From: Planktothrix pseudagardhii
Lineage (GTDB): Bacteria > Cyanobacteriota > Cyanobacteriia > Cyanobacteriales > Microcoleaceae
Direction of reading: 5' to 3'
Assembly (NCBI RefSeq): GCF_904830925.1
Contig: NZ_LR882967.1
Coordinates: 3,426,106 to 3,490,105 of the forward strand
Length of the DNA: 64,000 nt
In this document: positions 1 to 64,000 of the stretch, in pieces
Numbering within the stretch: the first letter of the stretch is position 1
Layout of the letters: each line of letters starts with the position of its first letter
The notes under the pieces: model-generated
What the model was told of the DNA's origin: nothing
The model's database searches: none
Seen by the model: the letters and a program-made list of their open reading frames with translations, nothing else
Position numbers and translations under genes: made by a program

Positions 1-884
1 TAGCACCAATATTTATCAGAGTCAGCGAACAAGAAATTAGTCCTAATGCTACAGTCTTTAATCGGTTTTTGATTTCTACTGTCATCCTTGGGGTTTGGGA
101 GATCATCACAATTATCAGTAGTAAAGTATCCCAGAAACCCCCTAAACCCCAGGAGTCTTGGACTCTTCAGGATATAGGATTATTTGTACTAGCTGCGGGT
201 TTTGGTGCGGCTAATTTAACGGCTTGGGCTTGGTCTTTAACTCAAACCAATATCGCTAATTCCAATTTATTGCATAATTTCACCCCATTCTTTGCCACTT
301 TAGGCGGTTGGCTATTTTTAAAACACAGGTTTGACAGCAAATTTATTATGGGTTTGATTTTAGCTTCAGTCGGTGCGTTAACTATTGGTTTTGAAGATTT
401 TAACTTAACGAGCACTCATTTTAGAGGAGATGCGATCGCTTTACTTTCATCTGTATTTTATGCGGGCAATGCTCTCTGTGCAGAAAAACTACGAGCTAAG
501 TTTTCGGCAACAACTATCATATTATGGAGTTGTTTGTTCAGAACTCTTTGGCTGTTACCCATAACTTTGATTTTTGATGATCAAATTTTTCCCATTTCCG
601 TGAATGGATGGTTAGCCGTAATTTCCCTCGCACTTTTCTGTCAAGTTCTAGCGACGGTGATTATGTTCCATAACCTGAAAAAGTTTTCATCAGGTTTTGT
701 ATCTTTGTTTCTGTTGCTTGATCCAATTATTACTGCCATATTAGCCTGGGTAATATTTTCCGAAAAGCTCACTATCCTCAACTGGGTAGCATTTTTCGCT
801 GTGTTGGCTGGGATATATTTAGCTAAATCTGCTCAAGGTTCTCAGAAAGCAGCCATTCAAGAAATTACTGTTGACTCAGACTAA
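1..884 (+). CDS. DMT/EamA-family membrane transporter, 5' end probably outside window. The frame is open from position 3, and the track start at 69 is TTG.
   Basis: About 10 predicted TM helices with two-repeat EamA-like topology. Open frame continues to the window edge. Confidence 0.55.
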   Translation, partial: APIFIRVSEQEISPNATVFNRFLISTVILGVWEIITIISSKVSQKPPKPQESWTLQDIGLFVLAAGFGAANLTAWAWSLTQTNIANSNLLHNFTPFFATLGGWLFLKHRFDSKFIMGLILASVGALTIGFEDFNLTSTHFRGDAIALLSSVFYAGNALCAEKLRAKFSATTIILWSCLFRTLWLLPITLIFDDQIFPISVNGWLAVISLALFCQVLATVIMFHNLKKFSSGFVSLFLLLDPIITAILAWVIFSEKLTILNWVAFFAVLAGIYLAKSAQGSQKAAIQEITVDSD

Positions 885-2007
885 ATATTTTTGTCTCGGC
901 TCCAATGCTAAATCAGTAATAAAAATTAGCAAATTTCAGCACCCCCTACTCTCTGTTTCTAAACATTCCATGACACCAGAATTAACAACTTGGGTAGCAG
1001 ACCTAGAAAGATTACTAGGTCAAATTCTTGAATATTTTCGCAGTCAAATCTTCCATCACCTTAATGGTAGCCGTCGCCTTTATTGGCTATATTTATTAAC
1101 TTCTCTGTTATTGGCTGGACTGGTTTATTGGCGATCGCAACCTAAGTCTGATCTTAACTTTAAAGGATTTCTTAGTTTTTGCTTCCCCAAAGAAATCTAC
1201 TTTCATCCTTCAGCCCTGCTAGATTATCAAATCTTTATCATCAATAATATTCTCGCTCCTGGTAATTTGCGTTTAGCGTGGTTTGAAACATCATTAGTAG
1301 CATCTCTAGTCAATAATTTGCTGCAAGCAACCTTTGGTTATTTTGGCGGATTCACAACCGAAAACTTGGGATCGCTCGTGATTTTTACCCTCTTATTTGT
1401 TGCAGTTTTTGACTTTGCATCTTACCTTAACCATGCTTGGCATCACCAAAATCCTATCCTGTGGCAATTTCACAGTCTACATCATTCCAGTGAAGTCTTG
1501 ACCCCCATTAGTTTATATCGTTCTCACCCCTTATATGAACTTAATAAAAAGCTGATTACTACAGCCATCAGCGCTCCTTTACGAGGGATACTAATTTATC
1601 TATTTTTTGGTAAAATCCATGTTATAACTCTATTTGGTCTGAATTTTTTGGTCGCTCTATATTATATGGCAGGTGGTAATCTTGCCCATTCTCACATCTG
1701 GCTTGATTATGGAAAGATAGGGAACCATATTTTTATAAGTCCAGTTCTACACCAAATTCATCACAGCATAGCACCCCAACACATTAACAAGAACTACGGG
1801 GAGTTTTTGGGAATTTGGGACTGGATGTTTGGGACTTTATATCTACCCGAAAAAGAGGAAAAATTAGAATTTGGTATTGGCAAAAACCAACCTCAGCCTT
1901 ATCCGACTTTAACCCAGGCTTATTTAGATCCGGTAGTCAATGCCATTAATTTACTAATTGCCAAAATTCCTGGAAAAAGTGGAATTAAAACCATTAACTT
2001 GGATTAA
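871..2007 (+). CDS. Fatty acid hydroxylase superfamily protein (sterol-desaturase-like). An alternative start is the ATG at 970 (MTPELTTW...).
   Basis: Histidine boxes HAWHHQNP, HSLHHS and HQIHHS in a multi-TM protein. The 871 start overlaps the upstream gene by 14 nt. Confidence 0.6.
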   Translation: MTQTKYFCLGSNAKSVIKISKFQHPLLSVSKHSMTPELTTWVADLERLLGQILEYFRSQIFHHLNGSRRLYWLYLLTSLLLAGLVYWRSQPKSDLNFKGFLSFCFPKEIYFHPSALLDYQIFIINNILAPGNLRLAWFETSLVASLVNNLLQATFGYFGGFTTENLGSLVIFTLLFVAVFDFASYLNHAWHHQNPILWQFHSLHHSSEVLTPISLYRSHPLYELNKKLITTAISAPLRGILIYLFFGKIHVITLFGLNFLVALYYMAGGNLAHSHIWLDYGKIGNHIFISPVLHQIHHSIAPQHINKNYGEFLGIWDWMFGTLYLPEKEEKLEFGIGKNQPQPYPTLTQAYLDPVVNAINLLIAKIPGKSGIKTINLD

Positions 2008-2012
2008 ATATT

Positions 2013-3134
2013 ATGCTATTAACGAAAGGCTTTGAATTAGAAATATTTCTGGGTACTCCCCAAGGTGATCCGATTCCTTTGGCTGAAAAAATTATCGGCA
2101 AAGTGGATAGGTTTATGCAAGAAACAGACGAGCGCCATATAGAATATACAACTGAACCTCTTGCCAGCTATAACCAGCTTTTAAGTCAATTAATATTACC
2201 GCGAATTCAACTCAGAAAATATCTCCAAACCTTGGGAGAATATACCCTAATTCCTGGAAGTACATTATCATTAGGAGGAAGCGATCGCTTTTATCGTTCA
2301 GGAGATACAAATCCTTATTTAGAATATATTGAGCGCAACCACGGAACTAATGTGGTTACTGCTAGTGTTCATATCAACATTGGTTTTAGTGATCCAGAAC
2401 TGCTGATCCGAGCTTGTCGGCTGATTAAAATGGAAGCACCCTTATATTTAGCCTTAAGTGCTTCCTCTCCATTTCTGGATAATCAAATTACGGGTTATCA
2501 CTCTACACGCTGGCACATTTTACCCCATTCTCAATATCATATTCCCCTATTTGAAAATCAGGCCGAATATATTGAATGGGTAGAAGGACATTTAGCCACA
2601 GGAACAATGTTTAATGTTCGTCATCATTGGGATAATGTTCGACCCAATGGCGATCGCCGACCTTATGATCTTAATCGGCTAGAACTCAGAATTTGTGATT
2701 TAGTGACAGATCCTCATTCTCTTCTGGCTATTACCGCTTTGTTAGAAGCGCGGCTTTTGCAATTGATTAATGATCCGAGAATTGACCCTTTAGAAATGAG
2801 TCAATTACCAGCAACAACCCGGAAACAAGACTTAATTGATTTAACAAAAGCGAATGAAGCCGCCGTCAAAGTATCTAGTTTAGAAGCTGAGTTAAGACAT
2901 TGGCAAGACGGTAGAAAAATTCTAGCTCGACATTGGATTAATGAAATTTATAATGATGTTTTGCCCTTCGTAAAACAGCAAGGCTTTGAGCATTTTCTCT
3001 TACCTATACAAACAATTTTACAGGAAGGAAATACTGCACAAAAGTGGTTAAAAATGTATGATCAAGGTACTGATATTCGCTCAATTATTACCCAAGATAT
3101 TCAAGAACTGGTCAAGCAAGAACTTGACCATTAA
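2013..3134 (+). CDS. Glutamate--cysteine ligase family protein (cyanobacterial GshA-like, about 370 aa type).
   Basis: Size and sequence recall the cyanobacterial gamma-glutamylcysteine ligase family. Lies convergent with a glutaredoxin gene. Confidence 0.45.
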   Translation: MLLTKGFELEIFLGTPQGDPIPLAEKIIGKVDRFMQETDERHIEYTTEPLASYNQLLSQLILPRIQLRKYLQTLGEYTLIPGSTLSLGGSDRFYRSGDTNPYLEYIERNHGTNVVTASVHINIGFSDPELLIRACRLIKMEAPLYLALSASSPFLDNQITGYHSTRWHILPHSQYHIPLFENQAEYIEWVEGHLATGTMFNVRHHWDNVRPNGDRRPYDLNRLELRICDLVTDPHSLLAITALLEARLLQLINDPRIDPLEMSQLPATTRKQDLIDLTKANEAAVKVSSLEAELRHWQDGRKILARHWINEIYNDVLPFVKQQGFEHFLLPIQTILQEGNTAQKWLKMYDQGTDIRSIITQDIQELVKQELDH

Positions 3135-3150
3135 GGCAGGTATTCTACAT

Positions 3151-3176
3151 CCCACGCTTGAAAGACGTGGGCTTTG
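3151..3176. terminator. Stem-loop between convergent genes (cccacg-cttgaaaga-cgtggg), likely a bidirectional terminator.
   Basis: 6-bp perfect stem with a 9-nt loop, followed by ctttg. Sits between the gshA-like stop (3134) and the grx stop (3184). Confidence 0.4.
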
Positions 3177-3183
3177 AATACTG

Positions 3184-3441
3184 TTATTGTAAAAGTTCGT
3201 CCAGTTTTCCCTGCTTATCTAATGCGGAAATATCGTCAAAACCACCAATATGTTGATCATTGATGAAAATTTGAGGAACACTCCGTCTGCCATTAGCTCG
3301 TTCTGCCATCTTAGCTCTAGCGTCTTCATCCCCATCAATAGAGTATTCAGTAAATTCAACCCCTTTCTTCTTAAGTAAGGCTTTGGCTCTAGGGCAAAAA
3401 GGGCAATAAGTCCAAGTGTAAATTTCTACTTTAGCAGTCAT
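3184..3441 (-). CDS. Glutaredoxin (GrxC-type, CPFC active site).
   Basis: 85 aa with a CPFC redox motif and a C-terminal glutaredoxin fold signature (GGFDDISAL). Confidence 0.9.
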   Translation of the reverse strand: MTAKVEIYTWTYCPFCPRAKALLKKKGVEFTEYSIDGDEDARAKMAERANGRRSVPQIFINDQHIGGFDDISALDKQGKLDELLQ

Positions 3442-3479
3442 GGTATGTTTAATCGAGGGATATCGTTTTTTATTTTAGC

Positions 3480-4991
3480 GTGATCGACAAAATGATTAAT
3501 CAGAATATCGCCTCTCCTCTACAAGTACAGAAGAGCCATGGCGTGTCTCAATGGCAAAAAATTGCCCCAAAATTTGAGGCGGTTGTGGGTAAAAAAGGAG
3601 TTGTCCAACGTCAGGAAGAATTGCTCACCTATGAATGTGATAGTTTAACAAGCTATCGTCAACGTCCCGCATTAGTGGTACTACCCCGCACTACTGAACA
3701 AGTAGCAGAGGTAGTAAAAATCTGTTATGAAAACCAAATTCCTTGGGTGACGCGGGGTGCGGGAACAGGTTTATCTGGAGGTGCACTACCCGTTGAAGAT
3801 TGTGTTTTAATTGTCACCACCTTAATGAACAAAATCTTAAAAGTTGACCTAGAAAATCAGCGAATTATTGTGCAAGCTGGTGTGATCAATAATTGGGTGA
3901 CTCAAGCCATTAGTGGTAAAGGTTTTTATTATGCACCAGATCCTTCCAGTCAAACGGTTTGTACAATTGGGGGTAACATTGCGGAGAATGCGGGGGGTAT
4001 TCATTGCTTGAAATATGGAGTAACAACGAATCATGTCTTGGGATTAAAATTGGTAATTCCTGACGGTTCTGTAGTTGATGTTGGGGGAATCATTTCAGAA
4101 ATGCCCGGTTATGATCTCACGGGTTTATTTATCGGTTCAGAAGGCACTCTAGGTATTGCCACAGAAATTACTTTACGCATTATTAAAACACCTGAAGCCA
4201 TTGGTACTGTTCTAGCAGACTTTACCACTATTGAAGCCGCAGGTGATACGGTTACTCATATTATTAGTGCTGGAATTATTCCGGCGGCAATGGAATTAAT
4301 GGATGGGACTACGATTAAAGCGATTGAAGATGTTATTAATACCGGATGTTATCCTAGAGATGCTGCGGCAGTTTTGTTGATAGAGGTTGATGGTTTAGGA
4401 GTAGAAGTTGAAAGCAGTAAACAGCAGGTTGCTAAAATTTGCCAACAAAACGGAGCCAGAAATGTAATAATTGCTAGTGACGAACAAAGGCGAATAAAAC
4501 TTTGGCAAGGACGTAAAACAGCCTTAATTGCATTAGGTTATCAAAGTCATTATTTTCTTCAAGATGGAGTGATCCCTCGGACTCAATTAGTCGCTGTTCT
4601 TAAGGAAATTTCAGCTTTAGGAAATCAATATGGGTATCGTATTGCTAATGCCCTTCATGCGGGTGATGGCAACTTACATCCAGTCATTCTTTATGATCAT
4701 GCCGTTCCTGGTGCTTTTAAACAGGTAGAAGAATTAAGTGGCGAAATTCTAAAACTTTGTGTGAGAGTGGGTGGAAGTATTTCTGGAGAACATGGTATTG
4801 GTGCTGATAAAAAATGTTTGATGCCGGAAATGTTTAATCATATTGATTTAGATACCATGCAATGGCCGCGCCTAGCTTTTAATCCTCAAGGTTTGGCAAA
4901 TCCAGGTAAGATGTTTCCCACACCCCCGACTTGTGGTGAAGCTGCACAGGCTCAAAAAATGGGGCGGTTTTCAGATTTAGAAGTATTTTAG
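3480..4991 (+). CDS. glcD: Glycolate oxidase subunit GlcD (FAD-linked oxidase).
   Basis: FAD_binding_4-type N-terminus (RGAGTGLSGGALP) and a FAD-oxidase C-terminal domain. About 500 aa. Confidence 0.8.
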   Translation: MIDKMINQNIASPLQVQKSHGVSQWQKIAPKFEAVVGKKGVVQRQEELLTYECDSLTSYRQRPALVVLPRTTEQVAEVVKICYENQIPWVTRGAGTGLSGGALPVEDCVLIVTTLMNKILKVDLENQRIIVQAGVINNWVTQAISGKGFYYAPDPSSQTVCTIGGNIAENAGGIHCLKYGVTTNHVLGLKLVIPDGSVVDVGGIISEMPGYDLTGLFIGSEGTLGIATEITLRIIKTPEAIGTVLADFTTIEAAGDTVTHIISAGIIPAAMELMDGTTIKAIEDVINTGCYPRDAAAVLLIEVDGLGVEVESSKQQVAKICQQNGARNVIIASDEQRRIKLWQGRKTALIALGYQSHYFLQDGVIPRTQLVAVLKEISALGNQYGYRIANALHAGDGNLHPVILYDHAVPGAFKQVEELSGEILKLCVRVGGSISGEHGIGADKKCLMPEMFNHIDLDTMQWPRLAFNPQGLANPGKMFPTPPTCGEAAQAQKMGRFSDLEVF

Positions 4992-5147
4992 TGATCTGGG
5001 TTTTGGGGAGTAGAGGCGAGGTGTTTGTCTGTGAAGGGGGAGTGCCCACTGCCATAGCGTGAAACGTTGACAGTGGTATTTCACTTAGGCATTGTAACAA
5101 TGGTAGTATGTCGTAGATGTGCTGTATGTAACTTTTGAGTATTAATA

Positions 5148-6893
5148 ATGGGGAAAATAGAAAAAAGGGATTCAACTTTAGTAGACATACTACGGGATCA
5201 GGCCGTTGCTCAACCTAACCAAATAGCATTTAAGTTTCTTCCAAATGGAGAACAAGAATCAGATCAATTAACCTATCAAGAATTGGATCAAAAAGCCAGA
5301 GCAATTGCCTATCAACTGGGTCAGAAAATTAATCGGGGCGAAAGAGTATTATTATTATATCCACCCGGTTTAGAATTTATTAGTGCTTTTTTTGGATGTT
5401 TATATGCTGATGCGATCGCAGTTCCTGTTAATCCTCCTCGACCCAACAGACCAGCAACTCGGCTTTTAACAATCAAATCAGATTCACAAGCAACATTAGC
5501 ACTAACTACAACATCTCTATTCAGCAAACTCAAATCACAACTAACTCATTATCCCGAATTAGCAACTTTACCTTTAATAGTTAGTGATGAAATCAGTATT
5601 GATCTAGCTTCAAATTGGGAGAAATCAACAACAACAATAGATTCTTTAGCTTTTCTCCAATACACATCTGGATCGACAGGAACACCAAAAGGAGTAATGG
5701 TAACTCATGGTAATTTACTCCACAATTCGCAGTATATCAAACAAGCCTTTCAACTGACACAAGACAGTATATCGGTTAGCTGGCTACCCAGTTTTCATGA
5801 TATGGGTCTAATTGATGGAATTATTCAGCCTTTGTACACTGGATTTATGGGCGTATTGATGAAACCTGAAAGTTTTATCCAACACCCTTGGCGATGGCTA
5901 CAGGCAATTACAAACTACAAAGCAACCCACTGCGGCGGGCCTAATTTTGCCTACGATCTTTGCGTTCAGAAGATTACCAATGAACAACTTGAAACCTTCG
6001 ACCTCAGTAGCTGGGAAAGTGCTTACAGTGGTTCTGAACCCGTGCGGAGAGAAACTTTAGAGCGTTTTATTGCTAAATTTGCCCCTTGTGGTTTCCCGGC
6101 TAAGAGTTTTTATCCCTGCTATGGGATGGCTGAATCTACCTTAATGATTTCAGGGGGACTGGTTCAAGAAGAACCCATTTACTGCACCGTTGCAGCCGAC
6201 GCATTAGAGCAAAATGGGGTGACAGAAGCATCTAAAGACGTTGAAAATGTTAGACATCTCGTTGGATGTGGACGAGGTTGGCTAGATACCAAAATTGTCA
6301 TCGTTGAACCCGAATCTTTTCAGCAATGTCATTCAGGTCAAGTCGGGGAAATCTGGGTATCGGGTGAAAGTGTTGCCCAAGGCTATTGGAACCAACCGGA
6401 ACTTTCAGAACAAGCCTTTGGAGCTTATCTAGCAGATCCTCATCATGGGCCGTTTCTCCGCACTGGAGATCTAGGATTTTTGCGAGAGGGTGAGCTATTC
6501 ATCACGGGACGGATGAAAGATATGATTATTATTAGAGGTCGCAATTATTACCCCCAAGATATTGAAATAACAGTAGAAACCAGCCATCCAGCGTTGCGAG
6601 GCAATTGTTGTGCAGCTTTTGCAATAGAAAAAGATAATACAGAGCAGTTAGTCATAGTAGCTGAAGTCGAACGGACACATTTACGACATCTGAATGTCAA
6701 AGAGGTCGTAGCAGAAATCGGCGAAGCCATCATGCAGCAACATGAAATCCAGGCTTATGGCACGGTACTGATTAAAACGGGGAGTATTCCTAAAACTTCC
6801 AGTGGCAAAATTCAACGGCGTATTTGCAAAGAAAAGTTTCTGTGCGAAACTCTCAATATTGTCGGGGGAAAGATTGGAAAATCGGAGTTATAA
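5148..6893 (+). CDS. Fatty acyl-AMP ligase (FAAL, standalone adenylation enzyme).
   Basis: AMP-binding motifs YTSGSTGTPKGV and GRMKDMIIIRGRNYYPQDIE. Size and N-terminus are typical of FAAL rather than acyl-CoA synthetase. First gene of the desaturase/ACP cassette. Confidence 0.8.
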   Translation: MGKIEKRDSTLVDILRDQAVAQPNQIAFKFLPNGEQESDQLTYQELDQKARAIAYQLGQKINRGERVLLLYPPGLEFISAFFGCLYADAIAVPVNPPRPNRPATRLLTIKSDSQATLALTTTSLFSKLKSQLTHYPELATLPLIVSDEISIDLASNWEKSTTTIDSLAFLQYTSGSTGTPKGVMVTHGNLLHNSQYIKQAFQLTQDSISVSWLPSFHDMGLIDGIIQPLYTGFMGVLMKPESFIQHPWRWLQAITNYKATHCGGPNFAYDLCVQKITNEQLETFDLSSWESAYSGSEPVRRETLERFIAKFAPCGFPAKSFYPCYGMAESTLMISGGLVQEEPIYCTVAADALEQNGVTEASKDVENVRHLVGCGRGWLDTKIVIVEPESFQQCHSGQVGEIWVSGESVAQGYWNQPELSEQAFGAYLADPHHGPFLRTGDLGFLREGELFITGRMKDMIIIRGRNYYPQDIEITVETSHPALRGNCCAAFAIEKDNTEQLVIVAEVERTHLRHLNVKEVVAEIGEAIMQQHEIQAYGTVLIKTGSIPKTSSGKIQRRICKEKFLCETLNIVGGKIGKSEL

Positions 6894-6953
6894 ATTCCTT
6901 GAGTTTTAAATTTTCCCCTGCTATTTAAACCTAGGTAAATTGAGGAAAGATCA

Positions 6954-7940
6954 ATGTCTATACCCGTGGATAGCCCAACACCCAATATAAGCCCCAAGAT
7001 CACCCTAGAAAATGATTATCTTAAATCCCTGCAACAGCGTTACGCCTTTGCTACTATCTTGATTCCTTTTTTTGGGTTATTAATAGCCATTTATACAACT
7101 TTTAAGTTTGGGATCAGTTCAGTAGACATTGGACTATTTCTGGTCATGTATACCTTGACAATGCTGGGAATAACAGTGGGTTTTCATCGACATTTTGCTC
7201 ACGGTGCTTTTAAGACAAATACAGTCATTAGAATCCTGTTAGCAATATTAGGATGTATGTCCGCTCAAGGGCCTGTTATTCAATGGGCAAGTATTCACCG
7301 TCGGCATCATAAGTATAGCGATCGCCCAGGGGATCCCCACTCCCCCTTAATATACAAAGGAGAAAAATGGGCAACTCTGCGGGGATTGTGGCATGGTCAA
7401 GTTGCTTGGATGTTGAACAGTGACGTTACCAATACGGTTGTTTTTGCTAAAGACTTGCTCAGAGATCCAATAATTACCAAAGTCAATCGTTTCTATCTGA
7501 CTTGGGTTATCCTGGGTTTAGCCATTCCGGCAATTGTAGACGGACTTCTCACGGGAACTTGGATAGGCATTTTACAAGGATTTCTCTGGGGGGGATTGGT
7601 GCGAATCTTTTGTGTTAATCATGCCTTTTGGACGATTAACTCCATTGCTCACTATTATGGACAACGCCCCTTTGATACCGAAGAGCAAAGCCACAACACA
7701 TTCTGGCTATCTCTAGCCAACTTTGGAGAAGCTTGGCATAACAATCATCATGCTTTTCCACACTCAGCCTTGTTAGGTCTGAAATGGTGGCAAATTGATA
7801 TTGGCGGTGGGGTGATTCTGGCTCTCCAAAAAGTAGGTTTAGCTTGGGATCTCAAAACCCCCACAGCCGGGATGATTGCAGAAAAGTTGAAGGTTAACAA
7901 ACAGTCAGAAAATTTAACAATAGATGCCAGCAATTTCTAG
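6954..7940 (+). CDS. Membrane fatty-acid desaturase, copy 1 (Delta9/JamB-like family).
   Basis: Three His boxes (HRHFAH, HRRHHKYSD, HNNHHAFP) and 4 TM. Confidence 0.8.
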   Translation: MSIPVDSPTPNISPKITLENDYLKSLQQRYAFATILIPFFGLLIAIYTTFKFGISSVDIGLFLVMYTLTMLGITVGFHRHFAHGAFKTNTVIRILLAILGCMSAQGPVIQWASIHRRHHKYSDRPGDPHSPLIYKGEKWATLRGLWHGQVAWMLNSDVTNTVVFAKDLLRDPIITKVNRFYLTWVILGLAIPAIVDGLLTGTWIGILQGFLWGGLVRIFCVNHAFWTINSIAHYYGQRPFDTEEQSHNTFWLSLANFGEAWHNNHHAFPHSALLGLKWWQIDIGGGVILALQKVGLAWDLKTPTAGMIAEKLKVNKQSENLTIDASNF

Positions 7941-7964
7941 TAAACTTGACTGAATCCGGATTTT

Positions 7965-8966
7965 TTGCACTGCCAAATTTTTGTATTGCGTCATCTATTA
8001 GGAGTTCAGAGAATGACAACACATTTCGATACTGCCATACCCAATCAGAAGACAAAGGTTATTAGCAATGACTACATTAAAGGACTGCAATATAAACATT
8101 TTTGGTGGTACAATTTCATTCCCTTTTTAGGAACAATTGTGGCGATCATTTCTCTTTTGTGGCTACCCATTGGGCCAATCGAGATCGGAATGCTGATTGT
8201 GATGTGGGCTTTGACCATGACCGGGGTGAGTGTCGGTTTTCATCGCTACTATACCCATCGTGCTTTTAAAACTCACCAGAGCATTCGGGTGATATTCGCC
8301 ATATTGGGTTCTGTAGCTGCCCAAGGGCCCTTAATTTCCTGGGTAGCCGTTCATCGTCGCCATCATGAGTGCAGTGATCTACCCGGTGATCCCCATTCCC
8401 CTAATCTTCACGGTCAGGGATTTCTCGGAACTCTCAAGGGATTATGGCATTCCCATGTTGGCTGGCTGATTGATCATGATTATCCTAATCCAACCTATTA
8501 TGCCCCTGAACTCCTGCGAGATCAAAGCATATCCAAAATTAGCCGATTGTATCTAGTTTGGGTGCTTCTGGGTCTAGCGATTCCTACTATGATCGGCGGA
8601 CTACTTCATTTGTCCCTAATAGGAGCATTGCAAGGCTTTCTTTGGGGTGGTGTTGTGCGCCTGTTTATTGTAGATAACATCATATTGAGCGTTAATTCCG
8701 TCTCTCATGTTTATGGGACTCGTGGTTTTAAGACAGGCGATCAAAGCAAGAATAACCCTTGGGTGGCTATCCCAACGTTTGGCGAGTCTTGGCAAAACAA
8801 TCACCATGCGTTTGAAAGCTCTGCTGCTATCGGTTTGAAAGGGTGGCAAATTGATATTGGTTATGCAGTAATTTGGATCTTGGAAAAATTAGGCTGGGCT
8901 TGGGATGTAAATCTGCCCACCGCCAAGATGATAGAGGCGAAAACAATTACCCTAGCTCAGGATTAA
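7965..8966 (+). CDS. Membrane fatty-acid desaturase, copy 2. Likely start at 8016 (MTTHF...).
   Basis: His boxes HRYYTH, HRRHHECSD and QNNHHAFE. An RBS-like aggag precedes the ATG at 8016. Confidence 0.8.
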   Translation: MHCQIFVLRHLLGVQRMTTHFDTAIPNQKTKVISNDYIKGLQYKHFWWYNFIPFLGTIVAIISLLWLPIGPIEIGMLIVMWALTMTGVSVGFHRYYTHRAFKTHQSIRVIFAILGSVAAQGPLISWVAVHRRHHECSDLPGDPHSPNLHGQGFLGTLKGLWHSHVGWLIDHDYPNPTYYAPELLRDQSISKISRLYLVWVLLGLAIPTMIGGLLHLSLIGALQGFLWGGVVRLFIVDNIILSVNSVSHVYGTRGFKTGDQSKNNPWVAIPTFGESWQNNHHAFESSAAIGLKGWQIDIGYAVIWILEKLGWAWDVNLPTAKMIEAKTITLAQD

Positions 8967-9003
8967 AGTCCCGACTACAAAACTTATGTAGGTTGAGCCA
9001 ACA

Positions 9004-9936
9004 ATGCAAGCAATCACAATTAAAAGCGATCGCCTGAAAAGACAACAAGAAATTCACGGCATCAGCAATCTCATCATTCCCTTAAGCGGATCTGTAGCAG
9101 CAGTAGTCCTGGCTTTTCAGATCGGTGTTAGTGCCGTAGATATCTGGCTATTGCTAATTATGTATTTTTTAACAGCGATTGGCGTAACAGTAGGGCTGCA
9201 TAGACACTTTGCCCACTGCGCCTTCGGGGCTAATCAGACGGTGAGAATTATCCTGGCTGTCCTGGGTTCTATGGCCGCAGAAGGCCCCCTCAATTATTGG
9301 GTAGCCACCCATCGCCGTCACCACAAATACAGCGATACCCCCGGAGATCCCCATTCTCCCTTTGTTAAAGAAGAGCAAAAATTGGGCTTTTTAGAAGGGG
9401 TATGGCATTCTCATGTCGGTTGGACATTCAATCATGAACTCACGAACACCTTTGTCTTTGCTAAAGACATGGTGCGAGATCCCATGCTGAACAGAATTAG
9501 CCAACTTTATTATTTGTGGCTATTTTTGGGAGTAGCGATTCCTGGTGTTATTGGTGGAGTAATCACCGGAACTTGGATGGGGGCGTTGACCGGAACATTA
9601 TGGGGCGGCTTTCTCCGTATCTTCCTTCAACACCATTTAGGTTTTTGGACGGTTGGCTCTCTGGCCCATCTCTTAGGAAATCGTCCCTTTGAGACTGACG
9701 ACTATAGCCGCAATAACCTCTGGGTTGCCTTGTTCACCTGTGGAGAATGGCACAACAACCACCATGCTTTTCCTTATGCGGCTATTCATGGTTTCCACTG
9801 GTGGCAAATCGATGTCGGTGGCTTCGTGATTCGACTACTGGAAAAGCTAGGTTTGGTTTGGGACTTGAAAATGCCTACAGCCGAAGCGATCGCCGCTAAA
9901 AAAAGAAAGGTGAGTTGTAATGAAGCCTGCAACTAG
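9004..9936 (+). CDS. Membrane fatty-acid desaturase, copy 3.
   Basis: His boxes HRHFAH, HRRHHKYSD and HNNHHAFP. Confidence 0.8.
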   Translation: MQAITIKSDRLKRQQEIHGISNLIIPLSGSVAAVVLAFQIGVSAVDIWLLLIMYFLTAIGVTVGLHRHFAHCAFGANQTVRIILAVLGSMAAEGPLNYWVATHRRHHKYSDTPGDPHSPFVKEEQKLGFLEGVWHSHVGWTFNHELTNTFVFAKDMVRDPMLNRISQLYYLWLFLGVAIPGVIGGVITGTWMGALTGTLWGGFLRIFLQHHLGFWTVGSLAHLLGNRPFETDDYSRNNLWVALFTCGEWHNNHHAFPYAAIHGFHWWQIDVGGFVIRLLEKLGLVWDLKMPTAEAIAAKKRKVSCNEACN

Positions 9937-10002
9937 CCTTCAAGTTGAGCATTAAACCCAGAAAAGCAATGATTAACCGCAATCATAAACCTAGCTGATC
10001 CA

Positions 10003-10968
10003 ATGATTACAGAGCCTCTTGTTAATCCAGACAAAAGACAAAAAACCGTCACAGCCCCTCACCTGAGAGTTCCTCAAACCATACACTTCATCTTGTTTGA
10101 AGTTGTACCTTTTTTGGGATTCATCACCGCCATTGTTTTACTATTGTTCGGAATTCCTATGACTTGGGTGGACTTAGGGCTGTTTATCAGTTTGTGGTTC
10201 TTAACTCAAATTGGCTTTACTGTGGGTTGGCATCGCCTTTTTAGCCATAATGCGTTTAAAGCTAATGTCGTTGTTAGAGTGACCTTAGCAATTCTAGGTT
10301 CTATGGCAGACCCTGGCCCCTTGCTGTTGGCAGTAGCCGCCCATCGTCGTCATCATGAATATGCCGATCAACCCGGAGATCCTCATTCTCCCCATCTTTT
10401 TGGAGAAGGAGTTACGGATCAGATCAAAGGCTTTTGGCACGCTCATGATGGCTGGTTAGCGACCAACAGAGAACACCCCAATACCATCCACTATGTTCCA
10501 GACTTACTGCGGGACAAAGCCCTAACAACAGCGAGCCGATATTATTGGCTGTGGGTGATTTTAGGACTGGTCATTCCTGCTATCCTAGGCGGTGTTTTGA
10601 CAAACTCATGGCTGGGAGCTTTTCAAGGCTTTCTTTGGGGAGGACTGGTGCGGATGTTCTTTGTCAATAACCTCATCAATGGCGTCAACTCTTTTTGTCA
10701 CGTCCTTGGCGGTCGCTCCTTTAATACCCCTGATCACAGCCGGAACAATCTCTGGCTGGCTCTTCCTTCCTTGGGTGAAGGATGGCACAATAGTCACCAT
10801 GCTTTTCCGCAATCAGCCATTTTTGGTTTCGACTGGTGGCAAGTTGATATCGGGGGCTGGGTTGTCCTCATTTTAGAAAAGCTGGGTTTAATTTGGGATG
10901 TCAAGATTCCTAAAGCCGATACTATCAAAGCTAAAAAAGCTTTTTTAGCAGCTAGAAAGGCAACATAG
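10003..10968 (+). CDS. Membrane fatty-acid desaturase, copy 4.
   Basis: His boxes HRLFSH, HRRHHEYAD and HNSHHAFP. Confidence 0.8.
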   Translation: MITEPLVNPDKRQKTVTAPHLRVPQTIHFILFEVVPFLGFITAIVLLLFGIPMTWVDLGLFISLWFLTQIGFTVGWHRLFSHNAFKANVVVRVTLAILGSMADPGPLLLAVAAHRRHHEYADQPGDPHSPHLFGEGVTDQIKGFWHAHDGWLATNREHPNTIHYVPDLLRDKALTTASRYYWLWVILGLVIPAILGGVLTNSWLGAFQGFLWGGLVRMFFVNNLINGVNSFCHVLGGRSFNTPDHSRNNLWLALPSLGEGWHNSHHAFPQSAIFGFDWWQVDIGGWVVLILEKLGLIWDVKIPKADTIKAKKAFLAARKAT

Positions 10969-11177
10969 CAGGATACTAAAATCTATCTCGTCTACTGTCT
11001 TAATTATGAACCTAATTTTCTTGTTTTAGAAATTTAATGTTCACTCATAAAAACCCAGAAAAAAACCCAGAAATTTAGGTTTATAATTTAGGGAAGGGAC
11101 TTTTAACGACCCAATCCATTGCTCCCATTTTTGGTGAGCAAAATTTTTATCCCAGACCCATTCAGGAAAAAATTATC

Positions 11178-11450
11178 ATGGCAATTCAAAATCAAGAAAT
11201 CGCTGTTGAAACCCACAAGAACCAATCTGCTATTCAAGGCTGGTTGGTTTCTTATATAGCCCAACTTCTGGAAATTGATCCCAAGGAAGTTGATGTTAAA
11301 GCTTCTTTTGACCGCTATGGCTTGGATTCCTCAGCGACTATTGGATTAACTAGCGATTTAGAGAACTGGTTGGGAGGTTCTATTGATCCAACCATAACCT
11401 ATGATTATCCTTCAATTGAGTCTTTATCAAAACATCTAGCTGGATCATAA
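11178..11450 (+). CDS. Standalone acyl carrier protein (PP-binding).
   Basis: 90 aa with a YGLDSS motif at the expected phosphopantetheine-attachment serine. Last gene of the FAAL-desaturase cassette. Confidence 0.7.
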   Translation: MAIQNQEIAVETHKNQSAIQGWLVSYIAQLLEIDPKEVDVKASFDRYGLDSSATIGLTSDLENWLGGSIDPTITYDYPSIESLSKHLAGS

Positions 11451-11548
11451 GCTAATTTAGTTCTGAAAAAATATTAAACCCCTTGCTATTGGCTAGGGGT
11501 TTAAAAATTAGAGATTTAAAATATTTGTAAAATTAGAAATTAACAGAT

Positions 11549-11656
11549 ATGGAAACTATTAATTTCACCGTAAACCACATAAAAGTGTCTTCAGAAAAAT
11601 CCTTTGCCCAAGTGACAATGGCTATAGAGTCAATGGTTGGTAAAGCTAAGGAATGA
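11549..11656 (+). pseudogene. N-terminal fragment (35 aa) of a DUF302-family gene, ending just before the IS.
   Basis: ATG...METINFTVNHIKVSSEKSFAQVTMAIESMVGKAKE*. Homologous to the N-terminal extension of the DUF302 ORF on the other side of the IS. Confidence 0.45.
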
Positions 11657-13045
11657 AAAATCAATAAATGGATTAATGAGTGAGTTGAGGTACGGCTCGA
11701 TAGTTCCATTTGGGTAAATATTCATCAAAAACAATTTTCAGAGTTTTTTTGAAATGATCAGTTACCTTCCGACCCGTTTGATAGACCTGATCAACGACAT
11801 TAACAACGACAGATAGCCCTGTATTAGTACGAGTTTTTTCCATGAGAGTTTTGACCAAACCAAGACTGGTAAAAATCACTCCTTGACAAGCTCGAGTTAG
11901 ATGAGGAAAAAGTCGATGTTCAATGGGATTATATTTAGATGTATAGGGAGGGTAATGAGCAATTCTGATCTCAATTCCAATTTCATCCACTAACTTTTGT
12001 AAATCTTGTTTAAAAATATAATGATTAGCATTATTACTGCCACCCCCATCACACTTAGCTAAAATCGAATTGGCATGAGGATAGAGAGCTTTTCCATAAT
12101 GATTCCACCAATGTTTAAGAGCATTACAAGCAAATTCACTGGTATCTTTACTGTTACCTAATGTTACATATCCTCGGTTTTTTTGAGTATCGTAAATGCC
12201 ATGGGGAATGACTTTTCCATGACCTAAGCTCCAAAAATCATGATCCCAAGTAGTAACAGGCTCAGTTGTATACAGAGTACCTGGACGATATAAATTCCCT
12301 AAAACTTCTTTCTTTTTAGTGTCAAAACTAATAATAGGATTACCGGCTTCTCTATACAGGGTATCGAGTCTAGCAATATTTTCAAATTGAGCATTTCGGT
12401 CTTTATTAATTCCTGTAGTTTGCTTTTTTTGTGCTTTTCGCTTGACATACCCATGCTTTTTTAAGAGTTTCTTTACGGTGGGAGGACTGATATTAAATCC
12501 GGCTTCCTTAAGTCCCAAAGCAATTTCTTTGTGGGTTAAATTAGTCCATTTAATTGACTCGTTCATAGGATCTCCGGCTGTGCGGGACTTTAACACTTCT
12601 AAAAAGGCTTCATCTATTCCAATTTGGGTGGAAAAAATACTTTTTCTTCCTCCTCCTTTTTTTCTAATTCTTACATCATTAATAGTCTGTTCATCCAGTT
12701 CTTTTAACTCTTTTATTCCTCGGACGATTGTGTTTCGAGTACAACCCAACAGTTTGATGATATAACTAATTCCTCCCCATCCCAGTTTTTGAGCCTCTAT
12801 CGCTGCATATCTTCTTTTATCCTTTTCTGATAAAGAGTTATAAAACTTTTTCATTTCTTCCTCAATTGAACTAGAATAAAACATAGGTTTTAAGTTAAGT
12901 TGTGTAGTTTAATCGAAAAATCCGTTGCCCGGTTCTCTCAATTTTTGTAAAATCTGCCATCAGTGCCTATACTTCATTATACCTGAAGCCCATCAAGTTA
13001 TTACTTTTTCATTCCTAATAATCTGATTTTTCAAAAGCTGATCGA
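11657..13045 (-). mobile_element. ISAzo13-family-like insertion sequence. Boundaries approximate and terminal IRs not resolved.
   Basis: Single 403-aa transposase, flanked on both sides by fragments of DUF302 genes. Confidence 0.45.
11673..12884 (-). CDS. ISAzo13-family transposase.
   Basis: 403 aa. The N-terminal HTH region (MKKFYNSLSEKDKRRYAAIEAQKLGWGGISYI) and overall architecture recall the cyanobacterial ISAzo13-like DDE transposases. Confidence 0.75.
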   Translation of the reverse strand: MFYSSSIEEEMKKFYNSLSEKDKRRYAAIEAQKLGWGGISYIIKLLGCTRNTIVRGIKELKELDEQTINDVRIRKKGGGRKSIFSTQIGIDEAFLEVLKSRTAGDPMNESIKWTNLTHKEIALGLKEAGFNISPPTVKKLLKKHGYVKRKAQKKQTTGINKDRNAQFENIARLDTLYREAGNPIISFDTKKKEVLGNLYRPGTLYTTEPVTTWDHDFWSLGHGKVIPHGIYDTQKNRGYVTLGNSKDTSEFACNALKHWWNHYGKALYPHANSILAKCDGGGSNNANHYIFKQDLQKLVDEIGIEIRIAHYPPYTSKYNPIEHRLFPHLTRACQGVIFTSLGLVKTLMEKTRTNTGLSVVVNVVDQVYQTGRKVTDHFKKTLKIVFDEYLPKWNYRAVPQLTH

Positions 13046-13409
13046 TGCAAATGCCTCTTTTACAGAAGTAGAAAATGCAGTTAAATCAATGGTGGGTAAA
13101 AATGATTTAATGATTTTTACACACCTTGAATCTGGTAAAGTGCTTTCCTTATGTGGCAAATTTAAACAAGCTAAACTTTATATAATGGGTAATCCCCTGA
13201 TTGCGAATCAAATGTTTGAAGAAGACCCGGCAGTCGGTCTTTACGTTCCCCTGCGATTGTTTGTGTATGATGAATATAATGGCAAAACTTATATTACCTA
13301 TGATCAACCTTCATCTCTATTAGGTAGATTTGAGAATCCGAAAATTTTGAGAGTTGCAGAAATGCTCGATCAAAAGCTCCAAGAATTAGTAACAATGGCT
13401 GTCCAATAG
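12987..13409 (+). pseudogene. DUF302-domain gene lacking a start codon for its N-terminal part. The track ORF 13089..13409 is the startable remainder.
   Basis: The frame is open from 12987 and encodes ...ASFTEVENAVKSMVGKNDLMIFTHL...GNPLIANQM...DPAVGLYVPLRLFVYDE... (DUF302 signature). There is no Met before 13089. Confidence 0.45.
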
Positions 13410-13541
13410 TATAGCAAAAATTAGAATTAACCCGGAGTTTAGTATTGGTGAACGACCGCTTCTTCAGTATCCCGGTTAATTGAGGGTTATGTTTACTGTA
13501 GAGAGGGTTTAGGAGATCTACACTCAAAAATCTTATATGAA

Positions 13542-13748
13542 TCAACTTTTAGGGGTTGCAAAACCAGAGTAACGGGGAAGAAAGATTATGGTTCCCCCGT
13601 CGATTTGAAAACGGTTTTGTTGTTGAGTGACGGTAGAATTTATCGGTAAGGTTCCATCTGGGATGATTTGAGCTTGAACAGAGATAGACGCACTGGTTAG
13701 GGTGAAGGCAATCAGACCTAATGGCCATTGGGGGGATGTCATGGGCAC
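13542..13748 (-). pseudogene. Remnant of a TPS (two-partner-secretion) filamentous hemagglutinin N-terminal domain gene.
   Basis: Signal peptide, then AQIIPDGTLPINSTVTQQQNRFQIDGGT, which is the canonical start of the haemagglutination-activity domain. The ORF stops after 68 aa. Confidence 0.5.
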
Positions 13749-13819
13749 AAAAGAGGAACTGAGTTTAAATTCTCTCTTGAGTATATCAGGAAACTGTCGC
13801 GTGCGGTTGTTATCGGAAA

Positions 13820-13971
13820 CAGGACTTACGCAGTGACGCTACAGATATAGCACTACGCATTACAGTTAGGACATTTCTAAATCCTGAAACCCTTTCACTT
13901 CTTACTGTTCGGTGTTCGGTGTTCGGTGTTCCCTCTTCAAGTAGCGCTATAGCGTCACTGGGTAAGTCCTG
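13820..13971. repeat. About 150-bp inverted-repeat element enclosing a (TGTTCGG)x3 tandem repeat.
   Basis: Left arm caggacttacgcagtgacgctacagatatagcactac is matched by the reverse complement of gtagcgctatagcgtcactgggtaagtcctg (about 30 bp, few mismatches). The tgttcgg copies lie at about 13905-13928. Confidence 0.5.
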
Positions 13972-14065
13972 AGATGTTAATGGGATAAAGCCGATATCCC
14001 TGGGAAATAAGATTTAATTGTATCCTTCATAGTTTTGTAACGTTAGTGAGGGGTTCACGTTTCTA

Positions 14066-15871
14066 CTATTTGATGGGGGATAATCCATATAACCAAACGA
14101 TTAATAATGGGGTAACAATCGTTAGAATTAAACTCAAAGGAGCACCAACACGGGTAAAGTCGAAAAATTTATATCCCCCTGGACTGTAAACCATTGTATT
14201 GGTTTGATAGCCAATGGGGGTCATATAACTATTAGAAGCGGCAAAGGTAACAGCATACATAAAGGCAAAGGGATTTAAGCCTAATGTTATAGCAACTTTT
14301 ACCGCAATCGGAATCATTAAAACAACCGTTGCATTATTCGAGAGAATTTCTGTCAGAATTGATGTGGCAATATAGAAGAATAATAAAATCCAATAACCGG
14401 ATAAATGACCGCCAAAACCGACCAATGTATCAGCTAACCATTGAGTGGCGCCCGATTTATCCATTGCAATTCCTAATGGAATTAATCCTGCTAATAAAAA
14501 GATGACATCCCAACGGACAGCGCCATAAATTTCTCCGGGTTTGATACATCCTGTCACAACCATTAAAATCACACCCGCTAAAGCACTAACTAAAATAGGC
14601 ATTAAATCAAAAGCGGCGACAACAATAACGCCTAAAATAATAGCCAGTGCGACCCAAGCTTTATCTTGTCTGAGATTTTCGACATCTCGCTCTTCTAAAA
14701 CTAACAGTTCTCGTGTGGTTTGTAACCCAATAAAGCTTTGTTTAGGGCCTTGAAGTAATAACAAATCCCCAAATCTTAAGGGAACTTTCCCTAATCGTCC
14801 TTGGACTAATTCTGAACCCCGACGAATGGCTAAAACCGTTGCGTTATAGCGTTGACGAAATCTTAAATCTTTTAAAGTTGTTCCAATTAATCGAGAATTC
14901 GATAAAATTAAAACTTCGGCTATTTTTTCTTCTCCTGAACTCAAAACTGTTTCTAAGGATTCTTCTTTAAACTTAACATCGGGAAGCAGTTCTAAACCTC
15001 TCTCATCGCGAATTTTGAGTAAATCTTCTCGACTGCTGCGAACAATTAAAATATCTCCTGCACTTAATACTTTATCCCCCAAAGGTTGGGGAAAGCGCAT
15101 CTTATTTTGAATTAATTCAAGTACATCTAAATCAAATTTGCGTTGAATTTCGCTTTGATTAACGGTTTGTCCGACTAAGCTAGAACGAGGAGTAACAACC
15201 AGTTCACTCACATAATCTTTTAACCCATATTCTTGTTCAAGAATTTCAAAATTTGCGGGTTTGCGGTCAGGTAAGAGTCGAGGCGCAATAAGCGCTAAAT
15301 AGATGATACCGATAATAAAAGTGATAATCCCTAATGGGGTAAATTGAAATAACTGAAATTCCCCATATCCCATTTGTTTAGAAATTCCACTGGCTAAAAC
15401 GTTTGTTGAAGTTCCAATGACAGTAATCATCCCCCCTAAAACCGTTGCATACGATAAGGGAATTAATAATTTAGAGGGAGAAATTCTTTGTTTGCGACAC
15501 CAATCTTCAATAATGGGTAAGAAAATTGCCACAACTGCGGTGTTATTAATAAATGCAGTAATGGGGCCTACAATTAATCCCATGACTAAAATTTGTTGAC
15601 CTGCCGTTTTTCCGCCCCATTTCACTAACCAATCTCGAACGGTTTGTACAACTCCGGTTTTTGTAATTCCGGCACTTAAAATAAACATCGCCATCACCGT
15701 AATTGTGGCAGAGTTACCAAACCCCGATATGCCTTCATCCGGTGTGACTAACTTCAAAATCATTAACACAACGGTAACGGTGAGGGCGGTTAAATCAACG
15801 GGAAGCCACTCAAAAATAAAGGCAATTAAAGCCAGAACAACAATACTAAGAGTCAGAATAATATTGGTCAT
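14066..15871 (-). CDS. SLC13/DASS-family anion permease with two central TrkA-C domains.
   Basis: 601 aa with N- and C-terminal multi-TM halves and a central soluble insert carrying two TrkA_C-like repeats. Confidence 0.75.
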   Translation of the reverse strand: MTNIILTLSIVVLALIAFIFEWLPVDLTALTVTVVLMILKLVTPDEGISGFGNSATITVMAMFILSAGITKTGVVQTVRDWLVKWGGKTAGQQILVMGLIVGPITAFINNTAVVAIFLPIIEDWCRKQRISPSKLLIPLSYATVLGGMITVIGTSTNVLASGISKQMGYGEFQLFQFTPLGIITFIIGIIYLALIAPRLLPDRKPANFEILEQEYGLKDYVSELVVTPRSSLVGQTVNQSEIQRKFDLDVLELIQNKMRFPQPLGDKVLSAGDILIVRSSREDLLKIRDERGLELLPDVKFKEESLETVLSSGEEKIAEVLILSNSRLIGTTLKDLRFRQRYNATVLAIRRGSELVQGRLGKVPLRFGDLLLLQGPKQSFIGLQTTRELLVLEERDVENLRQDKAWVALAIILGVIVVAAFDLMPILVSALAGVILMVVTGCIKPGEIYGAVRWDVIFLLAGLIPLGIAMDKSGATQWLADTLVGFGGHLSGYWILLFFYIATSILTEILSNNATVVLMIPIAVKVAITLGLNPFAFMYAVTFAASNSYMTPIGYQTNTMVYSPGGYKFFDFTRVGAPLSLILTIVTPLLIVWLYGLSPIK

Positions 15872-15989
15872 CGAAAATTTTGGGTAGAAACCCCTAACTT
15901 CTAGTTAGGCTTTGCATTAATTTGAACTAGGATTAAAATAATTAAAGCCACGATGACCTTAATTGACGGGTGAGATTCCCAGTGGTGGG

Positions 15990-16260
15990 ACGCTCTAGTT
16001 AAAGGGCGTTTAACCGAAATGGTTGAACCGGTGTTGACACTCTAGTTCTAGCCCCCACAAGCAGAAACGATTAAGCGAGTGAGTGAAAAACGACTTAAAA
16101 GTAGGCTCAGACCCTTCGGGGCGAGAGAGTAGAGGCAATTGGCATCGCCTGTCGCACGACACTAGAACACGCCTAAGAAGGGTTTTGGGAGTTGTGGTTC
16201 GAGCCATGACCATCGGGTTATCTCCTTCTAAAGAATCCTCCCACTTATAGGGCGAGGTGT
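15990..16260. other. GC-rich structured non-coding region (candidate regulatory RNA or leader), strand unknown.
   Basis: A 470-bp gap between two minus-strand genes. Contains UUCG-type hairpin gacccttcggggcgag and repeated gacact(c)tag(tt/aa)c motifs. Local GC is well above the window average. Confidence 0.2.
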
Positions 16261-16293
16261 GTCATGAAAAATGTAATAGTGTTTATACGATGT

Positions 16294-16314
16294 AGGGGCG
16301 GGGTCATCCCCACC
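16294..16314 (-). terminator. Possible terminator hairpin downstream of nupC.
   Basis: gggtgggg-atga-ccccgccc stem-loop immediately after the nupC stop. The U-tract is weak. Confidence 0.3.
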
Positions 16315-16345
16315 CATCATCAGTCAGCAGCTACTCTCTCTTGAC

Positions 16346-17857
16346 CTAAGATTTAGGCTTTTCAGAGGGTGCTGTTGTCGCTTTAGGGGAAGGAGAAGCT
16401 TTAGGGGGTGGAGTGACTGTCGGTGCAGGGGTTGGAGTGGGTGAAACCGTTGTATTAGGAGCCGCAGGGGTGCTAACGGCTGGGGTTGTCGCAGGTTCAC
16501 CCATAATACTTGGATTTCCATTATCATAGAATCCCGCTAAACAAGCAATCATCATGGTGGCTAAGGTTCCAGCAAATAAAGCTTTCCAGCCTAATTCGGA
16601 AATATCTTTTCGCCGAGAAGGAACTAAACCGACCATTCCTCCCACAAAAATTCCCACTGAAGCGACATGGGCAAAACCGGATAAAGCATAACTGACAATT
16701 AACACGGTTCTAGGAGTAATTAATCCTTCTTTGGCGGCTTCTGCTAAGGCTTGATAGGGAGGAATTGCTGTTTCTAATAACCGACGACCAATAATCACCG
16801 AAGCTGTCCAAGAATCTTCAAAGGGAACTCCCGTTAAAATTGTTAAGGGATAAAAAATAAATCCCAAAATATTCGCTAAGGTTAGAACTTGAAAAACATC
16901 TCCCACTGGACTTGGTAATAAACCTAACCACGCTGAAAATTGATTGACTAAAGAAACTAATCCTAAAATTAAGATTAGAACCGCAGCAATAGCAACGGAC
17001 ATTTTCACCCCATCTAATGCCCCAATAATCGCAGAGTCTAGGGGGCTAACTCGTTCCATCAATTCACCGCCAACGGTTTCTAAATGGGGTTCTCCGTCTT
17101 CGTGGGTAATTAAGTTTTCTTCTTTCTTTTCTTCGGGTAATTTTCCTAATGTTAGGGGTTTGTCGGTTTCAGGAACTAAGATTTTAGAAATCACAAAACA
17201 GGCTGGAATCGCCATAATAGAGGCGGAAACTAAATGCCCTAAAATATTCGGAAAAACAGGTCTTAAGAAACTAACATAAATCGCTAAGGTTGATGAAGCA
17301 GCCGTTCCAAAACAACAACTTAGAATCGCACACAGTTCAGAACGGGTCATCTTTTCTAAGTAGGGTTTAACCACAATGGCGGCTTCAATTCCGACAAAGA
17401 TATTGGCTGCACCGCTTAAGGCTTCTGCCCCACTTAAACGCATCGTTTTATAGAATAACTTAGCAAAAATATTGGTAACAACTTGAATCACACCTAAGTT
17501 ATATAACAGTGCCATTAAGCCAGAGAAGAAAATAACGGTTGGTAAAGCTCTAAATGCAAAAATATAACCTAAATTTACATCGGGGGTTTGCCCAGGAATG
17601 GGGACAATATTTTTCCCAAAAACAAATCTAGCCCCTGTATCTGCGGCTGTAAATAAGCTATCGAGGAGGCTACTAAACCATTCTAAAGCCGTTCTGGTGG
17701 GTGGGAAAAGAAATACGAAAAAGGCTAAAACCAATTGTAAGCCAATCCCTAAACCCATTGTTCGCCAAGGGATGACTCGTTTATTTTCTGAGAATAACCA
17801 AGCTATAAAGCATAAGCCAAAGATTCCCAAAAAAGAAATTAAATTTAGGTAACTCAT
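16346..17857 (-). CDS. Concentrative nucleoside transporter (NupC/CNT family) with a Pro/Thr-rich C-terminal tail.
   Basis: Multi-TM CNT-like core, about 440 aa, followed by a low-complexity TPAPTVTPPPKASPSPK tail. Confidence 0.75.
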   Translation of the reverse strand: MSYLNLISFLGIFGLCFIAWLFSENKRVIPWRTMGLGIGLQLVLAFFVFLFPPTRTALEWFSSLLDSLFTAADTGARFVFGKNIVPIPGQTPDVNLGYIFAFRALPTVIFFSGLMALLYNLGVIQVVTNIFAKLFYKTMRLSGAEALSGAANIFVGIEAAIVVKPYLEKMTRSELCAILSCCFGTAASSTLAIYVSFLRPVFPNILGHLVSASIMAIPACFVISKILVPETDKPLTLGKLPEEKKEENLITHEDGEPHLETVGGELMERVSPLDSAIIGALDGVKMSVAIAAVLILILGLVSLVNQFSAWLGLLPSPVGDVFQVLTLANILGFIFYPLTILTGVPFEDSWTASVIIGRRLLETAIPPYQALAEAAKEGLITPRTVLIVSYALSGFAHVASVGIFVGGMVGLVPSRRKDISELGWKALFAGTLATMMIACLAGFYDNGNPSIMGEPATTPAVSTPAAPNTTVSPTPTPAPTVTPPPKASPSPKATTAPSEKPKS

Positions 17858-18159
17858 AAGTGTTTTTGGCTATATTCCTGATTAATTATTTCCCCATTTC
17901 CAGCACCCTGGGTTCTCGTCCTGATTCTATGGCGAATGGGGTCAATTGGCAATACTGTTGAGTGAAACTCACAACACCCACTCGGAAGTTAGGTTCAGGG
18001 ACGAAACCCAAACACAACAAAGACCGTTTTAAAAAGGATAGGGTTAGCCGTAGGTTGTTGAGTGCAACGCTACCACTAACCCTGTCAAACGTCAATGTCA
18101 CCAGACCCAAAAACCGAGTTTATAATCGTTATCTTGGGGTTTCAATTAAGAGTTATCCT

Positions 18160-20961
18160 TTACAAACTGGGGGTTTGACGACGTTGGAAAAACCATCTTT
18201 GAACCAGTTTTTCCATTTCAATCCAGATAAACATTAAGGCACTAAAACCTAAACAGATTAACAATTCAGTGAACGTTAACGGGTGAGTTCCAAAGAAACT
18301 TTGTAAGGGCGGAACATAAATTAATAGTAACTGAAGAACGGTAGTTAATAAAACCGCAGCCCAAAGATAAGGATTGGTTGCGGGATTCATTTGTATTGTT
18401 AATTGGTTATCAGAACGTACTGCTATAGCATGACCCATTTGGGCTAAACATAAGGTTGTAAACACCATTGTTTTCCAACGTTCAGGATTACCCGCGATTT
18501 TAGTATGATCGTAAGCCCAAACCATTAAAACAATCGTTAAAATGGCAAAAATAATCCCAATTCTCACCATATATAATCCTAATCCTCGCGCAAAAATACT
18601 TTCACGGGGATCATTAGGAGGACGTTGCATCACCGCAGGTTCGGCGGGCTCCATCGCTAAGGCTAAAGCAGGTAAACCATCCGTGACAAGGTTCATCCAT
18701 AAAATTTGTAATGGCGATAAAGGAACACCCCCTAAACCTAAAATCGGAGAAGAGGCAATTACTAAAACTTCCCCAATATTACTACCGAGAATATATTTAA
18801 CAAAACGGCGAATATTACTATAAACCACTCGTCCTTCTTCTGTGGCGGCAACAATGGTGGCAAAGTTATCATCCAGCAAAATCATATCACTGGCTTCTTT
18901 ACTAACATCGGTTCCGGTAATTCCCATCGCAATGCCAATATCGGCTTGTTTTAAGGCGGGAGCATCATTGACTCCATCCCCGGTCATGGCTACAAATTCA
19001 CCATTCTTTTGCAAGGCTTGAACAATGCGAAGTTTATGTTCAGGAGAAACCCTGGCGTAAACACTGACTTGTTCAACTTCTTGTTCTAATTCTGTTTGAG
19101 AAAGTTTCTGTAATTCTTGACCTGTTAAACTTAAATCATCAGGGGAAGCAATCCCTAAATCTTGAGCAATGACTTTCGCCGTTAATTGATGATCTCCGGT
19201 AATCATCACTGGACGAATTCCGGCTTCTCGACACCGTTTAACCGCTTCTCGAACTTCAGGACGGGGCGCATCTAACATTCCCACTAATCCTAACCAAACT
19301 AATTCCTGTTCGGCGGCTTCTTCAGTGCCTTCTTCAGGTAATGTTGTTAAAGATCGAGTGGCAAATCCTAAAACTCGTAATCCTTTTCCGGCCATTTCAT
19401 TATTTTGGTCGAGAATTCGTTGGCGGTCAACTTCAGTTAAAGAAACCGTTGTATTCCCCACCAAAACAGCATCACATTGAGCTAAAATCAACTCCGGTGA
19501 TCCTTTTGTAAACATCGAAAATTCATCATCAGATTGACAAATCACACTCATGCGCTTGCGTTCTGAAGAGAAAGGAATTTCAGCAATACGGGGGTTTTGT
19601 TGATTATGAGTTTCTCTAAATAAACCGACTTTTCCCGCTAACGATAATAACGCTCCTTCTGTGGGATCTCCTAAAATAATCCATTGATTTTTATCTTGTT
19701 GTAATTGAGCATCATTACATAAAACACAGGCTGTTAAAATAGGTTGTAAAACTTCAGCAGCAGGAGAGAGGGTGCTATTTTCATCAGAGGTGATCAATCG
19801 TAATTCCCCAACGGGAGCATACCCTTCTCCGGTGACTTGAAACACTTCATTTAAGGTATAAACTGATTGTACCACCATTTTATTTTGGGTGAGAGTTCCG
19901 GTTTTATCCGAACAAATAGTGGTAACAGAACCCAGGGTTTCCACCGCCGGGAGTTTACGAATTAAGGCATGGCGTCGTACCATGCGTTGGGTTCCAATGG
20001 CTAAAGTCACCGTTACCACCGCCGGTAAACCTTCGGGAACAACGGCCACCGCCATACTCAGCGAAACTTCTAATAAATCTTCTAAACTACTAAAACTGCC
20101 CGTTCTAATCACGCCACCAATCACCACCAAGGCGACTAAGGCTAAAGACCCACTAACCAACACATTTCCTAACTGAGACATCCGTTGCTGGAGGGGAGTG
20201 GGTTCACTTTCGACTCCCTGAATCATTTCCGCAATGCGTCCCAGTTCCGTCGTCATTCCGGTATTGGTGACAATGACTTCTCCCCGTCCCTGGACAACTT
20301 CCGTCCCCATGAATACCATATTAATGCGATCGCCTAACGGTGCATCTTCGGGTAATTCCACACTGGGTTTTTTAATCACCCCTTCCGCTTCTCCCGTTAA
20401 GGCGGCTTCTCGGACTTGCAAATTCTGAGCTTCAATTAAGCGACCATCCGCCGGAATTTGCACCCCCGCTTCGAGAAACATAATATCCCCTGGAACCAAT
20501 TCTTTCGCTGAAACTTCCAACAGCTTACCGTCCCGCATCACCCTAACTTTGGGTGAAGACATCCGTTTTAGGGCAGCTAAGGCTTGTTCTGCACGGCTTT
20601 CTTGGAAATAGCCCAACATCCCATTCAAAATCACAATCGCAAAAATGGCAACGGCGTCCTTGGGAAAAGCCCCCTTTCGTAAATCGATAAAGGCAGATAC
20701 AATGGCGACAGCAATCAGCATCACGAGCATAATATTCGTGAACTGATCCCATAAAATCTCCAAGGGACTGCGACCCGCGCCTTCTTCTAATTCATTCAGA
20801 CCATATTGTTCTTGTCGTTGAGTCACCTGTTGTGGGGTTAACCCTGTTTCGCTATCTGTATCGAGTACCTTAAGGGCTTTCTCAGCAGCGAAGCTGTGCC
20901 AAGTGGTAATGGGTTCTAAGGTCGAATCAGAAGACATTGATGAGGATTCGGGAGATACCAT
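18160..20961 (-). CDS. P-type cation-transporting ATPase (type IIA, Ca2+-ATPase PacL-like).
   Basis: Phosphorylation motif CSDKTGTLT, hinge [15 protein letters not shown]-type actuator region and 10 TM. 933 aa. Confidence 0.9.
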
Positions 20962-21186
20962 TGTCTACGTCCTAAACGTTCCGGCTAATCTACTTTAATC
21001 AAATGATAGGTGATTTGTAGGATGTCTGGAAACCCGCATCCGATCTATTTTGAGGCTAGTCCAGAGGAAATAATACTTATTACCCTTTAAAAAAAGCCTT
21101 TTTCAAAAAGATTAACACTTTTTAATCCCTATAAAAATATTCTATTTTAGGGGTTTGAATGCTAAAATTGATGGAGAGAAACTCCT

Positions 21187-21963
21187 ATGAACAATCCCGA
21201 AAATTCTAAAATTCCTGAAGAGATTGCATCTGAAGTGTTAGAAGTTGCATCTCGACTGTATTCTGAATCCAATAATAGTTATTCTGTAGAAGCGTTACAA
21301 CAGGCTGGAAAAGAAGTATCCATCCCCCCAGAATTGATTGAAAAAGCGATTCAAGAAGTTCGGGAGACACATCAACGACAAGAGATTGAACGGCAACAAT
21401 CTCAAGAAAAAAATAAAGTTTTACAAAAAGTTGGGATGGGAATTGCTGGCGTTATCCTACTCTGGAGTATTTTGATTTATAATTCTCTTGCCAGCCACAA
21501 ACAAAATGTTAATGCTTCCTGGGCGCAAGTAGAAAACCAAATGCAACGTCGTGCCGATTTAATTCCTAATTTAGTCGCAGTTACAAACGCCCAAGCTAAA
21601 CAGGAAAAAGAAATTATTCAACTTTTAATTCAATCCAGAGAATCTTATTTAAAAGCCAATTCTATCCCCGAAAAAATAGCAGCCAGCACTCAAATCAGTA
21701 CGGTTATTCAACAATTGAATCAATATGCAGCGACTAACCCCCAACTGCAATCTTCTCAAACCTTTAGTAATCTTCAATATGAACTAGCGGGAACTGAAAA
21801 TCGCATCGCCACAGAACGCCAACGCTATAACCAAGCTGTCAAGAATTATAATCAATCTCTACAAACTTTTCCTAATATTTTGATCAGTTCCCTTTTCAAT
21901 TTTCAAGAACAACCTTATTTCCAAGCTGAGGATAAAACAGTTCCTAAAGTTAATATTCCGTAG
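21187..21963 (+). CDS. LemA-family protein.
   Basis: N-terminal TM, then the LemA core WAQVENQMQRRADLIPNLV...RQRYNQAV. Confidence 0.7.
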   Translation: MNNPENSKIPEEIASEVLEVASRLYSESNNSYSVEALQQAGKEVSIPPELIEKAIQEVRETHQRQEIERQQSQEKNKVLQKVGMGIAGVILLWSILIYNSLASHKQNVNASWAQVENQMQRRADLIPNLVAVTNAQAKQEKEIIQLLIQSRESYLKANSIPEKIAASTQISTVIQQLNQYAATNPQLQSSQTFSNLQYELAGTENRIATERQRYNQAVKNYNQSLQTFPNILISSLFNFQEQPYFQAEDKTVPKVNIP

Positions 21964-22030
21964 AGGACTGAGGGGAGAGGGGGAAACGGGGAGAAGGGGG
22001 AGAAGGGGAAACGGAGAGAGAAGAGGGGGA
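21964..22030 (+). repeat. Purine-rich GGGGAGA/GGGGAAAC low-complexity tract.
   Basis: gaggggagagggggaaacggggagaagggggagaaggggaaacggagagagaagaggggg, directly after the lemA stop. Confidence 0.5.
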
Positions 22031-22167
22031 ATCAACCGCTAACCGTCAACATTCAATAATCGAGTACAATAGGCACACAGACTTAATAAACTTTTATTGT
22101 TCGTATTAAAACCGTTGATTGCTCAATTGCATCACCCAGTTACCGTTTTAGGATTTTTAAGGTCATA

Positions 22168-22713
22168 ATGCTGATTGCCAAGCTGTTAAAATCAATCACT
22201 CTCCCCTTGGGGTTCACACTGCTGTTACCCTTTGCTCTAATCAGTAGTTTGGTCACAGATAGCGTGATGAGTTCCTCCCCTAGCTATGCACAAACCGTAC
22301 CTGCGGCTAAAAACGCTGTGGGACGGGCGATGACCGTTCGGTCTGATATTCAAGAAGCGGATGCTCAAACGGGAATTGTTACCGCACGGGGTAACGTCCA
22401 GATTAACTATCCCGCCCGCAGTATTCAAGCCACTGCCGCCCAAGCGCAATATTTTAGTCGAGAACGTCGCATTGTTCTGAGTGGGAATGTGTTTGTTTTG
22501 CAAGAAGGCAACACTATTCGAGGTGAAACCGTCACCTATTTGATTGATGAAGGACGATTTATTGCTTTACCTCAAGGAGGCGGACAAGTAGAATCGATGT
22601 ATTTAGTCCCCGATGAAACCGCCAGCCCTAAAAACGCAACGGTGGAACCTTTTAATCCTAAACCTGCGTTTAAAACCCCGTTAAGTTCACCTTCAGCACC
22701 TCGTAACCCTTAA
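22168..22713 (+). CDS. LptA/OstA-N-domain periplasmic LPS-transport protein.
   Basis: Signal peptide plus OstA-like beta-jellyroll repeats (TARGNVQI..., LSGNVFVLQEGNTIRGE). Immediately upstream of lptB. Confidence 0.6.
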   Translation: MLIAKLLKSITLPLGFTLLLPFALISSLVTDSVMSSSPSYAQTVPAAKNAVGRAMTVRSDIQEADAQTGIVTARGNVQINYPARSIQATAAQAQYFSRERRIVLSGNVFVLQEGNTIRGETVTYLIDEGRFIALPQGGGQVESMYLVPDETASPKNATVEPFNPKPAFKTPLSSPSAPRNP

Positions 22714-22735
22714 ATTATTTCTAACAAACCCCGTT

Positions 22736-23464
22736 ATGAAAATAGTGCTGGAGAATATTCACAAATCTTACCGTAAACGCACCGTTGTCAGTCGAGTTAA
22801 TCTCTCCGTTTCTCAAGGGGAAATTGTGGGATTATTAGGGCCAAATGGTGCCGGAAAAACCACGACATTTTATATTGCAACGGGGTTAGAAAAACCAACC
22901 CAAGGAAATGTTTATCTCAATGAACTTGATATTACCCATTTACCCATTCATCAACGCGCCCGGTTAGGCATTGGTTATTTAACTCAACAAGCCAGTATTT
23001 TTCGCCATCTCAGTGTCAGGGATAATATTTTATTGGTTTTGCAGGAAACTCGTGTTCCGCGTCATTTATGGCAAAAACGTCTGCATACTCTGTTGCGGGA
23101 GTTTCGTTTAGAAAAAGTTGCCTCCACTTTAGGCTATCAAGTTTCTGGAGGAGAACGACGACGCACAGAATTAGCTCGTTCCTTAGCGGCGGGGTTAGAA
23201 TTGCCTCAGTTTTTACTCTTAGATGAACCCTTTGCCGGAGTTGACCCGATTGCGGTTTCTGAAATTCAAGAAATCGTCGCTCAATTACGCACTCGCAATC
23301 TGGGAATCTTAATTACGGATCATAACGTCCGAGAAACCTTAGCGATTACAGACCGAGCCTATATTATGCGGGATGGACAAATTTTTGCATCGGGAACCGC
23401 CGAAGAACTCTACAATAATCCCCTAGTGCGGCAGTATTATCTTGGTGACAGTTTTCAACTATGA
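22736..23464 (+). CDS. lptB: LPS export ABC transporter ATP-binding protein LptB.
   Basis: Walker A GPNGAGKTT, signature VSGGERRR and Walker B LLLDEPFAGVD. 242 aa. Confidence 0.85.
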   Translation: MKIVLENIHKSYRKRTVVSRVNLSVSQGEIVGLLGPNGAGKTTTFYIATGLEKPTQGNVYLNELDITHLPIHQRARLGIGYLTQQASIFRHLSVRDNILLVLQETRVPRHLWQKRLHTLLREFRLEKVASTLGYQVSGGERRRTELARSLAAGLELPQFLLLDEPFAGVDPIAVSEIQEIVAQLRTRNLGILITDHNVRETLAITDRAYIMRDGQIFASGTAEELYNNPLVRQYYLGDSFQL

Positions 23465-24639
23465 AAATTACTCTTTTTAAACCGTTGGGTTCAGGTAAAA
23501 TTTTCCTGCCCTATCTCTCAATTTTAGATCGATATTTAATCCAAGAAATCATTCCGCCCTTTGTCTTTGGAGTCGGATTATTTAGCTCCGTTGCCCTCAC
23601 GGTGGGAACGGTTTTTGACCTAGTTCGACAAGTGGCAGAATCGGGGATGGCGGTTTCCATTGCTGTTCAGATTTTTCTCTTAAAAATGCCGGAATTCATC
23701 GTTTTAGCCTTTCCGATGGCGATGATTTTAAGTGCATTAATGGTTTATGGCCGTTTATCCAGTGATAGTGAATTAATTGCTCTCAGAAGTTGTGGAATTA
23801 GTTTATATCGGTTACTAATACCAACTTTAATCTTTAGTTTTTTGATTACAGGTTTAACGTTTGCGTTTAATGAAGTGATTGTTCCGGCTGCTAATTATCA
23901 AGCCTCTGTCACCTATGAACAAGCGTTAAATGAAGGCAACCTTCCCATTCAGGAAGATAATATTTTTTATCCCGAATATGAGAAAATAAAAATTGAAGGA
24001 ACAGATAAAAAATTTAGTCGCTTAGTGCGATTGTTTTATGCTGAAAAATTTGATCGCGGTCAAATGTTGGAAGTGACGATTTTAGATCGTTCTCAACCGG
24101 AATTAACTCAAATTATTTCTTCCAAATCTGCCAATTGGAATTTCGCCCAAAATACTTGGGATTTCTTTAATGGTACGGTGTATATTGTTAATCCCGATGG
24201 TTCTTATCGTAATATTGTTCGATTTGATCATAAACAGCTTAAACTCTCTCGCACTCCAATGGATTTAGCGTCCAAAAAACGAGATTTTGATGAGATGAAT
24301 ATTGCTCAAGCTCAAGATTATTTAAAGTTAATGAAATTGAGCGGTGATCAACAAAGAATTGTTAAAACCAAGGTTAGAATTCAACAAAAATATGCTCTCC
24401 CATTCTCCTGTGTAGTCTTTGCGTTATTGGGGGTAGCATTAGGCAGTAGACCCCAAAGTACCAGCCGAGCGACCAGTTTCGGGATTAGCGTTATCGTGAT
24501 TTTCGGATATTATTTACTCTCGTTTATCACCGGAGCCTTGGGTCAAAAAGAAATTCTCACTCCCTTTTTCGCGGCTTGGTTGCCAACATTTTTAGGTATT
24601 GGAATTGCAAGTTTTTTATTAGTTCGTGCTTCTAAGTAG
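23461..24639 (+). CDS. LptF/LptG-family permease (YjgP/YjgQ).
   Basis: 392 aa with 6 TM and a central periplasmic insert. Translationally coupled to lptB by a 4-nt overlap. Confidence 0.75.
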   Translation: MKITLFKPLGSGKIFLPYLSILDRYLIQEIIPPFVFGVGLFSSVALTVGTVFDLVRQVAESGMAVSIAVQIFLLKMPEFIVLAFPMAMILSALMVYGRLSSDSELIALRSCGISLYRLLIPTLIFSFLITGLTFAFNEVIVPAANYQASVTYEQALNEGNLPIQEDNIFYPEYEKIKIEGTDKKFSRLVRLFYAEKFDRGQMLEVTILDRSQPELTQIISSKSANWNFAQNTWDFFNGTVYIVNPDGSYRNIVRFDHKQLKLSRTPMDLASKKRDFDEMNIAQAQDYLKLMKLSGDQQRIVKTKVRIQQKYALPFSCVVFALLGVALGSRPQSTSRATSFGISVIVIFGYYLLSFITGALGQKEILTPFFAAWLPTFLGIGIASFLLVRASK

Positions 24640-24662
24640 AAACATGATGCTGATCTCCAAAT

Positions 24663-25271
24663 TTACAACCATAACCTTTGCAACTCCCTACAAGCATAAC
24701 GTAGAGAAGGCAAAGCAATAGCATCGACTCCTTGAGGACATATTTCTCTAGCCAATATTCTAGCTGATCTTTCCGCTAATTCAATCCTCTCTTCTGGACT
24801 CATTGTTTTATCTTTATAATCAGTCATCTCATCACAGTGATGACTTGACGGATAGCTATTAATATAACGAAACCACGTTTCAATATTTCGAGCTGGTACA
24901 AAAATAGCAACTTTATCACCAGATTTTCGAGGATCTTGGTTTAACTTACCTGCTGTTTCGTCTAATGCTATATGTAAAGAACGCATTCTATGAGATAGGG
25001 TATCGTTATCAGCATCAATCATCACTACTACAGCAATATTTCTATAGTTACGACTTCTATAACTGTTAATAAGCTTTGGATAATACCTGACAATCAAAGC
25101 ATTGTTATTCTTAATTGTTTGCCCTTTAGGATTGCCAAAGTCTTTAATTTTGCGCTTGTTAAATCCCCGACAGATCAAATATTCTCTAATAAATCGCTCT
25201 TGGTCAATATCTTCACAGAGAATAGTTACTTCTGGTAAATCATAATATCTACTCGTCATAAATCCATCCAA
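24663..25271 (-). CDS. Small TOPRIM-like (DUF4276-like) putative nuclease partner of the upstream ATPase.
   Basis: 202 aa. An N-terminal strand carries a conserved Glu (VTILCEDIDQE), then a DxD motif (VVVMIDADND), as in OLD/TOPRIM-clan domains. Overlaps the ATPase gene 3' end. AT-rich. Confidence 0.5.
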   Translation of the reverse strand: MDGFMTSRYYDLPEVTILCEDIDQERFIREYLICRGFNKRKIKDFGNPKGQTIKNNNALIVRYYPKLINSYRSRNYRNIAVVVMIDADNDTLSHRMRSLHIALDETAGKLNQDPRKSGDKVAIFVPARNIETWFRYINSYPSSHHCDEMTDYKDKTMSPEERIELAERSARILAREICPQGVDAIALPSLRYACRELQRLWL

Positions 25272-26415
25272 GTTCTATAAGTTTAGCAACTGATAAACCT
25301 TCTTTATTATCAGTAATTCGCTGTACGCGGACAGTTTCATTATCTTCTCGTTCAAACCAATAACCTGAATTGCTTGCTAAGTAATTAATTAATGATGGGT
25401 GATGAGAAATTAACATTACTTGTGCTTCATTGTTAACACAATACTCCATCACCTGATCCCACCAAGGTCTTATTTCCGGTAAAGCTAGGAAATTTTCGGG
25501 TTCATCAATACACAACGTAAAATTCTCATCAGGAGAACAATATATTAAGGTATATAGCGCAATCAAAACTTTTTGACCTTGCGATAATTCATTAAGTCGA
25601 TAAGTAGTTTTGCTAGGACGGGTAAAAGATGCTGATAAAATCCTAACATCACCAGATTTAGGATTTTGAAATGAATCAAATCCCTTGATAATATTTTGTA
25701 ATTCCAGCGTTAGTTTAAGTATTTTACCTTGAGATTCCTGAGATAAATAGCTGTACCAAGCTGCATAGTTTGACATATCCCAAGTCGGCAAACTTGCCTC
25801 CTGACGGCTTTCTGATTCCATGACAAAAGGGTTGATCTCGACAATAAAAAAGTTAGCAATCCTTTTTTTGAACCAGGTCAGCTTTTGATTGTCAGGTCTT
25901 TCATAAATAAAACCAATACCAGAACGCGACCAATCAAAAAACGGTAAAAAAGCACCTTCACGATTAGGATCGTCATTATAAAGCCTAGCTTGACCTACAG
26001 GCATACCTCTATCGCCCGCATCAACCCAGAAATTAAATAGAGGTTGTCCGTCAAAAGTTAAGCTTTCTAGTCGCATTCTAGGAGGTGCATACTCTCCTTG
26101 ATGTTCGATCTCTAGGGTATATTTATAAATGCCACCATTTCCTTGAATATCCAATTCAAATTTTTGAATCTGGGATTTTTGCCATCTTGTTAAATCATTG
26201 TTTTTAAACAAATCTGATACTTTATAATCTTGTTGGAAAGCTTGATCACCTATAATAAATTTTTGTAGTTTTCTTAAAACATCAAAAACAGTAGTTTTTC
26301 CCGAACCATTTGAACCTAGAAAGAGATTTAAGCTATCTAATGTCAATTCAAAATTGACTAGGCATCTAAAGTTATTAACATAGATCCGCGTCAGCATATT
26401 TTTTGTGATTAGCAA
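25249..26415 (-). CDS. ABC-type (AAA_21/AAA_15-like) ATPase, OLD/PARIS-AriA-like. Probable real start is the ATG at 26397.
   Basis: Walker A GSNGSGKTT, ABC signature-like LSQGQK, Walker B LCIDEPE and H-loop ISHHP. AT-rich relative to flanks. Confidence 0.75.
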   Translation of the reverse strand: MLITKNMLTRIYVNNFRCLVNFELTLDSLNLFLGSNGSGKTTVFDVLRKLQKFIIGDQAFQQDYKVSDLFKNNDLTRWQKSQIQKFELDIQGNGGIYKYTLEIEHQGEYAPPRMRLESLTFDGQPLFNFWVDAGDRGMPVGQARLYNDDPNREGAFLPFFDWSRSGIGFIYERPDNQKLTWFKKRIANFFIVEINPFVMESESRQEASLPTWDMSNYAAWYSYLSQESQGKILKLTLELQNIIKGFDSFQNPKSGDVRILSASFTRPSKTTYRLNELSQGQKVLIALYTLIYCSPDENFTLCIDEPENFLALPEIRPWWDQVMEYCVNNEAQVMLISHHPSLINYLASNSGYWFEREDNETVRVQRITDNKEGLSVAKLIELGWIYDE

Positions 26416-26588
26416 TTATCATAAATGATCTTTATCATTCTTATTATCCCATAAATCAGGAATTAAATCACACCAAAGTAAAATTTCAGGTTTTAAAGTT
26501 AGAGAAGTTAAAGATTGACAGCAAAACTTTAGCCCACTGCCCCAGAGTGCGACGCTGATTTTAACGCTATCATCCATTTAATTAGTAA

Positions 26589-27794
26589 CTAAGGATTGGC
26601 AAACGTATTAATTTCCCCCCCTCCAATATAACGACCCGGAACACGATTGGGAACAGAAAAATTAGGTTGGGTTTGACCGATTTGACCCGGTTGTAGGTTG
26701 GGATTCATATTACTGGGGGTCATGTAACTATTCGGTTGAACGGGTTGAACCGTGCTGTAACTCCCTGTATTCGGCGTGACGGAATAGGAGGGTGCAGTGT
26801 TATTTATCGGAAGTGAATTGAGGTTAGAATATCCAGGGTTGGGGGCTGTTCCAGGTGTTACTGTGGGCACGGTAGGAACAACCGGAGGCAGGGTCACGTT
26901 GGTTTGGTAGGGATTTGGAGCGGGAAGGGGAACTGTACCCACCACAGGATTAGTATTGGCTCTGGGAACACTCCAACTCGGTTGAATCGCCTGTCCTGTA
27001 ATGGTGGGAGTAGCTGTAAAGGGTGTCACACCTACTGGTGTTCCTGAGAGGGGATTTAACGCGGCGTTGGGATTTGTTAGGGTATTTGGTGAAAGTGTTG
27101 ATGGCTTGGTTTCTTGGACTTCTGAGGTTGGTGAGGATTCAGTCGCCGTGTTAGACGGTACAGCCAGATCTTTATTTTCGGTCTGCTGGGTTTGCAGATA
27201 GTTCTGCATCGCTTGTTGTAAAGCCGTGGTTGTCGTTTGGGGGTTGGTTGTTTCTGCGGATTGATTTAAACCGATGTTAGGATTGGACTCGGTGGAAGTT
27301 GAAGGATTACCAGAAACTGAATTCAGATTGTTAACAGGAGTTGAAGTATTCCCCTGTACCGATATTGAGGGTTGAGTTTTGGGGGCTGATTCTGAGAGGA
27401 TAGCGTCTACGAGAGGATTGGAATTCGAGGAGGATTCCGGCTTTTTAGCAGCTTCCTGAGCTTGTTTAAATAAGTCTGTTCCGAGTGAAATCGTTGTATT
27501 TAAAGGTGCAAGGAATGAATTATTGTGATTTAACTCATCTAATAACACTTTAGAACTATCAATATCCGCCGCAATTGATTGTTCTTCTGGGGTAAGTTGA
27601 CTCGCGGAGTTACCAGAATCAAGGGTTGATTCTTGATCCAAACTAAACCATTCGGGGTGTTCGGAAAACTGCCAAAAGAAAATTCCCACCACCACCACCA
27701 CACTGACAGAACCCCAAATACGAGGTTGTAAAAGAAACTGCAATTCTTCTCCCACAGTACGAATCAATTCAGGAAGTCGTTTATAAATAGACAT
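26589..27794 (-). CDS. Hypothetical membrane-anchored Pro/Thr/Asn-rich low-complexity protein.
   Basis: One N-terminal TM (IWGSVSVVVVVGIFFW), then a 300-aa compositionally biased region. No recognisable domain. Confidence 0.45.
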   Translation of the reverse strand: MSIYKRLPELIRTVGEELQFLLQPRIWGSVSVVVVVGIFFWQFSEHPEWFSLDQESTLDSGNSASQLTPEEQSIAADIDSSKVLLDELNHNNSFLAPLNTTISLGTDLFKQAQEAAKKPESSSNSNPLVDAILSESAPKTQPSISVQGNTSTPVNNLNSVSGNPSTSTESNPNIGLNQSAETTNPQTTTTALQQAMQNYLQTQQTENKDLAVPSNTATESSPTSEVQETKPSTLSPNTLTNPNAALNPLSGTPVGVTPFTATPTITGQAIQPSWSVPRANTNPVVGTVPLPAPNPYQTNVTLPPVVPTVPTVTPGTAPNPGYSNLNSLPINNTAPSYSVTPNTGSYSTVQPVQPNSYMTPSNMNPNLQPGQIGQTQPNFSVPNRVPGRYIGGGEINTFANP

Positions 27795-27828
27795 AGCTTA
27801 CAGACAGCTTATTGCTGCTTTGAAAGGA

Positions 27829-28029
27829 ACAGGGGAAGTCAGGGGATGGGGGACAAGGGGATAGGGGGATTAGGGGGACAAGGGGACAAGGGGATTAGGG
27901 GGACAAGGGGACAAGGGGATAGGGGGATTAGGGGACAAGGGGATAGGGGGATTAGGGGACAAGGTGACAAGGTGACAAGGGGACAAGGGGACAAGGGGAC
28001 AAGGGGACAAGGGGATTAGGGGGAAGTCA
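27829..28029 (+). repeat. Tandem array of about 22 G-rich octamers (GGGGACAA, GGGGATAG, GGGGATTA) bounded by GGGGAAGTCA.
   Basis: Directly visible. The array fills most of the divergent intergenic region between 26589..27794(-) and pgl(+). Confidence 0.85.
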
Positions 28030-28121
28030 ACTGTTAACTTTCAACATTGAGCTTAACTGCTGGGTGCTAAACCTCAACCGCGAACGGACAAAACCTCTTA
28101 TCATTATTGTAGCCTGTTGCT

Positions 28122-28874
28122 TTGATGCCTAAATTAACCTTTGAGGCTACCCTAATGGAAAAATTTATAGAAATTCTAGCGAATAAAGAAGAAATCACTC
28201 AGCGAGCTTTAGATATTCTTCTGGTTAAAATTAAAGACGCGCTTCAAAGTCGGGATCAATTTACAATCGCTTTAGCAGGAGGGAGCACCCCTAAACCGTT
28301 ATATGAAGCGTTAGCTCAACAAGCGTTACCTTGGGATAAAATTCATGTCTTTTGGGGAGATGAACGTTATGTTCAGTCTGATCATCCCGACAGTAACCAA
28401 CGCATGGCGCGACAAGCTTGGCTAGATCAAGTTAATTTCCCCCCCACTCATCTTCATCCGATGCCAACGGCAGCTAACGACCCCAAGGTTGATGCCGAAA
28501 CCTACAATCGGGAATTAGAGCAGTTTTTTCATCTCAATGCCGGAGAATTCCCCGTTTTTGATGTGGTTTTATTGGGGATGGGGGATGATGCTCACACGGC
28601 ATCGTTATTTCCCCATACCGAAGCCTTAACCGTTCAAGATCGCTTGATTACCGTTGGCAATAAAGACGGTCAACCTCGGATTACCTTTACCGTACCCCTG
28701 ATTAATCACGCTCGCTGTGTGATGTTTTTGGTTACGGGGGCAAATAAACAGGAACCTTTGGCCCAGGTGTTTGCCTCAGAAGCCGATGCGATCGCTTATC
28801 CCAGCCGACTGATTCAACCGGTTGGGGAATTATGGTGGTTATTAGATGCCGCAGCAGGAGCCAATTTAACTTAA
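28122..28874 (+). CDS. pgl: 6-phosphogluconolactonase. An alternative start is MEKFIEIL at 28155.
   Basis: LAGGSTPKPLYEAL and WGDERYV motifs of the Pgl/NagB superfamily. About 240 aa. Confidence 0.75.
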   Translation: MMPKLTFEATLMEKFIEILANKEEITQRALDILLVKIKDALQSRDQFTIALAGGSTPKPLYEALAQQALPWDKIHVFWGDERYVQSDHPDSNQRMARQAWLDQVNFPPTHLHPMPTAANDPKVDAETYNRELEQFFHLNAGEFPVFDVVLLGMGDDAHTASLFPHTEALTVQDRLITVGNKDGQPRITFTVPLINHARCVMFLVTGANKQEPLAQVFASEADAIAYPSRLIQPVGELWWLLDAAAGANLT

Positions 28875-28934
28875 AATTTGCCAAAATTAAGCATCTGAAC
28901 CCTTAATCTCACTCAAATTTTTCCATCAAAATCC

Positions 28935-29672
28935 ATGATTGTTTGTCCCAATTGTAATTATCAAAATCCAGAAGGCGCGACGCAATGTGAAGCTTGTTAT
29001 ACGCCTTTGCCTTCGATGACGAGTTGTCCCCATTGTGGGGCGACGGTACAAACGGATGCGGCTTTTTGTGGTCAATGTGGGTCGAATTTACAGCCTACAT
29101 CTACCCCAACGAATTCAGGTGAAAACGAAGGCTTAATTCCGACTTTGGTTACCCCTCCTGATGAACCCATCGCTGAACCTCAGCCTCAACCGGTGATCAG
29201 TTCCGGGCCGAATTTAGAAAAATCTCCGGCTGTTCCTGATGCGACGCTCACGACTCCTCCGGCTGTAGTTCCTGTCGTGACGGTTGCGGAACCCCCAGCT
29301 AATATAGCTCAAGCTTTCCAGGCGGCTGCGACTCAGTTACAGCGACAGGCGGCGAAGCTGATTCATGTTCAAACCAATGCCACTGTAGAATTACCTCAAA
29401 ATGTCTCGGTGATTCATTTAGGAAAACCTAATGATTTAGTGCCCCCGGATGTTGATGTTTCGGGATTTCCCAACTCAGAAATTGTTTCTCGCACCCATGC
29501 TGATATTCGGATGGAGGGCGATGCGTACTATATTGAAGATGTGGGCAGTTCAAATGGCACTTATATTAATAATATCTCTCTTCCCAAAGGAAATCGACAT
29601 CGGTTAAGACCCGGCGATCGCATTTCTTTAGGAAAAGGAGATTTAGTTTCGTTTATTTTTCAACTGTCCTAG
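28935..29672 (+). CDS. Double zinc-ribbon plus FHA-domain protein.
   Basis: CPNC...CEAC and CPHC...CGQC pairs at the N-terminus, and a C-terminal FHA core (SRTHADI...GSSNGTYINN...PGDRISLG). Confidence 0.75.
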   Translation: MIVCPNCNYQNPEGATQCEACYTPLPSMTSCPHCGATVQTDAAFCGQCGSNLQPTSTPTNSGENEGLIPTLVTPPDEPIAEPQPQPVISSGPNLEKSPAVPDATLTTPPAVVPVVTVAEPPANIAQAFQAAATQLQRQAAKLIHVQTNATVELPQNVSVIHLGKPNDLVPPDVDVSGFPNSEIVSRTHADIRMEGDAYYIEDVGSSNGTYINNISLPKGNRHRLRPGDRISLGKGDLVSFIFQLS

Positions 29673-29919
29673 AGGATTCAGAACTCAGAGTACAGGGGCA
29701 GAGGGTAGAGGGTCGTTCAGTACAAAACAGCAAATTTACCCGTTATCAATGAATGCCCAACTGCACGAGAGCTTTTGAAAGCCAGGATTTTTGGATGGTG
29801 GGGGGAGTGAGTTCTCCTGAATGTTTGATTCGGGGGAAACCTTAATCCTTAATCGCCCTATATCCCCATCCAAAATCTGAGATTTCCCATTTAAAATAAG
29901 TTTAGGGCGTAGCTGTTGA

Positions 29920-30444
29920 TTGTTAGATTTTGCCAATGTGATTAAACTAACATTATTACATCCTCTCCAATCGATTCCTGTCCGCAGTTGGGTCTTTAAA
30001 AAGGACAATGTGATTCGGATTGGGCGATCGCTCAAGAATGATGTTGTTCTCTATAGTGCGGTTGTGTCTCGGTATCATGTCGAGATTCGTCGCCAAAGTG
30101 AAGATTGGGTTGTTGTGAATCTGGGAACCAATGGAACCTATGTTAATGGACAAGCGGTTCAACAAGTTCCCTTAGTCGATGGACAAGTAATTCACTTAGC
30201 GATATCGGGGCCCAAAATTCTCTTAAATATTCAACCTGATCCGACAGAATTGATTTTTACTGGAGGAATAGAGGTGCATCATTCATCTCAGCAACAGGAA
30301 CATCAGTCGGAACCTGTGTATTCCGTGGAAGTTTTAACTTCACCTGGAGTTTCCTCTGATCCATTGTTTCCCAGTCACACGGAAGAGACAACGGAGGTTG
30401 ATCTGCGTAAAAAATTGATGCTTCCTACCAATTACCCGGTCTAA
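29920..30444 (+). CDS. FHA-domain protein.
   Basis: IRIGRS...VSRYHVEIRR...NLGTNGTYVNGQAV...GQVIHL FHA signature. Confidence 0.7.
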   Translation: MLDFANVIKLTLLHPLQSIPVRSWVFKKDNVIRIGRSLKNDVVLYSAVVSRYHVEIRRQSEDWVVVNLGTNGTYVNGQAVQQVPLVDGQVIHLAISGPKILLNIQPDPTELIFTGGIEVHHSSQQQEHQSEPVYSVEVLTSPGVSSDPLFPSHTEETTEVDLRKKLMLPTNYPV

Positions 30445-31033
30445 CAGGATACCACAATAAGCGAGTCAGTGCGATTCCTGTCATCCCGGCAACGATTGTC
30501 CAAACCAGGACTAAACCCAACACATCTCCCAGAAAAAAACTTGTCCCCTGACGTAGAATTCCCCCAAACATCCAACCGATGGGTAATGCTATCCCCCACG
30601 ACAGTACACTAGCTACGATCCATCGCCAGGGTTTCAAGACTTCGGTGCGTAAGACCCACCATTGTCCAAGGCTTAAACATAGTCCTAATTTAACTCCCTC
30701 GATAACACCATAAATAATTCGAGGGGTAAGATTTAAGGTTCGGGGAACCACCCAACCCAAGAGTCCTATTGGAGTGAACGCAATGATTGTCCAGATTAAA
30801 ACATGGACGAAAATCCATCGCCAACTCTGGGAAATATGGTCTTTGAGAACAAACCATTGAGACACACTGATAATTAATCCGCCAATGGCTCCTTCTAAAG
30901 CTCCTAAATCGGGTCTTTCTCCAATTTCTATCCAAATTAAACTGACTAAAAATCCCACCTGTGTTACAACTATCCACTGGATGATAAACCCTAGGTCGGT
31001 TTCTAAATCCCAATTTTTATAGACCCATTTCAT
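30425..31033 (-). CDS. Hypothetical Trp-rich integral membrane protein.
   Basis: 202 aa with about 6 TM. No recognisable motif. Confidence 0.4.
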   Translation of the reverse strand: MKWVYKNWDLETDLGFIIQWIVVTQVGFLVSLIWIEIGERPDLGALEGAIGGLIISVSQWFVLKDHISQSWRWIFVHVLIWTIIAFTPIGLLGWVVPRTLNLTPRIIYGVIEGVKLGLCLSLGQWWVLRTEVLKPWRWIVASVLSWGIALPIGWMFGGILRQGTSFFLGDVLGLVLVWTIVAGMTGIALTRLLWYPVRPGNW

Positions 31034-31048
31034 AAGGATTTTATAGCA

Positions 31049-31070
31049 GGGAACAGGGAACAGGGAACAG
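31049..31070 (+). repeat. (GGGAACA)x3 microsatellite.
   Basis: gggaacagggaacagggaacag, directly upstream of the 30425..31033 gene start. Confidence 0.6.
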
Positions 31071-31119
31071 TAAGAAGTGAAAGGGTTTCAGCTTTCTATA
31101 TATCTGATAATTTTAGCTT

Positions 31120-32211
31120 TTAGGGTTGAAAGCGATCGCTTCTAAAATGATTTAATAAAGGATCATATTGTTGGTCTAAAACCCAATTAGAAATTAATTC
31201 AGCCGTAACCGGAGCCAATAAAATTCCATTGCGATAATGACCGACGGCTAAGGTTAAATTTTCCCAAGAACTCGGCCCTAATATGGGTAATAAATCTGGC
31301 GTTTCCGGTCGAAATCCCCACCAAAATTCTTGAATGGGAAACTCTTTTAAAATCGGATATAATCGCATCGCTCCTGAGAGTAAGGTTTCAATGCCATTGG
31401 GGGTTAAACCGCAGGTAAATCCCACATCTTCTGATGTCGCTCCAATCACAATTAAACCATCTCGACGGGGAACAATATAAATATTAGAACCGAATAACAC
31501 TTGTTTCAAAGGTAAGGGTTCAAAATCATCAGGAACTCGGACGGATAACATTTGTCCCTTGCGGGGATATACAGGAATTGATAATAAGTCTCCAGCCCAA
31601 GCTCCCGTTGTTAAAATATAATGATCGGCGTTAAAATTACCTTGATTGGTGATAATTTCTGTTACCTTTTCTGGGGAAGTTACTAAGGTTTTGACTGTGA
31701 TTTCTTCTATAATTTTAACGCCTAATTCCTGAGCCGCCCTGTACAAGGTTTTGACTAACCCCCGACGGTTATCCACTTGACCATCCTGGGGAAACCACCA
31801 CCCCCCCACAACGTCATCCCCTAACCCCGGCTGCTGCTGTAAAATCGCTTCTCGTTCTAGCCAGTAACTCGGTGTATCTGGGGTTTGGGGTAAGGTCGTA
31901 GAGTCGGGACGTTCATAAACGGGGGCTAAAATCCCACAGGGCCAATATCCAGTTTCTAATCCTGTGAGTTTCTCCAGTTTGCGTGTCCAGTCGTTATAGA
32001 GGGCGCGACTACGTAAACATAAGTCTAGCATGGGGCCAGGAGGAATTTGTTCGGCTTGGGGAGCTAACATTCCAGCCCCGACTAAACCTGCTGCTTCCTG
32101 TTGATTTCGACTTAGAACGGTTACCGTTGCCCCTCGTAATTTTAACTCAACGGCTAGGGATAATCCGATTAAACCGCCTCCGATTAAAATAATTTCATTT
32201 TCTGGTTTCAT
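31120..32211 (-). CDS. FAD-dependent oxidoreductase of DAO family (glycine oxidase ThiO-like).
   Basis: N-terminal GxGxxG (ILIGGGLIGLSLAVEL...TVLSR). About 360 aa, as for standalone ThiO. Confidence 0.5.
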   Translation of the reverse strand: MKPENEIILIGGGLIGLSLAVELKLRGATVTVLSRNQQEAAGLVGAGMLAPQAEQIPPGPMLDLCLRSRALYNDWTRKLEKLTGLETGYWPCGILAPVYERPDSTTLPQTPDTPSYWLEREAILQQQPGLGDDVVGGWWFPQDGQVDNRRGLVKTLYRAAQELGVKIIEEITVKTLVTSPEKVTEIITNQGNFNADHYILTTGAWAGDLLSIPVYPRKGQMLSVRVPDDFEPLPLKQVLFGSNIYIVPRRDGLIVIGATSEDVGFTCGLTPNGIETLLSGAMRLYPILKEFPIQEFWWGFRPETPDLLPILGPSSWENLTLAVGHYRNGILLAPVTAELISNWVLDQQYDPLLNHFRSDRFQP

Positions 32212-32260
32212 AACGGGTAAATATTTTTCTAATAATTCTATTGTTTTCTATTTTAAGGGT

Positions 32261-34063
32261 TTAGGGTTTCTTTTTGGGTTTAACGGTTACAGAAATTTCC
32301 CCATTTAATTGAATAAATTGTTGACGTTTGGGATCATAAACCCAGGCTTTAATCTTGTTCTCGCCTACAGGAAGAGATTCCCCTGAAAAAACAATTTGCC
32401 ATCCGGCTCTTGTATAGGATTTTGATTTTAATAATTCAGCAATATCAGGTCTAGCCACTGTAATATAAGCATTCGCAAAAAAGGATTTTTGATTATTATA
32501 GGACAGAAAAATAAGATTAGGTTGTTGTTGGGAATCTGGGAGAATTGCCCACCCGCTTAAACTCATCGGCATTTTGCGCCGAATGACTAAAGGCTCATTA
32601 TTGGGTAAAGGATGAAGATACCCATATTTTAAATTAGGGTCAGATACAAAAGGAACTGTTTCAGCAAAAGTTCTTAATTGTAAGTTTTTTAGTTTTTTTA
32701 CCTCCTGTCTTAAAAAGGAAGCATCAGGATAAATTCTGACTAAACAACTGTCTACTGAAGTGTTCAGAAAAGGAGAATCTTCCAGATAATCAATGAGTGT
32801 TAAACAGGTTTGACCACTCTTTAAGAAAAAACTTAAATCCGTTGCTTGAATAACAGCATATTCCCCTCTCAATATTGTTAAAATCCCTACAATACCGACT
32901 AACACACCATAGGTTAGGACAGTATTAATTACCTGATTCTTTAATAAGTCTAAAGCAGAAAGTTTGAAGCGAACCCAAATCAAACTCAGTTGAAAGATAG
33001 CGACGAATAATAATAAAGTATGAGTGGTAAAGCGAGAACCTTGTAAAATAGCATAATCGGAGCCTAAATAATAGCGTCCCTTGGCAATCAGAACACTTGA
33101 AAGCAAGCCAAATAACCCAATGGATATCCAAGGAAAGGTTAAAGAATAGAGATGAGGATTTTTAATTAACAGTTCATAGAGGAGATAAAAGAAATAGCAA
33201 AGGATGATCAAACCCAAAATCCAAGACCATTGCAGGGAACCTATTAAGGGAGAAGCAATAATATTAAATAGAAAATGAATTAAAAATAAAGTAGGATTTT
33301 GAGCTAAATCAGGATTATTTTTAAACGCATCATTTTTTAACGCTTCATCGGGTTGATAACCTAGGAAATAAAGATATACAGAAATTAAAAATAATAAAAT
33401 CCAAACGAAGAGACGCTTTCGCTTTTGAGTCAAATTTCCTTCTAACCCTAAAACGCAGGGAATTAAAGCCAGCCAAGATGCTAAACCTTGAGCCGAAGAA
33501 AAACTAGCGATTCCACATAAAATAGCCGAGCCAATATATTGCCATTTAGTCGATAAAAACTTAGGATAAGACAATAATAAACAAGCAAAAATAGTACAAA
33601 AATTAATTAAAAATATAGCAACTTGAAATCCCCAAAGCCAATTTTGATATTGAATCCAAGAAAAAAACACTAAACTGGTTAGCAGGTTTGTCAGATGAAA
33701 CAAGTTATCTTGTTGAGCAGGGTTCGTGAGTTTGGAGAGTTGATAAAGACATAAAAAGGTTAGAATTGCTAGTAAAAAGCTGCAAATTAGCTCTGCATAA
33801 ATATTCCAATCTGACGTTAAACCTAAGCTCAAAAAAATTAATTTAGGGAAAACTAATCGATGATAATTATGTAAATTAAATAAATCAATAAATTGTAAAG
33901 TTCCGGTTTTAAATTTCTCAAATAAATTAGGTAATATCCATTGATCATGATAAGGGACATCGACTCCATAATAAAGAATAAACGAAGCCGTTGCCAAGGG
34001 AGGGATTAGATATAAAATAATTAAAGGAATGTGAGTAGAAATAGATGGCGCACGCAGGTTCAT
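32261..34063 (-). CDS. Large polytopic membrane protein, putative GT-C-fold glycosyltransferase.
   Basis: About 13 TM plus a 150-aa C-terminal soluble domain. An acidic YYGVDVPYHD motif follows TM1, as in GT-C first-loop DxD/DE motifs. Divergently paired (49-bp gap) with the UbiA/SDR/GMC operon. Confidence 0.4.
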   Translation of the reverse strand: MNLRAPSISTHIPLIILYLIPPLATASFILYYGVDVPYHDQWILPNLFEKFKTGTLQFIDLFNLHNYHRLVFPKLIFLSLGLTSDWNIYAELICSFLLAILTFLCLYQLSKLTNPAQQDNLFHLTNLLTSLVFFSWIQYQNWLWGFQVAIFLINFCTIFACLLLSYPKFLSTKWQYIGSAILCGIASFSSAQGLASWLALIPCVLGLEGNLTQKRKRLFVWILLFLISVYLYFLGYQPDEALKNDAFKNNPDLAQNPTLFLIHFLFNIIASPLIGSLQWSWILGLIILCYFFYLLYELLIKNPHLYSLTFPWISIGLFGLLSSVLIAKGRYYLGSDYAILQGSRFTTHTLLLFVAIFQLSLIWVRFKLSALDLLKNQVINTVLTYGVLVGIVGILTILRGEYAVIQATDLSFFLKSGQTCLTLIDYLEDSPFLNTSVDSCLVRIYPDASFLRQEVKKLKNLQLRTFAETVPFVSDPNLKYGYLHPLPNNEPLVIRRKMPMSLSGWAILPDSQQQPNLIFLSYNNQKSFFANAYITVARPDIAELLKSKSYTRAGWQIVFSGESLPVGENKIKAWVYDPKRQQFIQLNGEISVTVKPKKKP

Positions 34064-34112
34064 TCGAGATTATCATAAAAACATTGCCAGATCTTAAATG
34101 AAGTAAGCCGGA

Positions 34113-34490
34113 TTGTCAACTATGATTCAACAACTGTTTGTGAATACTGTCTCTGCGTTGTGTTATTCTTTAATTGATCAGCGTTTTCCAGCCGATTGTA
34201 CTCCCCTAAAATTTCCCCATAATTCTGTTGTTAAGTTTGTTTTAGAACAACAGAATCGAATGCCTGATTATCTACAATTTCCCTTATTTTTATTAACGTT
34301 AATTTTTGATTTTTGGGGTTTGCTTCGTCGAGGTTCCTTCTTTCATTGTCAGTCCCCATCTATTCGTAAACTTCAAGTTGAAACTTGGAAAAATTCACCC
34401 TACCAAATTTGTCGAGATGTGATGCGATTTTATGAAAGTCTAGTGGTATTATATTGGCAATCTGAGTCAATTCATTCATCAAGTAACTGA
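34113..34490 (+). CDS. Hypothetical protein, first ORF of the plus-strand operon.
   Basis: 125 aa, ending 11 nt before the GMC oxidoreductase start. No motif recognised. Confidence 0.3.
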   Translation: MSTMIQQLFVNTVSALCYSLIDQRFPADCTPLKFPHNSVVKFVLEQQNRMPDYLQFPLFLLTLIFDFWGLLRRGSFFHCQSPSIRKLQVETWKNSPYQICRDVMRFYESLVVLYWQSESIHSSSN

Positions 34491-34501
34491 TTATTAATAT
34501 T

Positions 34502-35959
34502 ATGCTTCAAGCTTCAGAATGTGATTTAAAAGTTGAAATTGCTATCATTGGTTCTGGCCCTGGGGGAGCAATTACCGCCTGTTTATTAGCTGAAGCCGGA
34601 CGGGATGTTTTATTAATAGAAGAAGGCGACGATTTACCCTTAGAATCCTGTCAACCCTTTTCCGTTGAAGAAATGGTACAAAAATACCGAAATGGGGGGT
34701 TAACCGCAGCCTTTGGTCAACCCAAAATTCAATATGTTGAAGGTCGATGTGTCGGAGGAGGAAGTGAAATTAATAGCGGACTTTATCATCGAACACCCTT
34801 GAATATTTTAGAACAATGGCGCACAGAATTTGAAGTAGATGCTTTAACAGAAGCTGATTTAATCCCTCATTTTGAAGCCTGTGAACAAGCGGTTAACGTC
34901 TGTTATTTACCGGGGAAAGCTCCAACCGCATCTTTAAAATTACACGAAGGTGCGATGCGTTTAGGTTGGCAATCTTTAGAAGTTCCTCGATGGTTTCGTT
35001 ATGAAGAATCTGATGAAACTTCCGTTCCCAAAGGAACTCGACAATCTATGACGAAAACCTTTATTCCTAGAGCTTTAAAAGCTGGCTGTAAACTCTTAGC
35101 AAACACTCGGATTAAAACCCTTAAAGAAACAGATAAAACTTGGATTTTAACAGGAACTCGTCAAGGGAATAATATCCCAGAAAATCCGATTAAAATTCAA
35201 GCCGAAACCGTATTTGTTTGTTGTGGTGCAATTCAAACTCCAGCGTTATTAAGACGAAGCGGAATTAAAAATAATATTGGAAACTCCTTAAAAATGCACC
35301 CAACCGTTAAAATAATTGCTCAATTTGATCAAGAAATTAACGCCTTAGATATGGGGGTTCCTGTTCATCAAGTCAAAGAATTTTTTCCTCGATTTAGTTT
35401 CGGATGTTCGATTAGTTCTCCCCCTTATTTATCGGTGGGAATGACTGACCATCCTCAATATACAGAAACCGTTAAAAAACATTGGCAAAACATGGCAATT
35501 TATTATGCTATGATTACTGGGGAAAGTTTTGGGACAGTCAGAAATATTCCCTTTTATAATGATCCTTTAGTTCGCTATAAACTAACTTCTCAAGATTTAA
35601 AAGATTTATCAGAAGCCTTACAAAAATTAGCGTTATTATTGTTTGAAGCGGATGCTAAAATTCTCTATCCTAGTATTTCTAATACTTCTCCCTTGACCCA
35701 TCCCCAAGATTTAACTACAATAGCAGAACAATTGCCGATAAAACAAACAAATCTAATGACCGTTCATGTTTTTTCCTCCTGTCCAATGGGAGAAAATTTA
35801 CAAAAATGTGCCGTTAATTCCTTTGGAAAAGTTCATGGATTCAATAATTTATATATTGCTGATGCTAGTTTACTGTGTACCGCACCAGGGGTCAATCCTC
35901 AAGGTTCAATTATGGCGATCGCTCGTCGAAATGCGCTAAAATTCTTAAATAAAATTTAG
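34502..35959 (+). CDS. GMC-family FAD oxidoreductase.
   Basis: N-terminal IAIIGSGPGGAITACLLAEAG FAD fold. C-terminal GMC signature HVFSSCPMGE...GFNNLYIADASLL. Confidence 0.8.
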   Translation: MLQASECDLKVEIAIIGSGPGGAITACLLAEAGRDVLLIEEGDDLPLESCQPFSVEEMVQKYRNGGLTAAFGQPKIQYVEGRCVGGGSEINSGLYHRTPLNILEQWRTEFEVDALTEADLIPHFEACEQAVNVCYLPGKAPTASLKLHEGAMRLGWQSLEVPRWFRYEESDETSVPKGTRQSMTKTFIPRALKAGCKLLANTRIKTLKETDKTWILTGTRQGNNIPENPIKIQAETVFVCCGAIQTPALLRRSGIKNNIGNSLKMHPTVKIIAQFDQEINALDMGVPVHQVKEFFPRFSFGCSISSPPYLSVGMTDHPQYTETVKKHWQNMAIYYAMITGESFGTVRNIPFYNDPLVRYKLTSQDLKDLSEALQKLALLLFEADAKILYPSISNTSPLTHPQDLTTIAEQLPIKQTNLMTVHVFSSCPMGENLQKCAVNSFGKVHGFNNLYIADASLLCTAPGVNPQGSIMAIARRNALKFLNKI

Positions 35960-36033
35960 AAAAAATTACTTTTTTTAGCTCTTATATCCCTAATTAATGC
36001 TAAACTATAACCATAATAAAGAATAATAAAGTT

Positions 36034-37098
36034 ATGGAATTAAAAACTAACCTTATTTTAGTAACAGGTGCATTAGGATGGTTAGGGATTCGTTTAGTCG
36101 AATCTTTGGTTAAAGGATTACCCGATTTTGAACCCTTAAATCAACCTCAAAATAACTTGAAAATTCGGTGTTTAATTTTACCCAATCAAGATATAACCCT
36201 ATTGCAAAAGATCTCAGATCAAATTGAAGTTTATCAAGGGGACTTAAGAAACCCCCAAGATTGCGATCGCTTTTGTGAAAATGCCGAAAATGCTATTTTA
36301 TTTCATACGGCTGGAATTATTCACCCGCAAAAAGTATCAGACTTTTATCAAATTAATGTAGAAGGAACTAAAAATCTATTAAATTCTGCCATTTGTAGAG
36401 GTGTAAAACGAGCGATTATTGTCTCTTCCAATTCTCCCTGTGGTTGTAATCCCCATCCTGATCATTTATTCGATGAAATCTCTCCCTATCATCCCTATAT
36501 GAACTATGGACGTTCAAAAATGCTGATGGAATTAGAAGTTAAAAACTATCAGCAACAGGGAGAAATTGAAACCGTTGTTATCCGTCCTCCTTGGTTTTAT
36601 GGCCTCCATCAACCTCAACGCCAAACCCTCTTTTTTAAAATGATTCGAGATGGAAAAGGGCCGATTGTTGGAGATGGGAATAATCTCCGGTCAATGGCTT
36701 ATGTCGATAATCTTTGTCAAGGATTATTATTAGCCGCAATTACTGAAAAAGCCAATGGAGAAATTTATTGGATAGCCGATGAACGTCCCTACTCTATGAA
36801 TGAAATTATTGATACCATTGAACGATTATTAGAAACAGAATTTAACCAATCTTGTAGCCATAAACGCTTAAAATTACCGGGATTAGCCAGTGAAGTTGCT
36901 TTCGTGGTAGATGGAACATTACAAGCTCTAGGATTCTATCATCAAAAAATTCATGTTCTCTCAGAAATGAATAAAACCATTGCTTGTTCTGTGGCTAAAG
37001 CTCAACGAGAATTAGGGTATCACCCTACAATTTCCTTAGAAGAAGGAATGCGAAGAAGCTTAACCTGGATTTTTGAAAATTATGGAGGATTAGATTAA
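36034..37098 (+). CDS. Extended-SDR NAD-dependent epimerase/dehydratase.
   Basis: LVTGALGWLGIRLVESL Rossmann motif and a YxxxK-region (YGRSK). 354 aa. Confidence 0.75.
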   Translation: MELKTNLILVTGALGWLGIRLVESLVKGLPDFEPLNQPQNNLKIRCLILPNQDITLLQKISDQIEVYQGDLRNPQDCDRFCENAENAILFHTAGIIHPQKVSDFYQINVEGTKNLLNSAICRGVKRAIIVSSNSPCGCNPHPDHLFDEISPYHPYMNYGRSKMLMELEVKNYQQQGEIETVVIRPPWFYGLHQPQRQTLFFKMIRDGKGPIVGDGNNLRSMAYVDNLCQGLLLAAITEKANGEIYWIADERPYSMNEIIDTIERLLETEFNQSCSHKRLKLPGLASEVAFVVDGTLQALGFYHQKIHVLSEMNKTIACSVAKAQRELGYHPTISLEEGMRRSLTWIFENYGGLD

Positions 37099-37100
37099 TC

Positions 37101-37667
37101 ATGGTTAGCCATATTGTCGTAACAGAAGGATTAGTTTATCGGGAAGATTTCGCCCAATACTACTTTTTATCCAATTATTTTGAAGCAGTTTTACAACAAG
37201 TTTTAAAGCAGGTTTCTGTTGAGGAAAAAGTCTTTATTTCTCCGGGTAATTCCTTTGATTGTCCTGAATCAGAAGAACAGTGTGCTGCAAAATATCTTTT
37301 ACATTATCGTCCTGAACTCCAAGTTATTGTTCCTGAGAATGTTAAAGATCGTCCCTATTTGGATACTTTTGATAATGCTAGATTATTAAGAAAATGGTTA
37401 GAACAGCAAGAAAAATGGCCATTAGATGATGTTATTTTATATTGTAATAAACCCCATGCTTTACGAAGTCAGTTAATGTTTAAACTCTGTGGCTATAACG
37501 TCCAAGAAGTTATTACTTCTTATCCTGAACTCGCCTATCGAAGAATGCCATTTCGTCTTTTATTTTATCATTATTTGCCCGCTAATTTAGTTTACGAGTG
37601 GGGGGCTTTAGTGTATGATTTAATTAGATTTTATGTATGGAAGGTTTCTTCTAAATTGTCAACCTAA
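37101..37667 (+). CDS. DUF218 (YdcF/ElyC/SanA-like) protein.
   Basis: ISPGNSF...SEEQCAAKYLL...TFDNARLL...ILYCNKPHALRS matches the YdcF-like core pattern. Start is 3 nt after the SDR stop. Confidence 0.5.
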   Translation: MVSHIVVTEGLVYREDFAQYYFLSNYFEAVLQQVLKQVSVEEKVFISPGNSFDCPESEEQCAAKYLLHYRPELQVIVPENVKDRPYLDTFDNARLLRKWLEQQEKWPLDDVILYCNKPHALRSQLMFKLCGYNVQEVITSYPELAYRRMPFRLLFYHYLPANLVYEWGALVYDLIRFYVWKVSSKLST

Positions 37668-37788
37668 AAAAATAAACTTAGTATCGACTTACTATTTTAA
37701 TCAAGTTCCTAGAGTTTAACCTTTACGAATGGGTAACTTTCGTTTATGATACGAAAAAACAAATGGTGTTGAGGACAAACAGAACTTT

Positions 37789-38814
37789 ATGAAGCACTTA
37801 ATTACGGGGGGATCAGGGTTTTTAGGAAATTTAATTGCGCGTCGATTATATGAACGGGGAGAAGACGTTAAAATTTTAGATATTTGGGAAGATCCGACCC
37901 GTCCCCCAGAAATTGAATTTATTAACTGTGATATTTGCGATCGCACTGGGGTTGCAAAAGCGATGGAAGGAATTGATATTGTTCATCATAATGTGGCTTT
38001 AGTTCCCTTAACAAAATCCGGTAATAAATTCTGGGAGGTCAACGTTGAAGGAAGCAAAATCGCCGCCGAAGAAGCCGTAAAAGCCGGAGTCAAAAGTTTT
38101 ATTCACATGAGTTCTAGTGCTTTATTTGGAGAGGCTGAATGTCCGATTACCAACGATACCCCGACAAAAGCTGTTGAGATTTATGGACGGGCAAAATTAG
38201 CTGGAGAATTAGCGGTTAGAGAGATTTGTGATCAAGGTGGTTTACCCTTAATTGTGATTCGTCCCCGAACTATTTTAGGCGAAGGAAGATTAGGGATTTT
38301 TCAGATATTATTTGAATGGATTCAAGAAGGAAAGAATGTTTATGTGATTGGAAGTGGTAACGTTAAATTTCAGTTTGTTCATGCTCATGATTTGATGGAT
38401 GCCTATCTTCTTGCTCTTGATTTAGGTCAACCCGGAATCTATAATGTCGGAACCGATCGTTTTGGCACGTTACGAGAAGGATTAGAACATTTAATTGAAT
38501 ATGCAGGAACAAAATCTCAAGTTAAAAGTTTACCCACTGGACTAACAATTGGAACTTTACAACTATTAGACTGGATGGGGTTAAGTCCTCTCGCCCCTTG
38601 GCATTATTTAACCTATCACAAAGAATTTTATTTTGATGTTGATCCTCTGCTAAAACTCGGCTGGAAACCCAAATATTCTAATGATGAAATGTTCCGAGAA
38701 AGTTATGATTGGTTCCAAAAGAACTATAATCAACTGCAAGCGGAAAAAGCAGGTTCAGCCCATCGTCGCCCCGTCAAAGAAAAATTACTTTGGGTGTTAA
38801 AACAACTCTCCTAA
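37789..38814 (+). CDS. Extended-SDR NAD-dependent epimerase/dehydratase (second copy).
   Basis: ITGGSGFLGNLIARRL motif and a YGRAK catalytic region. 341 aa. Confidence 0.75.
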   Translation: MKHLITGGSGFLGNLIARRLYERGEDVKILDIWEDPTRPPEIEFINCDICDRTGVAKAMEGIDIVHHNVALVPLTKSGNKFWEVNVEGSKIAAEEAVKAGVKSFIHMSSSALFGEAECPITNDTPTKAVEIYGRAKLAGELAVREICDQGGLPLIVIRPRTILGEGRLGIFQILFEWIQEGKNVYVIGSGNVKFQFVHAHDLMDAYLLALDLGQPGIYNVGTDRFGTLREGLEHLIEYAGTKSQVKSLPTGLTIGTLQLLDWMGLSPLAPWHYLTYHKEFYFDVDPLLKLGWKPKYSNDEMFRESYDWFQKNYNQLQAEKAGSAHRRPVKEKLLWVLKQLS

Positions 38815-38859
38815 ACTAATTTTTAACAATGATTAACTTAGCTATTTGAATAACAAATC

Positions 38860-39222
38860 GTGAACAATATTAACTCAGCTAATTGGATTTCATGGAGTTT
38901 AGTTTTAATTGCGGCTATGAACACGGGAATTGGCAATTTATTACTAAAAAAATCCCGACTAGAAGCCCCCGATCCAAGTTTACTGACTCTATTATTATCT
39001 CCTTGGTTTATTGCAGCAATCCTCGTCTATGGAATTAACTTAATTGTCTTTGCTAAAGCCTTAGATCGCTTACCCGTTTCCATTGCTTATCCTGTCTTTG
39101 CTGCTATTGGTTTTAGCTTAGTTGCATTCATGGGAAGTTTATTTTTAGGAGAACGGTTTGGAATCAATCAAATGATAGGATTAAGCTTGATTGTGGCTGG
39201 AATTGTTATTATGTCTCGTTGA
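38860..39222 (+). CDS. Small 4-TM DMT/SMR-like protein (ArnE/ArnF-like putative polyprenyl-P-sugar flippase subunit).
   Basis: 120 aa with 4 TM and EamA/SMR-like spacing. Confidence 0.5.
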   Translation: MNNINSANWISWSLVLIAAMNTGIGNLLLKKSRLEAPDPSLLTLLLSPWFIAAILVYGINLIVFAKALDRLPVSIAYPVFAAIGFSLVAFMGSLFLGERFGINQMIGLSLIVAGIVIMSR

Positions 39223-39265
39223 AATAAAAAACCATTAAAGTAAGCTGTGAGGAGTTAAAGGATTC

Positions 39266-40345
39266 ATGAAACCAGCAAATCAAGATTATTATTCAGGTGA
39301 TTCTACTTCTGTATTAGAGACAATTTCTGATACCACTGATCCTTTATTTGTATCGACTCAATCTAAAACCCTTCCCCCCCTAATCAAACTTCTTCGTCCC
39401 CACCAATGGACAAAAAATTTATTCTGTTTAGCCGGACTTTTGTTTGGTGGTAGACTATTACAACCCCAGAGCATTTTGCTATCAGGATTAACGGTAATTT
39501 TCTTCTCAGCAATGGCATCAGCCATTTATATTTTTAATGATATTCAAGATCGAGAACGCGATCGCCTGCATCCGAAAAAAAAGTATCGTCCCCTTGCGAG
39601 TGGTCAAGTTTCAGTTAAACTGGGGTTAGCGATCGCATTTTGTTTAGCAACGCTTTCGTTTTTAGGTGCTTATTCGTTAGGAATTCCCACATTAATTTGT
39701 GTTTTACTTTACGCCATTAATAATATTGCTTATTCTCTCAGACTTAAAAATATAGCTTTATTTGATGTGAATTGCATTGCCTTTGGGTTTGTGTTAAGGC
39801 TATTAGCAGGAATCTATGCGTTAGGAGATATGCCAACGGCTTGGATTGTTTTATGTACCTTTTTTCTAACTCTATTTTTAGGGTTTTCTAAGCGACGTTC
39901 TGAACTTTTATCTCTCTTGCATTTTCAAAACCATCAAGACAGTTTAGAGTCTGAAAATATACCTCCAGAACATGAAAAATCAGCACCGTTAGAACGCTCT
40001 TATTTGCACTTATTTTATCAACGAGGAAGAAAAAACCAACAACGTCCAGTTCTCTCTCAATACACCTTACCTTATTTAGATTCTCTTCTCAATAGCACAG
40101 CAACAATGACCATTATGTGTTATGCTTTATTTACAATAACATCGGGTAAAAATCCTTCTTTAGTCATTACCGTCCCGATTGTTTATTATGCCGTAATGCA
40201 CTATAAATGGTTAGTTACAGTTTTAGCTGAAGGAGAAGAACCCAGCCGCATTTTAATTCAAGATACTACGATTAAATTAAGTTTAGGGGCTTGGCTGATT
40301 AGTTATTTAGCAATCTTGTATTTTAATATTCATTTATTTCATTAA
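39266..40345 (+). CDS. UbiA-superfamily prenyl-phosphate transferase with a decaprenyl-phosphate phosphoribosyltransferase (DPPR-synthase)-like signature.
   Basis: NDIQDRERDRLHPKKKYRPLASG. The first Asp-rich motif is followed by the HPxKxxRPxASG pattern that I recall for Rv3806c-type enzymes. 8-9 TM. Confidence 0.65.
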   Translation: MKPANQDYYSGDSTSVLETISDTTDPLFVSTQSKTLPPLIKLLRPHQWTKNLFCLAGLLFGGRLLQPQSILLSGLTVIFFSAMASAIYIFNDIQDRERDRLHPKKKYRPLASGQVSVKLGLAIAFCLATLSFLGAYSLGIPTLICVLLYAINNIAYSLRLKNIALFDVNCIAFGFVLRLLAGIYALGDMPTAWIVLCTFFLTLFLGFSKRRSELLSLLHFQNHQDSLESENIPPEHEKSAPLERSYLHLFYQRGRKNQQRPVLSQYTLPYLDSLLNSTATMTIMCYALFTITSGKNPSLVITVPIVYYAVMHYKWLVTVLAEGEEPSRILIQDTTIKLSLGAWLISYLAILYFNIHLFH

Positions 40346-40375
40346 AATATAGAACTGATAACTGATAACTGGTAC

Positions 40376-40395
40376 AGACGTGCCATGGCACGTCT
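40376..40395. terminator. Perfect 20-bp palindrome (agacgtgccatggcacgtct) flanked by CTGATAACTG direct repeats.
   Basis: Seen directly. Lies 30 bp after the UbiA stop. No U-tract. Confidence 0.35.
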
Positions 40396-40410
40396 CTACT
40401 GATAACTGAC

Positions 40411-40560
40411 TTACCGTAGACGTTTTTCTTCTTCTCTGCGTCTGCGATCGCGCCATTCTGCGAGAGTTAAATAAATTACACCCCCCGTAAAAATAATCAG
40501 CAGAGAGAAAGCAACCAATACCAAAATATCAACAATTGTCAACTGTTGTAAAACTTCCAT
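40411..40560 (-). CDS. Possible 49-aa single-TM small protein with a basic tail.
   Basis: MEVLQQLTIVDILVLVAFSLLIIFTGGVIYLTLAEWRDRRRREEEKRLR. Has an ATG start but no clear RBS. Confidence 0.25.
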   Translation of the reverse strand: MEVLQQLTIVDILVLVAFSLLIIFTGGVIYLTLAEWRDRRRREEEKRLR

Positions 40561-40671
40561 AGGTCAATTCAAAAAGCAGTTTTTATCCATTTTAATTGAA
40601 AAGGTAGGAGAGATGACATCAATTCATTGATCATCACCCCTTCTACAACCGAGAAACCGAGTTTGTACTGT

Positions 40672-42375
40672 TTAAACCGCAGGTAACTCATCTAAAATAG
40701 TAAACCGAACATGATTAATTGCTAAAGTACCCACAGAGACTTTTTCTCGGTCAACATCAACCCCTTGATTGGTTAATCGTTGAAAGCGGATTCCTTTGCC
40801 AATTTCAATATGATACCAAGCTAAACCCATAAAAAACCGCAACGGATAGGGCCCCCCTTCTTGAATATCATCCGGGTTAGATTCCATGGGAACCCAACCG
40901 AAACCCGGAATATAAAATTCCAACCAAACATGATTATATTCAGGTTCTAAAGAAACCCCTCGACGGTCAGCAAACTGCGGACATTTATACCGTCCAATGG
41001 TGCGGCAAGCAATGCCATTTAATCGGGCTAAAGCTAATAAAACTCCTACATATTCCCCACAGGAACCAATCCCTCGCTTCAAAACCACATCAGGATTTTC
41101 AATCTTAGAAGTCAGACTATAGGATAACTGATCATAAACATAATTGCGAATACTTAAAAGTTGCCGTAAAAAATTAGTTTCATTGCGAATCGCAGCTTGG
41201 GCGGCTTCTTGAACAATAGCCGTATTCATGGCTAAATGATCATCATCAACTAAATATTTTTGGGGAAAATCCGGTGACAAACGAGGAATATTTTCCACCT
41301 GACGAGGATTAATTTGATATTTAATACTTCTAACTTCTAACAACGCTTTCCAACCAAAAATTAAACGTTCTGTTGAAGTTAACGGATTAAATCTGAAAAC
41401 CGCGACTTTTTCCCCCTCTTCAATTTCTTCCCTAAAGGGAATCCCAATATAAGACACTTCCACAACTTTTTGCCGTTTCGTATTAGACGGTAAAGCAATT
41501 CGCCATTCTAAATCTTCAATGTAAACGGCATCTAACGGTTCTAACTCTTCTACATAAGACATTTCGATCAAATAGCCATTAGATGTAGCATAATGCTCGG
41601 ATTCGTTATAATGAAAATAGAGAGGATGGATAAACGTGCGATCGCGTTTTGCTAATTGAAATTGTTCATAGGAACTGGGATTATCTCGAATATAAAGCTC
41701 ATCCCCAGCATAGGCAACATAAAGAACTTCCTCACCCGTTTCAGGATCAGTATAAAAGGTTAATCCCGTGGGAGATTCAAACGGTGTTAACACACTAAAT
41801 CGCGTTTCTCCCGTTCCCCGTTCTAAACAATATACCGTTTGTTCTTCTCGATCACAAACCCATAATTCCTCATTTTTAATCGTGAGATTTTCTACTCCAA
41901 TTCCTGGGGAATGGAAGCGCGTAATTTCCTGTCGGGTATTGCGACTATAAACTAAGATAGAAGCCAGTCGATCACAAGCTAAATAAAGGGTAGATTCCCA
42001 AACCGCAATTCCGGTGACAGCATAAGGTAATTCCAGAAACAATAGAGGCTCAAGATTAACAATAGAATTCCCTGCAATCACTTGGGGACAATAATAAACT
42101 TCTCGACCGCGAGTAAACCAAAGGGTATTTTCCCAGACCGCTAACCCTGTAACATCTCTAAATGCTAACGTTAAATCAGGATTAACCACCGTTGCATTAT
42201 CGGTTTTGGGGTCAATTTTAAGTAAAAATCCGCGTAAGGTATCAACGGCAAATAAGGAATTTCCTACCCCAATTAACCCATATAAAGCAGAAACCCCCAT
42301 CGGTCGAATTGTCCGGGGTTTAAAACCCGTATTTTGCCCCAAAGTTGGTGAGTTAAGATTCATAGAAATTGTCAT
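40672..42375 (-). CDS. Transglutaminase-like cysteine protease domain protein with an N-terminal beta-propeller-like repeat region.
   Basis: C-terminal GSCGEYVGVL...NHVWLEFYIPGFGWVPME (Cys-His-Asp core). N-terminal repeated TG(L/I)AVWE(N/S)TL(W/Y) blades. Confidence 0.7.
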   Translation of the reverse strand: MTISMNLNSPTLGQNTGFKPRTIRPMGVSALYGLIGVGNSLFAVDTLRGFLLKIDPKTDNATVVNPDLTLAFRDVTGLAVWENTLWFTRGREVYYCPQVIAGNSIVNLEPLLFLELPYAVTGIAVWESTLYLACDRLASILVYSRNTRQEITRFHSPGIGVENLTIKNEELWVCDREEQTVYCLERGTGETRFSVLTPFESPTGLTFYTDPETGEEVLYVAYAGDELYIRDNPSSYEQFQLAKRDRTFIHPLYFHYNESEHYATSNGYLIEMSYVEELEPLDAVYIEDLEWRIALPSNTKRQKVVEVSYIGIPFREEIEEGEKVAVFRFNPLTSTERLIFGWKALLEVRSIKYQINPRQVENIPRLSPDFPQKYLVDDDHLAMNTAIVQEAAQAAIRNETNFLRQLLSIRNYVYDQLSYSLTSKIENPDVVLKRGIGSCGEYVGVLLALARLNGIACRTIGRYKCPQFADRRGVSLEPEYNHVWLEFYIPGFGWVPMESNPDDIQEGGPYPLRFFMGLAWYHIEIGKGIRFQRLTNQGVDVDREKVSVGTLAINHVRFTILDELPAV

Positions 42376-42572
42376 GGTGATAAAATAACGATCTTTAGTG
42401 CGTGTATGAGGTCAAACTTCAGATTAACCATCGGAAACAAAACCAACCGTTTCCTCAAATCCGATTTCGCCTCAAACATTTAAGATTAAGCACAGATTTT
42501 GACAACTTTCGCAGGAACATTGGATACAATAGTTCTGTCAAGAAATGCTACTCTGCTAATCGGTGAGCTTCA

Positions 42573-43466
42573 TTGATTATGGCTAGGCCAATGTTTTTCC
42601 TCCACCGTGCAACACTTGGACTAACGTTACTGTTGCAAATCATTTTGGGCAATAGTTTAATTGTACCCATCGCCCATTCAGCATCTTTACCTCCTCTTGG
42701 GGGAGATGAACAGCAGGGAATCACTCCTAGACAGGGGGACAAGGCTCAGAACTCTGAACCCTCCTCGCCCACGGGTCATTCACCCTTTACGAATTGGAAT
42801 GCCTTTACCCCACCTCAACGGGGTGTACCGGGGCGTCGGGAAGGGGGCGGAACTCGGGGTGGAGATTGTCCCAGTCCAGTGACTGCCTTAATCCCAGAGT
42901 CTACAATGGGGCGCACAGCGTCAAAACAACCTGCCTTTTTTCTTTATATTCCAGGGACACTCGATCAAAAGGTAACTGAATTTGAAATTACCGATGAAAT
43001 CGATAAAACCCTATATAAAACCACCTTTACCCTCAATATTGATCGCCCTGGAATTGTGGGAATTCAATGGTCTCCTAACTCTAAATTTATTACTTTAGAA
43101 GACGATAAAAATTATCGCTGGTATCTGACTATTAAATGTGATGTCAGTGATTCTTCAAAAGATATTCTTGTAAGTGGATGGATTAATTCAGCCACTTTAA
43201 CGAATGAGCAAAAACGTCAATTAGAACAAACTCAAGATCCCTTAGAAAAGCTTAAAATCTATGTTCAACAGGGGCTTTGGTATGAAACAATGGCAACTTT
43301 AGCCAGCTTACGATTAGAACAATCCAGAGATGTAGCGATTAAAAATCAATGGAATCAACTCTTACAATCTATTGGTTTTGATCCGGCTTTAAAAGAAACT
43401 CAAAATGAAAAAAATAAAGCTCAGACAATTCTTGATGCGCCTATTTTAAAAATTCAAATCAATTAA
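42573..43466 (+). CDS. DUF928-family secreted protein.
   Basis: Signal peptide, Gly/Arg-rich PPQRGVPGRREGGGTRGGDCP motif and a C-terminal conserved block. This family is typically paired with TpsB/CHAT genes in cyanobacteria. Confidence 0.55.
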   Translation: MIMARPMFFLHRATLGLTLLLQIILGNSLIVPIAHSASLPPLGGDEQQGITPRQGDKAQNSEPSSPTGHSPFTNWNAFTPPQRGVPGRREGGGTRGGDCPSPVTALIPESTMGRTASKQPAFFLYIPGTLDQKVTEFEITDEIDKTLYKTTFTLNIDRPGIVGIQWSPNSKFITLEDDKNYRWYLTIKCDVSDSSKDILVSGWINSATLTNEQKRQLEQTQDPLEKLKIYVQQGLWYETMATLASLRLEQSRDVAIKNQWNQLLQSIGFDPALKETQNEKNKAQTILDAPILKIQIN

Positions 43467-43678
43467 TTCAGTCCCTCTCTAAAAACCGAGTTTTTGACTC
43501 TAATTTTAGAGAGAAAAATCAAGATATTTTTTTCAGAAACCCGATTTTTTGGGGGTTGTCTGCATTAATCTCGACCGTATTCAATTCCGCTCCTATTCAC
43601 TGTTGCCTGTTTTCTAATCTAAACTAAACTTAACCTAGTTAGCCACCAACCCCATCGTTCACCAAAAGTAGGCATTTT

Positions 43679-45505
43679 ATGGGTAGGAGTGAAAATCTGA
43701 TTCATTTTCGTCAGTGTGGAGTGATTTTAACCAGTACCCTATTGCTGGTTTTATCCCTATTTTCTCGTCAAGGTCTTTCTCAAACTCGTTCCTTTGCTGC
43801 GACTGGGGAGTTGTGCGATCGCCAAAATTGTCCGACTTTGGCCCAAGGCGGATCAATTAATATTCCGCCCCAAGTTCCCCAACCCGATCCCAACAAAGAT
43901 CGATTTTTACCACGACCTCCTATTCCGCCTAAACCGGAACCCCCCAATAACCCAGAGTTACAACCCACTCCCACTCCTAGCCCAACGCCGAACCCACCCA
44001 CAGATGAAACCCCCATTCCCGTTCAAAAAATTAACGTTACAGGTAGCACAATTCTCACTTCAGAGGAACTTCAAACCTTAGTTACCCCCCTAGAAAATCG
44101 TTCTGTGACTCTGACGGAACTACGGGAACTCGCCGATAAAATTACAGCGATTTATTTAGAACGAGGTTACATTACCTCTAGGGCAATTGTTCCTGAACAA
44201 ACGATTAACAATGGCATTGTCGAGATTCAGGTCATTGAAGGAACTTTAGAAAATATTGAAGTTGAAGGAATCAAACGCCTCCATCCGTCCTATATCACCA
44301 GTCGCATTCGTTTAGGCGCGGAAAAACCCCTGAGTACGGCCTCCTTAGAAGATCAATTGCGACTGTTACGCATTAATCCCTTATTTGAAAGTGTAGAAGC
44401 TAGTTTAAGGGCGGGAACCCAAGAAGGCCAAAGTATTCTGATTGTTCGAGTGGTAGAAGCACCGCCTTTCGGGGTGAGTCTCAATATTGATAACTATTCC
44501 CCCCCAAGCATCGGTTCTGAACGCATGGGAATTAGTGTGCGTCATCTTAACCTAACAGGTCGGGGAGACTTTCTGGGACTATCCTACAATACGACTCGTT
44601 TAATTGCGGATGGTGAATCGGATATTATCGACGCCTTGTATAGCATTCCCATCAACCCCATGAACGGAACTATACAATTGCGAGTCCAACCTTACCAAAA
44701 CCGCATTATTCAAGATCCCTTTGATGCGTTGAATATTGAAGGAAAATCTCAACGCTATGAAATCAGTTATCGTCAGCCAATTATCCGTAACCCCATCGCT
44801 GAATTAGCTTTATCTTTTGGCTTTGCGTATCAAGATAGTCAAACCCTTTTAGATAATAACGGAGAACCTTTTGCATCCGGGCCAGATAGTAATGGGTATA
44901 CGCGCACCAGTGTTTTGAAGTTTGGACAAGATTATGTGATTCGAGATACGGAAGGGGCTTGGGCTTTGCGATCGCAATTTAACCTGGGTTTAGATATTCT
45001 CGGCACTACGGATGTCGGCACACCCAATGCTTCCTTTTTGAGTTGGTTAGGTCAAGTCCAACGGGTACAACGACTAGGGGAAGATAATTTATTAATTGCT
45101 CAAGGCGATATTCAACTATCGGCTGATCCGTTATTTCCTTCCCAGCAATTTGTGATTGGAGGAGCTTTATCTTTAAGAGGATATCGTCAAAACGTCCGGG
45201 CTGGAGATAATGGCTTTCGGATTTCCCTCGAAGATCGAATTACCCTAGATCGAAATCAAGACTCTGAACCTGTATTTCAACTAGCGCCCTTTATTGATTT
45301 TGGTGGGGTTTGGAACAATGACAGAAATCCCAACCGGATTATTGGTAAAACCTTTTTAGCAGGTGCAGGATTAGGCGTAATTTGGCAACCAGTTTCCGGG
45401 TTAAATCTCCGCCTTGATTATGGTCTTCCCCTCATTGGTATCGATGATCGAGGCAATAATATTCAAGATGATGGAATTTATTTTGGTGTTACTTATACCC
45501 CTTAA
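43679..45505 (+). CDS. ShlB/FhaC/HecB-family TpsB outer-membrane transporter (POTRA plus beta-barrel).
   Basis: POTRA region INVTGSTILTSEELQTLVTPLENRSVTLTELRELADKITAIYLERGYITSRA. C-terminal beta-barrel ending ...GVTYTP. Confidence 0.8.
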   Translation: MGRSENLIHFRQCGVILTSTLLLVLSLFSRQGLSQTRSFAATGELCDRQNCPTLAQGGSINIPPQVPQPDPNKDRFLPRPPIPPKPEPPNNPELQPTPTPSPTPNPPTDETPIPVQKINVTGSTILTSEELQTLVTPLENRSVTLTELRELADKITAIYLERGYITSRAIVPEQTINNGIVEIQVIEGTLENIEVEGIKRLHPSYITSRIRLGAEKPLSTASLEDQLRLLRINPLFESVEASLRAGTQEGQSILIVRVVEAPPFGVSLNIDNYSPPSIGSERMGISVRHLNLTGRGDFLGLSYNTTRLIADGESDIIDALYSIPINPMNGTIQLRVQPYQNRIIQDPFDALNIEGKSQRYEISYRQPIIRNPIAELALSFGFAYQDSQTLLDNNGEPFASGPDSNGYTRTSVLKFGQDYVIRDTEGAWALRSQFNLGLDILGTTDVGTPNASFLSWLGQVQRVQRLGEDNLLIAQGDIQLSADPLFPSQQFVIGGALSLRGYRQNVRAGDNGFRISLEDRITLDRNQDSEPVFQLAPFIDFGGVWNNDRNPNRIIGKTFLAGAGLGVIWQPVSGLNLRLDYGLPLIGIDDRGNNIQDDGIYFGVTYTP

Positions 45506-45557
45506 TCCCAGTAGGGGAGGGGTTTTCCCGCCCTAACTTAGTTATCAGATGATTAAG

Positions 45558-45794
45558 CTACTTTCTAAATTGATTAAATTCTGTTTCAGTAATTCCCATT
45601 TGCTTCAAAATTTGGGACAACAGCCAACCACCTATTTCAGCATTCCCATGAATCGGGATTGTTGTTGCTCGTCCATCTGGATGTTGCCAACGAGCATGAC
45701 TTCCTTTCTGTCTAACTTTTTCAAACCCTAATATTCGGGCAACTTTTTCTAACTCTTTAACTTTAGCTGGCATTAGCAACCACCAACTCAACAT
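45558..45794 (-). CDS. hicA: HicA toxin (type II TA). Likely start at 45773 (MPAKVKE...).
   Basis: KGSHARWQHPDGRATTIPIHGNAEIGGWLLSQILKQMGI is the canonical HicA/YcfA pattern. Confidence 0.8.
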   Translation of the reverse strand: MLSWWLLMPAKVKELEKVARILGFEKVRQKGSHARWQHPDGRATTIPIHGNAEIGGWLLSQILKQMGITETEFNQFRK

Positions 45795-45996
45795 CTTCCG
45801 GTAATGTCTCTCCTTTGTCTTGATATTCTTCCTGAATCATTTCAAAAACATAAACTAATTCAGATAAAGCTTCTTGTGAGCTTTTTCCCCAAGCATGACA
45901 ACCCAAAATTGCTGGAACATAAGCAACAAACGTTCCGTTATCATCAGGACGGGTAACAATCGTATAGTCTTGTAAAATCTTCATGGCTATCAGCAT
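45763..45996 (-). CDS. hicB: HicB antitoxin (UPF0150-type).
   Basis: 77 aa. YTIVTRPDDNGTFVAYVPAILGCHAWGKSSQEALSEL is the HicB RNase-H-like fold pattern. Overlaps hicA by 11 nt. Confidence 0.75.
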   Translation of the reverse strand: MLIAMKILQDYTIVTRPDDNGTFVAYVPAILGCHAWGKSSQEALSELVYVFEMIQEEYQDKGETLPEDVELVVANAS

Positions 45997-46059
45997 TATC
46001 AGTCTTGATTTTAATTTTAACTGATTGGCGATCGCTCATCTCGTGGAACAGGCATCTTG

Positions 46060-46140
46060 CCTGTTTTCCTGAAACTTTTGACTTTTGAAGACTTTTGACG
46101 GGCGGGACGCCCGTTCCACTTTTCACTTTTCACTTTTGAC
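46060..46140. repeat. Cluster of ACTTTT(G/C)A direct repeats with two short hairpins, upstream of hicB.
   Basis: acttttgacttttgaagacttttgac gggcggga cgcccg ttccacttttcacttttcacttttgac. Confidence 0.35.
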
Positions 46141-46669
46141 TATGATTGAGAGAATTTTGCAAAAATTAATATTTAACTCGGTTGGTTTTGATCCTAAGAT
46201 TTTTAAGGGTTTTTCCTGAAAATAATCCGTACAATTGCTTAGTGTTTTTTTGAAAAAACTCCTCAATTACACCCGAAAGATTTAATATTCATCAAAATTT
46301 TACCCAGGGAAACCCTTGGTCAAGACTCCTAACTCTCTTTGATCTGGGGTGATCAGTGGGGGTAACTTTTTTACCGTTGCAGACACTTCTATTTTATTTT
46401 TTTGCTTATTGTAACCATTTTTATAAAAATTGTTATATAAAATAATAATTTTTTTTAAAAGAAAGCTTGAAGCTGATTCTGGGTTGATTAAATTAAAATA
46501 AATCTTTAATAAACTAGAAAGCTTGAGTTTATAGCCCTATCCATTAAACTTGCCCCTTTATTTTCTGGGGTAGTTATGCCAATAATGGCTGTATCGAACC
46601 AGAAAACCCACTGCTCCAGCAGTCAACCGTCAACAGTTTTTAATAAAAACCGATTAAGGAGAAGCCAGC

Positions 46670-47536
46670 GTGAAATTAGCAGTCTACGGTAAAGGCGGAA
46701 TTGGTAAATCAACCACAAGCTGTAATATCTCAGCCGCTTTAGCCAAACGAGGTAAAAAAGTCCTGCAAATTGGCTGCGATCCCAAACACGACAGCACCTT
46801 TACCCTCACAGGATTTTTAATCCCCACGATTATTGATACCTTGCAAGAAAAAGACTTTCATTACGAAGATATTTGGCCAGAAGACGTGATTTATAAAGGC
46901 TATGGGGGTGTCGATTGCGTAGAAGCGGGTGGCCCTCCAGCAGGCGCAGGATGTGGCGGTTACGTTGTGGGAGAAACCGTCAAACTCCTCAAAGAACTCA
47001 ACGCCTTTGACGAATACGATGTGATTCTGTTTGACGTTTTAGGGGACGTGGTTTGTGGTGGGTTTGCTGCCCCCCTCAACTATGCCGACTATTGCGTCAT
47101 TGTCACCGATAATGGCTTTGATGCCCTATTTGCGGCCAACCGCATCGCCGCCTCAGTCCGCGAAAAATCCCGGACTCACCCTTTACGATTAGCAGGATTA
47201 ATCGGAAATCGCACCTCTAAACGGGATCTGATTGAAAAATATATTGAATCTGTTCCCATGCCTGTTTTAGAGGTATTACCCTTAATCGAGGACATTCGGG
47301 TGTCCCGCGTTAAAGGAAAAACCTTGTTTGAGATGGCCGAAAGTGATCCATCCCTCAACTACGTTTGTGATTATTATCTGAATATTGCCGATCAACTGCT
47401 GTCACAACCCGAAGGAGTAGTTCCTCAAGACGCGCCAGATCGGGATTTATTCACCTTGTTATCAGATTTTTATCTAAATCCGACTCAACCCCTTGTTCAA
47501 AGTCAGGAAGATGAGCTAGACCTGATGATGGTTTAA
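46670..47536 (+). CDS. chlL: Light-independent protochlorophyllide reductase iron-sulfur ATP-binding protein ChlL.
   Basis: [23 protein letters not shown]-loop, NifH-like fold, Cys ligands and aaggagaag RBS. GTG start. Confidence 0.95.
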
Positions 47537-47572
47537 TATGTCTAGCTATCTCAGGATGAGGATATAGAGGTT

Positions 47573-49075
47573 ATGGCTTTCTTCAAAGACTTTACCACCG
47601 CGCTTAAAGATAAGTGGTTGCAATATTACCAAGCCAATCGAGAGTGGCTGGTACTGCAAATGGATTTGAATTCAATACCGACCCCCGATGGGGGTCGAAG
47701 ACCCGCCTCCTCCCTCATTTTGGGAACGATCAACGCGCTTGACCCAGAGGCAGCCCAACTCATGTTGCCCTTTTCTAAACTCAATCCAGATCCTGAAAAA
47801 CTGATTGATGTTTTAGGGCTGAATTTTGATCCCGATATAGCGTTGGGCATTAGGCCTACCCCAGGAGAATCTCCAACGGTAGTTGTTCCAACGCCAACTC
47901 CGGTTCCTCCGGCCCCTCCAGAGACACTGAATTTAGAGGAGGAAGTGACTCTGGTAGAACAACCCAATATAGCGGGTGCTGCCGTGGCCGTTGCCAGTGC
48001 TGCCGCTGTTGTTGGAGGGGCTGCGGTGATTGCCGATACCCTGGATGACTCCGATGAACTCGAGCTTGATACCGAAGAAGAAATCACCATCGATGAGATG
48101 GGCCTGGATGATTCCGGCATGGATGATGATTTCGGAATGGATGATCTGGATGCAGAGGCAATGGAGGACACTGATGTCGATGGGGATCTGGATTTAGATA
48201 TCGACACAGAGACGGCTAGCGTAGCCGAGGAAGACTTTGATCTAGGGTTGGAGGATGAATCAGAAGCCGTCGGTGCTGATGACCTAGACATGGGCTTAGA
48301 TTCCGATGAGATGGGTGCTGATGACCTGGACATGGGTTTAGATTCCGATGAGATGGGTGCTGATGACCTAGACATGGGTTTAGATTCCGATGAGATGGGT
48401 GCTGATGACCTAGACATGGGCTTAGATTCCGATGAGATGGGTGCTGATGACCTGGACATGGGTTTAGACTCCGATGAGATGGGTGCTGATGACCTAGACA
48501 TGGGTTTAGACTCCGATGAGATGACATCCGATGATTTCGATTTGAGCTTAGATTCGCAAACGGAATCGGCTGAATTAGACATTGATACCGAATCTGATGT
48601 CTGGGACGACAACGTTAATACGGAACTGGGTGAAGACACGGAGACAAGCGATGATATCGATTTTGGTTTGGAATCCTCCGATGATCTGGGTTCAGATGGG
48701 ATGGACGATCTAAGCTTAGAGTCGGAAGTTTTGGCGGCAGATGACTTGGATGGAGAAATCAGCCTAGAAGCTGACGACCTTGGTTCTGATGATTTAGGAG
48801 GGTTGGAATTAGGAGATACAGATTCAAGTCTGGATGATGATCTGGGTGATTTAGGATTGGGGGAAGATAACTCTTCCGATGGCCTGGATCTCGATACCGG
48901 AGATAATTTAGACGATTTAGGATTAGGGGATGATGATTTTTCATCCGATGATTTAGGGGATTTTAATCTCGACGATATGGGTGATTTAACAACTGGAGAT
49001 ATGGACGATATTGATATCGACGGATTAACCGGTTCTTCAGATGATGACGAAATTTCCCTGTCAGATTTTAAATAA
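47573..49075 (+). CDS. Conserved cyanobacterial chlL-chlN intergenic ORF (DUF5331-like N-domain) with an extremely acidic repetitive C-terminal region.
   Basis: Globular N-terminus (MAFFKDFTTALKDKWLQYYQANREWLVLQM...), then more than 350 aa of D/E/G/L-rich sequence including six exact copies of GADDLDMGLDSDEM. Confidence 0.8.
   Translation: MAFFKDFTTALKDKWLQYYQANREWLVLQMDLNSIPTPDGGRRPASSLILGTINALDPEAAQLMLPFSKLNPDPEKLIDVLGLNFDPDIALGIRPTPGESPTVVVPTPTPVPPAPPETLNLEEEVTLVEQPNIAGAAVAVASAAAVVGGAAVIADTLDDSDELELDTEEEITIDEMGLDDSGMDDDFGMDDLDAEAMEDTDVDGDLDLDIDTETASVAEEDFDLGLEDESEAVGADDLDMGLDSDEMGADDLDMGLDSDEMGADDLDMGLDSDEMGADDLDMGLDSDEMGADDLDMGLDSDEMGADDLDMGLDSDEMTSDDFDLSLDSQTESAELDIDTESDVWDDNVNTELGEDTETSDDIDFGLESSDDLGSDGMDDLSLESEVLAADDLDGEISLEADDLGSDDLGGLELGDTDSSLDDDLGDLGLGEDNSSDGLDLDTGDNLDDLGLGDDDFSSDDLGDFNLDDMGDLTTGDMDDIDIDGLTGSSDDDEISLSDFK
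48272..48523 (+). repeat. Six in-frame tandem copies of a 42-bp unit inside the acidic ORF.
   Basis: Units differ only at synonymous positions (cta/ctg, ggc/ggt, gat/gac). Confidence 0.9.
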
Positions 49076-49183
49076 TTTCCTGGTTTAGTTTCCCTAATTC
49101 TTAATCGAGGTTGGACTTTGAATCCGCAGGATTTTAAGTCATGGATACTCTTGTCTAATTTTGATTAACTAACATTCGATTAA

Positions 49184-50602
<1,419 letters not shown>

Positions 50603-50736
50603 TCGCTTTAGACAATCGATTAGTATAATGAAGGGGGTGATTGAATGCGATCGCCCTTTTTATGCAGTGGGAGTGAACCAAAATATAATTCCATATAAAA
50701 AGTTTAATATCTTTAATAAATTTTACATTAAATATA

Positions 50737-51906
50737 ATGAATTCTAAGAATATTCAATTATTTTCTTTTTTTTCTGGCGCAGGTTTTTTAGATTTAGGGT
50801 TTGAACATAGTGGCTTTAATGTTGCTTTTGTTAATGAAATTTACCCGCCATTTTTAGAGGCTTATTGTTACTCTCGACAAATCTTAGGAATTCCTGAACC
50901 CGAATATGGATATTTTGAGGATGATATTATTAACTTAACAGAAGGAAATCGAAAAGAGCATTTACAAGTTTTAGTTAAACAAACTCGCCAAACTTCAGAT
51001 TTAATTGGTTTTATTGCTGGCCCTCCCTGTCCTGATTTTTCTGTAGGGGGGAAAAATCGAGGTAAAAATGGTGATCAAGGAAAATTGACAGCGTGTTACG
51101 TTGAGTTAATTTGTCAGCAGCGACCCGATTTTTTTGTTTTTGAGAATGTTAAGGGGTTATGGTCTACGAAAAAACACCGAATGTTTTATGAAGAAATGAA
51201 GCGAAAACTTACGTTCAATAATTATCGTTTGACCGAACGTTTAATTAATGCCATTGAATATGGAGTTCCCCAAGATCGAGATCGACTGATCTTAATTGGT
51301 TTTCAAGAATCATTACTCAATAATATAGGTTTTGATAGCTGTTATAGTTCAGTAATTCCTGATGGCTTATTCCCGTGGAAACCACATATTATCTATCCTA
51401 GAGATCAGGTTTTCTCTTATTCCTGGCCTAAATTAGATTCATTTGTAGAAAATTCTGTTTTAGATTGTCCTCCGGGTATTCCTGAAGAATTAACGGTTGA
51501 ATATTGGTTTAGAAAAAATAATGTTGTTTTTCATCCTAACGCAGAACACTATTTTAAACCCAGAGCAGGTTTAGCTAAGTTTAGTATCATTCCTGAAGGA
51601 GATGATTGCAAAAAATCCTATAAACGTCTTCATCGATGGCGTTATTCTCCAACCGCTTGTTATGGTAATAATGAAGTTCATCTCCATCCCTATAAAATTC
51701 GCCGTATTTCAGCAGCAGAAGCACTGGCAATACAATCTTTACCTAAAGAATTTGTATTACCTTCTAAAATGAGTCTCAGTAGTATGTTTAAAACGATTGG
51801 TAATGGTGTTCCTTATTTAGCAGCTAGAGGTATCGCTGAAACGATTTTAGATTTTCTAAGCCAAAAATATTTAACCTATAAAGTTCCTAAGCTGTTGTGT
51901 ATTTAA
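50737..51906 (+). CDS. DNA (cytosine-5)-methyltransferase. The C-terminus abuts or overlaps the IS630 end.
   Basis: Motif I FSGAGFLDLGF, motif IV GPPCPDFS, motif VI FVFENVKGL and motif X GNGVP. Confidence 0.85.
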   Translation: MNSKNIQLFSFFSGAGFLDLGFEHSGFNVAFVNEIYPPFLEAYCYSRQILGIPEPEYGYFEDDIINLTEGNRKEHLQVLVKQTRQTSDLIGFIAGPPCPDFSVGGKNRGKNGDQGKLTACYVELICQQRPDFFVFENVKGLWSTKKHRMFYEEMKRKLTFNNYRLTERLINAIEYGVPQDRDRLILIGFQESLLNNIGFDSCYSSVIPDGLFPWKPHIIYPRDQVFSYSWPKLDSFVENSVLDCPPGIPEELTVEYWFRKNNVVFHPNAEHYFKPRAGLAKFSIIPEGDDCKKSYKRLHRWRYSPTACYGNNEVHLHPYKIRRISAAEALAIQSLPKEFVLPSKMSLSSMFKTIGNGVPYLAARGIAETILDFLSQKYLTYKVPKLLCI

Positions 51907-53058
51907 ACTGTGATTATAGCATTACCTTTGTTTTTAAGTTTACGTCCCCATTTAATAGATAACTGTCCTTCATTTAAAAGCTGATGTAATAAACACTCTA
52001 GCTCATCAACTGATTTAAAGAGTCGATGAGCTATATATTCTTTAGCTGAATGCCAGACTAATTCAATTAAATTATAATCTGGACTATATGCTGGAAGAAA
52101 TTCTAAATAGACATTCGGCATTTCTGCTTTAATTTTTTCTAGGTACTCTTCTTTTTTGTGAAAACTTGCATTGTCAAGAATAATCAGGATCTTAGCTCCT
52201 TTTTCTACAAATTCTTCTGCTTGATTTCCCGCTAATACCCATTCATAAATTAGCTCTTGATAAAAACTTTTTAACACTTGATAAAAATTATCTGCATTTC
52301 CTTTATCCAGAAATTCTACAAATCTTTTTTTATCCGAGTACCTCAATCCTCCCATCACATTAACTCTTCCTTTCCTCCTGTCTCCTCTAATCTGTTTCCT
52401 CTTCCCTTTTTTACACCAATTCTTTCTTTTTATCACTCTTAAATTAAATCCACTTTCATCCCAAAACCATACCTGTAATTGTTCTGGACTTTCTTTTGCT
52501 ATTTTCAAATATTCTTCTATTTTATCTTTAAATAATTTTCTTTTTTCTGGATCTCTTTTCTCTTCTAAGCTATACTTTGCCCACAAATAAACATACTTTT
52601 TTTCCTTTAATATCTTTCTCACTTGTGAACTACTTAATTTGATTCCTGTGATTTGTTCTAAATAAGTTGCCAATCTTTCTCCTGTCCATCTCCCAAATTC
52701 ATATCCTAATTCTTCCGGTTCTTTTTCTACTGTTTCTAATAATATCTCTATATATTTGTCTGTGGCTTTTCTATAATTTCCTTTCATTCTTTCATCTTTT
52801 AGGCTTTCTAATTTGTCAGGGTCTCCATGTACACACCAATAACATACTTTGTTTAATGAGCAGCCCAAAAACTTGGCAATTTCACTTTGCTTTTTACCAT
52901 CATTTAGCAATAATAAAATCAAGATTCTTTCTCGGATTTGTCCATTTTCTTCCTCTTTCAATCTTTTCTGTAGTTTCTCTACTTGCTTTTCATTTAAATG
53001 ATTTTTAGCAGGCATCTTTTGATTGATTTTTCTAAACTTGGTTTTTCATTATACCCTA
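51895..53058 (-). mobile_element. IS630-family insertion sequence. Boundaries approximate and IRs not resolved.
   Basis: Contains one Tc1/IS630-type transposase. Inserted exactly between the convergent MTase and putative nuclease genes. Confidence 0.5.
51903..53015 (-). CDS. IS630-family transposase (DDE_3).
   Basis: HTH N-terminus, then WFWDESGF, ILDNASFHK and LPAYSPDYNLIE (DDE triad context). 370 aa. Confidence 0.85.
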   Translation of the reverse strand: MPAKNHLNEKQVEKLQKRLKEEENGQIRERILILLLLNDGKKQSEIAKFLGCSLNKVCYWCVHGDPDKLESLKDERMKGNYRKATDKYIEILLETVEKEPEELGYEFGRWTGERLATYLEQITGIKLSSSQVRKILKEKKYVYLWAKYSLEEKRDPEKRKLFKDKIEEYLKIAKESPEQLQVWFWDESGFNLRVIKRKNWCKKGKRKQIRGDRRKGRVNVMGGLRYSDKKRFVEFLDKGNADNFYQVLKSFYQELIYEWVLAGNQAEEFVEKGAKILIILDNASFHKKEEYLEKIKAEMPNVYLEFLPAYSPDYNLIELVWHSAKEYIAHRLFKSVDELECLLHQLLNEGQLSIKWGRKLKNKGNAIITV

Positions 53059-53059
53059 T

Positions 53060-53575
53060 TTAGATGCTTAACAGCTTATGGTGTAAGCCTTTGTTCTCTT
53101 TAAATTCATCTTTATGAAAGAGTGCTAAAAACTTGGATGCTGCTTCTGATGATACAGTTTCCTCAGTTGATACAGTTTCCTGACTCGTTCCCTTTTTTTG
53201 TGATTTCGGTTTCTTAACAGTTTTATTAGTTTCCCCAGAACGTGCTAAGCGAAAAGGTACAAAATAGAGTTTATGAGTTGAATAGAAATCTATAGCAATT
53301 TCAGCTAAAAAGCTAGTAATTAAGAATTCATTCCATTGACCTCTACAATTATTCAGTGCACCTTGGGTTAGCTCGATTTCAGAACCTTTATAAGCTTCAT
53401 TATAAGCTGTTTTTACTTCTGCCTCTATCCAAGTGAGAATATCAATAACTGATTCATTTTTATCAATCTTATCTTTAATTTGTGGATATAGTGTTTGGTA
53501 AACCTCACTACCTTTAATTGTATATTTCGTATCCTTCTCTGTTTCTTGTTTTAAAAACCAATGTTCCTTACTCAT
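53060..53575 (-). CDS. Putative small restriction endonuclease (R gene of the C-protein-controlled R-M system).
   Basis: 171 aa. Its start overlaps the C-gene stop by 8 nt (ATGAGTAA). Possible PD-(D/E)xK-like SVIDILTWIEAEVK. The assignment rests mainly on context. Confidence 0.35.
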   Translation of the reverse strand: MSKEHWFLKQETEKDTKYTIKGSEVYQTLYPQIKDKIDKNESVIDILTWIEAEVKTAYNEAYKGSEIELTQGALNNCRGQWNEFLITSFLAEIAIDFYSTHKLYFVPFRLARSGETNKTVKKPKSQKKGTSQETVSTEETVSSEAASKFLALFHKDEFKENKGLHHKLLSI

Positions 53576-53867
53576 CCGTTTCCTTCTCTTCCTCTATACT
53601 ATATTTTGCAAACAAATCAGAGATAGAAATCCTCAAAGCTTGTGCTATCTTTTCAATATTTTCTAAAGAGGGGTTTCGCTGACCTCTCTCTATACTCGAA
53701 ATATAGGTGCGATGAAGTTCTGAGCGTTCTGCTAGATCTTCTTGAGATAGGTCTAACTCTCGGCGACGTCGCCTTATGGCTTTACCAAAGCGATATTTAA
53801 TATTTTGTTTTGAATTTATATTCACGTGAATATCATCAACTTTTGTAGGCAATAAGTCTACAGGCAA
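53568..53867 (-). CDS. XRE-family HTH controller (C) protein. The probable real start is the GTG at about 53825.
   Basis: IRRRRRELDLSQEDLAERSELHRTYISSIERGQRNPSLENIEKIAQAL helix-turn-helix. Size and position match C proteins of type II R-M systems. Confidence 0.7.
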   Translation of the reverse strand: MPVDLLPTKVDDIHVNINSKQNIKYRFGKAIRRRRRELDLSQEDLAERSELHRTYISSIERGQRNPSLENIEKIAQALRISISDLFAKYSIEEEKETDE

Positions 53868-53874
53868 TAAGTCT
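53847..53874 (-). promoter_or_regulatory. Tandem direct repeat AGGCAATAAGTCT x2 immediately upstream of the probable C-gene start (candidate operator).
   Basis: gtaggcaataagtctacaggcaataagtctca, about 20 bp upstream of the GTG at 53825. Confidence 0.3.
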
Positions 53875-54023
53875 CATTTTGAATACTATAAGTAACAAAA
53901 TTGTAAATTGATATGATAGAGTTGGGTTGAAGGGAAGAAAGCCTAATAGAATTGGATTTAATAAAGTAAGATGGAAAGAATTCAAGAAGCGATCGAGCTT
54001 TGCTTAGAATTTGATAACTAAGA

Positions 54024-54770
54024 TTACTCAACTTTAACTAAAAACTCATATTCAAACCCTTTATAATTAGAATCTAGTTGTAACGTATATTCTCCGGTTA
54101 AGGGAAGTTTATTAGAAAACACTTTTGTATCGGGTGTAATACCTAGATTATCTGTTAATAATTCACCATTGGGACTCATTACCATTGGGAATACAGATTT
54201 ATAATTTTCAATCGTTAAAGTTTGACCTGCGATCGCTGTAATTTTATAACTGTGACTTCCTCCCCCAATAATTTTTCCCTGAACTAAGGCTGCATTCCCA
54301 CCGGGTAAAAACTCAATATTTTTTTCCACTATCGAACAACTGCTCTCGGTGCGACTTTTTGCAATCCATCCACTCACAGGATTATTAATTTTAAACCATC
54401 CGTTTTTTTCTTCAATTACAAAAACAAAGGTATTATTATTCAATTGACCAACAATATTACCCTCTGTTACTTCCGGTGTTGAACGAACGTTCAACGGTGC
54501 ATCGGGATCTTTGACAACGGCTGTGCTAATTTTGCAACCCTCCACAGGGGGTTTAATAATAGCAATCGGAGGTGTTTCCGATGGTGGTGATGTGTTGGGA
54601 ACGGATGCAGGAACGGAGGTAATGGGGGGTTCAGAAGGTCGAGGAGGCTCGGTTTGAGGGGTTGGGGACGATTTCGATGAGGGAGACTGAACCGCCATCA
54701 CAGCAATTGTTACCCCAGCAATCACCCCGATTCCACCTGCTATGATTAATTGGCTAGGTTTAATGGACAT
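54024..54770 (-). CDS. Secreted SH3b-domain protein.
   Basis: N-terminal TM/signal, Pro-rich linker, and SH3_3-like PLNVRSTPEVTEGNIVGQL...NGWFKI...SGWIAKS. Confidence 0.6.
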   Translation of the reverse strand: MSIKPSQLIIAGGIGVIAGVTIAVMAVQSPSSKSSPTPQTEPPRPSEPPITSVPASVPNTSPPSETPPIAIIKPPVEGCKISTAVVKDPDAPLNVRSTPEVTEGNIVGQLNNNTFVFVIEEKNGWFKINNPVSGWIAKSRTESSCSIVEKNIEFLPGGNAALVQGKIIGGGSHSYKITAIAGQTLTIENYKSVFPMVMSPNGELLTDNLGITPDTKVFSNKLPLTGEYTLQLDSNYKGFEYEFLVKVE

Positions 54771-54909
54771 ATCGGTTAACCTCGTTTGTGGCGAATAGCG
54801 ATCGCATAACTCTTGAAAAACATCTTTGATAGAATAGCTAAAATTACGGATTTTAATGTGATTTTTGAGGATATCCCGATCAATTTCAGCTTCTAACAGA
54901 GAAAATCTT

Positions 54910-55929
54910 CTAGGGATTTAGATTGTATTTTTGCCCGGATAAACTCGACTGTCGGGCCGCCTCAGCCACTTTTAGACTATATAAACTGGCTTCTGGTGTT
55001 ACATAAAGGGGGGTTCCTTGGTAGAGACAATCTAAAACCATTTGGGTATCTTTAACAAATAATCCCCGACGAGAAGCAACTTCAAGGGTTTGAATGGTAT
55101 CGTTTTGAATCAGTTGGCCCTTTTCGGGGGTAAAAATTAATGTTCCCTGTTCTCCATAGAGGGTAAACGTATTTTCCGACTGCCAAAAAACCTCCCCTTT
55201 ACCATAAACCGATTCTCCCAGGATGCCATTATTAAAGGTTAACTGGGCATGACATAAACAAGCTTTGTACAGATCCGGTTCAATCTCCCAATATTGATTT
55301 TGACAGTTAACACTGGCTACGGTTCCAAATAAATCCGTAAACCGATGCAAACGGGACAAAGCTCCACTCAGGGGAAACCCAAATAAAGACGGTTGATATG
55401 TCCATTTCCGAGAGGCTGGATGTTGGGGGTTAAACGTGACATAGCGAACATAAAATACTTGACCAATAGCTGCTAGGGATGCTTTGATTGCGTTGTGCAG
55501 TCCCCCCAAAAGTTCAATATGTTCAACATGGAGGAGTTTATTTTTCTCTTGGGCGAGGGTAATTAAAGATTCTGCTTCCTGGGGATCTAAACTCAGGGGA
55601 TATTCGACAACGACGTGTTTACCGTGTTCTAAGGCGTGACGAGCAATCTGGCCATGATCTCGATTAATTGTACAAATCATGACTAAATCGATATCCGGTC
55701 GTTGGACTAAATCTGTCCAAGATGCCGATACTGTCACATCAAATTCTTGACTCAACGCAAGGGTTGAAGCGGAGGTATGACCCGAAATGGCCACAAGTTG
55801 CGATCGCTCATCGGCCTTTAAGGCTGTTGCTCGCATTTTTGCTGCATATCCTGTCCCAACAATACCCACTCCTAGGGGTTGAGAAACCTTACCCCAAGAT
55901 AAATCTAAAGATTGACTCATGATCACCAA
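54910..55929 (-). CDS. Gfo/Idh/MocA-family NAD(P)-dependent oxidoreductase.
   Basis: VGIVGTGYAAKMRATAL Rossmann N-terminus, plus ICTINRDHGQIARHALEHGKHVVVEYP. Confidence 0.8.
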   Translation of the reverse strand: MVIMSQSLDLSWGKVSQPLGVGIVGTGYAAKMRATALKADERSQLVAISGHTSASTLALSQEFDVTVSASWTDLVQRPDIDLVMICTINRDHGQIARHALEHGKHVVVEYPLSLDPQEAESLITLAQEKNKLLHVEHIELLGGLHNAIKASLAAIGQVFYVRYVTFNPQHPASRKWTYQPSLFGFPLSGALSRLHRFTDLFGTVASVNCQNQYWEIEPDLYKACLCHAQLTFNNGILGESVYGKGEVFWQSENTFTLYGEQGTLIFTPEKGQLIQNDTIQTLEVASRRGLFVKDTQMVLDCLYQGTPLYVTPEASLYSLKVAEAARQSSLSGQKYNLNP

Positions 55930-56039
55930 CTCCTGATCTCAAATATTCATCCGACTTAATACCCTACACCCACTTAACCAGCAACTAAAACCCCATCTGT
56001 CCCATTCTCCCCTGGTTTCTCTAATCTGCTCTTCTCCCT

Positions 56040-56548
<509 letters not shown>

Positions 56549-56744
56549 TCCTTGGGTTAGGGTTCAGAGTTTAAGGTTGACCCATCTGACTCAACATTAA
56601 GCTTTGATCTCCTAATGGGCAAACGACTTCAATGAATTGAAAGGCTGAAGTCAAGGTCTAGGGAAGAAAAATTGAGAGTTTGGACTGCCACTGACCTAAC
56701 TTCATGCCTTTCTCAGAGCCTTGATCTGAGATAATTCTAGGGTC

Positions 56745-57260
<516 letters not shown>

Positions 57261-57276
57261 TGATGAGTTTTTGATT

Positions 57277-57330
57277 CCAAGTTCAGCGTTATTGATATCT
57301 TTCAACGTTGAACTTGGAGTTTTTGTTATT
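57277..57330. terminator. Bidirectional rho-independent terminator between petF-2 and the SpoIID-like gene.
   Basis: 14-bp stem ccaagttcagcgtt/aacgttgaacttgg (one mismatch), 13-nt loop, then agtttttgttatt. Confidence 0.6.
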
Positions 57331-58963
57331 GTCCCAACTGCATCACAGTATTAAACGGTTGTAGTTGGGTTCCAGGGAAGTAAAAGTTTAAAATTTCCTC
57401 GCTTGACCATCCCAATTTAGCCAAGTGATAAGAACCCGTTTGACTCATACCCACCCCATGTCCATAACCACCCCCAACAAAGACGTAACCTTTCAAGGTT
57501 TTGTTGGGGTTGTAAACCGGATCAATATAAAATAACGTGCTAATCGGGGGTAAAAAAGCACTTTGGATTTCATCCTTAGAAATTTCCAAAACGCCTTGAT
57601 CTGTCGTTACCGTCATTTTCAAAACTCGTCCCGTTTGCGATCGCTCTACAATTTCAATTTTTTGAACTTTTTTAAAATTGGCATCAGGCAGATTGCGCCG
57701 TTTCAAGTAATACCGCAATTGTTCTGCAATGGATTCTAAAGTTGTTTCTTCTCGCCAGCGAAAATCATATTCTCCGGTTTCATTAAATCCCTTTTGCAAA
57801 TTCATAAACCGTCGAAAATTCGGTTCTGACGCTAAATTTTGTTGAGATAAATCCCAAATTTTATTCGGAGCATCAATAATTCCTTGTAAATAAGGTCGCG
57901 GTTCCCCATTCCAAATATCATTATAATTAGCAGTAACTCCCCCACTGGTGGAAAAATACACCGCATCCGTCAATTGATTGTTATAGGTTAAAACTAAACC
58001 ACTCGTAACATTAATCGCTTGATCCGTACTGGGATAAACTTCCGTTAACCCTTTATACACTTGACAGTCCGTATTAGCACAGAGATGATAATTATCCGCT
58101 TCAAATCGTCGCAGATTTCGTAACGCATAGGTTCGCGCTAAAACCGCTTGGGCTTCGATAGACGCCTCCGGGGGCCAAGCTCCAATTTCATGTGGCACGA
58201 CACCCCGTAAATAAGTCTCTAATGGCACGTTATTAACCAGGGTGTAGGTTCCGTAAGCATCGGGTTGCAGTTGTAAACTTCCCCCATAAACCAGAGGTTG
58301 GGGATCATTCGGTTTTTGACTCACTTGAATCACATTCTGGGGGGTTGTAATCTCCAGTTGATTACGGTTGTAACGATATCCTGCGGTTGTCCAATAGGGG
58401 GTACGTTTTTGGGTGAGAACTTGAGTTTCCAAACTAGGGATTTTATGACCTTGGGCTTGTAAACTATCGATTAACCAACGTCGCAGCAGGGGGGTATTAT
58501 AGACGCTACGTTTCGCCCAAACTTGCCAGCGATCCGGTTGAGCTAATTCTACTTCTAAACCGAGCGATCGCCATTTTTGAGCATCTTCTTCAGCATTTTC
58601 ATAGCTGCGGTGGGTACTCAAAACCACCCTTTCCTCAACTTTAGGTTCAGGGAGGGGTTCAACGCCGATTTTCAGGATCACCGTCTCCGTATGCAGTTCT
58701 TTGTCTCCTTGGGGCGTTTGAAACTCTAGGGTTAAGTGATCTCCCGGTTGTGCTTTGAGAATGAGTTGATCGGTGGGTTTTTTGCCAAAGTGTTGCACTA
58801 CACCGATTTTTAACGTTGGGTTGGTGTTTTGAGCTTGGGGGTCTGGGTCTTGGGCGAGGGTGGGAATGGGAGAAAAAACGAGTAAAGAAAAGAAAATTAA
58901 GCTGGAAACGGTAAATTTTGCTGACTGAGTGCTTGTCCGAGATAAAAGTTTTGAAGTTCTCAT
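57326..58963 (-). CDS. SpoIID/LytB-domain protein.
   Basis: Signal peptide plus C-terminal GGGYGHGVGMSQTGSYHLAKLGWS motif. Confidence 0.85.
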   Translation of the reverse strand: MRTSKLLSRTSTQSAKFTVSSLIFFSLLVFSPIPTLAQDPDPQAQNTNPTLKIGVVQHFGKKPTDQLILKAQPGDHLTLEFQTPQGDKELHTETVILKIGVEPLPEPKVEERVVLSTHRSYENAEEDAQKWRSLGLEVELAQPDRWQVWAKRSVYNTPLLRRWLIDSLQAQGHKIPSLETQVLTQKRTPYWTTAGYRYNRNQLEITTPQNVIQVSQKPNDPQPLVYGGSLQLQPDAYGTYTLVNNVPLETYLRGVVPHEIGAWPPEASIEAQAVLARTYALRNLRRFEADNYHLCANTDCQVYKGLTEVYPSTDQAINVTSGLVLTYNNQLTDAVYFSTSGGVTANYNDIWNGEPRPYLQGIIDAPNKIWDLSQQNLASEPNFRRFMNLQKGFNETGEYDFRWREETTLESIAEQLRYYLKRRNLPDANFKKVQKIEIVERSQTGRVLKMTVTTDQGVLEISKDEIQSAFLPPISTLFYIDPVYNPNKTLKGYVFVGGGYGHGVGMSQTGSYHLAKLGWSSEEILNFYFPGTQLQPFNTVMQLGQ

Positions 58964-59098
58964 TGATGTTGGGAAAATTAAAACAATCTGGTATTGAGTC
59001 TTGAGTCGTTCAAGTTGATGACTATGGTAGCAGGTCAGTTCGTTGTTCGGGGAAAGGATGAGGGTTGATTTAGGAATAAGCTGAGAATTGAGTCAGTT

Positions 59099-59932
59099 TT
59101 ATTCAAAGTTGAAATTTTTCCATTTACGATCAAGAGTTTTTACTTCAAAAAATAATTTTATACTGTCTCGTTCTTGTTGATTACAATCACTTCTCAGTCG
59201 CTCCATGAAAGGATTGCTTATCCTTGCGTTTGCCTCTTTAACCATTCTGTGCATTCGTTTTGCTAATTCATAAATAAAATTGTTCTTGAAAATTATATTT
59301 TTTCCTGCAAAATCATTTAACCTTTGTACTTTTTGTGCATCTGGCTTAGTGAGGGTTGCAGCAGTATGAACAATTGAATGTCTTAATTGCCAAAAACATT
59401 CTAAATCTTTTTTATCGTCATTTGAGAAAAAATCAGTTTGAAATCCGAATGATTTCATATATTTATTGACTATTTCAGGATTGTGCCAATCTTTTAACGT
59501 ATCAGCTAATATAATTCCTGTTGTAACTGCACTTTCTCCTCTATATCCAAGTAAATGAATTGACTTAATTTCTAATATTCCTTGTTTAAAACCTAAGTGA
59601 TTAAAAAAATGATCAGCCTTGAAATCTTGTAAATATATAGTTTTTTCAAAAATACCAGCAAATAAATACTTTTGATACGTTTCAAAGTGTCCCATTAAGA
59701 GTGCTAGTGTAGAATTTATAATATGCTGCGTTCTAATGTTGCTCTCCCGAGTCAAATTCGCAGGATTGTTATAGTTATTGGGGAAGTTGTTTTTACAATA
59801 TTCAATAGAGTCTTTTGCACTGACACAGAACTTCAGAAATGCGCTTGCAGGGCAATTAATATATTCATCATGTGTTGGATGACCTTCAACTGTATCAGAA
59901 TTTGGGAATAAATAATTTTCTACTTCAAACAT
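59099..59932 (-). CDS. Hypothetical protein with an Rx4H HEPN-like motif (candidate Abi/HEPN RNase).
   Basis: WQLRHSIVHTAATL matches the Rx4-6H HEPN motif. AT-rich gene adjacent to a TA pair. Confidence 0.3.
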   Translation of the reverse strand: MFEVENYLFPNSDTVEGHPTHDEYINCPASAFLKFCVSAKDSIEYCKNNFPNNYNNPANLTRESNIRTQHIINSTLALLMGHFETYQKYLFAGIFEKTIYLQDFKADHFFNHLGFKQGILEIKSIHLLGYRGESAVTTGIILADTLKDWHNPEIVNKYMKSFGFQTDFFSNDDKKDLECFWQLRHSIVHTAATLTKPDAQKVQRLNDFAGKNIIFKNNFIYELAKRMHRMVKEANARISNPFMERLRSDCNQQERDSIKLFFEVKTLDRKWKNFNFE

Positions 59933-60082
59933 ACTATATCTCTTGTGTCTGGGTATATAGATTTATTATATTACAGCTTATAGACTGAATCATTATTAAG
60001 TCTCAATCATGTCAATCTTGACAAGACAATGTAATTGCATTACCTTAGAAATACAGTTTAATCCATCGGTTTAGAGGTCGCT

Positions 60083-60415
60083 ATGACTGTAAAACCCGCC
60101 CCATGCTCAGAATCTACTCTCACAGATCGTTATCAGACTACAATTCCTGAGCCGATTCGCAAAGCTCTGGGCTTGAATAAACGTGATAAAATTTGCTACA
60201 CCCTCCAGTCTGACGGTCAAGTCGTCATTTCTCGTACTGACACAACAGAAAATGATCCAATACTTGGAGAATTTCTGAATTTTCTAGCACAAGATATTAA
60301 AAACAATCCTCAGCACTTAGAAACACTTAGCTCTGATTTAGTCAACCGTGTTCAGTCGTTGGTTTCTGATGTTGATCTGGATCTGGATGCACCACTTTTG
60401 GATGAGGATGAGTAA
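60083..60415 (+). CDS. prlF: PrlF-family antitoxin (AbrB/SpoVT fold).
   Basis: TLTDRYQTTIPEPIRKALGLNKRDKICY...DGQVVISR swapped-hairpin motif. Acidic tail. Stops 3 nt before yhaV. Confidence 0.7.
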   Translation: MTVKPAPCSESTLTDRYQTTIPEPIRKALGLNKRDKICYTLQSDGQVVISRTDTTENDPILGEFLNFLAQDIKNNPQHLETLSSDLVNRVQSLVSDVDLDLDAPLLDEDE

Positions 60416-60417
60416 GT

Positions 60418-60915
60418 GTGTTTGTCAATCAACCGCTTGTCATTAATGGGTGGAATCTATTTGCTCATCCTCTATTTCTTAACCAGTTTGAAGAACTTCT
60501 GACCCAGGTTGAACAGTTGCGCCAGAAGTATCCTCAAGACTACAAAAAGAAAAATGCTACAAAGCGTCTAGCTGCGATCGCAAAGTTAGCATTTGATACT
60601 ATTCCTCAAGATCCAACCCGTAGCGAGTATCGTCAAGGGAGTACCCTTGGAGATGATTACAAACACTGGTTTAGAGCAAAATTTTTTCAACAATATCGGT
60701 TGTTCTTTCGATTTCATCAAGAAAGCAAAATAATTGTCTACGCTTGGGTTAACGATGAAAACTCTAAACGAGCTTACGATAGTAATACAGACGCTTATCG
60801 AGTTTTTAAGAAAATGCTTGACAGTGGCTATCCTCCTGATAATTGGGATGATTTACTCAAAGAGGCAACTAGCGAAACGAATCGTTTGGAGAAAGCAGCT
60901 AACATAGAGATTTAG
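60418..60915 (+). CDS. yhaV: YhaV-family toxin (ribosome-dependent RNase).
   Basis: KHWFRAKFFQQYRLFFRFHQESKIIVYAWVNDENSKRAYDSNTDAYRVFKKML matches the YhaV core. Confidence 0.8.
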   Translation: MFVNQPLVINGWNLFAHPLFLNQFEELLTQVEQLRQKYPQDYKKKNATKRLAAIAKLAFDTIPQDPTRSEYRQGSTLGDDYKHWFRAKFFQQYRLFFRFHQESKIIVYAWVNDENSKRAYDSNTDAYRVFKKMLDSGYPPDNWDDLLKEATSETNRLEKAANIEI

Positions 60916-60960
60916 TAAGGTGGAAATATAAAGGCAAATATGGATTAAAAATCTGATGCT

Positions 60961-61208
60961 GAACCTCTTTAGAAATATTAATGCCATTATCAGCAATCGC
61001 AATTTCCAACCAATGGTTTAAAGCGGTGGTAGCTCTCAGAAAGAAATTGATTTCTTTTGGAAAATTATTCATTGCTAACCCTGATTTACCTGAACGTTTG
61101 GCAACAGATGCTGCTTTTAATACTCCTGATTTTGCAACGTTTTACGGCAAAGGAGATCAGAATTTAGAGAAAGGTTACACCGATTATCTATTTTTAACGG
61201 CGAGTTAG
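60961..61208 (+). pseudogene. C-terminal remnant of an Old Yellow Enzyme (NADH:flavin oxidoreductase/NemA-like) gene.
   Basis: ...ISFGKLFIANPDLPERLATDAAFNTPDFATFYGKGDQNLEKGYTDYLFL is the conserved OYE C-terminus. The frame is closed by a TGA at 60960, and about 280 aa of N-terminal sequence are absent. Confidence 0.65.
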
Positions 61209-61298
61209 CAAGGGTAATTATAAGACCAATTCTGTTAAAATCTGGCTATCCTTGACCTTTCAAGATCAAAGATACCGGATCAAATTAATATTTGGGAA

Positions 61299-61889
61299 TT
61301 AACGATTACTTCTAGGGGTTTGTTGTTGCCATCCTATCCATCGAGGATAACCCTTTGCATCCCGTAATTGTAAGGTTTGATTTCCTTTTTTAATTTCTCC
61401 GACCATTAAAGTTTGTTGTCCTCCCCAATTCACTCGCGTTCCTGTCACTTCTAAAACATCATTGGGTTTAATTTGAAAGTTTTGTTGTTCTAAATACCAC
61501 ACTGGCCCAACATGAATTCCGAGGGTTTCTGTATTAGTTTTAATGAGTAAATACATCCCGTGAGGCATTCGATTTCCACGATTTCCGCCTTGTATTTCAA
61601 TTACGGTTCCTTGAATTGTTTCTACACGACTTGGATCATACATTGAACGGGAATATTGACCTTTTCCCCCGGAAGAATTTCCCCACCAACCTTGACCCAT
61701 CATGGGATGATTTTGCCCAATCAGTTCGCGACAGGGGGGATCAACATCATTGTCCTCTGTAAGATTTTGCTGGGAAGAATTGAAGTTCGGCTGTGCAAAT
61801 AAAGGATGGGAATAACCCAGAAAAATCAACGCAATACCTGTGGCGATCGCAAATCCTTTAATCTGAGTATAAGATCGGTTAATTTTCAT
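61299..61889 (-). CDS. Secreted Met/His-rich protein, possibly metal-binding. Downstream of the two-component system in the same orientation.
   Basis: Signal peptide, then HPMMGQGWWG and NRMPHGMY motifs and a beta-rich C-terminal domain. Confidence 0.4.
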   Translation of the reverse strand: MKINRSYTQIKGFAIATGIALIFLGYSHPLFAQPNFNSSQQNLTEDNDVDPPCRELIGQNHPMMGQGWWGNSSGGKGQYSRSMYDPSRVETIQGTVIEIQGGNRGNRMPHGMYLLIKTNTETLGIHVGPVWYLEQQNFQIKPNDVLEVTGTRVNWGGQQTLMVGEIKKGNQTLQLRDAKGYPRWIGWQQQTPRSNR

Positions 61890-62020
61890 AGTCTATTTCC
61901 TCTGATTAATTTAAGACTTCTATTAATAGTTCTAGTATAAAGTCTCCAGTAACTAGAAAGTCTAGTCAAGTTTGGAAAACTTTAGAAAAAATAGCAAATG
62001 TTTATAATCTAACCGGAAAA

Positions 62021-63502
62021 TTATCCTGATGCTTTTCCTTTAGAATAACAGACAAGAGTTGCAGTTGGTTTCAGGGGTAATCGAATCGTAAAAGTGCTAC
62101 CGATTCCGGGCTGGCTTTCCACCTCAATACTACCACGATGCGCTTTAACAATAGCTTTAACAATGGCTAATCCTAAGCCTGATCCTCCGGTTTTGCGAGA
62201 GCGATCGCTATGTACCCGATAAAATCGATCAAATATTCGAGATTGTTCGGTTAAAGGAATACCAATTCCTGTATCTTTGACTTGAATAATCGCTTGTTGA
62301 TGACTAGAATATAAACAGAAAATAATTTGCCCTTTAGAGGGAGTATATTGAATCGCATTAATGGCTAAATTAAAAATAACCCGATAAAGTTGTTCCTCAT
62401 TTCCTAAACTATAAATCGGTTGTTTATCAGTAATTTCTATTTTTAAAGATAGGTCTGCATTTAATACCATTGCAGCAAGTTCTTCTTGAGCATCACTGAT
62501 TAAATCATTTAAACAGCATAATTTTTTAGAGAGGGATATGTTTTCTTGATCCATCCGAGATAATAATAAAAGATCTTGAACTAATTTAGATAATCGATGA
62601 TTTTGCCGTTCTACGGTTTTTAACGTTTCTTTGGCTTCGGTTTCGGTCAAAGGGTCGAGTTTGATTGTGGATTCTACGGTCGCACAAATAGCGGCTAAAG
62701 GTGTTCTTAATTCGTGGGCTGCATCGGCGGTAAATTGTTGAATTTGTTGGTAAGAAGAATAGATAGGTTGCATGGCTATTCCAGCTAATTTCAAACTTGC
62801 AAACCCTACTAATATTAACGCTAAAGGTAAACCTATGACTAAAATTAAGGTTACAACATTCATATATTGATCAAAATCTTGTAGCGATCGCCCTAATTGT
62901 AAAATTCCCCAATTTTGCTGATTTCGAGTATGTAAAATCAACGAATATTGACGATAGCGAATTCCTTTTTGATCTGTAAAGGTTTGCCAAACTTCTCCCC
63001 TAACATGGGGCGATACATCGAGGTGATGGGTTCCGGTAAAGGCGACTAAATCCCCTGAATTATTAAATAAATGAATTAAATAATAATGATTATGATAGGG
63101 AGCTAACCGATGAAACTCTTTGCCCTTTTCATCAAGAATAGGTAAGCAATTAACTTCTGAGTTTGGATAAGTTAAAATATCATTTTTATTGGATTTATTA
63201 TGGGGATAATAAGTAAAAATAAACTGAATATTATCACTTTTTTTAGAGTCTATAAAACATAAATCGGGAATAATTCTTAAAACATCCGGTTCTAACTGTC
63301 CGGGTTGTTTTAAAACCGTTTCTAAACTATCATGTAATGCGCCAGCAACGGATTCTATTTCTCGATCTAAGGTAATCCAATGAGCATGGGCGATCGCTTC
63401 ATAAACTCCTAAACCGCAAATACTAAGAATCACTCCCATCACCCCAGCATAGTAACAAGTTAAGCGTAGTTTTGTCCGTTTAAACAGTGAGTTTTGATTC
63501 AT
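62021..63502 (-). CDS. Two-component sensor histidine kinase (HisKA plus HATPase_c, two TM).
   Basis: H-box AAHELRTPLAAI, N-box/G-boxes NAIQYTP...DTGIGIP...GGSGLGLAIV. Confidence 0.85.
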   Translation of the reverse strand: MNQNSLFKRTKLRLTCYYAGVMGVILSICGLGVYEAIAHAHWITLDREIESVAGALHDSLETVLKQPGQLEPDVLRIIPDLCFIDSKKSDNIQFIFTYYPHNKSNKNDILTYPNSEVNCLPILDEKGKEFHRLAPYHNHYYLIHLFNNSGDLVAFTGTHHLDVSPHVRGEVWQTFTDQKGIRYRQYSLILHTRNQQNWGILQLGRSLQDFDQYMNVVTLILVIGLPLALILVGFASLKLAGIAMQPIYSSYQQIQQFTADAAHELRTPLAAICATVESTIKLDPLTETEAKETLKTVERQNHRLSKLVQDLLLLSRMDQENISLSKKLCCLNDLISDAQEELAAMVLNADLSLKIEITDKQPIYSLGNEEQLYRVIFNLAINAIQYTPSKGQIIFCLYSSHQQAIIQVKDTGIGIPLTEQSRIFDRFYRVHSDRSRKTGGSGLGLAIVKAIVKAHRGSIEVESQPGIGSTFTIRLPLKPTATLVCYSKGKASG

Positions 63503-64000
63503 GAATCATTATCAATTAAAAACCGATATCCTAAACCATAAACCGTTTCAATCAAATGATCACAACCGATTTCTGAAAGTTTCCGTCTTAGTAAGCGAAT
63601 TTGAGCCGCTACAACATTACTTTCCGGTTCAGATCCGACTTCCCAAAGTTGACCCAAAAGTTGATCACGAGTAACAATTTGGTTCGGATGTCGTATAAAA
63701 TAGTCTAACAGTTGAAATTCTTTATTCGTTAAACTAATGGTTAAAGGATGAGCAGGATTTTTGTGATCAGAAAATGTATAAAATTGATAATCTAAGATAA
63801 AATGATTTAATTGTAATTTTTGGGGTTGAAGTTGAGGAGAACGCCGTTGTAAAGCGCGTAAACGCGCTAATAATTCTCCCATACCAAAAGGTTTCACTAA
63901 ATAATCATCCGCCCCAGCATCTAACCCCATAATTTTATCCGATTCCGTATCTTTTGCTGTTAAAATTAAAATCGGAATAAAACTACCTTTGTGTCGAATT
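63499..64000 (-). CDS. OmpR-family response regulator, partial (the receiver domain runs off the window end).
   Basis: LTAKDTESDKIMGLDAGADDY receiver end, plus a winged-helix C-terminus (YRFLID). 4-nt overlap with the kinase gene. Confidence 0.8.
   Translation of the reverse strand, partial: IRHKGSFIPILILTAKDTESDKIMGLDAGADDYLVKPFGMGELLARLRALQRRSPQLQPQKLQLNHFILDYQFYTFSDHKNPAHPLTISLTNKEFQLLDYFIRHPNQIVTRDQLLGQLWEVGSEPESNVVAAQIRLLRRKLSEIGCDHLIETVYGLGYRFLIDNDS

Follow-up and report, generated by a model that had tools for sequence, protein, structure and literature searches.

The window analyzed here, a 64,000-nt stretch of the Planktothrix pseudagardhii genome (contig NZ_LR882967.1, positions 3,426,106 to 3,490,105), carries six open reading frames on one strand (+) between positions 5148 and 11450. 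We confirmed the assignment of a first-pass annotation that these encode a fatty acyl-AMP ligase (FAAL), four membrane desaturases and a standalone ACP; the intergenic spacers of 60, 24, 37, 66 and 209 bp also agreed with its figures. The JamA-like FAAL (5148..6893, +), a protein of 581 aa with a Pfam AMP-binding match at 1.7e-68, has only fatty acyl-AMP ligases among its best NCBIfam and PDB relatives and shares 55-59% identity with its counterparts in cyanobacterial FAAL-desaturase-ACP cassettes. The JamC-like ACP (11178..11450, +; PP-binding 5.9e-14) carries the motif GLDSS and shares 55-61% identity with the ACPs of cyanobacterial JamABC-type cassettes, compared to 31% with the ACP of a polyyne-type cluster. 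An inverted repeat directly 3' of the ACP gene (11469..11509, no strand), which would form a hairpin with 18-nt arms and a 5-nt loop, may act as a terminator.

The four desaturases, Des1 (6954..7940), Des2 (8013..8966), Des3 (9004..9936) and Des4 (10003..10968), all on the + strand, match Pfam FA_desaturase with E-values of 1e-14 to 1e-24, share 46-51% pairwise identity and belong to the Delta9 acyl-CoA desaturase family (Delta9/JamB-type). Each had been described as a three-His-box enzyme, and HxxxxH, HRRHH and a third box are indeed present in all four; in Des2, however, the third box reads QNNHH rather than HNNHH, and the Q is kept in all Des2 orthologues within four-desaturase cassettes. 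The Des2 frame may open at TTG 7965, the start taken earlier, but ATG 8013 (317 aa), which is called in all relatives, is likelier. Des3 has a G replacing the conserved N of the NSxxH motif, at a position that aligns with the NSAAH motif of mouse SCD1. Des4 is intact in the window (dN/dS 0.10-0.14) and damaged in some of the related loci (given here by L numbers), with a frameshift in L001 and L002 and an N-terminal truncation in L003.

In a desaturase tree built without authentic JamB, TtuB, Cay/Pgn or DesC sequences, each of the four orthologue groups was recovered at 100% bootstrap across four lineages and Des2 was sister to Des4 with 75% support, while the deep nodes were without support. 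Of the four enzymes, the JamB-like Des1 comes closest to the lone desaturases found in JamABC-type cassettes; its nearest relatives outside its own orthologue group, at 59-66% identity, lie in FAAL-desaturase-ACP cassettes feeding PKS/NRPS lines. Judged by sequence similarity, the FAAL, ACP and Des1 have their closest counterparts in cyanobacterial JamABC-type cassettes, not among primary lipid desaturases, in a comparison from which authentic DesC was absent. This upholds the earlier proposal of a secondary-metabolism cassette that loads and desaturates acyl chains in the manner of JamABC. The Des1-4 set most likely arose by an independent expansion inside the cyanobacterial Jam-type lineage.

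Five genes located upstream of the cassette, together with a DUF302 gene located downstream, are parts of the same conserved unit (hereafter the island) and were overlooked in the first-pass annotation. The first gene (1..884, +) encodes an EamA-family transporter (Pfam EamA 1.2e-29) that lacks about 97 nt of its 5' end at the window edge; it is 326 aa long in P. tepida PCC 9214 (L088), and in L001, L088, L092, L104 and L105 its gene is next to that for the PKS or the FA_hydroxylase. The next (970..2007, +) encodes a membrane di-iron enzyme of the FA_hydroxylase superfamily (Pfam FA_hydroxylase 1e-20) with a weak OlsE-like match. Its open frame starts at TTG 871, and judged from orthologues the protein is 345 aa long; it is present in every island copy, at 82-85% identity to the Nostocales and metagenome copies with a dN/dS of 0.18-0.23. 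A divergent, island-specific GshA-like glutamate-cysteine ligase of the GCS2 family follows (2013..3134, +; TIGR02048 550 bits). It is 63-66% identical to ordinary cyanobacterial GshA proteins, which are themselves 69-93% identical to each other, forms a separate clade on a long stem (100% bootstrap) and is altered at 26 of 129 otherwise invariant positions. The island GshA shares 88-90% identity with the Nostocales and metagenome copies (L098, L104, L105) at a dS of 0.33-0.39, and from its divergence alone it would appear to be an extra paralogue in its hosts. On the opposite strand lies a dithiol glutaredoxin gene (3184..3441, -; Pfam Glutaredoxin 2e-24; active site CPFC), kept in all island copies at 91-96% identity. 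The block ends with a GlcD-like FAD-linked 2-hydroxyacid oxidase/dehydrogenase (3492..4991, +; frame opening at GTG 3480) that contains FAD_binding_4 and FAD-oxidase_C domains and scores 559.6 bits against TIGR00387, slightly below the cutoff of 567.9; it too is kept in all island copies (86-90% identity, dS 0.39-0.49). The gshA, grx and glcD genes could be passengers from a donor genome instead of pathway genes.

The first-pass annotation had the cassette ending at an insertion sequence and possibly truncated or trans-acting, a view that we do not share, as the cassette is complete and the element sits inside the downstream DUF302 gene. Up to position 11649, the 5' part of that gene (11549..11649, +) follows the intact DUF302 gene of L088 (163 aa) collinearly, and the 3' part (13015..13409, +; Pfam DUF302 1.9e-12) lies in sequence with 98% DNA identity to L088 19635-20085. 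Between them is an ISAzo13-family element (11650..13016, -) with 25-nt terminal inverted repeats, a transposase at 11673-12884 (NF033519 488.6 bits, cutoff 200) and an overlap of about 4 bp at its junctions; it is missing from L088. The element splits DUF302 and is no part of the cluster. DUF302, the last gene of the set, was found in all island copies and is the only island gene hit by the insertion in the window. A 596-bp MITE-like insertion lies beyond the split gene.

Within the window it is correct that the cassette is followed by no PKS, NRPS or thioesterase, but in relatives there is a dedicated PKS with its own thioesterase (TE) domain, present in each related genome for which the flanks extend far enough. 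The window is 99.5% identical to P. tepida PCC 9214 over 11.6 kb (window positions 1-11649), and by this comparison the PKS would start about 1.8 kb beyond the left edge; its absence from the window reflects where the window was cut. The PKS directly adjoins the cassette in L006, L007, L104 and L098-L103, and the same five-gene block stands between the two in L001, L088, L092 and L105. The Planktothrix PKS is encoded on the opposite strand, some 8 kb from the cassette, and in L088 an IS605-family gene lies between PKS and EamA. The domain order is KS-AT-ACP-LLM oxygenase-TE. Against TIGR04020 (MupA/Atu3671 family; cutoff 244) the LLM domain reaches 493.8 bits, and it matches the oxygenase domain of PuwE (PDB 6KET) at 1.2e-125; among the best 120 database matches, such a domain followed directly by a TE is rare. 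The Cys-His-His residues of the KS and the Ser and His of the TE are kept. The AT domain is atypical, making chain extension by the PKS uncertain: it has GYSLG in place of GHSxG, L104 has Cys where the Ser should be, and in the ADA-clade version an 82-aa deletion takes out the catalytic His.

In all five gene orders seen, the cassette and the PKS occur together with EamA, FA_hydroxylase, gshA, grx, glcD and DUF302. The hosts are Planktothrix, Dolichospermum/Aphanizomenon/Anabaena and metagenomes, and the distribution is patchy, with copies seen in a few species of Planktothrix and in certain strains of Dolichospermum, Aphanizomenon and Anabaena. Between Planktothrix and the ADA-clade Nostocales the dS is only 0.33-0.59, in block and cassette alike, and housekeeping genes of Dolichospermum/Aphanizomenon make up the flanks of L098. 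Divergence this low (0.3-0.6) between cyanobacterial orders points to a recent horizontal transfer of the whole set, that is, to exchange of the island between bloom-forming cyanobacteria of the Oscillatoriales and Nostocales. Because the PKS, the upstream genes and DUF302 travel with the cassette, and given the low dS and the divergent GshA clade, we conclude that the cassette is half of a conserved, horizontally mobile orphan cluster of 13 genes, comprising the FAAL, Des1-4, ACP, PKS, EamA, FA_hydroxylase, GshA-like ligase, glutaredoxin, GlcD-like flavoenzyme and DUF302. The island genes tested are under purifying selection, with dN/dS values of 0.08-0.21 in the cassette (0.09-0.18 for the FAAL) and 0.02-0.23 in the block. 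The pathway decays in some lineages, as some relatives have damaged Des4 or PKS genes; in L092 both the PKS and the desaturases are fragmented.

We consider it likely that the cassette primes and desaturates the acyl chain as one half of this orphan island and works by the following route. From its family membership, the FAAL would adenylate a free fatty acid and load it on the standalone ACP. The four specialized membrane di-iron desaturases would then dehydrogenate the ACP-bound chain in turn, Des1 being JamB-like and Des2 and Des3 carrying conserved changes at metal-site positions, to give a polyunsaturated chain, possibly with alkynes. By homology to enzymes of known function, the chain would pass to the PKS at its KS domain, the FMN-dependent LLM domain, which is of the MupA/PuwE type, would hydroxylate the ACP thioester at its alpha-carbon, and the TE domain would free the acid. 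MupA is a demonstrated alpha-hydroxylase of ACP thioesters (PMC10952193), and 2-hydroxylation has been assigned to the Ox domain of PuwE (PMC4219810). Addition of one malonyl unit would yield a 2-hydroxy-3-oxo acid, and an inactive AT would yield a 2-hydroxy acid. More speculatively, the GlcD-like oxidase, the FA_hydroxylase and the GshA-like ligase with the glutaredoxin might tailor the product, or alternatively protect the cell against a thiol-reactive product, and EamA might export it. The island product is probably a highly unsaturated, oxygenated fatty-acid derivative, and our best guess would be a polyunsaturated or acetylenic 2-hydroxy(-3-oxo) acid.

The proposed route resembles known systems in part. 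As in the jamaicamide-type JamA/JamB/JamC system, a standalone FAAL, a Delta9-family desaturase and a standalone ACP stand in a row and the chain goes to a type I PKS; the island FAAL, ACP and Des1 are 55-66% identical to those of JamABC-type cyanobacterial cassettes, a comparison that did not include authentic JamB. The island differs from JamABC in having four specialized desaturases instead of one, a single KS-AT-ACP-oxygenase-TE protein instead of a long PKS/NRPS line, and six additional conserved genes (EamA, FA_hydroxylase, GshA-like, Grx, GlcD-like and DUF302). An FMN-dependent LLM domain right after an ACP in a PKS is shared with the PuwE-type Ox domain of puwainaphycin, with which microginin-type 3-amino-2-hydroxy acid modules are probably to be grouped, and with the MupA bimodule of mupirocin. 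Unlike the PuwE type, the island has neither an aminotransferase nor a downstream NRPS, and the TE comes straight after the oxygenase domain; unlike MupA, its LLM domain forms a cis fusion with a KS whose catalytic residues are all present.

The same architecture might introduce double bonds only, giving a polyene or methylene-interrupted polyunsaturated 2-hydroxy acid without an alkyne, a possibility that we hold to be real if not probable. The family assignment of Des1-4 is in keeping with it, the sequences contain no proof of acetylenase activity, and a cyanobacterial review lists natural-product-cluster desaturases that make alkenes as well as those that make alkynes (PMC10088813). Against it, the nearest relatives of Des1 lie in cassettes of a type known for terminal alkynes, three desaturases introduce four triple bonds in characterized polyyne systems (PMC9828172), and conserved metal-site substitutions are held in common with a desaturase of a polyyne-type cluster.

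That the island of this strain is a decaying remnant that makes nothing, its loss marked by the IS and nearby mobile elements, seems to us rather unlikely. The ISAzo13 and MITE-like insertions, the damaged Des4 genes of relatives, the fragmentation in L092 and the IS605-family gene of L088 fit such a decay, but, as far as the window reaches, all twelve island genes other than DUF302 have full-length open frames, their proteins are 99-100% identical to those of P. tepida PCC 9214, and the one interrupted gene stands last in the set.

Membership of the true bacterial polyyne family (cay, pgn, ccn, col type), in which a desaturase complex acts on acyl-ACP and hydrolytic release gives a conjugated polyyne with a terminal alkyne as the free fatty acid, is improbable. 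Like the caryoynencin (cay), protegencin (pgn), cepacin and collimonin clusters (PMC8406139, PMC9828172), the island has several desaturases (at least three, on the same strand as a FAAL and an ACP) that would act on a FAAL-loaded thiotemplated fatty acid, and TE activity would be available as a PKS domain. L091_10017, a desaturase from our polyyne reference (the polyyne-type cluster on Streptomyces sp. Mg1 pSMg1-1, L091), combines the two substitutions that Des2 and Des3 carry separately, box 3 H->Q and NSxxH N->G. But the island lacks features that are listed as the core of polyyne clusters (PMC8406139, PMC9828172). No rubredoxin motif was found in the window, L088 or L006, with L091 detected as a positive control. 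The island also lacks a free alpha/beta-hydrolase thioesterase, release instead going through a PKS with an interposed alpha-hydroxylating LLM domain, and it lacks a counterpart of the DesA-like third desaturase of the reference, which has no significant similarity to Des1-4. Moreover, the FAAL is 38% identical to that of the reference, the cyanobacterial Jam-type cassettes being far closer to both FAAL and ACP, and the tree does not join Des1-4 with polyyne-cluster desaturases. The earlier suggestion of a polyyne-like cluster was thus not borne out.

A role in primary lipid metabolism (membrane or hydrocarbon fatty-acid desaturation, with gshA, grx and glcD as ordinary chance neighbors and the PKS unrelated) is largely refuted and scarcely credible: source annotations call the desaturases stearoyl-CoA Delta9 desaturases, the neighbors bear primary-metabolism names and the Planktothrix PKS is distant, but the patchy distribution, the recent transfer of the whole set, the PKS directly adjoining in two other gene orders, the divergent GshA clade and FAAL-ACP loading, a secondary-metabolism device, all speak against it. 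Conservation beside primary-metabolism genes had been named as evidence against a JamABC-like role and is formally observed here, yet the five upstream genes are island-specific, co-transferred copies, so their conservation does not refute that role.

Our literature search found no publication describing the 13-gene cluster. Two orphan PKS clusters of 8 and 6.2 kb, PPL2 and PPL3, were reported from P. tepida PCC 9214 without significant database similarity or known product (Pancrace et al. 2017, PMC5259702); that paper does not mention desaturases or describe a link between PKS, cassette and accessory block. These are small PKS loci of the same species, and the island PKS may be PPL2 or PPL3.

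We confirmed the six-gene arrangement described by the first-pass annotation, with every reading frame on the plus strand and the families and spacers as claimed. A 581-aa adenylating enzyme (5148-6893), for which NCBIfam and PDB gave only fatty acyl-AMP ligases (FAAL) as best matches, is followed by four FA_desaturase genes, Des1 (6954-7940), Des2 (7965-8966), Des3 (9004-9936) and Des4 (10003-10968, intact in the window), and by a standalone acyl carrier protein of 90 aa (ACP; 11178-11450; PP-binding, 5.9e-14). The intergenic spacers from FAAL to ACP are 60, 24, 37, 66 and 209 bp. The ATG at 8013 is the likelier start of Des2 because relatives call this protein at 317 aa. The four desaturases are 46-51% identical in pairwise comparison and carry His boxes as in the stearoyl-CoA (Delta9) desaturase family, and the only solved relatives returned by a PDB search were SCD1 structures. 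The cassette pattern is clearly not due to chance. Promoter and terminator scans gave no signal above shuffled background, the Rfam scan of the window returned no match, and exact-sequence look-up of the window Des1 and FAAL found no identical entry.

The absence of a PKS, NRPS or thioesterase, reported in the first-pass annotation, holds within the window, the rest of which contained no PKS, NRPS, PPTase or rubredoxin, but it does not hold as a property of the cluster. The GshA encoded at 2013-3134 occurs as an exact sequence in Planktothrix tepida PCC 9214 (GCA_904830955.1), and window positions 1-11649 are 99.5% identical to the chromosome of that strain (locus L088). The order in L088 is PKS (minus strand, 1663 aa), an IS605-family gene, EamA, FA_hydroxylase, gshA, grx, glcD, FAAL, Des1-4, ACP, DUF302 and CitMHS, and the PKS includes a thioesterase (TE) domain. 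Position 1 of the window falls 97 nt inside EamA; comparison with L088 would place the start codon of the PKS some 1.8 kb beyond the left end of the window, and the apparent lack of a PKS and thioesterase results from where the window was cut. The gene between PKS and EamA in L088 (6355-7590) is of the IS200/IS605-family OrfB/TnpB type.

The same annotation suggested that the cassette, ending at an ISAzo13-like element, might be a truncated or trans-acting module, and the truncation proved incorrect. The ISAzo13-family transposase gene (11673-12884; NF033519, 488.6 bits) lies in a 1.37-kb insertion relative to L088 (11650-13016), with 25-nt terminal inverted repeats and a junction overlap of ~4 bp; the element is missing at the equivalent L088 site, making it a presence/absence polymorphism. 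It splits DUF302, which is intact in L088 (163 aa), in two, with the 5' fragment at 11549-11649 and the 3' fragment at about 13015-13409, and leaves the FAAL-to-ACP stretch intact. We rejected the idea that the element had truncated a downstream PKS, as both of its ends are clean and inside DUF302. A second, MITE-like insertion relative to L088, 596 bp in length (13466-14061), is located between DUF302 and the CitMHS gene and contains a 25-nt inverted repeat (13820-13844/13947-13971) and GTGTTCG tandem repeats near 13900-13933.

The cassette, PKS, EamA, FA_hydroxylase, gshA, grx, glcD and DUF302 were recovered together in five different gene orders. Three metagenome copies (L104, L007 and L006) are collinear, with FAAL, Des1-4, ACP, PKS, EamA, FA_hydroxylase, gshA, grx, glcD and DUF302 in succession; the L104 version spans 21 kb. 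In the Dolichospermum/Aphanizomenon loci (L098-L103), FA_hydroxylase, gshA, grx and glcD converge on DUF302, ACP, Des4-1, FAAL and PKS; the flanking DnaG, IF3 and IlvN are Aphanizomenonaceae proteins, and no EamA was seen in the fetched sequence of these loci. Separate orders were found in Anabaena sp. UHCC 0187 (L105), in a metagenome genome (L092) and in Planktothrix (the window, L088 and the P. mougeotii-like contig L001). When the window is compared with the Nostocales copies, genes with housekeeping-sounding names (FA_hydroxylase, 82-83% identity; GshA, 90%; Grx, 91-96%; GlcD, 86-87%) are as similar as those of the cassette (FAAL, 81%; desaturases, 88-92%). Genes passed down vertically from before Oscillatoriales and Nostocales separated would show saturated synonymous sites. 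The dS between the window and Nostocales copies is only 0.33-0.59 throughout, with dN/dS of 0.02-0.23; the entire set has thus been exchanged by horizontal transfer in the fairly recent past. Judging from these rates, the island has moved between orders in recent time and has been kept under selection. Reading the five genes upstream of the cassette as ordinary housekeeping genes was ruled out, given that they were transferred together with the cassette and that GshA is divergent. We conclude that the unit is a conserved, mobile and uncharacterised secondary-metabolism cluster of 13 genes rather than six, for which gene content, synteny, selection and horizontal transfer are all documented here. 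A window edge and housekeeping-sounding gene names can thus conceal most of a cluster.

Our results on the PKS come from the sequences of relatives, such as P. tepida, and not from the window. The protein (L088:1232-6223, minus strand; L104:3391-8529; L105:3976-8748) is composed of KS, AT, ACP, luciferase-like monooxygenase (LLM) and TE domains. The KS retains its Cys, His and His, and the TE its Ser and His. Few of the 120 best database matches had a TE immediately after the LLM. The LLM of the P. tepida PKS scored 493.8 bits against a cutoff of 244.45 for the MupA/Atu3671 family (TIGR04020) and matched the oxygenase domain of PuwE (PDB 6KET, 1.2e-125). MupA has been shown to carry out alpha-hydroxylation of ACP-bound thioesters (PMC10952193), and in puwainaphycins the 2-hydroxyl of the 3-amino-2-hydroxy acid has been attributed to the PuwE Ox domain (PMC4219810). 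The AT is atypical: its motif is GYSLG and not GHSxG, the Ser is replaced by Cys in one lineage (metagenome copy L104), and the version in Nostocales (Anabaena/ADA-clade) has an 82-aa deletion with loss of the catalytic His. Its dN/dS of 0.18-0.25 indicates purifying selection, compared to about 0.1 for the strongly constrained KS and LLM. With such an AT, the module may either add C2 to give a 2-hydroxy-3-oxo acid, or may only hydroxylate and release the chain, as a MupA-type module would, to give a 2-hydroxy acid.

We then considered the enzymes encoded between EamA and the cassette. The island GshA passes the cyanobacterial gshA model (TIGR02048, gshA_cyano) with 550.1 bits against a cutoff of 249, and is only 63-66% identical to ordinary cyanobacterial GshA, compared to 69-93% among the ordinary enzymes. 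Six island copies formed a clade with 100% bootstrap on a stem of 0.22 substitutions per site, and the midpoint root set them apart from all 58 sampled ordinary sequences. Changes were found at 26 of the 129 positions that are invariant in ordinary enzymes, most of them fixed and several non-conservative. By its sequence, the island GshA stands apart from the ordinary enzymes; no ordinary Planktothrix GshA was named among the GshA match clusters searched. GlcD scored 559.6 bits, just below the equivalog cutoff of 567.9, and Grx is the classical CPFC dithiol form. It is unusual to find a divergent GshA, a glutaredoxin and a GlcD-like protein in one cluster, and the combination may be a hint of thiol chemistry or self-protection.

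The proposal of a Jam-like acyl-modification cassette of secondary metabolism was upheld by the comparison with the JamA/JamB/JamC layout of jamaicamide-type pathways. The cassette has a standalone FAAL adjoining a desaturase, membrane-bound Delta9-family desaturases with three His boxes, and a dedicated standalone ACP with 55-61% identity to its counterparts in cyanobacterial cassettes. The hand-over to a PKS or NRPS would be provided by the PKS, which lies outside the window and is present in all relatives with enough flanking sequence.

The alternative suggested by the first-pass annotation, a likeness to bacterial polyyne clusters, fared less well. The polyyne core consists of FAAL, ACP, three desaturases, together with a thioesterase and a rubredoxin (PMC8406139, PMC9828172). 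As reference we used the polyyne-type cluster of Streptomyces sp. Mg1 plasmid pSMg1-1 (L091), which carries exactly the published core; two Burkholderia gladioli plasmid loci (L089 and L090) were discarded as references, being two-desaturase clusters and not canonical cay. With one FAAL, one ACP and four desaturases, the island matches the part of the core made up of FAAL, ACP and at least three desaturases. However, the polyyne triad of two JamB-like desaturases and a distinct one was not matched: the third desaturase of L091 is DesA-like and showed no significant similarity to Des1-4 (best E-value 0.011). In none of the five gene orders did the conserved island genes include an alpha/beta-hydrolase that could be a free-standing thioesterase, the TE occurring only as the C-terminal PKS domain. 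A motif scan that detected the rubredoxin of L091 as a positive control found none in the window, L088 or L006. The island FAAL and ACP are 38% and 31% identical to those of L091, respectively, compared to 55-61% to cyanobacterial Jam-type cassettes, and these identities favour the cyanobacterial Jam-type lineage over the polyyne clade. Des1-4 did not group with the L091 desaturases in a neighbour-joining tree whose deep nodes are unsupported. Lacking a rubredoxin, a free thioesterase and a DesA-type desaturase, and with low FAAL and ACP identity, the island was not assigned to the bacterial polyyne family. By analogy, its mode of action may still be polyyne-like, with several desaturases working on one thiotemplated chain, and the desaturase expansion looks independent of that family. 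At the time of PMC8406139 and PMC10088813, none of the cyanobacterial polyynes, fischerellin included, had been linked to a gene cluster. The present cassette, with four desaturases set on a Jam-type scaffold, is a concrete candidate for multi-desaturase chemistry that originated independently.

The desaturase tree (neighbour-joining, 54 sequences, 300 alignment columns) was computed without authentic JamB, TtuB, Cay/Pgn and DesC sequences, and the 'JamB-like' label is thus based on gene context. Four orthologue groups were recovered, all with 100% bootstrap and all with members from Planktothrix, Dolichospermum-like, metagenome and Xenococcaceae sources; it follows that the quadruplication is old and that each of the copies is specialised. 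Des1 was nearest to single desaturases from cassettes of the FAAL-desaturase-ACP type supplying PKS/NRPS lines (L010, L011 and L013), the deep nodes being weak or unsupported, and its relatives P0006 and P0008 (61-66% identity) are located in such cassettes. A genome-collection scan with Des1 was dominated by single-copy actinobacterial desaturases, usable only as an outgroup, and a metagenome scan with Des4 gave three short contigs with no gene context. A housekeeping acyl-lipid DesC would be inherited vertically, with no FAAL, ACP or PKS around it. Judged on context, this description does not fit Des1-4, because they are four tandem copies in a horizontally transferred island together with FAAL, ACP and PKS. 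The first His of box 3 is replaced by Q (QNNHH) in all Des2 orthologues located in four-desaturase cassettes, and in all Des3 orthologues G replaces the N of NSxxH, the motif that reads NSAAH in SCD1. The box-3 Q and the NSxxH G are combined in one desaturase of the L091 polyyne-type cluster (around 10017). The different conserved metal-site changes in the four orthologues offer a natural system for Delta9-type enzymes becoming regiospecific desaturases or acetylenases, a specialisation that bears on alkyne-tag engineering.

From families with characterised members, FAAL is predicted to load the ACP, the desaturases to act on the ACP-bound chain, and the chain to be transferred to the KS, alpha-hydroxylated by the LLM and released by the TE. 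More speculatively, an alkyne might be formed on the acyl-ACP, the GlcD-like enzyme might oxidise the 2-hydroxy acid, the FA_hydroxylase protein might add a further hydroxylation, and EamA might export the product. The GshA-like ligase and Grx could perhaps carry out amide or thiol chemistry or provide thiol-based self-protection. The thiol idea is an analogy prompted by bacterial polyynes, which are reported to react covalently with an active-site cysteine (PMC9098870). As a tentative and rather doubtful proposal, the island might be a cyanobacterial route to a (poly)acetylenic alpha-oxygenated fatty acid that arose independently of the proteobacterial and actinobacterial polyynes through quadruplication of a JamB-type desaturase, with its own neofunctionalised gamma-glutamylcysteine-ligase-like enzyme, glutaredoxin and 2-hydroxyacid oxidase conjugating or tailoring an electrophilic product or protecting the thiols of the producer. 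On this reading, the recent exchange between bloom-forming Planktothrix and Dolichospermum/Aphanizomenon would point to a function in blooms, for instance in allelopathy or as a defence against grazers. The carriers are freshwater bloom formers, and the product may matter ecologically.

The carriers in Planktothrix are P. tepida PCC 9214, P. pseudagardhii, P. mougeotii LEGE 06226 and Planktothrix sp. FACHB-1365, and those in Nostocales are Aphanizomenon sp. CS-733/32, Dolichospermum sp. LEGE 00240 and Anabaena sp. UHCC 0187. Some copies are damaged: Des4 is frameshifted in two P. mougeotii-like contigs (L001:13048-13972 and L002:6480-7278) and N-terminally truncated in Dolichospermum sp. LEGE 00240 (L003:5266-5994), island genes are fragmented in L092, and DUF302 is interrupted in the window. 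Variants with four desaturases and a multimodular PKS, and with three desaturases and a PKS, were found in a Leptolyngbyaceae genome and in Aquabacterium, respectively. In a Xenococcaceae metagenome-assembled genome, an NRPS module with an N-terminal formyltransferase (F) domain followed by C-A-PCP (L009:3787-7359) precedes the same four-desaturase cassette, and the contig ends just past the ACP. A Des2 orthologue with 85% identity was seen in a Nostoc metagenome-assembled genome (L011:11754-12707) in a different context, with a FAAL, two acyl-CoA dehydrogenase-like genes, two Jam-type desaturases, two ACPs and an AONS-like aminotransferase. A literature search found no paper that describes the cassette, PKS or island. 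For PCC 9214, Pancrace et al. 2017 (PMC5259702) listed two small orphan PKS loci, PPL2 and PPL3, with 'no significant similarity' and did not mention desaturases, and Entfellner et al. 2022 reported unknown NRPS/PKS genes in this lineage.

We also observed three other regions of the window. A stretch of low GC content (32000-40400; 0.345-0.37) encodes a GMC oxidoreductase, two NAD-dependent epimerase/dehydratases, a UbiA-family prenyltransferase and a 600-aa protein without a Pfam match (32261-34063), and may be a cell-envelope glycan or lipid module. At 24663-27794, an AAA_21/AAA_15 ATPase gene (25249-26415) lies between reading frames of 202 and 401 aa without Pfam matches, possibly a defence-type module; GC skew is strongly positive at 26-28 kb. 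In the region 46670-53015, chlL and chlN are separated by a 500-aa DUF5331 protein, with strongly positive GC skew (47573-49075), and are followed by a C5 cytosine methylase and an IS630-type transposase.

Follow-up and report, generated by a model that had tools for sequence, protein, structure and literature searches.

The region at positions 32261 to 40410 of the Planktothrix pseudagardhii window (the whole 64-kb stretch of DNA analysed) is best read as encoding a lipid-carrier-dependent pentofuranose glycosylation system, a reading to which we give a probability of roughly 0.65. The cluster most likely builds a ribose-derived, lipid-carried sugar, remodels it, flips it and transfers it to a glycan at the cell surface. 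Its gene arrangement is far beyond chance: in each of two sets, 80 genomes of different species and 80 contigs from metagenomes, the gene set recurs around the orthologous gene for a GMC-family oxidoreductase.

Eight predicted open reading frames lie where the initial annotation had placed them, in two divergent units separated by 49 bp (34064..34112). The minus strand carries the gene for a 600-aa candidate glycosyltransferase of the GT-C fold (32261..34063), and the plus strand carries the biosynthetic genes. A promoter scan, itself only weakly enriched, gives a minus-strand -10/-35-like match at 34119-34091. Among the plus-strand genes, the gaps of 11 bp between s125 and the GMC gene and of 2 bp between SDR1 and the DUF218-like gene are short enough to be compatible with an operon. 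The motifs YYGVDVPYHD, in the 600-aa protein, and NDIQDRERDRLHPKKKYRPLASG, in the UbiA protein, are both found in the sequence.

The UbiA-superfamily protein (359 aa; 39266..40345, plus strand) is assigned to the polyprenyl-phosphate 5-phosphoribosyltransferases (PPPRS/DPPRS type) from its NCBIfam matches and from the solved structure of Rv3806c (PDB 8j8j, E 8.6e-30). It scores 229.7 bits (E 5e-68) against NF008977 and 183.2 bits (E 6e-54) against NF008978, both DPPRS models, marginally below the respective equivalog cut-offs of 234 and 207, whereas the best classical prenyltransferase model reaches at most 62.5 bits (E 4e-17 or weaker). The PRPP/Mg-binding residues described for Rv3806c (PMC10994848) are kept or conservatively substituted, with K208 unalignable. 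Among 68 GMC-linked UbiA homologues, no variation is seen at the positions matching R22, K28, Y70, N73, D77, R90 and Y138, and almost none at those matching K87 and K143. Judged from its sequence, the protein groups with the decaprenyl/polyprenyl-phosphate phosphoribosyltransferases and apart from the enzymes of quinone, chlorophyll, tocopherol and heme synthesis, as the initial annotation had suspected. Its family and conserved residues suggest that it would perform the first step of the pathway, moving ribose-5-phosphate from PRPP onto polyprenyl phosphate on the cytoplasmic side of the membrane.

The second component is a two-part flavoprotein. The 125-aa helical protein s125 (34113..34490, plus strand), previously taken as an unrelated unknown, belongs with the GMC enzyme, as both similarity to fused proteins and synteny indicate: a fused 619-aa GMC protein from Pedosphaera matches it with 46% identity over residues 9-113, and in Verrucomicrobia it is joined to the GMC N-terminus. 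It is found in all 43 full-flank loci (species genomes in which 8 kb or more flank the GMC gene on either side), being fused to the GMC in 12 of them, and is also fused in 59 of the 80 metagenome loci. Its structure model is a five-helix bundle, and neither the protein nor its alignment gave a consistent Pfam family or a significant PDB match. On these sequence comparisons, s125 is a GMC subunit or domain outside any described family. The FAD-dependent oxidoreductase itself (485 aa; 34502..35959, plus strand) is recognised by Pfam (109.6 bits for GMC_oxred_N, 66.4 bits for GMC_oxred_C) and is predicted to be located in the cytoplasm or at the membrane face. A P. tepida protein with the name 'GMC-type oxidoreductase y4nJ' shares 100% identity with it. 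Its residues H422 (HxxSSCPMG) and N465 (NPQG) are invariant among homologues. The nearest structures are those of the fructose dehydrogenase large subunit, pyranose oxidases, cholesterol oxidase and C-glycoside 3-oxidase, a group that includes both ring-hydroxyl and primary-alcohol oxidases. No literature linking a GMC enzyme to polyprenyl-phosphate pentoses was found.

The other two redox enzymes are extended SDRs, a class whose usual substrates are nucleotide sugars. SDR1 (354 aa; 36034..37098, plus strand) carries the TGxxGxxG and YxxxK motifs and matches Epimerase and 3Beta_HSD in Pfam (100.8 and 89.1 bits); its best NCBIfam match, far under the cut-off, is an OleD-type 2-alkyl-3-oxoalkanoate reductase. 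SDR2 (341 aa; 37789..38814, plus strand) is GalE/3beta-HSD-like, with 139.4 bits to Epimerase and 89.7 to 3Beta_HSD, a best NCBIfam match to HpnA (100 bits, under the cut-off), and NSDHL followed by UDP-glucose 4-epimerases as its best PDB matches. Both thus resemble SDRs with lipid substrates (3Beta_HSD, OleD, HpnA, NSDHL). SDR1 is a probable keto-reductase acting on the lipid-linked sugar, and SDR2 probably performs an NAD-dependent dehydrogenase or epimerase step.

These enzymes travel together. Within 10 kb of the GMC gene, the full-flank genomes encode UbiA in 39 of 43 cases, s125 in 43, SDR1 in 34 (34 of the 38 non-Bacillaceae loci) and SDR2 in 35, and the prevailing order in the metagenome contigs is HAD-UbiA, s125-GMC, SDR1, SDR2. 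The three redox enzymes are nearly always inherited with UbiA; in several phyla the GMC and s125 genes directly adjoin the UbiA gene, and SDR1 and SDR2 then follow in most loci. The core set of UbiA, s125-GMC, SDR1 and SDR2 is common to Cyanobacteria, Verrucomicrobia, Planctomycetes, Acidobacteria and rhizobial symbiosis plasmids, and the expected co-conservation across genomes is borne out for the biosynthetic genes.

The initial annotation had proposed a different role for the GMC enzyme, namely that of a non-homologous DprE1 oxidising C2' of polyprenyl-phosphate-ribose, with one extended SDR acting as DprE2 and polyprenyl-phosphate-arabinofuranose as the product. An FAD oxidase paired with an NAD(P)H reductase does follow the DprE1/DprE2 logic, no DprE1 or DprE2 homologue is found in the cluster or elsewhere in the 64-kb window, and sugar ring-hydroxyl oxidases are among the nearest structural relatives of the GMC. 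This scheme is nevertheless unlikely. In five Bacillaceae genomes, orthologous s125 and GMC genes (58-62% identical) share one operon with UbiA and with homologues of DprE1 and DprE2 (scoring 445.7 and 154.6 bits against the equivalog models), and both SDRs are absent, which indicates that it is the SDR pair, and not the GMC, that is exchanged for DprE1/DprE2. The exchange gives a Fisher p of 1.3e-4, a value that overstates the evidence because it is limited to one clade and is effectively one evolutionary event. Moreover, the GMC is co-inherited with two SDRs rather than one, and some full-flank loci (L047, L066 and L076) carry GMC and UbiA but no reductase gene in the 10 kb around them. The Bacillaceae loci argue that the GMC step is additional to DprE1/DprE2 and not its equivalent; the enzyme probably carries out a conserved oxidation of its own, and an arabinofuranose product is not supported.

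In the pathway that we prefer, comparative genomics suggests that the three redox enzymes would remodel the ribofuranosyl head group while it is bound to the lipid. SDR2 and SDR1 would form a dehydrogenase/reductase pair, the counterpart of DprE1/DprE2, epimerising a ring carbon via a keto intermediate. For s125 and the GMC, the most plausible guess is that they oxidise the C5' primary alcohol, once freed, to a pentofuranuronic acid; this target is preferred because the GMC occurs in some genomes without a partner reductase and in others beside a complete DprE1/DprE2 pair. As an alternative guess, the GMC may oxidise a ring hydroxyl.

A less probable scheme involves two epimerisations, in which the GMC and SDR1 would invert one ring centre by way of a keto intermediate and SDR2, acting as a self-contained epimerase of the GalE/ORF13 kind, would invert the other, yielding lipid-linked D-lyxofuranose or a similar sugar. 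The co-inheritance of GMC, SDR1 and SDR2 fits it, as do the GalE-like character of SDR2, with its SSS...YGRAK pattern and UDP-glucose 4-epimerase matches, and the fact that a single SDR (ORF13) is enough to convert Ribf to Xylf in Citrobacter youngae O2, but lyxofuranose is missing from known glycan structures (PMC11127046). The scheme also leaves unexplained the Bacillaceae operons, with GMC and DprE1/DprE2 but no extended SDR, and the GMC-only loci. Least probable is that UbiA, the small transporter and the GT-C alone add a plain ribofuranose side chain, with the GMC and SDRs acting elsewhere, for example on the lipid carrier or on a nucleotide sugar destined for the acceptor glycan, or that the phosphoribosyl lipid of the module is not a glycosyl donor: extended SDRs typically use NDP-sugars and the GT-C is variable and sometimes missing, but the redox genes sit with UbiA across phyla as described above, the operon encodes no nucleotidyltransferase recognised by Pfam or NCBIfam, and the SDR pair is exchanged for DprE1/DprE2, enzymes known to act on a lipid-linked sugar.

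The preferred pathway would also involve removal of the 5'-phosphate before remodelling. HAD-fused UbiA proteins occur in the orthologous clusters of Verrucomicrobia and rhizobia. The Planktothrix UbiA has no HAD phosphatase domain, the operon encodes no HAD or PAP2 phosphatase, and no recognised 5'-phosphatase is found in the cluster or the 64-kb window. The operon-specific, divergent DUF218 (YdcF/ElyC/SanA-like) protein (188 aa; 37101..37667, plus strand) is a candidate either for this absent phosphatase or for an accessory factor of the carrier lipid. Its gene is present in 15 of the 32 loci with an unfused UbiA and in none of the 11 with a HAD-fused one; its part in phosphate removal is speculative. 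Its Pfam match is marginal (26.6 bits against a cut-off of 27.6), although its orthologues carry precomputed PF02698 annotations and are named at source as, for example, YdcF or ElyC/SanA/YdcF family. Its 48 homologue clusters, many with PF02698, are all cyanobacterial where named, and share the motifs YLDTFDNA and YCNxPHxxRS.

The finished donor would then be flipped to the periplasmic face by the 4-TM small transporter (120 aa; 38860..39222, plus strand), a candidate flippase for the lipid-linked sugar. A small transporter had been anticipated, and its Multi_Drug_Res score (46.5 bits, Pfam) places it in the SMR type; the NCBIfam ArnE and ArnF scores (34.3 and 26.6 bits) are both well under the equivalog cut-offs. 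The gene is present in 18 of the 32 unfused-UbiA loci.

The last step would fall to the 600-aa protein, a putative periplasmic transferase consuming the lipid-linked sugar. It has no detectable sequence family, and its GT-C assignment relies on a confident structure model (pLDDT 91), which shows a polytopic membrane domain and an Ig-like C-terminal beta-sandwich (approximately residues 475-600), and on a conserved acidic residue after TM1. The invariant residue among homologues is Asp40 (in VPYHDQW) and not the first Asp of the YYGVDVPYHD motif, which corrects the earlier proposal. Using Asp40 in its first periplasmic loop, the enzyme would pass the sugar on to a glycan of the envelope or outside the cell, and the Ig-like domain may bind the acceptor. 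The queries used recognise a GT-C candidate in only 24 of 43 loci, and in Planktothrix agardhii and its relatives the operon is retained but the adjacent gene is missing, so the co-conservation seen for the biosynthetic genes does not extend universally to it. Many genomes carry GT-C-like or other large polytopic genes inside or beside the operon, with no detectable homology among these membrane proteins across phyla.

Overall, the cluster is consistent with the "three-component" systems for pentofuranose glycosylation described by Kelly et al. 2024 (PMC11127046). There, experiments in C. youngae O1/O2 have shown a PPPRS together with a small 4-TM transporter, a GT-C and, as auxiliary epimerase, an SDR or DprE1/E2 (ORF15 PPPRS-PRP, ORF14 transporter, ORF12 GT136, ORF13 epimerase). 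Both systems have an Rv3806c-type PPPRS with an NDxxDxxxD motif, an EmrE/ArnE-like 4-TM transporter, a GT-C with a C-terminal Ig-like/CBM-type domain, and cytoplasmic SDR-type accessory enzymes proposed to act on the lipid-linked sugar. The Planktothrix cluster differs in its cyanobacterial host, in lacking the HAD phosphoribose phosphatase fused to UbiA, and in adding the two-part GMC flavoprotein, a second SDR and the DUF218-like protein. The novelty claimed initially is reduced accordingly: the general concept is already published, whereas the GMC/two-SDR set is undescribed there, the only accessory enzymes being a single SDR (ORF13) or DprE1/E2 and the term 'GMC' having no occurrence in that paper (PMC11127046).

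The mycobacterial decaprenyl-phosphoarabinose pathway (Rv3806c, Rv3807c, DprE1, DprE2, Rv3789 and the Emb/Aft GT-Cs) shares the homologous phosphoribosyltransferase, with the mapped PRPP/Mg residues retained or conservatively substituted, as well as a GT-C acting outside the cytoplasm and a lipid-bound ribose that would undergo oxidation and reduction. However, DprE1 (FAD_binding_4/ALO), DprE2 (classical SDR) and the PAP2 phosphatase are lacking in Planktothrix, which has the GMC flavoprotein and two extended SDRs instead. Outside Actinobacteria, PPPRS-dependent lipid-linked pentofuranose donors serve Nod-factor arabinosylation in Azorhizobium (noeCHOP). The same holds for TfpW pilin arabinosylation in Pseudomonas aeruginosa (PMC11127046). 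Compared by description only, both systems differ in using DprE1/DprE2 homologues, with no GMC enzyme reported. The ArnT/ArnE/ArnF system for L-Ara4N on lipid A differs in that a GT2 enzyme produces the donor from a nucleotide sugar, instead of a UbiA enzyme using PRPP.

A further counterpart is y4nG-y4nM of Sinorhizobium fredii NGR234, located near nodS on the symbiosis plasmid pNGR234a; other rhizobial plasmids carry similar GMC loci. The y4nG-y4nM cluster includes orthologues of SDR2 (y4nG, 306 bits), the SMR protein (y4nH), GMC (y4nJ, 39% identical), SDR1 (y4nL, 381 bits) and the PPPRS (y4nM, which differs in having a HAD domain). A 125-aa frame, y4nI, occupies the position of s125, and y4nK encodes a 658-aa membrane protein; neither has detectable similarity to s125 or to the Planktothrix GT-C, respectively. 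No function for y4nG-y4nM was reported in the literature searched. This uncharacterised enzyme set is found in at least five bacterial phyla, and the sugar that it produces may therefore be one previously undescribed.

The cluster at 32261-40410 of the window encodes, at a probability of roughly two in three, a system that makes a lipid-linked pentofuranose donor and includes a GT-C transferase. Translation of the window returned every ORF described in the initial annotation, and the family calls were upheld by Pfam and NCBIfam. The minus strand carries a 600-aa membrane protein, the GT-C candidate (32261-34063). Across a 49-bp gap lie seven plus-strand ORFs with short spacers: the 125-aa s125 (34113-34490), a GMC-type FAD oxidoreductase (34502-35959, Pfam), the extended SDR named SDR1 (36034-37098, Pfam and NCBIfam), a 188-aa DUF218-like protein (37101-37667, marginal in Pfam), a second extended SDR, SDR2 (37789-38814, Pfam and NCBIfam), a 120-aa SMR-type protein (38860-39222, Pfam Multi_Drug_Res), and a 359-aa UbiA protein (39266-40345, Pfam and NCBIfam).

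Kelly et al. describe the closest precedent, a three-component system. There, a polyprenyl-phosphate phosphoribosyltransferase (PPPRS) uses PRPP to form undecaprenyl-P-ribofuranose, the proposed flippase is a small EmrE/ArnE-like protein, and a GT-C enzyme (GT136) then adds the sugar to a glycan (PMC11127046). An auxiliary SDR (ORF13) or the DprE1/DprE2 pair turns the lipid-linked ribose into xylose or arabinose (PMC11127046). As in that system, a PPPRS-type UbiA, an SMR protein, and a GT-C are encoded together in the window, within 8.1 kb; none of the three core parts is missing from the Planktothrix cluster, which is therefore placed in the same kind. It differs in its accessory chemistry, which consists of s125 with the GMC protein and two SDRs.

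The best NCBIfam models for the UbiA are those for decaprenyl-phosphate phosphoribosyltransferase, NF008977 (229.7 bits, E 4.9e-68) and NF008978 (183.2 bits), which it misses narrowly at the equivalog cut-offs of 234 and 207, respectively. This shortfall probably arises because the profile matches are split by a hydrophilic insertion of about 45 residues relative to Rv3806c, located in a cytoplasmic loop at UbiA residues ~215-259 (LLSLLHFQNHQDSLESENIPPEHEKSAPLERSYLHLFYQRGRKNQ). The models for CtaB (heme O synthase), ChlG, HPT, and the 4-hydroxybenzoate prenyltransferase UbiA reach at most 38 bits, and on these profile scores a role as chlorophyll, quinone, tocopherol, or heme prenyltransferase was rejected; the assignment to the phosphoribosyltransferase type made in the initial annotation is thus supported. 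The only relatives in the PDB are the Rv3806c structures (8j8j, E 8.6e-30), and the 8j8j alignment was used to transfer the residues of Rv3806c that contact Mg2+, ribose, 5'-phosphate, and pyrophosphate (PMC10994848). The Mg/PRPP-binding residues R22, K28, Y70, N73, D77, K87, R90, Q135, Y138, K143, and Y157 of Rv3806c (PMC10994848) correspond, in that order, to R44, K50, Y88, N91, D95, K105, R108, N153, Y156, K161, and F175 of the window protein. Nine of them (R22, K28, Y70, N73, D77, K87, R90, Y138, and K143) are identical; Q135 is replaced by N, and Y157 by F, a Y/F variant that also occurs in mycobacteria. Nine PRPP/Mg positions, the motif residues D74 and D81 included, are invariant in 68 GMC-linked UbiA homologues. 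Judged from its sequence, the protein is a PPPRS-branch enzyme predicted to make a ribosyl-5-phosphate lipid from PRPP.

The window UbiA does not carry the N-terminal HAD phosphoribose-phosphatase domain found in the Citrobacter enzyme, and a search for HAD or PAP2 phosphatases found none in the operon or elsewhere in the window. The HAD domain is fused to the UbiA in verrucomicrobial-type and rhizobial clusters, and Bacillaceae operons encode a DUF212/PAP2 protein; cyanobacterial operons have neither. The DUF218-like protein scores 26.6 bits against PF02698 (cut-off 27.6), and many of its orthologues carry PF02698 and names of the YdcF/ElyC/SanA family. Its subfamily comprises 48 clusters, seen only in cyanobacteria where a source is named, and has the conserved motifs YLDTFDNA and YCNxPHxxRS. 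It is present in 15 of the 32 loci with an unfused UbiA versus none of the 11 with a HAD-fused one (Fisher p=0.008, uncorrected for phylogeny, all 15 being cyanobacterial). The E. coli DUF218 proteins ElyC and SanA are reported to be tied to undecaprenyl-phosphate and lipid II metabolism (PMC3879167, PMC12176290). As a lead only, the DUF218-like protein is a candidate 5'-phosphatase or carrier-lipid accessory factor.

The SMR-type protein belongs to the Pfam Multi_Drug_Res family (46.5 bits). It was rejected as an orthologue of ArnE (34.3 bits against a cut-off of 92) or ArnF (26.6 against 99).

The 600-aa protein has, in its structure model, a polytopic membrane domain with a fold matching solved GT-C enzymes. 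The aspartate D40 (in VPYHDQW) is invariant in 41 sequences and opens the first periplasmic element that follows TM1; in the model, TM1 is the helix 8-32 and the next helix begins at D40. H68, R69, R330, and R344 are likewise invariant. Searches found no Pfam or NCBIfam match at E<=0.01, nor a relative in the PDB with either a single sequence or a profile. Among its 154 homologues, those with a named source are nearly all from filamentous cyanobacteria. Compared by architecture rather than by sequence, the protein resembles ORF12 of C. youngae (CAZy GT136) in combining a GT-C domain with a C-terminal Ig-like domain, and the same order of domains is found in the Emb/AftD enzymes. The residues reported for ORF12 are D31, E34, H106, R349, and Y350 (PMC11127046); the R349/Y350 pair has a likeness in R344, which is invariant, and the adjacent Y345, conserved at 90% or more. 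In P. agardhii, the closest homologue (44% identical; locus L001, a metagenome contig, 10001-11773) is flanked on one side by a C39-peptidase ABC transporter and an HlyD-like protein, and on the other by rmlC, rmlD, rmlA-like, GT2, and GT4 genes, a context which hints that the family serves rhamnose-containing glycans.

A 544-aa putative GT-C family, GTC2, has the motif FFLADDFNW after TM1. Its gene is intact inside the operon of other cyanobacteria, just upstream of the SMR gene (L020, L023, and L028), and fused to a part resembling the 600-aa protein in L014, L016, and L019. In a P. agardhii locus (L005, 13181-13874), two short ORF fragments similar to GTC2 lie between the DUF218-like and SDR2 genes and look like a decayed gene; the window has just 121 bp at this place. 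A single GT-C family across phyla was rejected, as hhalign found no relationship between the Planktothrix protein and a ~526-aa membrane protein of Verrucomicrobia, the rhizobial y4nK, or the PMT_2 protein of Bacillaceae (probabilities below 1%).

The GMC protein, 100% identical to one from Planktothrix tepida, matches PF00732 (109.6 bits) and PF05199 (66.4 bits). Its GSGPGG FAD motif, H422, and N465 are invariant in the alignment, and by their motif position we take the latter two to be the catalytic His/Asn pair. Structurally, the flavoprotein body lies nearest to membrane-bound fructose dehydrogenase (large subunit), pyranose oxidases, cholesterol oxidase, and a C-glycoside 3-oxidase, with primary-alcohol oxidases ranking next. 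Small partner subunits are also known for some of these enzymes. The GMC protein should act on the cytoplasmic side, as it lacks a signal peptide and its FAD motif begins at residue 17.

The small ORF s125, previously regarded as an unrelated unknown, turns out to be the constant companion of this flavoprotein. It shares 46% identity with the N-terminal ~113 residues of verrucomicrobial GMC proteins of 610-650 aa, and accompanies the GMC protein in all 43 genomes in which the GMC gene is flanked by 8 kb or more on either side, fused to it in 12; among 80 metagenome loci, 59 have the fusion. In the model of a fused protein (overall pLDDT 79), s125 folds as a five-helix bundle that precedes the flavoprotein body. 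No Pfam family, NCBIfam family, or solved structure was matched by s125, searched as a single sequence and as a profile, PDB included. Fusion of s125 to GMC, together with a HAD-UbiA, is typical of Verrucomicrobia and of most metagenome contigs; both features are split or missing in cyanobacteria and Bacillaceae. Examples in which a fused s125-GMC of 610-650 aa occurs with a UbiA carrying an N-terminal HAD include L003 (10001-11860), L043, L052, and L092.

A scan with the GMC alignment, using one genome per species, returned 507 relatives, of which the closest 80 were retrieved; nearly all of these 80 are linked to a phosphoribosyltransferase, those of Arthrospira/Limnospira and of the NGR234 symbiosis plasmid included. 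Three arrangements recur among them. Type A, from cyanobacteria, has s125, GMC, SDR1, often DUF218, SDR2, SMR, and UbiA; its GT-C-like genes, which fall into two unclassified families, sit either inside the operon or beside it, downstream or divergently upstream. Type B, from Verrucomicrobia, Planctomycetes, Acidobacteria, and others, combines a ~526-aa membrane protein encoded on the other strand with HAD-UbiA, fused s125-GMC, SDR1, and SDR2; the order from HAD-UbiA to SDR2 is repeated in metagenome contigs. Type C, found in five Bacillaceae genomes (L004, L048, L058, L067, and L078), consists of s125, GMC, UbiA, homologues of DprE1 and DprE2, an LPG_synthase_TM protein, DUF212/PAP2, and a PMT_2 GT-C. 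Six loci labelled as uncultured Bifidobacterium or Bifidobacteriaceae (L050, L053, L054, L056, L069, and L070) are of the verrucomicrobial type, with the ~526-aa protein, HAD-UbiA, fused s125-GMC, SDR1, and SDR2, and the labels of these MAGs look doubtful.

The initial annotation had made co-conservation of the genes a test of the pathway. Within 10 kb of the GMC gene in the 43 loci with full flanks, this stands for the biosynthetic genes: s125 is found in 43/43, UbiA in 39/43 (two of the four misses being pushed out by an inserted gene), SDR2 in 35/43, and SDR1 in 34/43. The particular GT-C follows only loosely, with a recognisable candidate in 24/43, and P. agardhii and its relatives retain the operon without an adjacent one. 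Further large polytopic proteins, with acidic motifs following TM1, are encoded in several of the other loci. On pNGR234a the orthologous cluster y4nG-y4nM (within locus L086, 295302-314738) comprises the SDR2 orthologue y4nG, the SMR gene y4nH, y4nI, the GMC gene y4nJ (39% identical), y4nK encoding a 658-aa membrane protein, the SDR1 orthologue y4nL, and the HAD-UbiA gene y4nM; the s125 profile did not pick up y4nI. It lies about 6.6 kb from nodS, with an IS21 element between. Mesorhizobium and Rhizobium plasmids also carry GMC orthologues. The literature searched held nothing relevant on y4nJ or the y4n genes.

According to the initial annotation, the GMC protein takes the place of DprE1 in making a DPA-like product. 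The cluster indeed contains neither a DprE1-type FAD_binding_4/ALO oxidase nor a classical-SDR DprE2, and the window's only FAD_binding_4-like ORF (3453-4991) reaches 32.7 bits against a DprE1 homologue. However, the proposal is not supported by the Bacillaceae operons, which form a complete DPA-like pathway in Firmicutes with GMC added and the two extended SDRs absent. There, an orthologue of GMC with s125 (58-62% identical) is kept beside homologues of DprE1 (445.7 bits) and DprE2 (154.6 bits) recognised by equivalog models, which argues against replacement. The SDR1/SDR2 pair is present in 0/5 of these operons versus 34/38 loci elsewhere, a swap that, being confined to one clade, counts as a single event; a metagenome scan seeded with the Bacillus GMC returned no more loci of the DprE1/DprE2 type, so the arrangement stays restricted to that clade. 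Moreover, three full-flank loci combine GMC and UbiA with neither the SDR pair nor DprE1/DprE2. It is thus unlikely that the GMC protein is a functional DprE1.

In the simplest reading, the SDR2/SDR1 pair would instead be the functional counterpart of DprE1/DprE2, and the GMC protein would perform a further oxidation common to all versions of the pathway, giving a product usable on its own. SDR2 resembles GalE and 3beta-HSD and has an acidic residue following beta-2; SDR1 is nearest to OleD-type ketoreductases. Oxidation of the C5' primary alcohol to a uronic acid would give such a product and, in Types A and B, might permit an NSDHL/UXS-like oxidative decarboxylation; oxidation of a ring hydroxyl is also possible. 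The logic of an oxidase, a decarboxylating 3beta-HSD, and a ketoreductase is that of sterol C4-demethylation, and UDP-xylose synthesis is analogous; by analogy, both could serve as a model for a decarboxylated tetrofuranose. Only tentatively, then, may s125-GMC, SDR1, and SDR2 turn polyprenyl-phosphate ribofuranose into a donor new to bacteria, be it a pentofuranuronic acid, a decarboxylated tetrofuranose, or D-lyxofuranose, as a modification common to cyanobacteria, Verrucomicrobia, Planctomycetes, Acidobacteria, some Bacillaceae, and rhizobial symbiosis plasmids.

The G+C content of the cluster (0.345-0.372 over 32001-40000) is lower than that on its left (0.43-0.45 over 26001-32000) and than that of most of the sequence on its right (0.416-0.435 over 42001-50000). 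This could reflect acquisition by transfer, fitting the ~60% identity of GMC across phyla, or merely the AT-rich nature of membrane genes. A promoter and terminator scan was uninformative. The neighbours outside it are unconnected with glycan synthesis and include FHA proteins, a ThiO-like DAO, a transglutaminase-like protein, and DUF928 with ShlB. The last two, a DUF928 protein followed by a ShlB/POTRA_2 outer-membrane protein (42573-45505), resemble a two-partner-type secretion module unrelated to the cluster. GC skew is strikingly high in the 2-kb windows 26001-28000 (+0.21) and 48001-50000 (+0.25), the latter overlapping a 500-aa DUF5331 protein (47573-49075). A 337-aa ORF (47626-48639) runs antisense to the DUF5331 gene, which is preceded by a NifH/frxC-family gene (46670-47536).

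The core interpretation, a lipid-linked pentofuranose donor with a GT-C transferase, is upheld; the concept as such is already published. In the literature searched, no description was found of s125-GMC and two lipid-type SDRs accompanying a PRPP-dependent lipid ribosyltransferase across several phyla, of such a system in cyanobacteria, or of the unclassified GT-C families, and nothing relevant on GMC with DprE2, xylofuranose, ribofuranose, or undecaprenyl, or on cyanobacterial pentofuranoses. Extracellular polysaccharides of cyanobacteria characteristically contain pentoses; to our knowledge, descriptions of a lipid-linked pentofuranose pathway are lacking for Cyanobacteria, and we know of no characterised counterpart of the accessory chemistry, with its GMC flavoprotein, new partner domain, and two lipid-type SDRs. 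The cluster is a concrete candidate for such a pathway, and the comparative data widen the candidate to several phyla. Working out the accessory chemistry could bring bacterial glycobiology both a new sugar and a new enzyme activity, and would show how DprE1/DprE2-type chemistry was replaced outside Actinobacteria.
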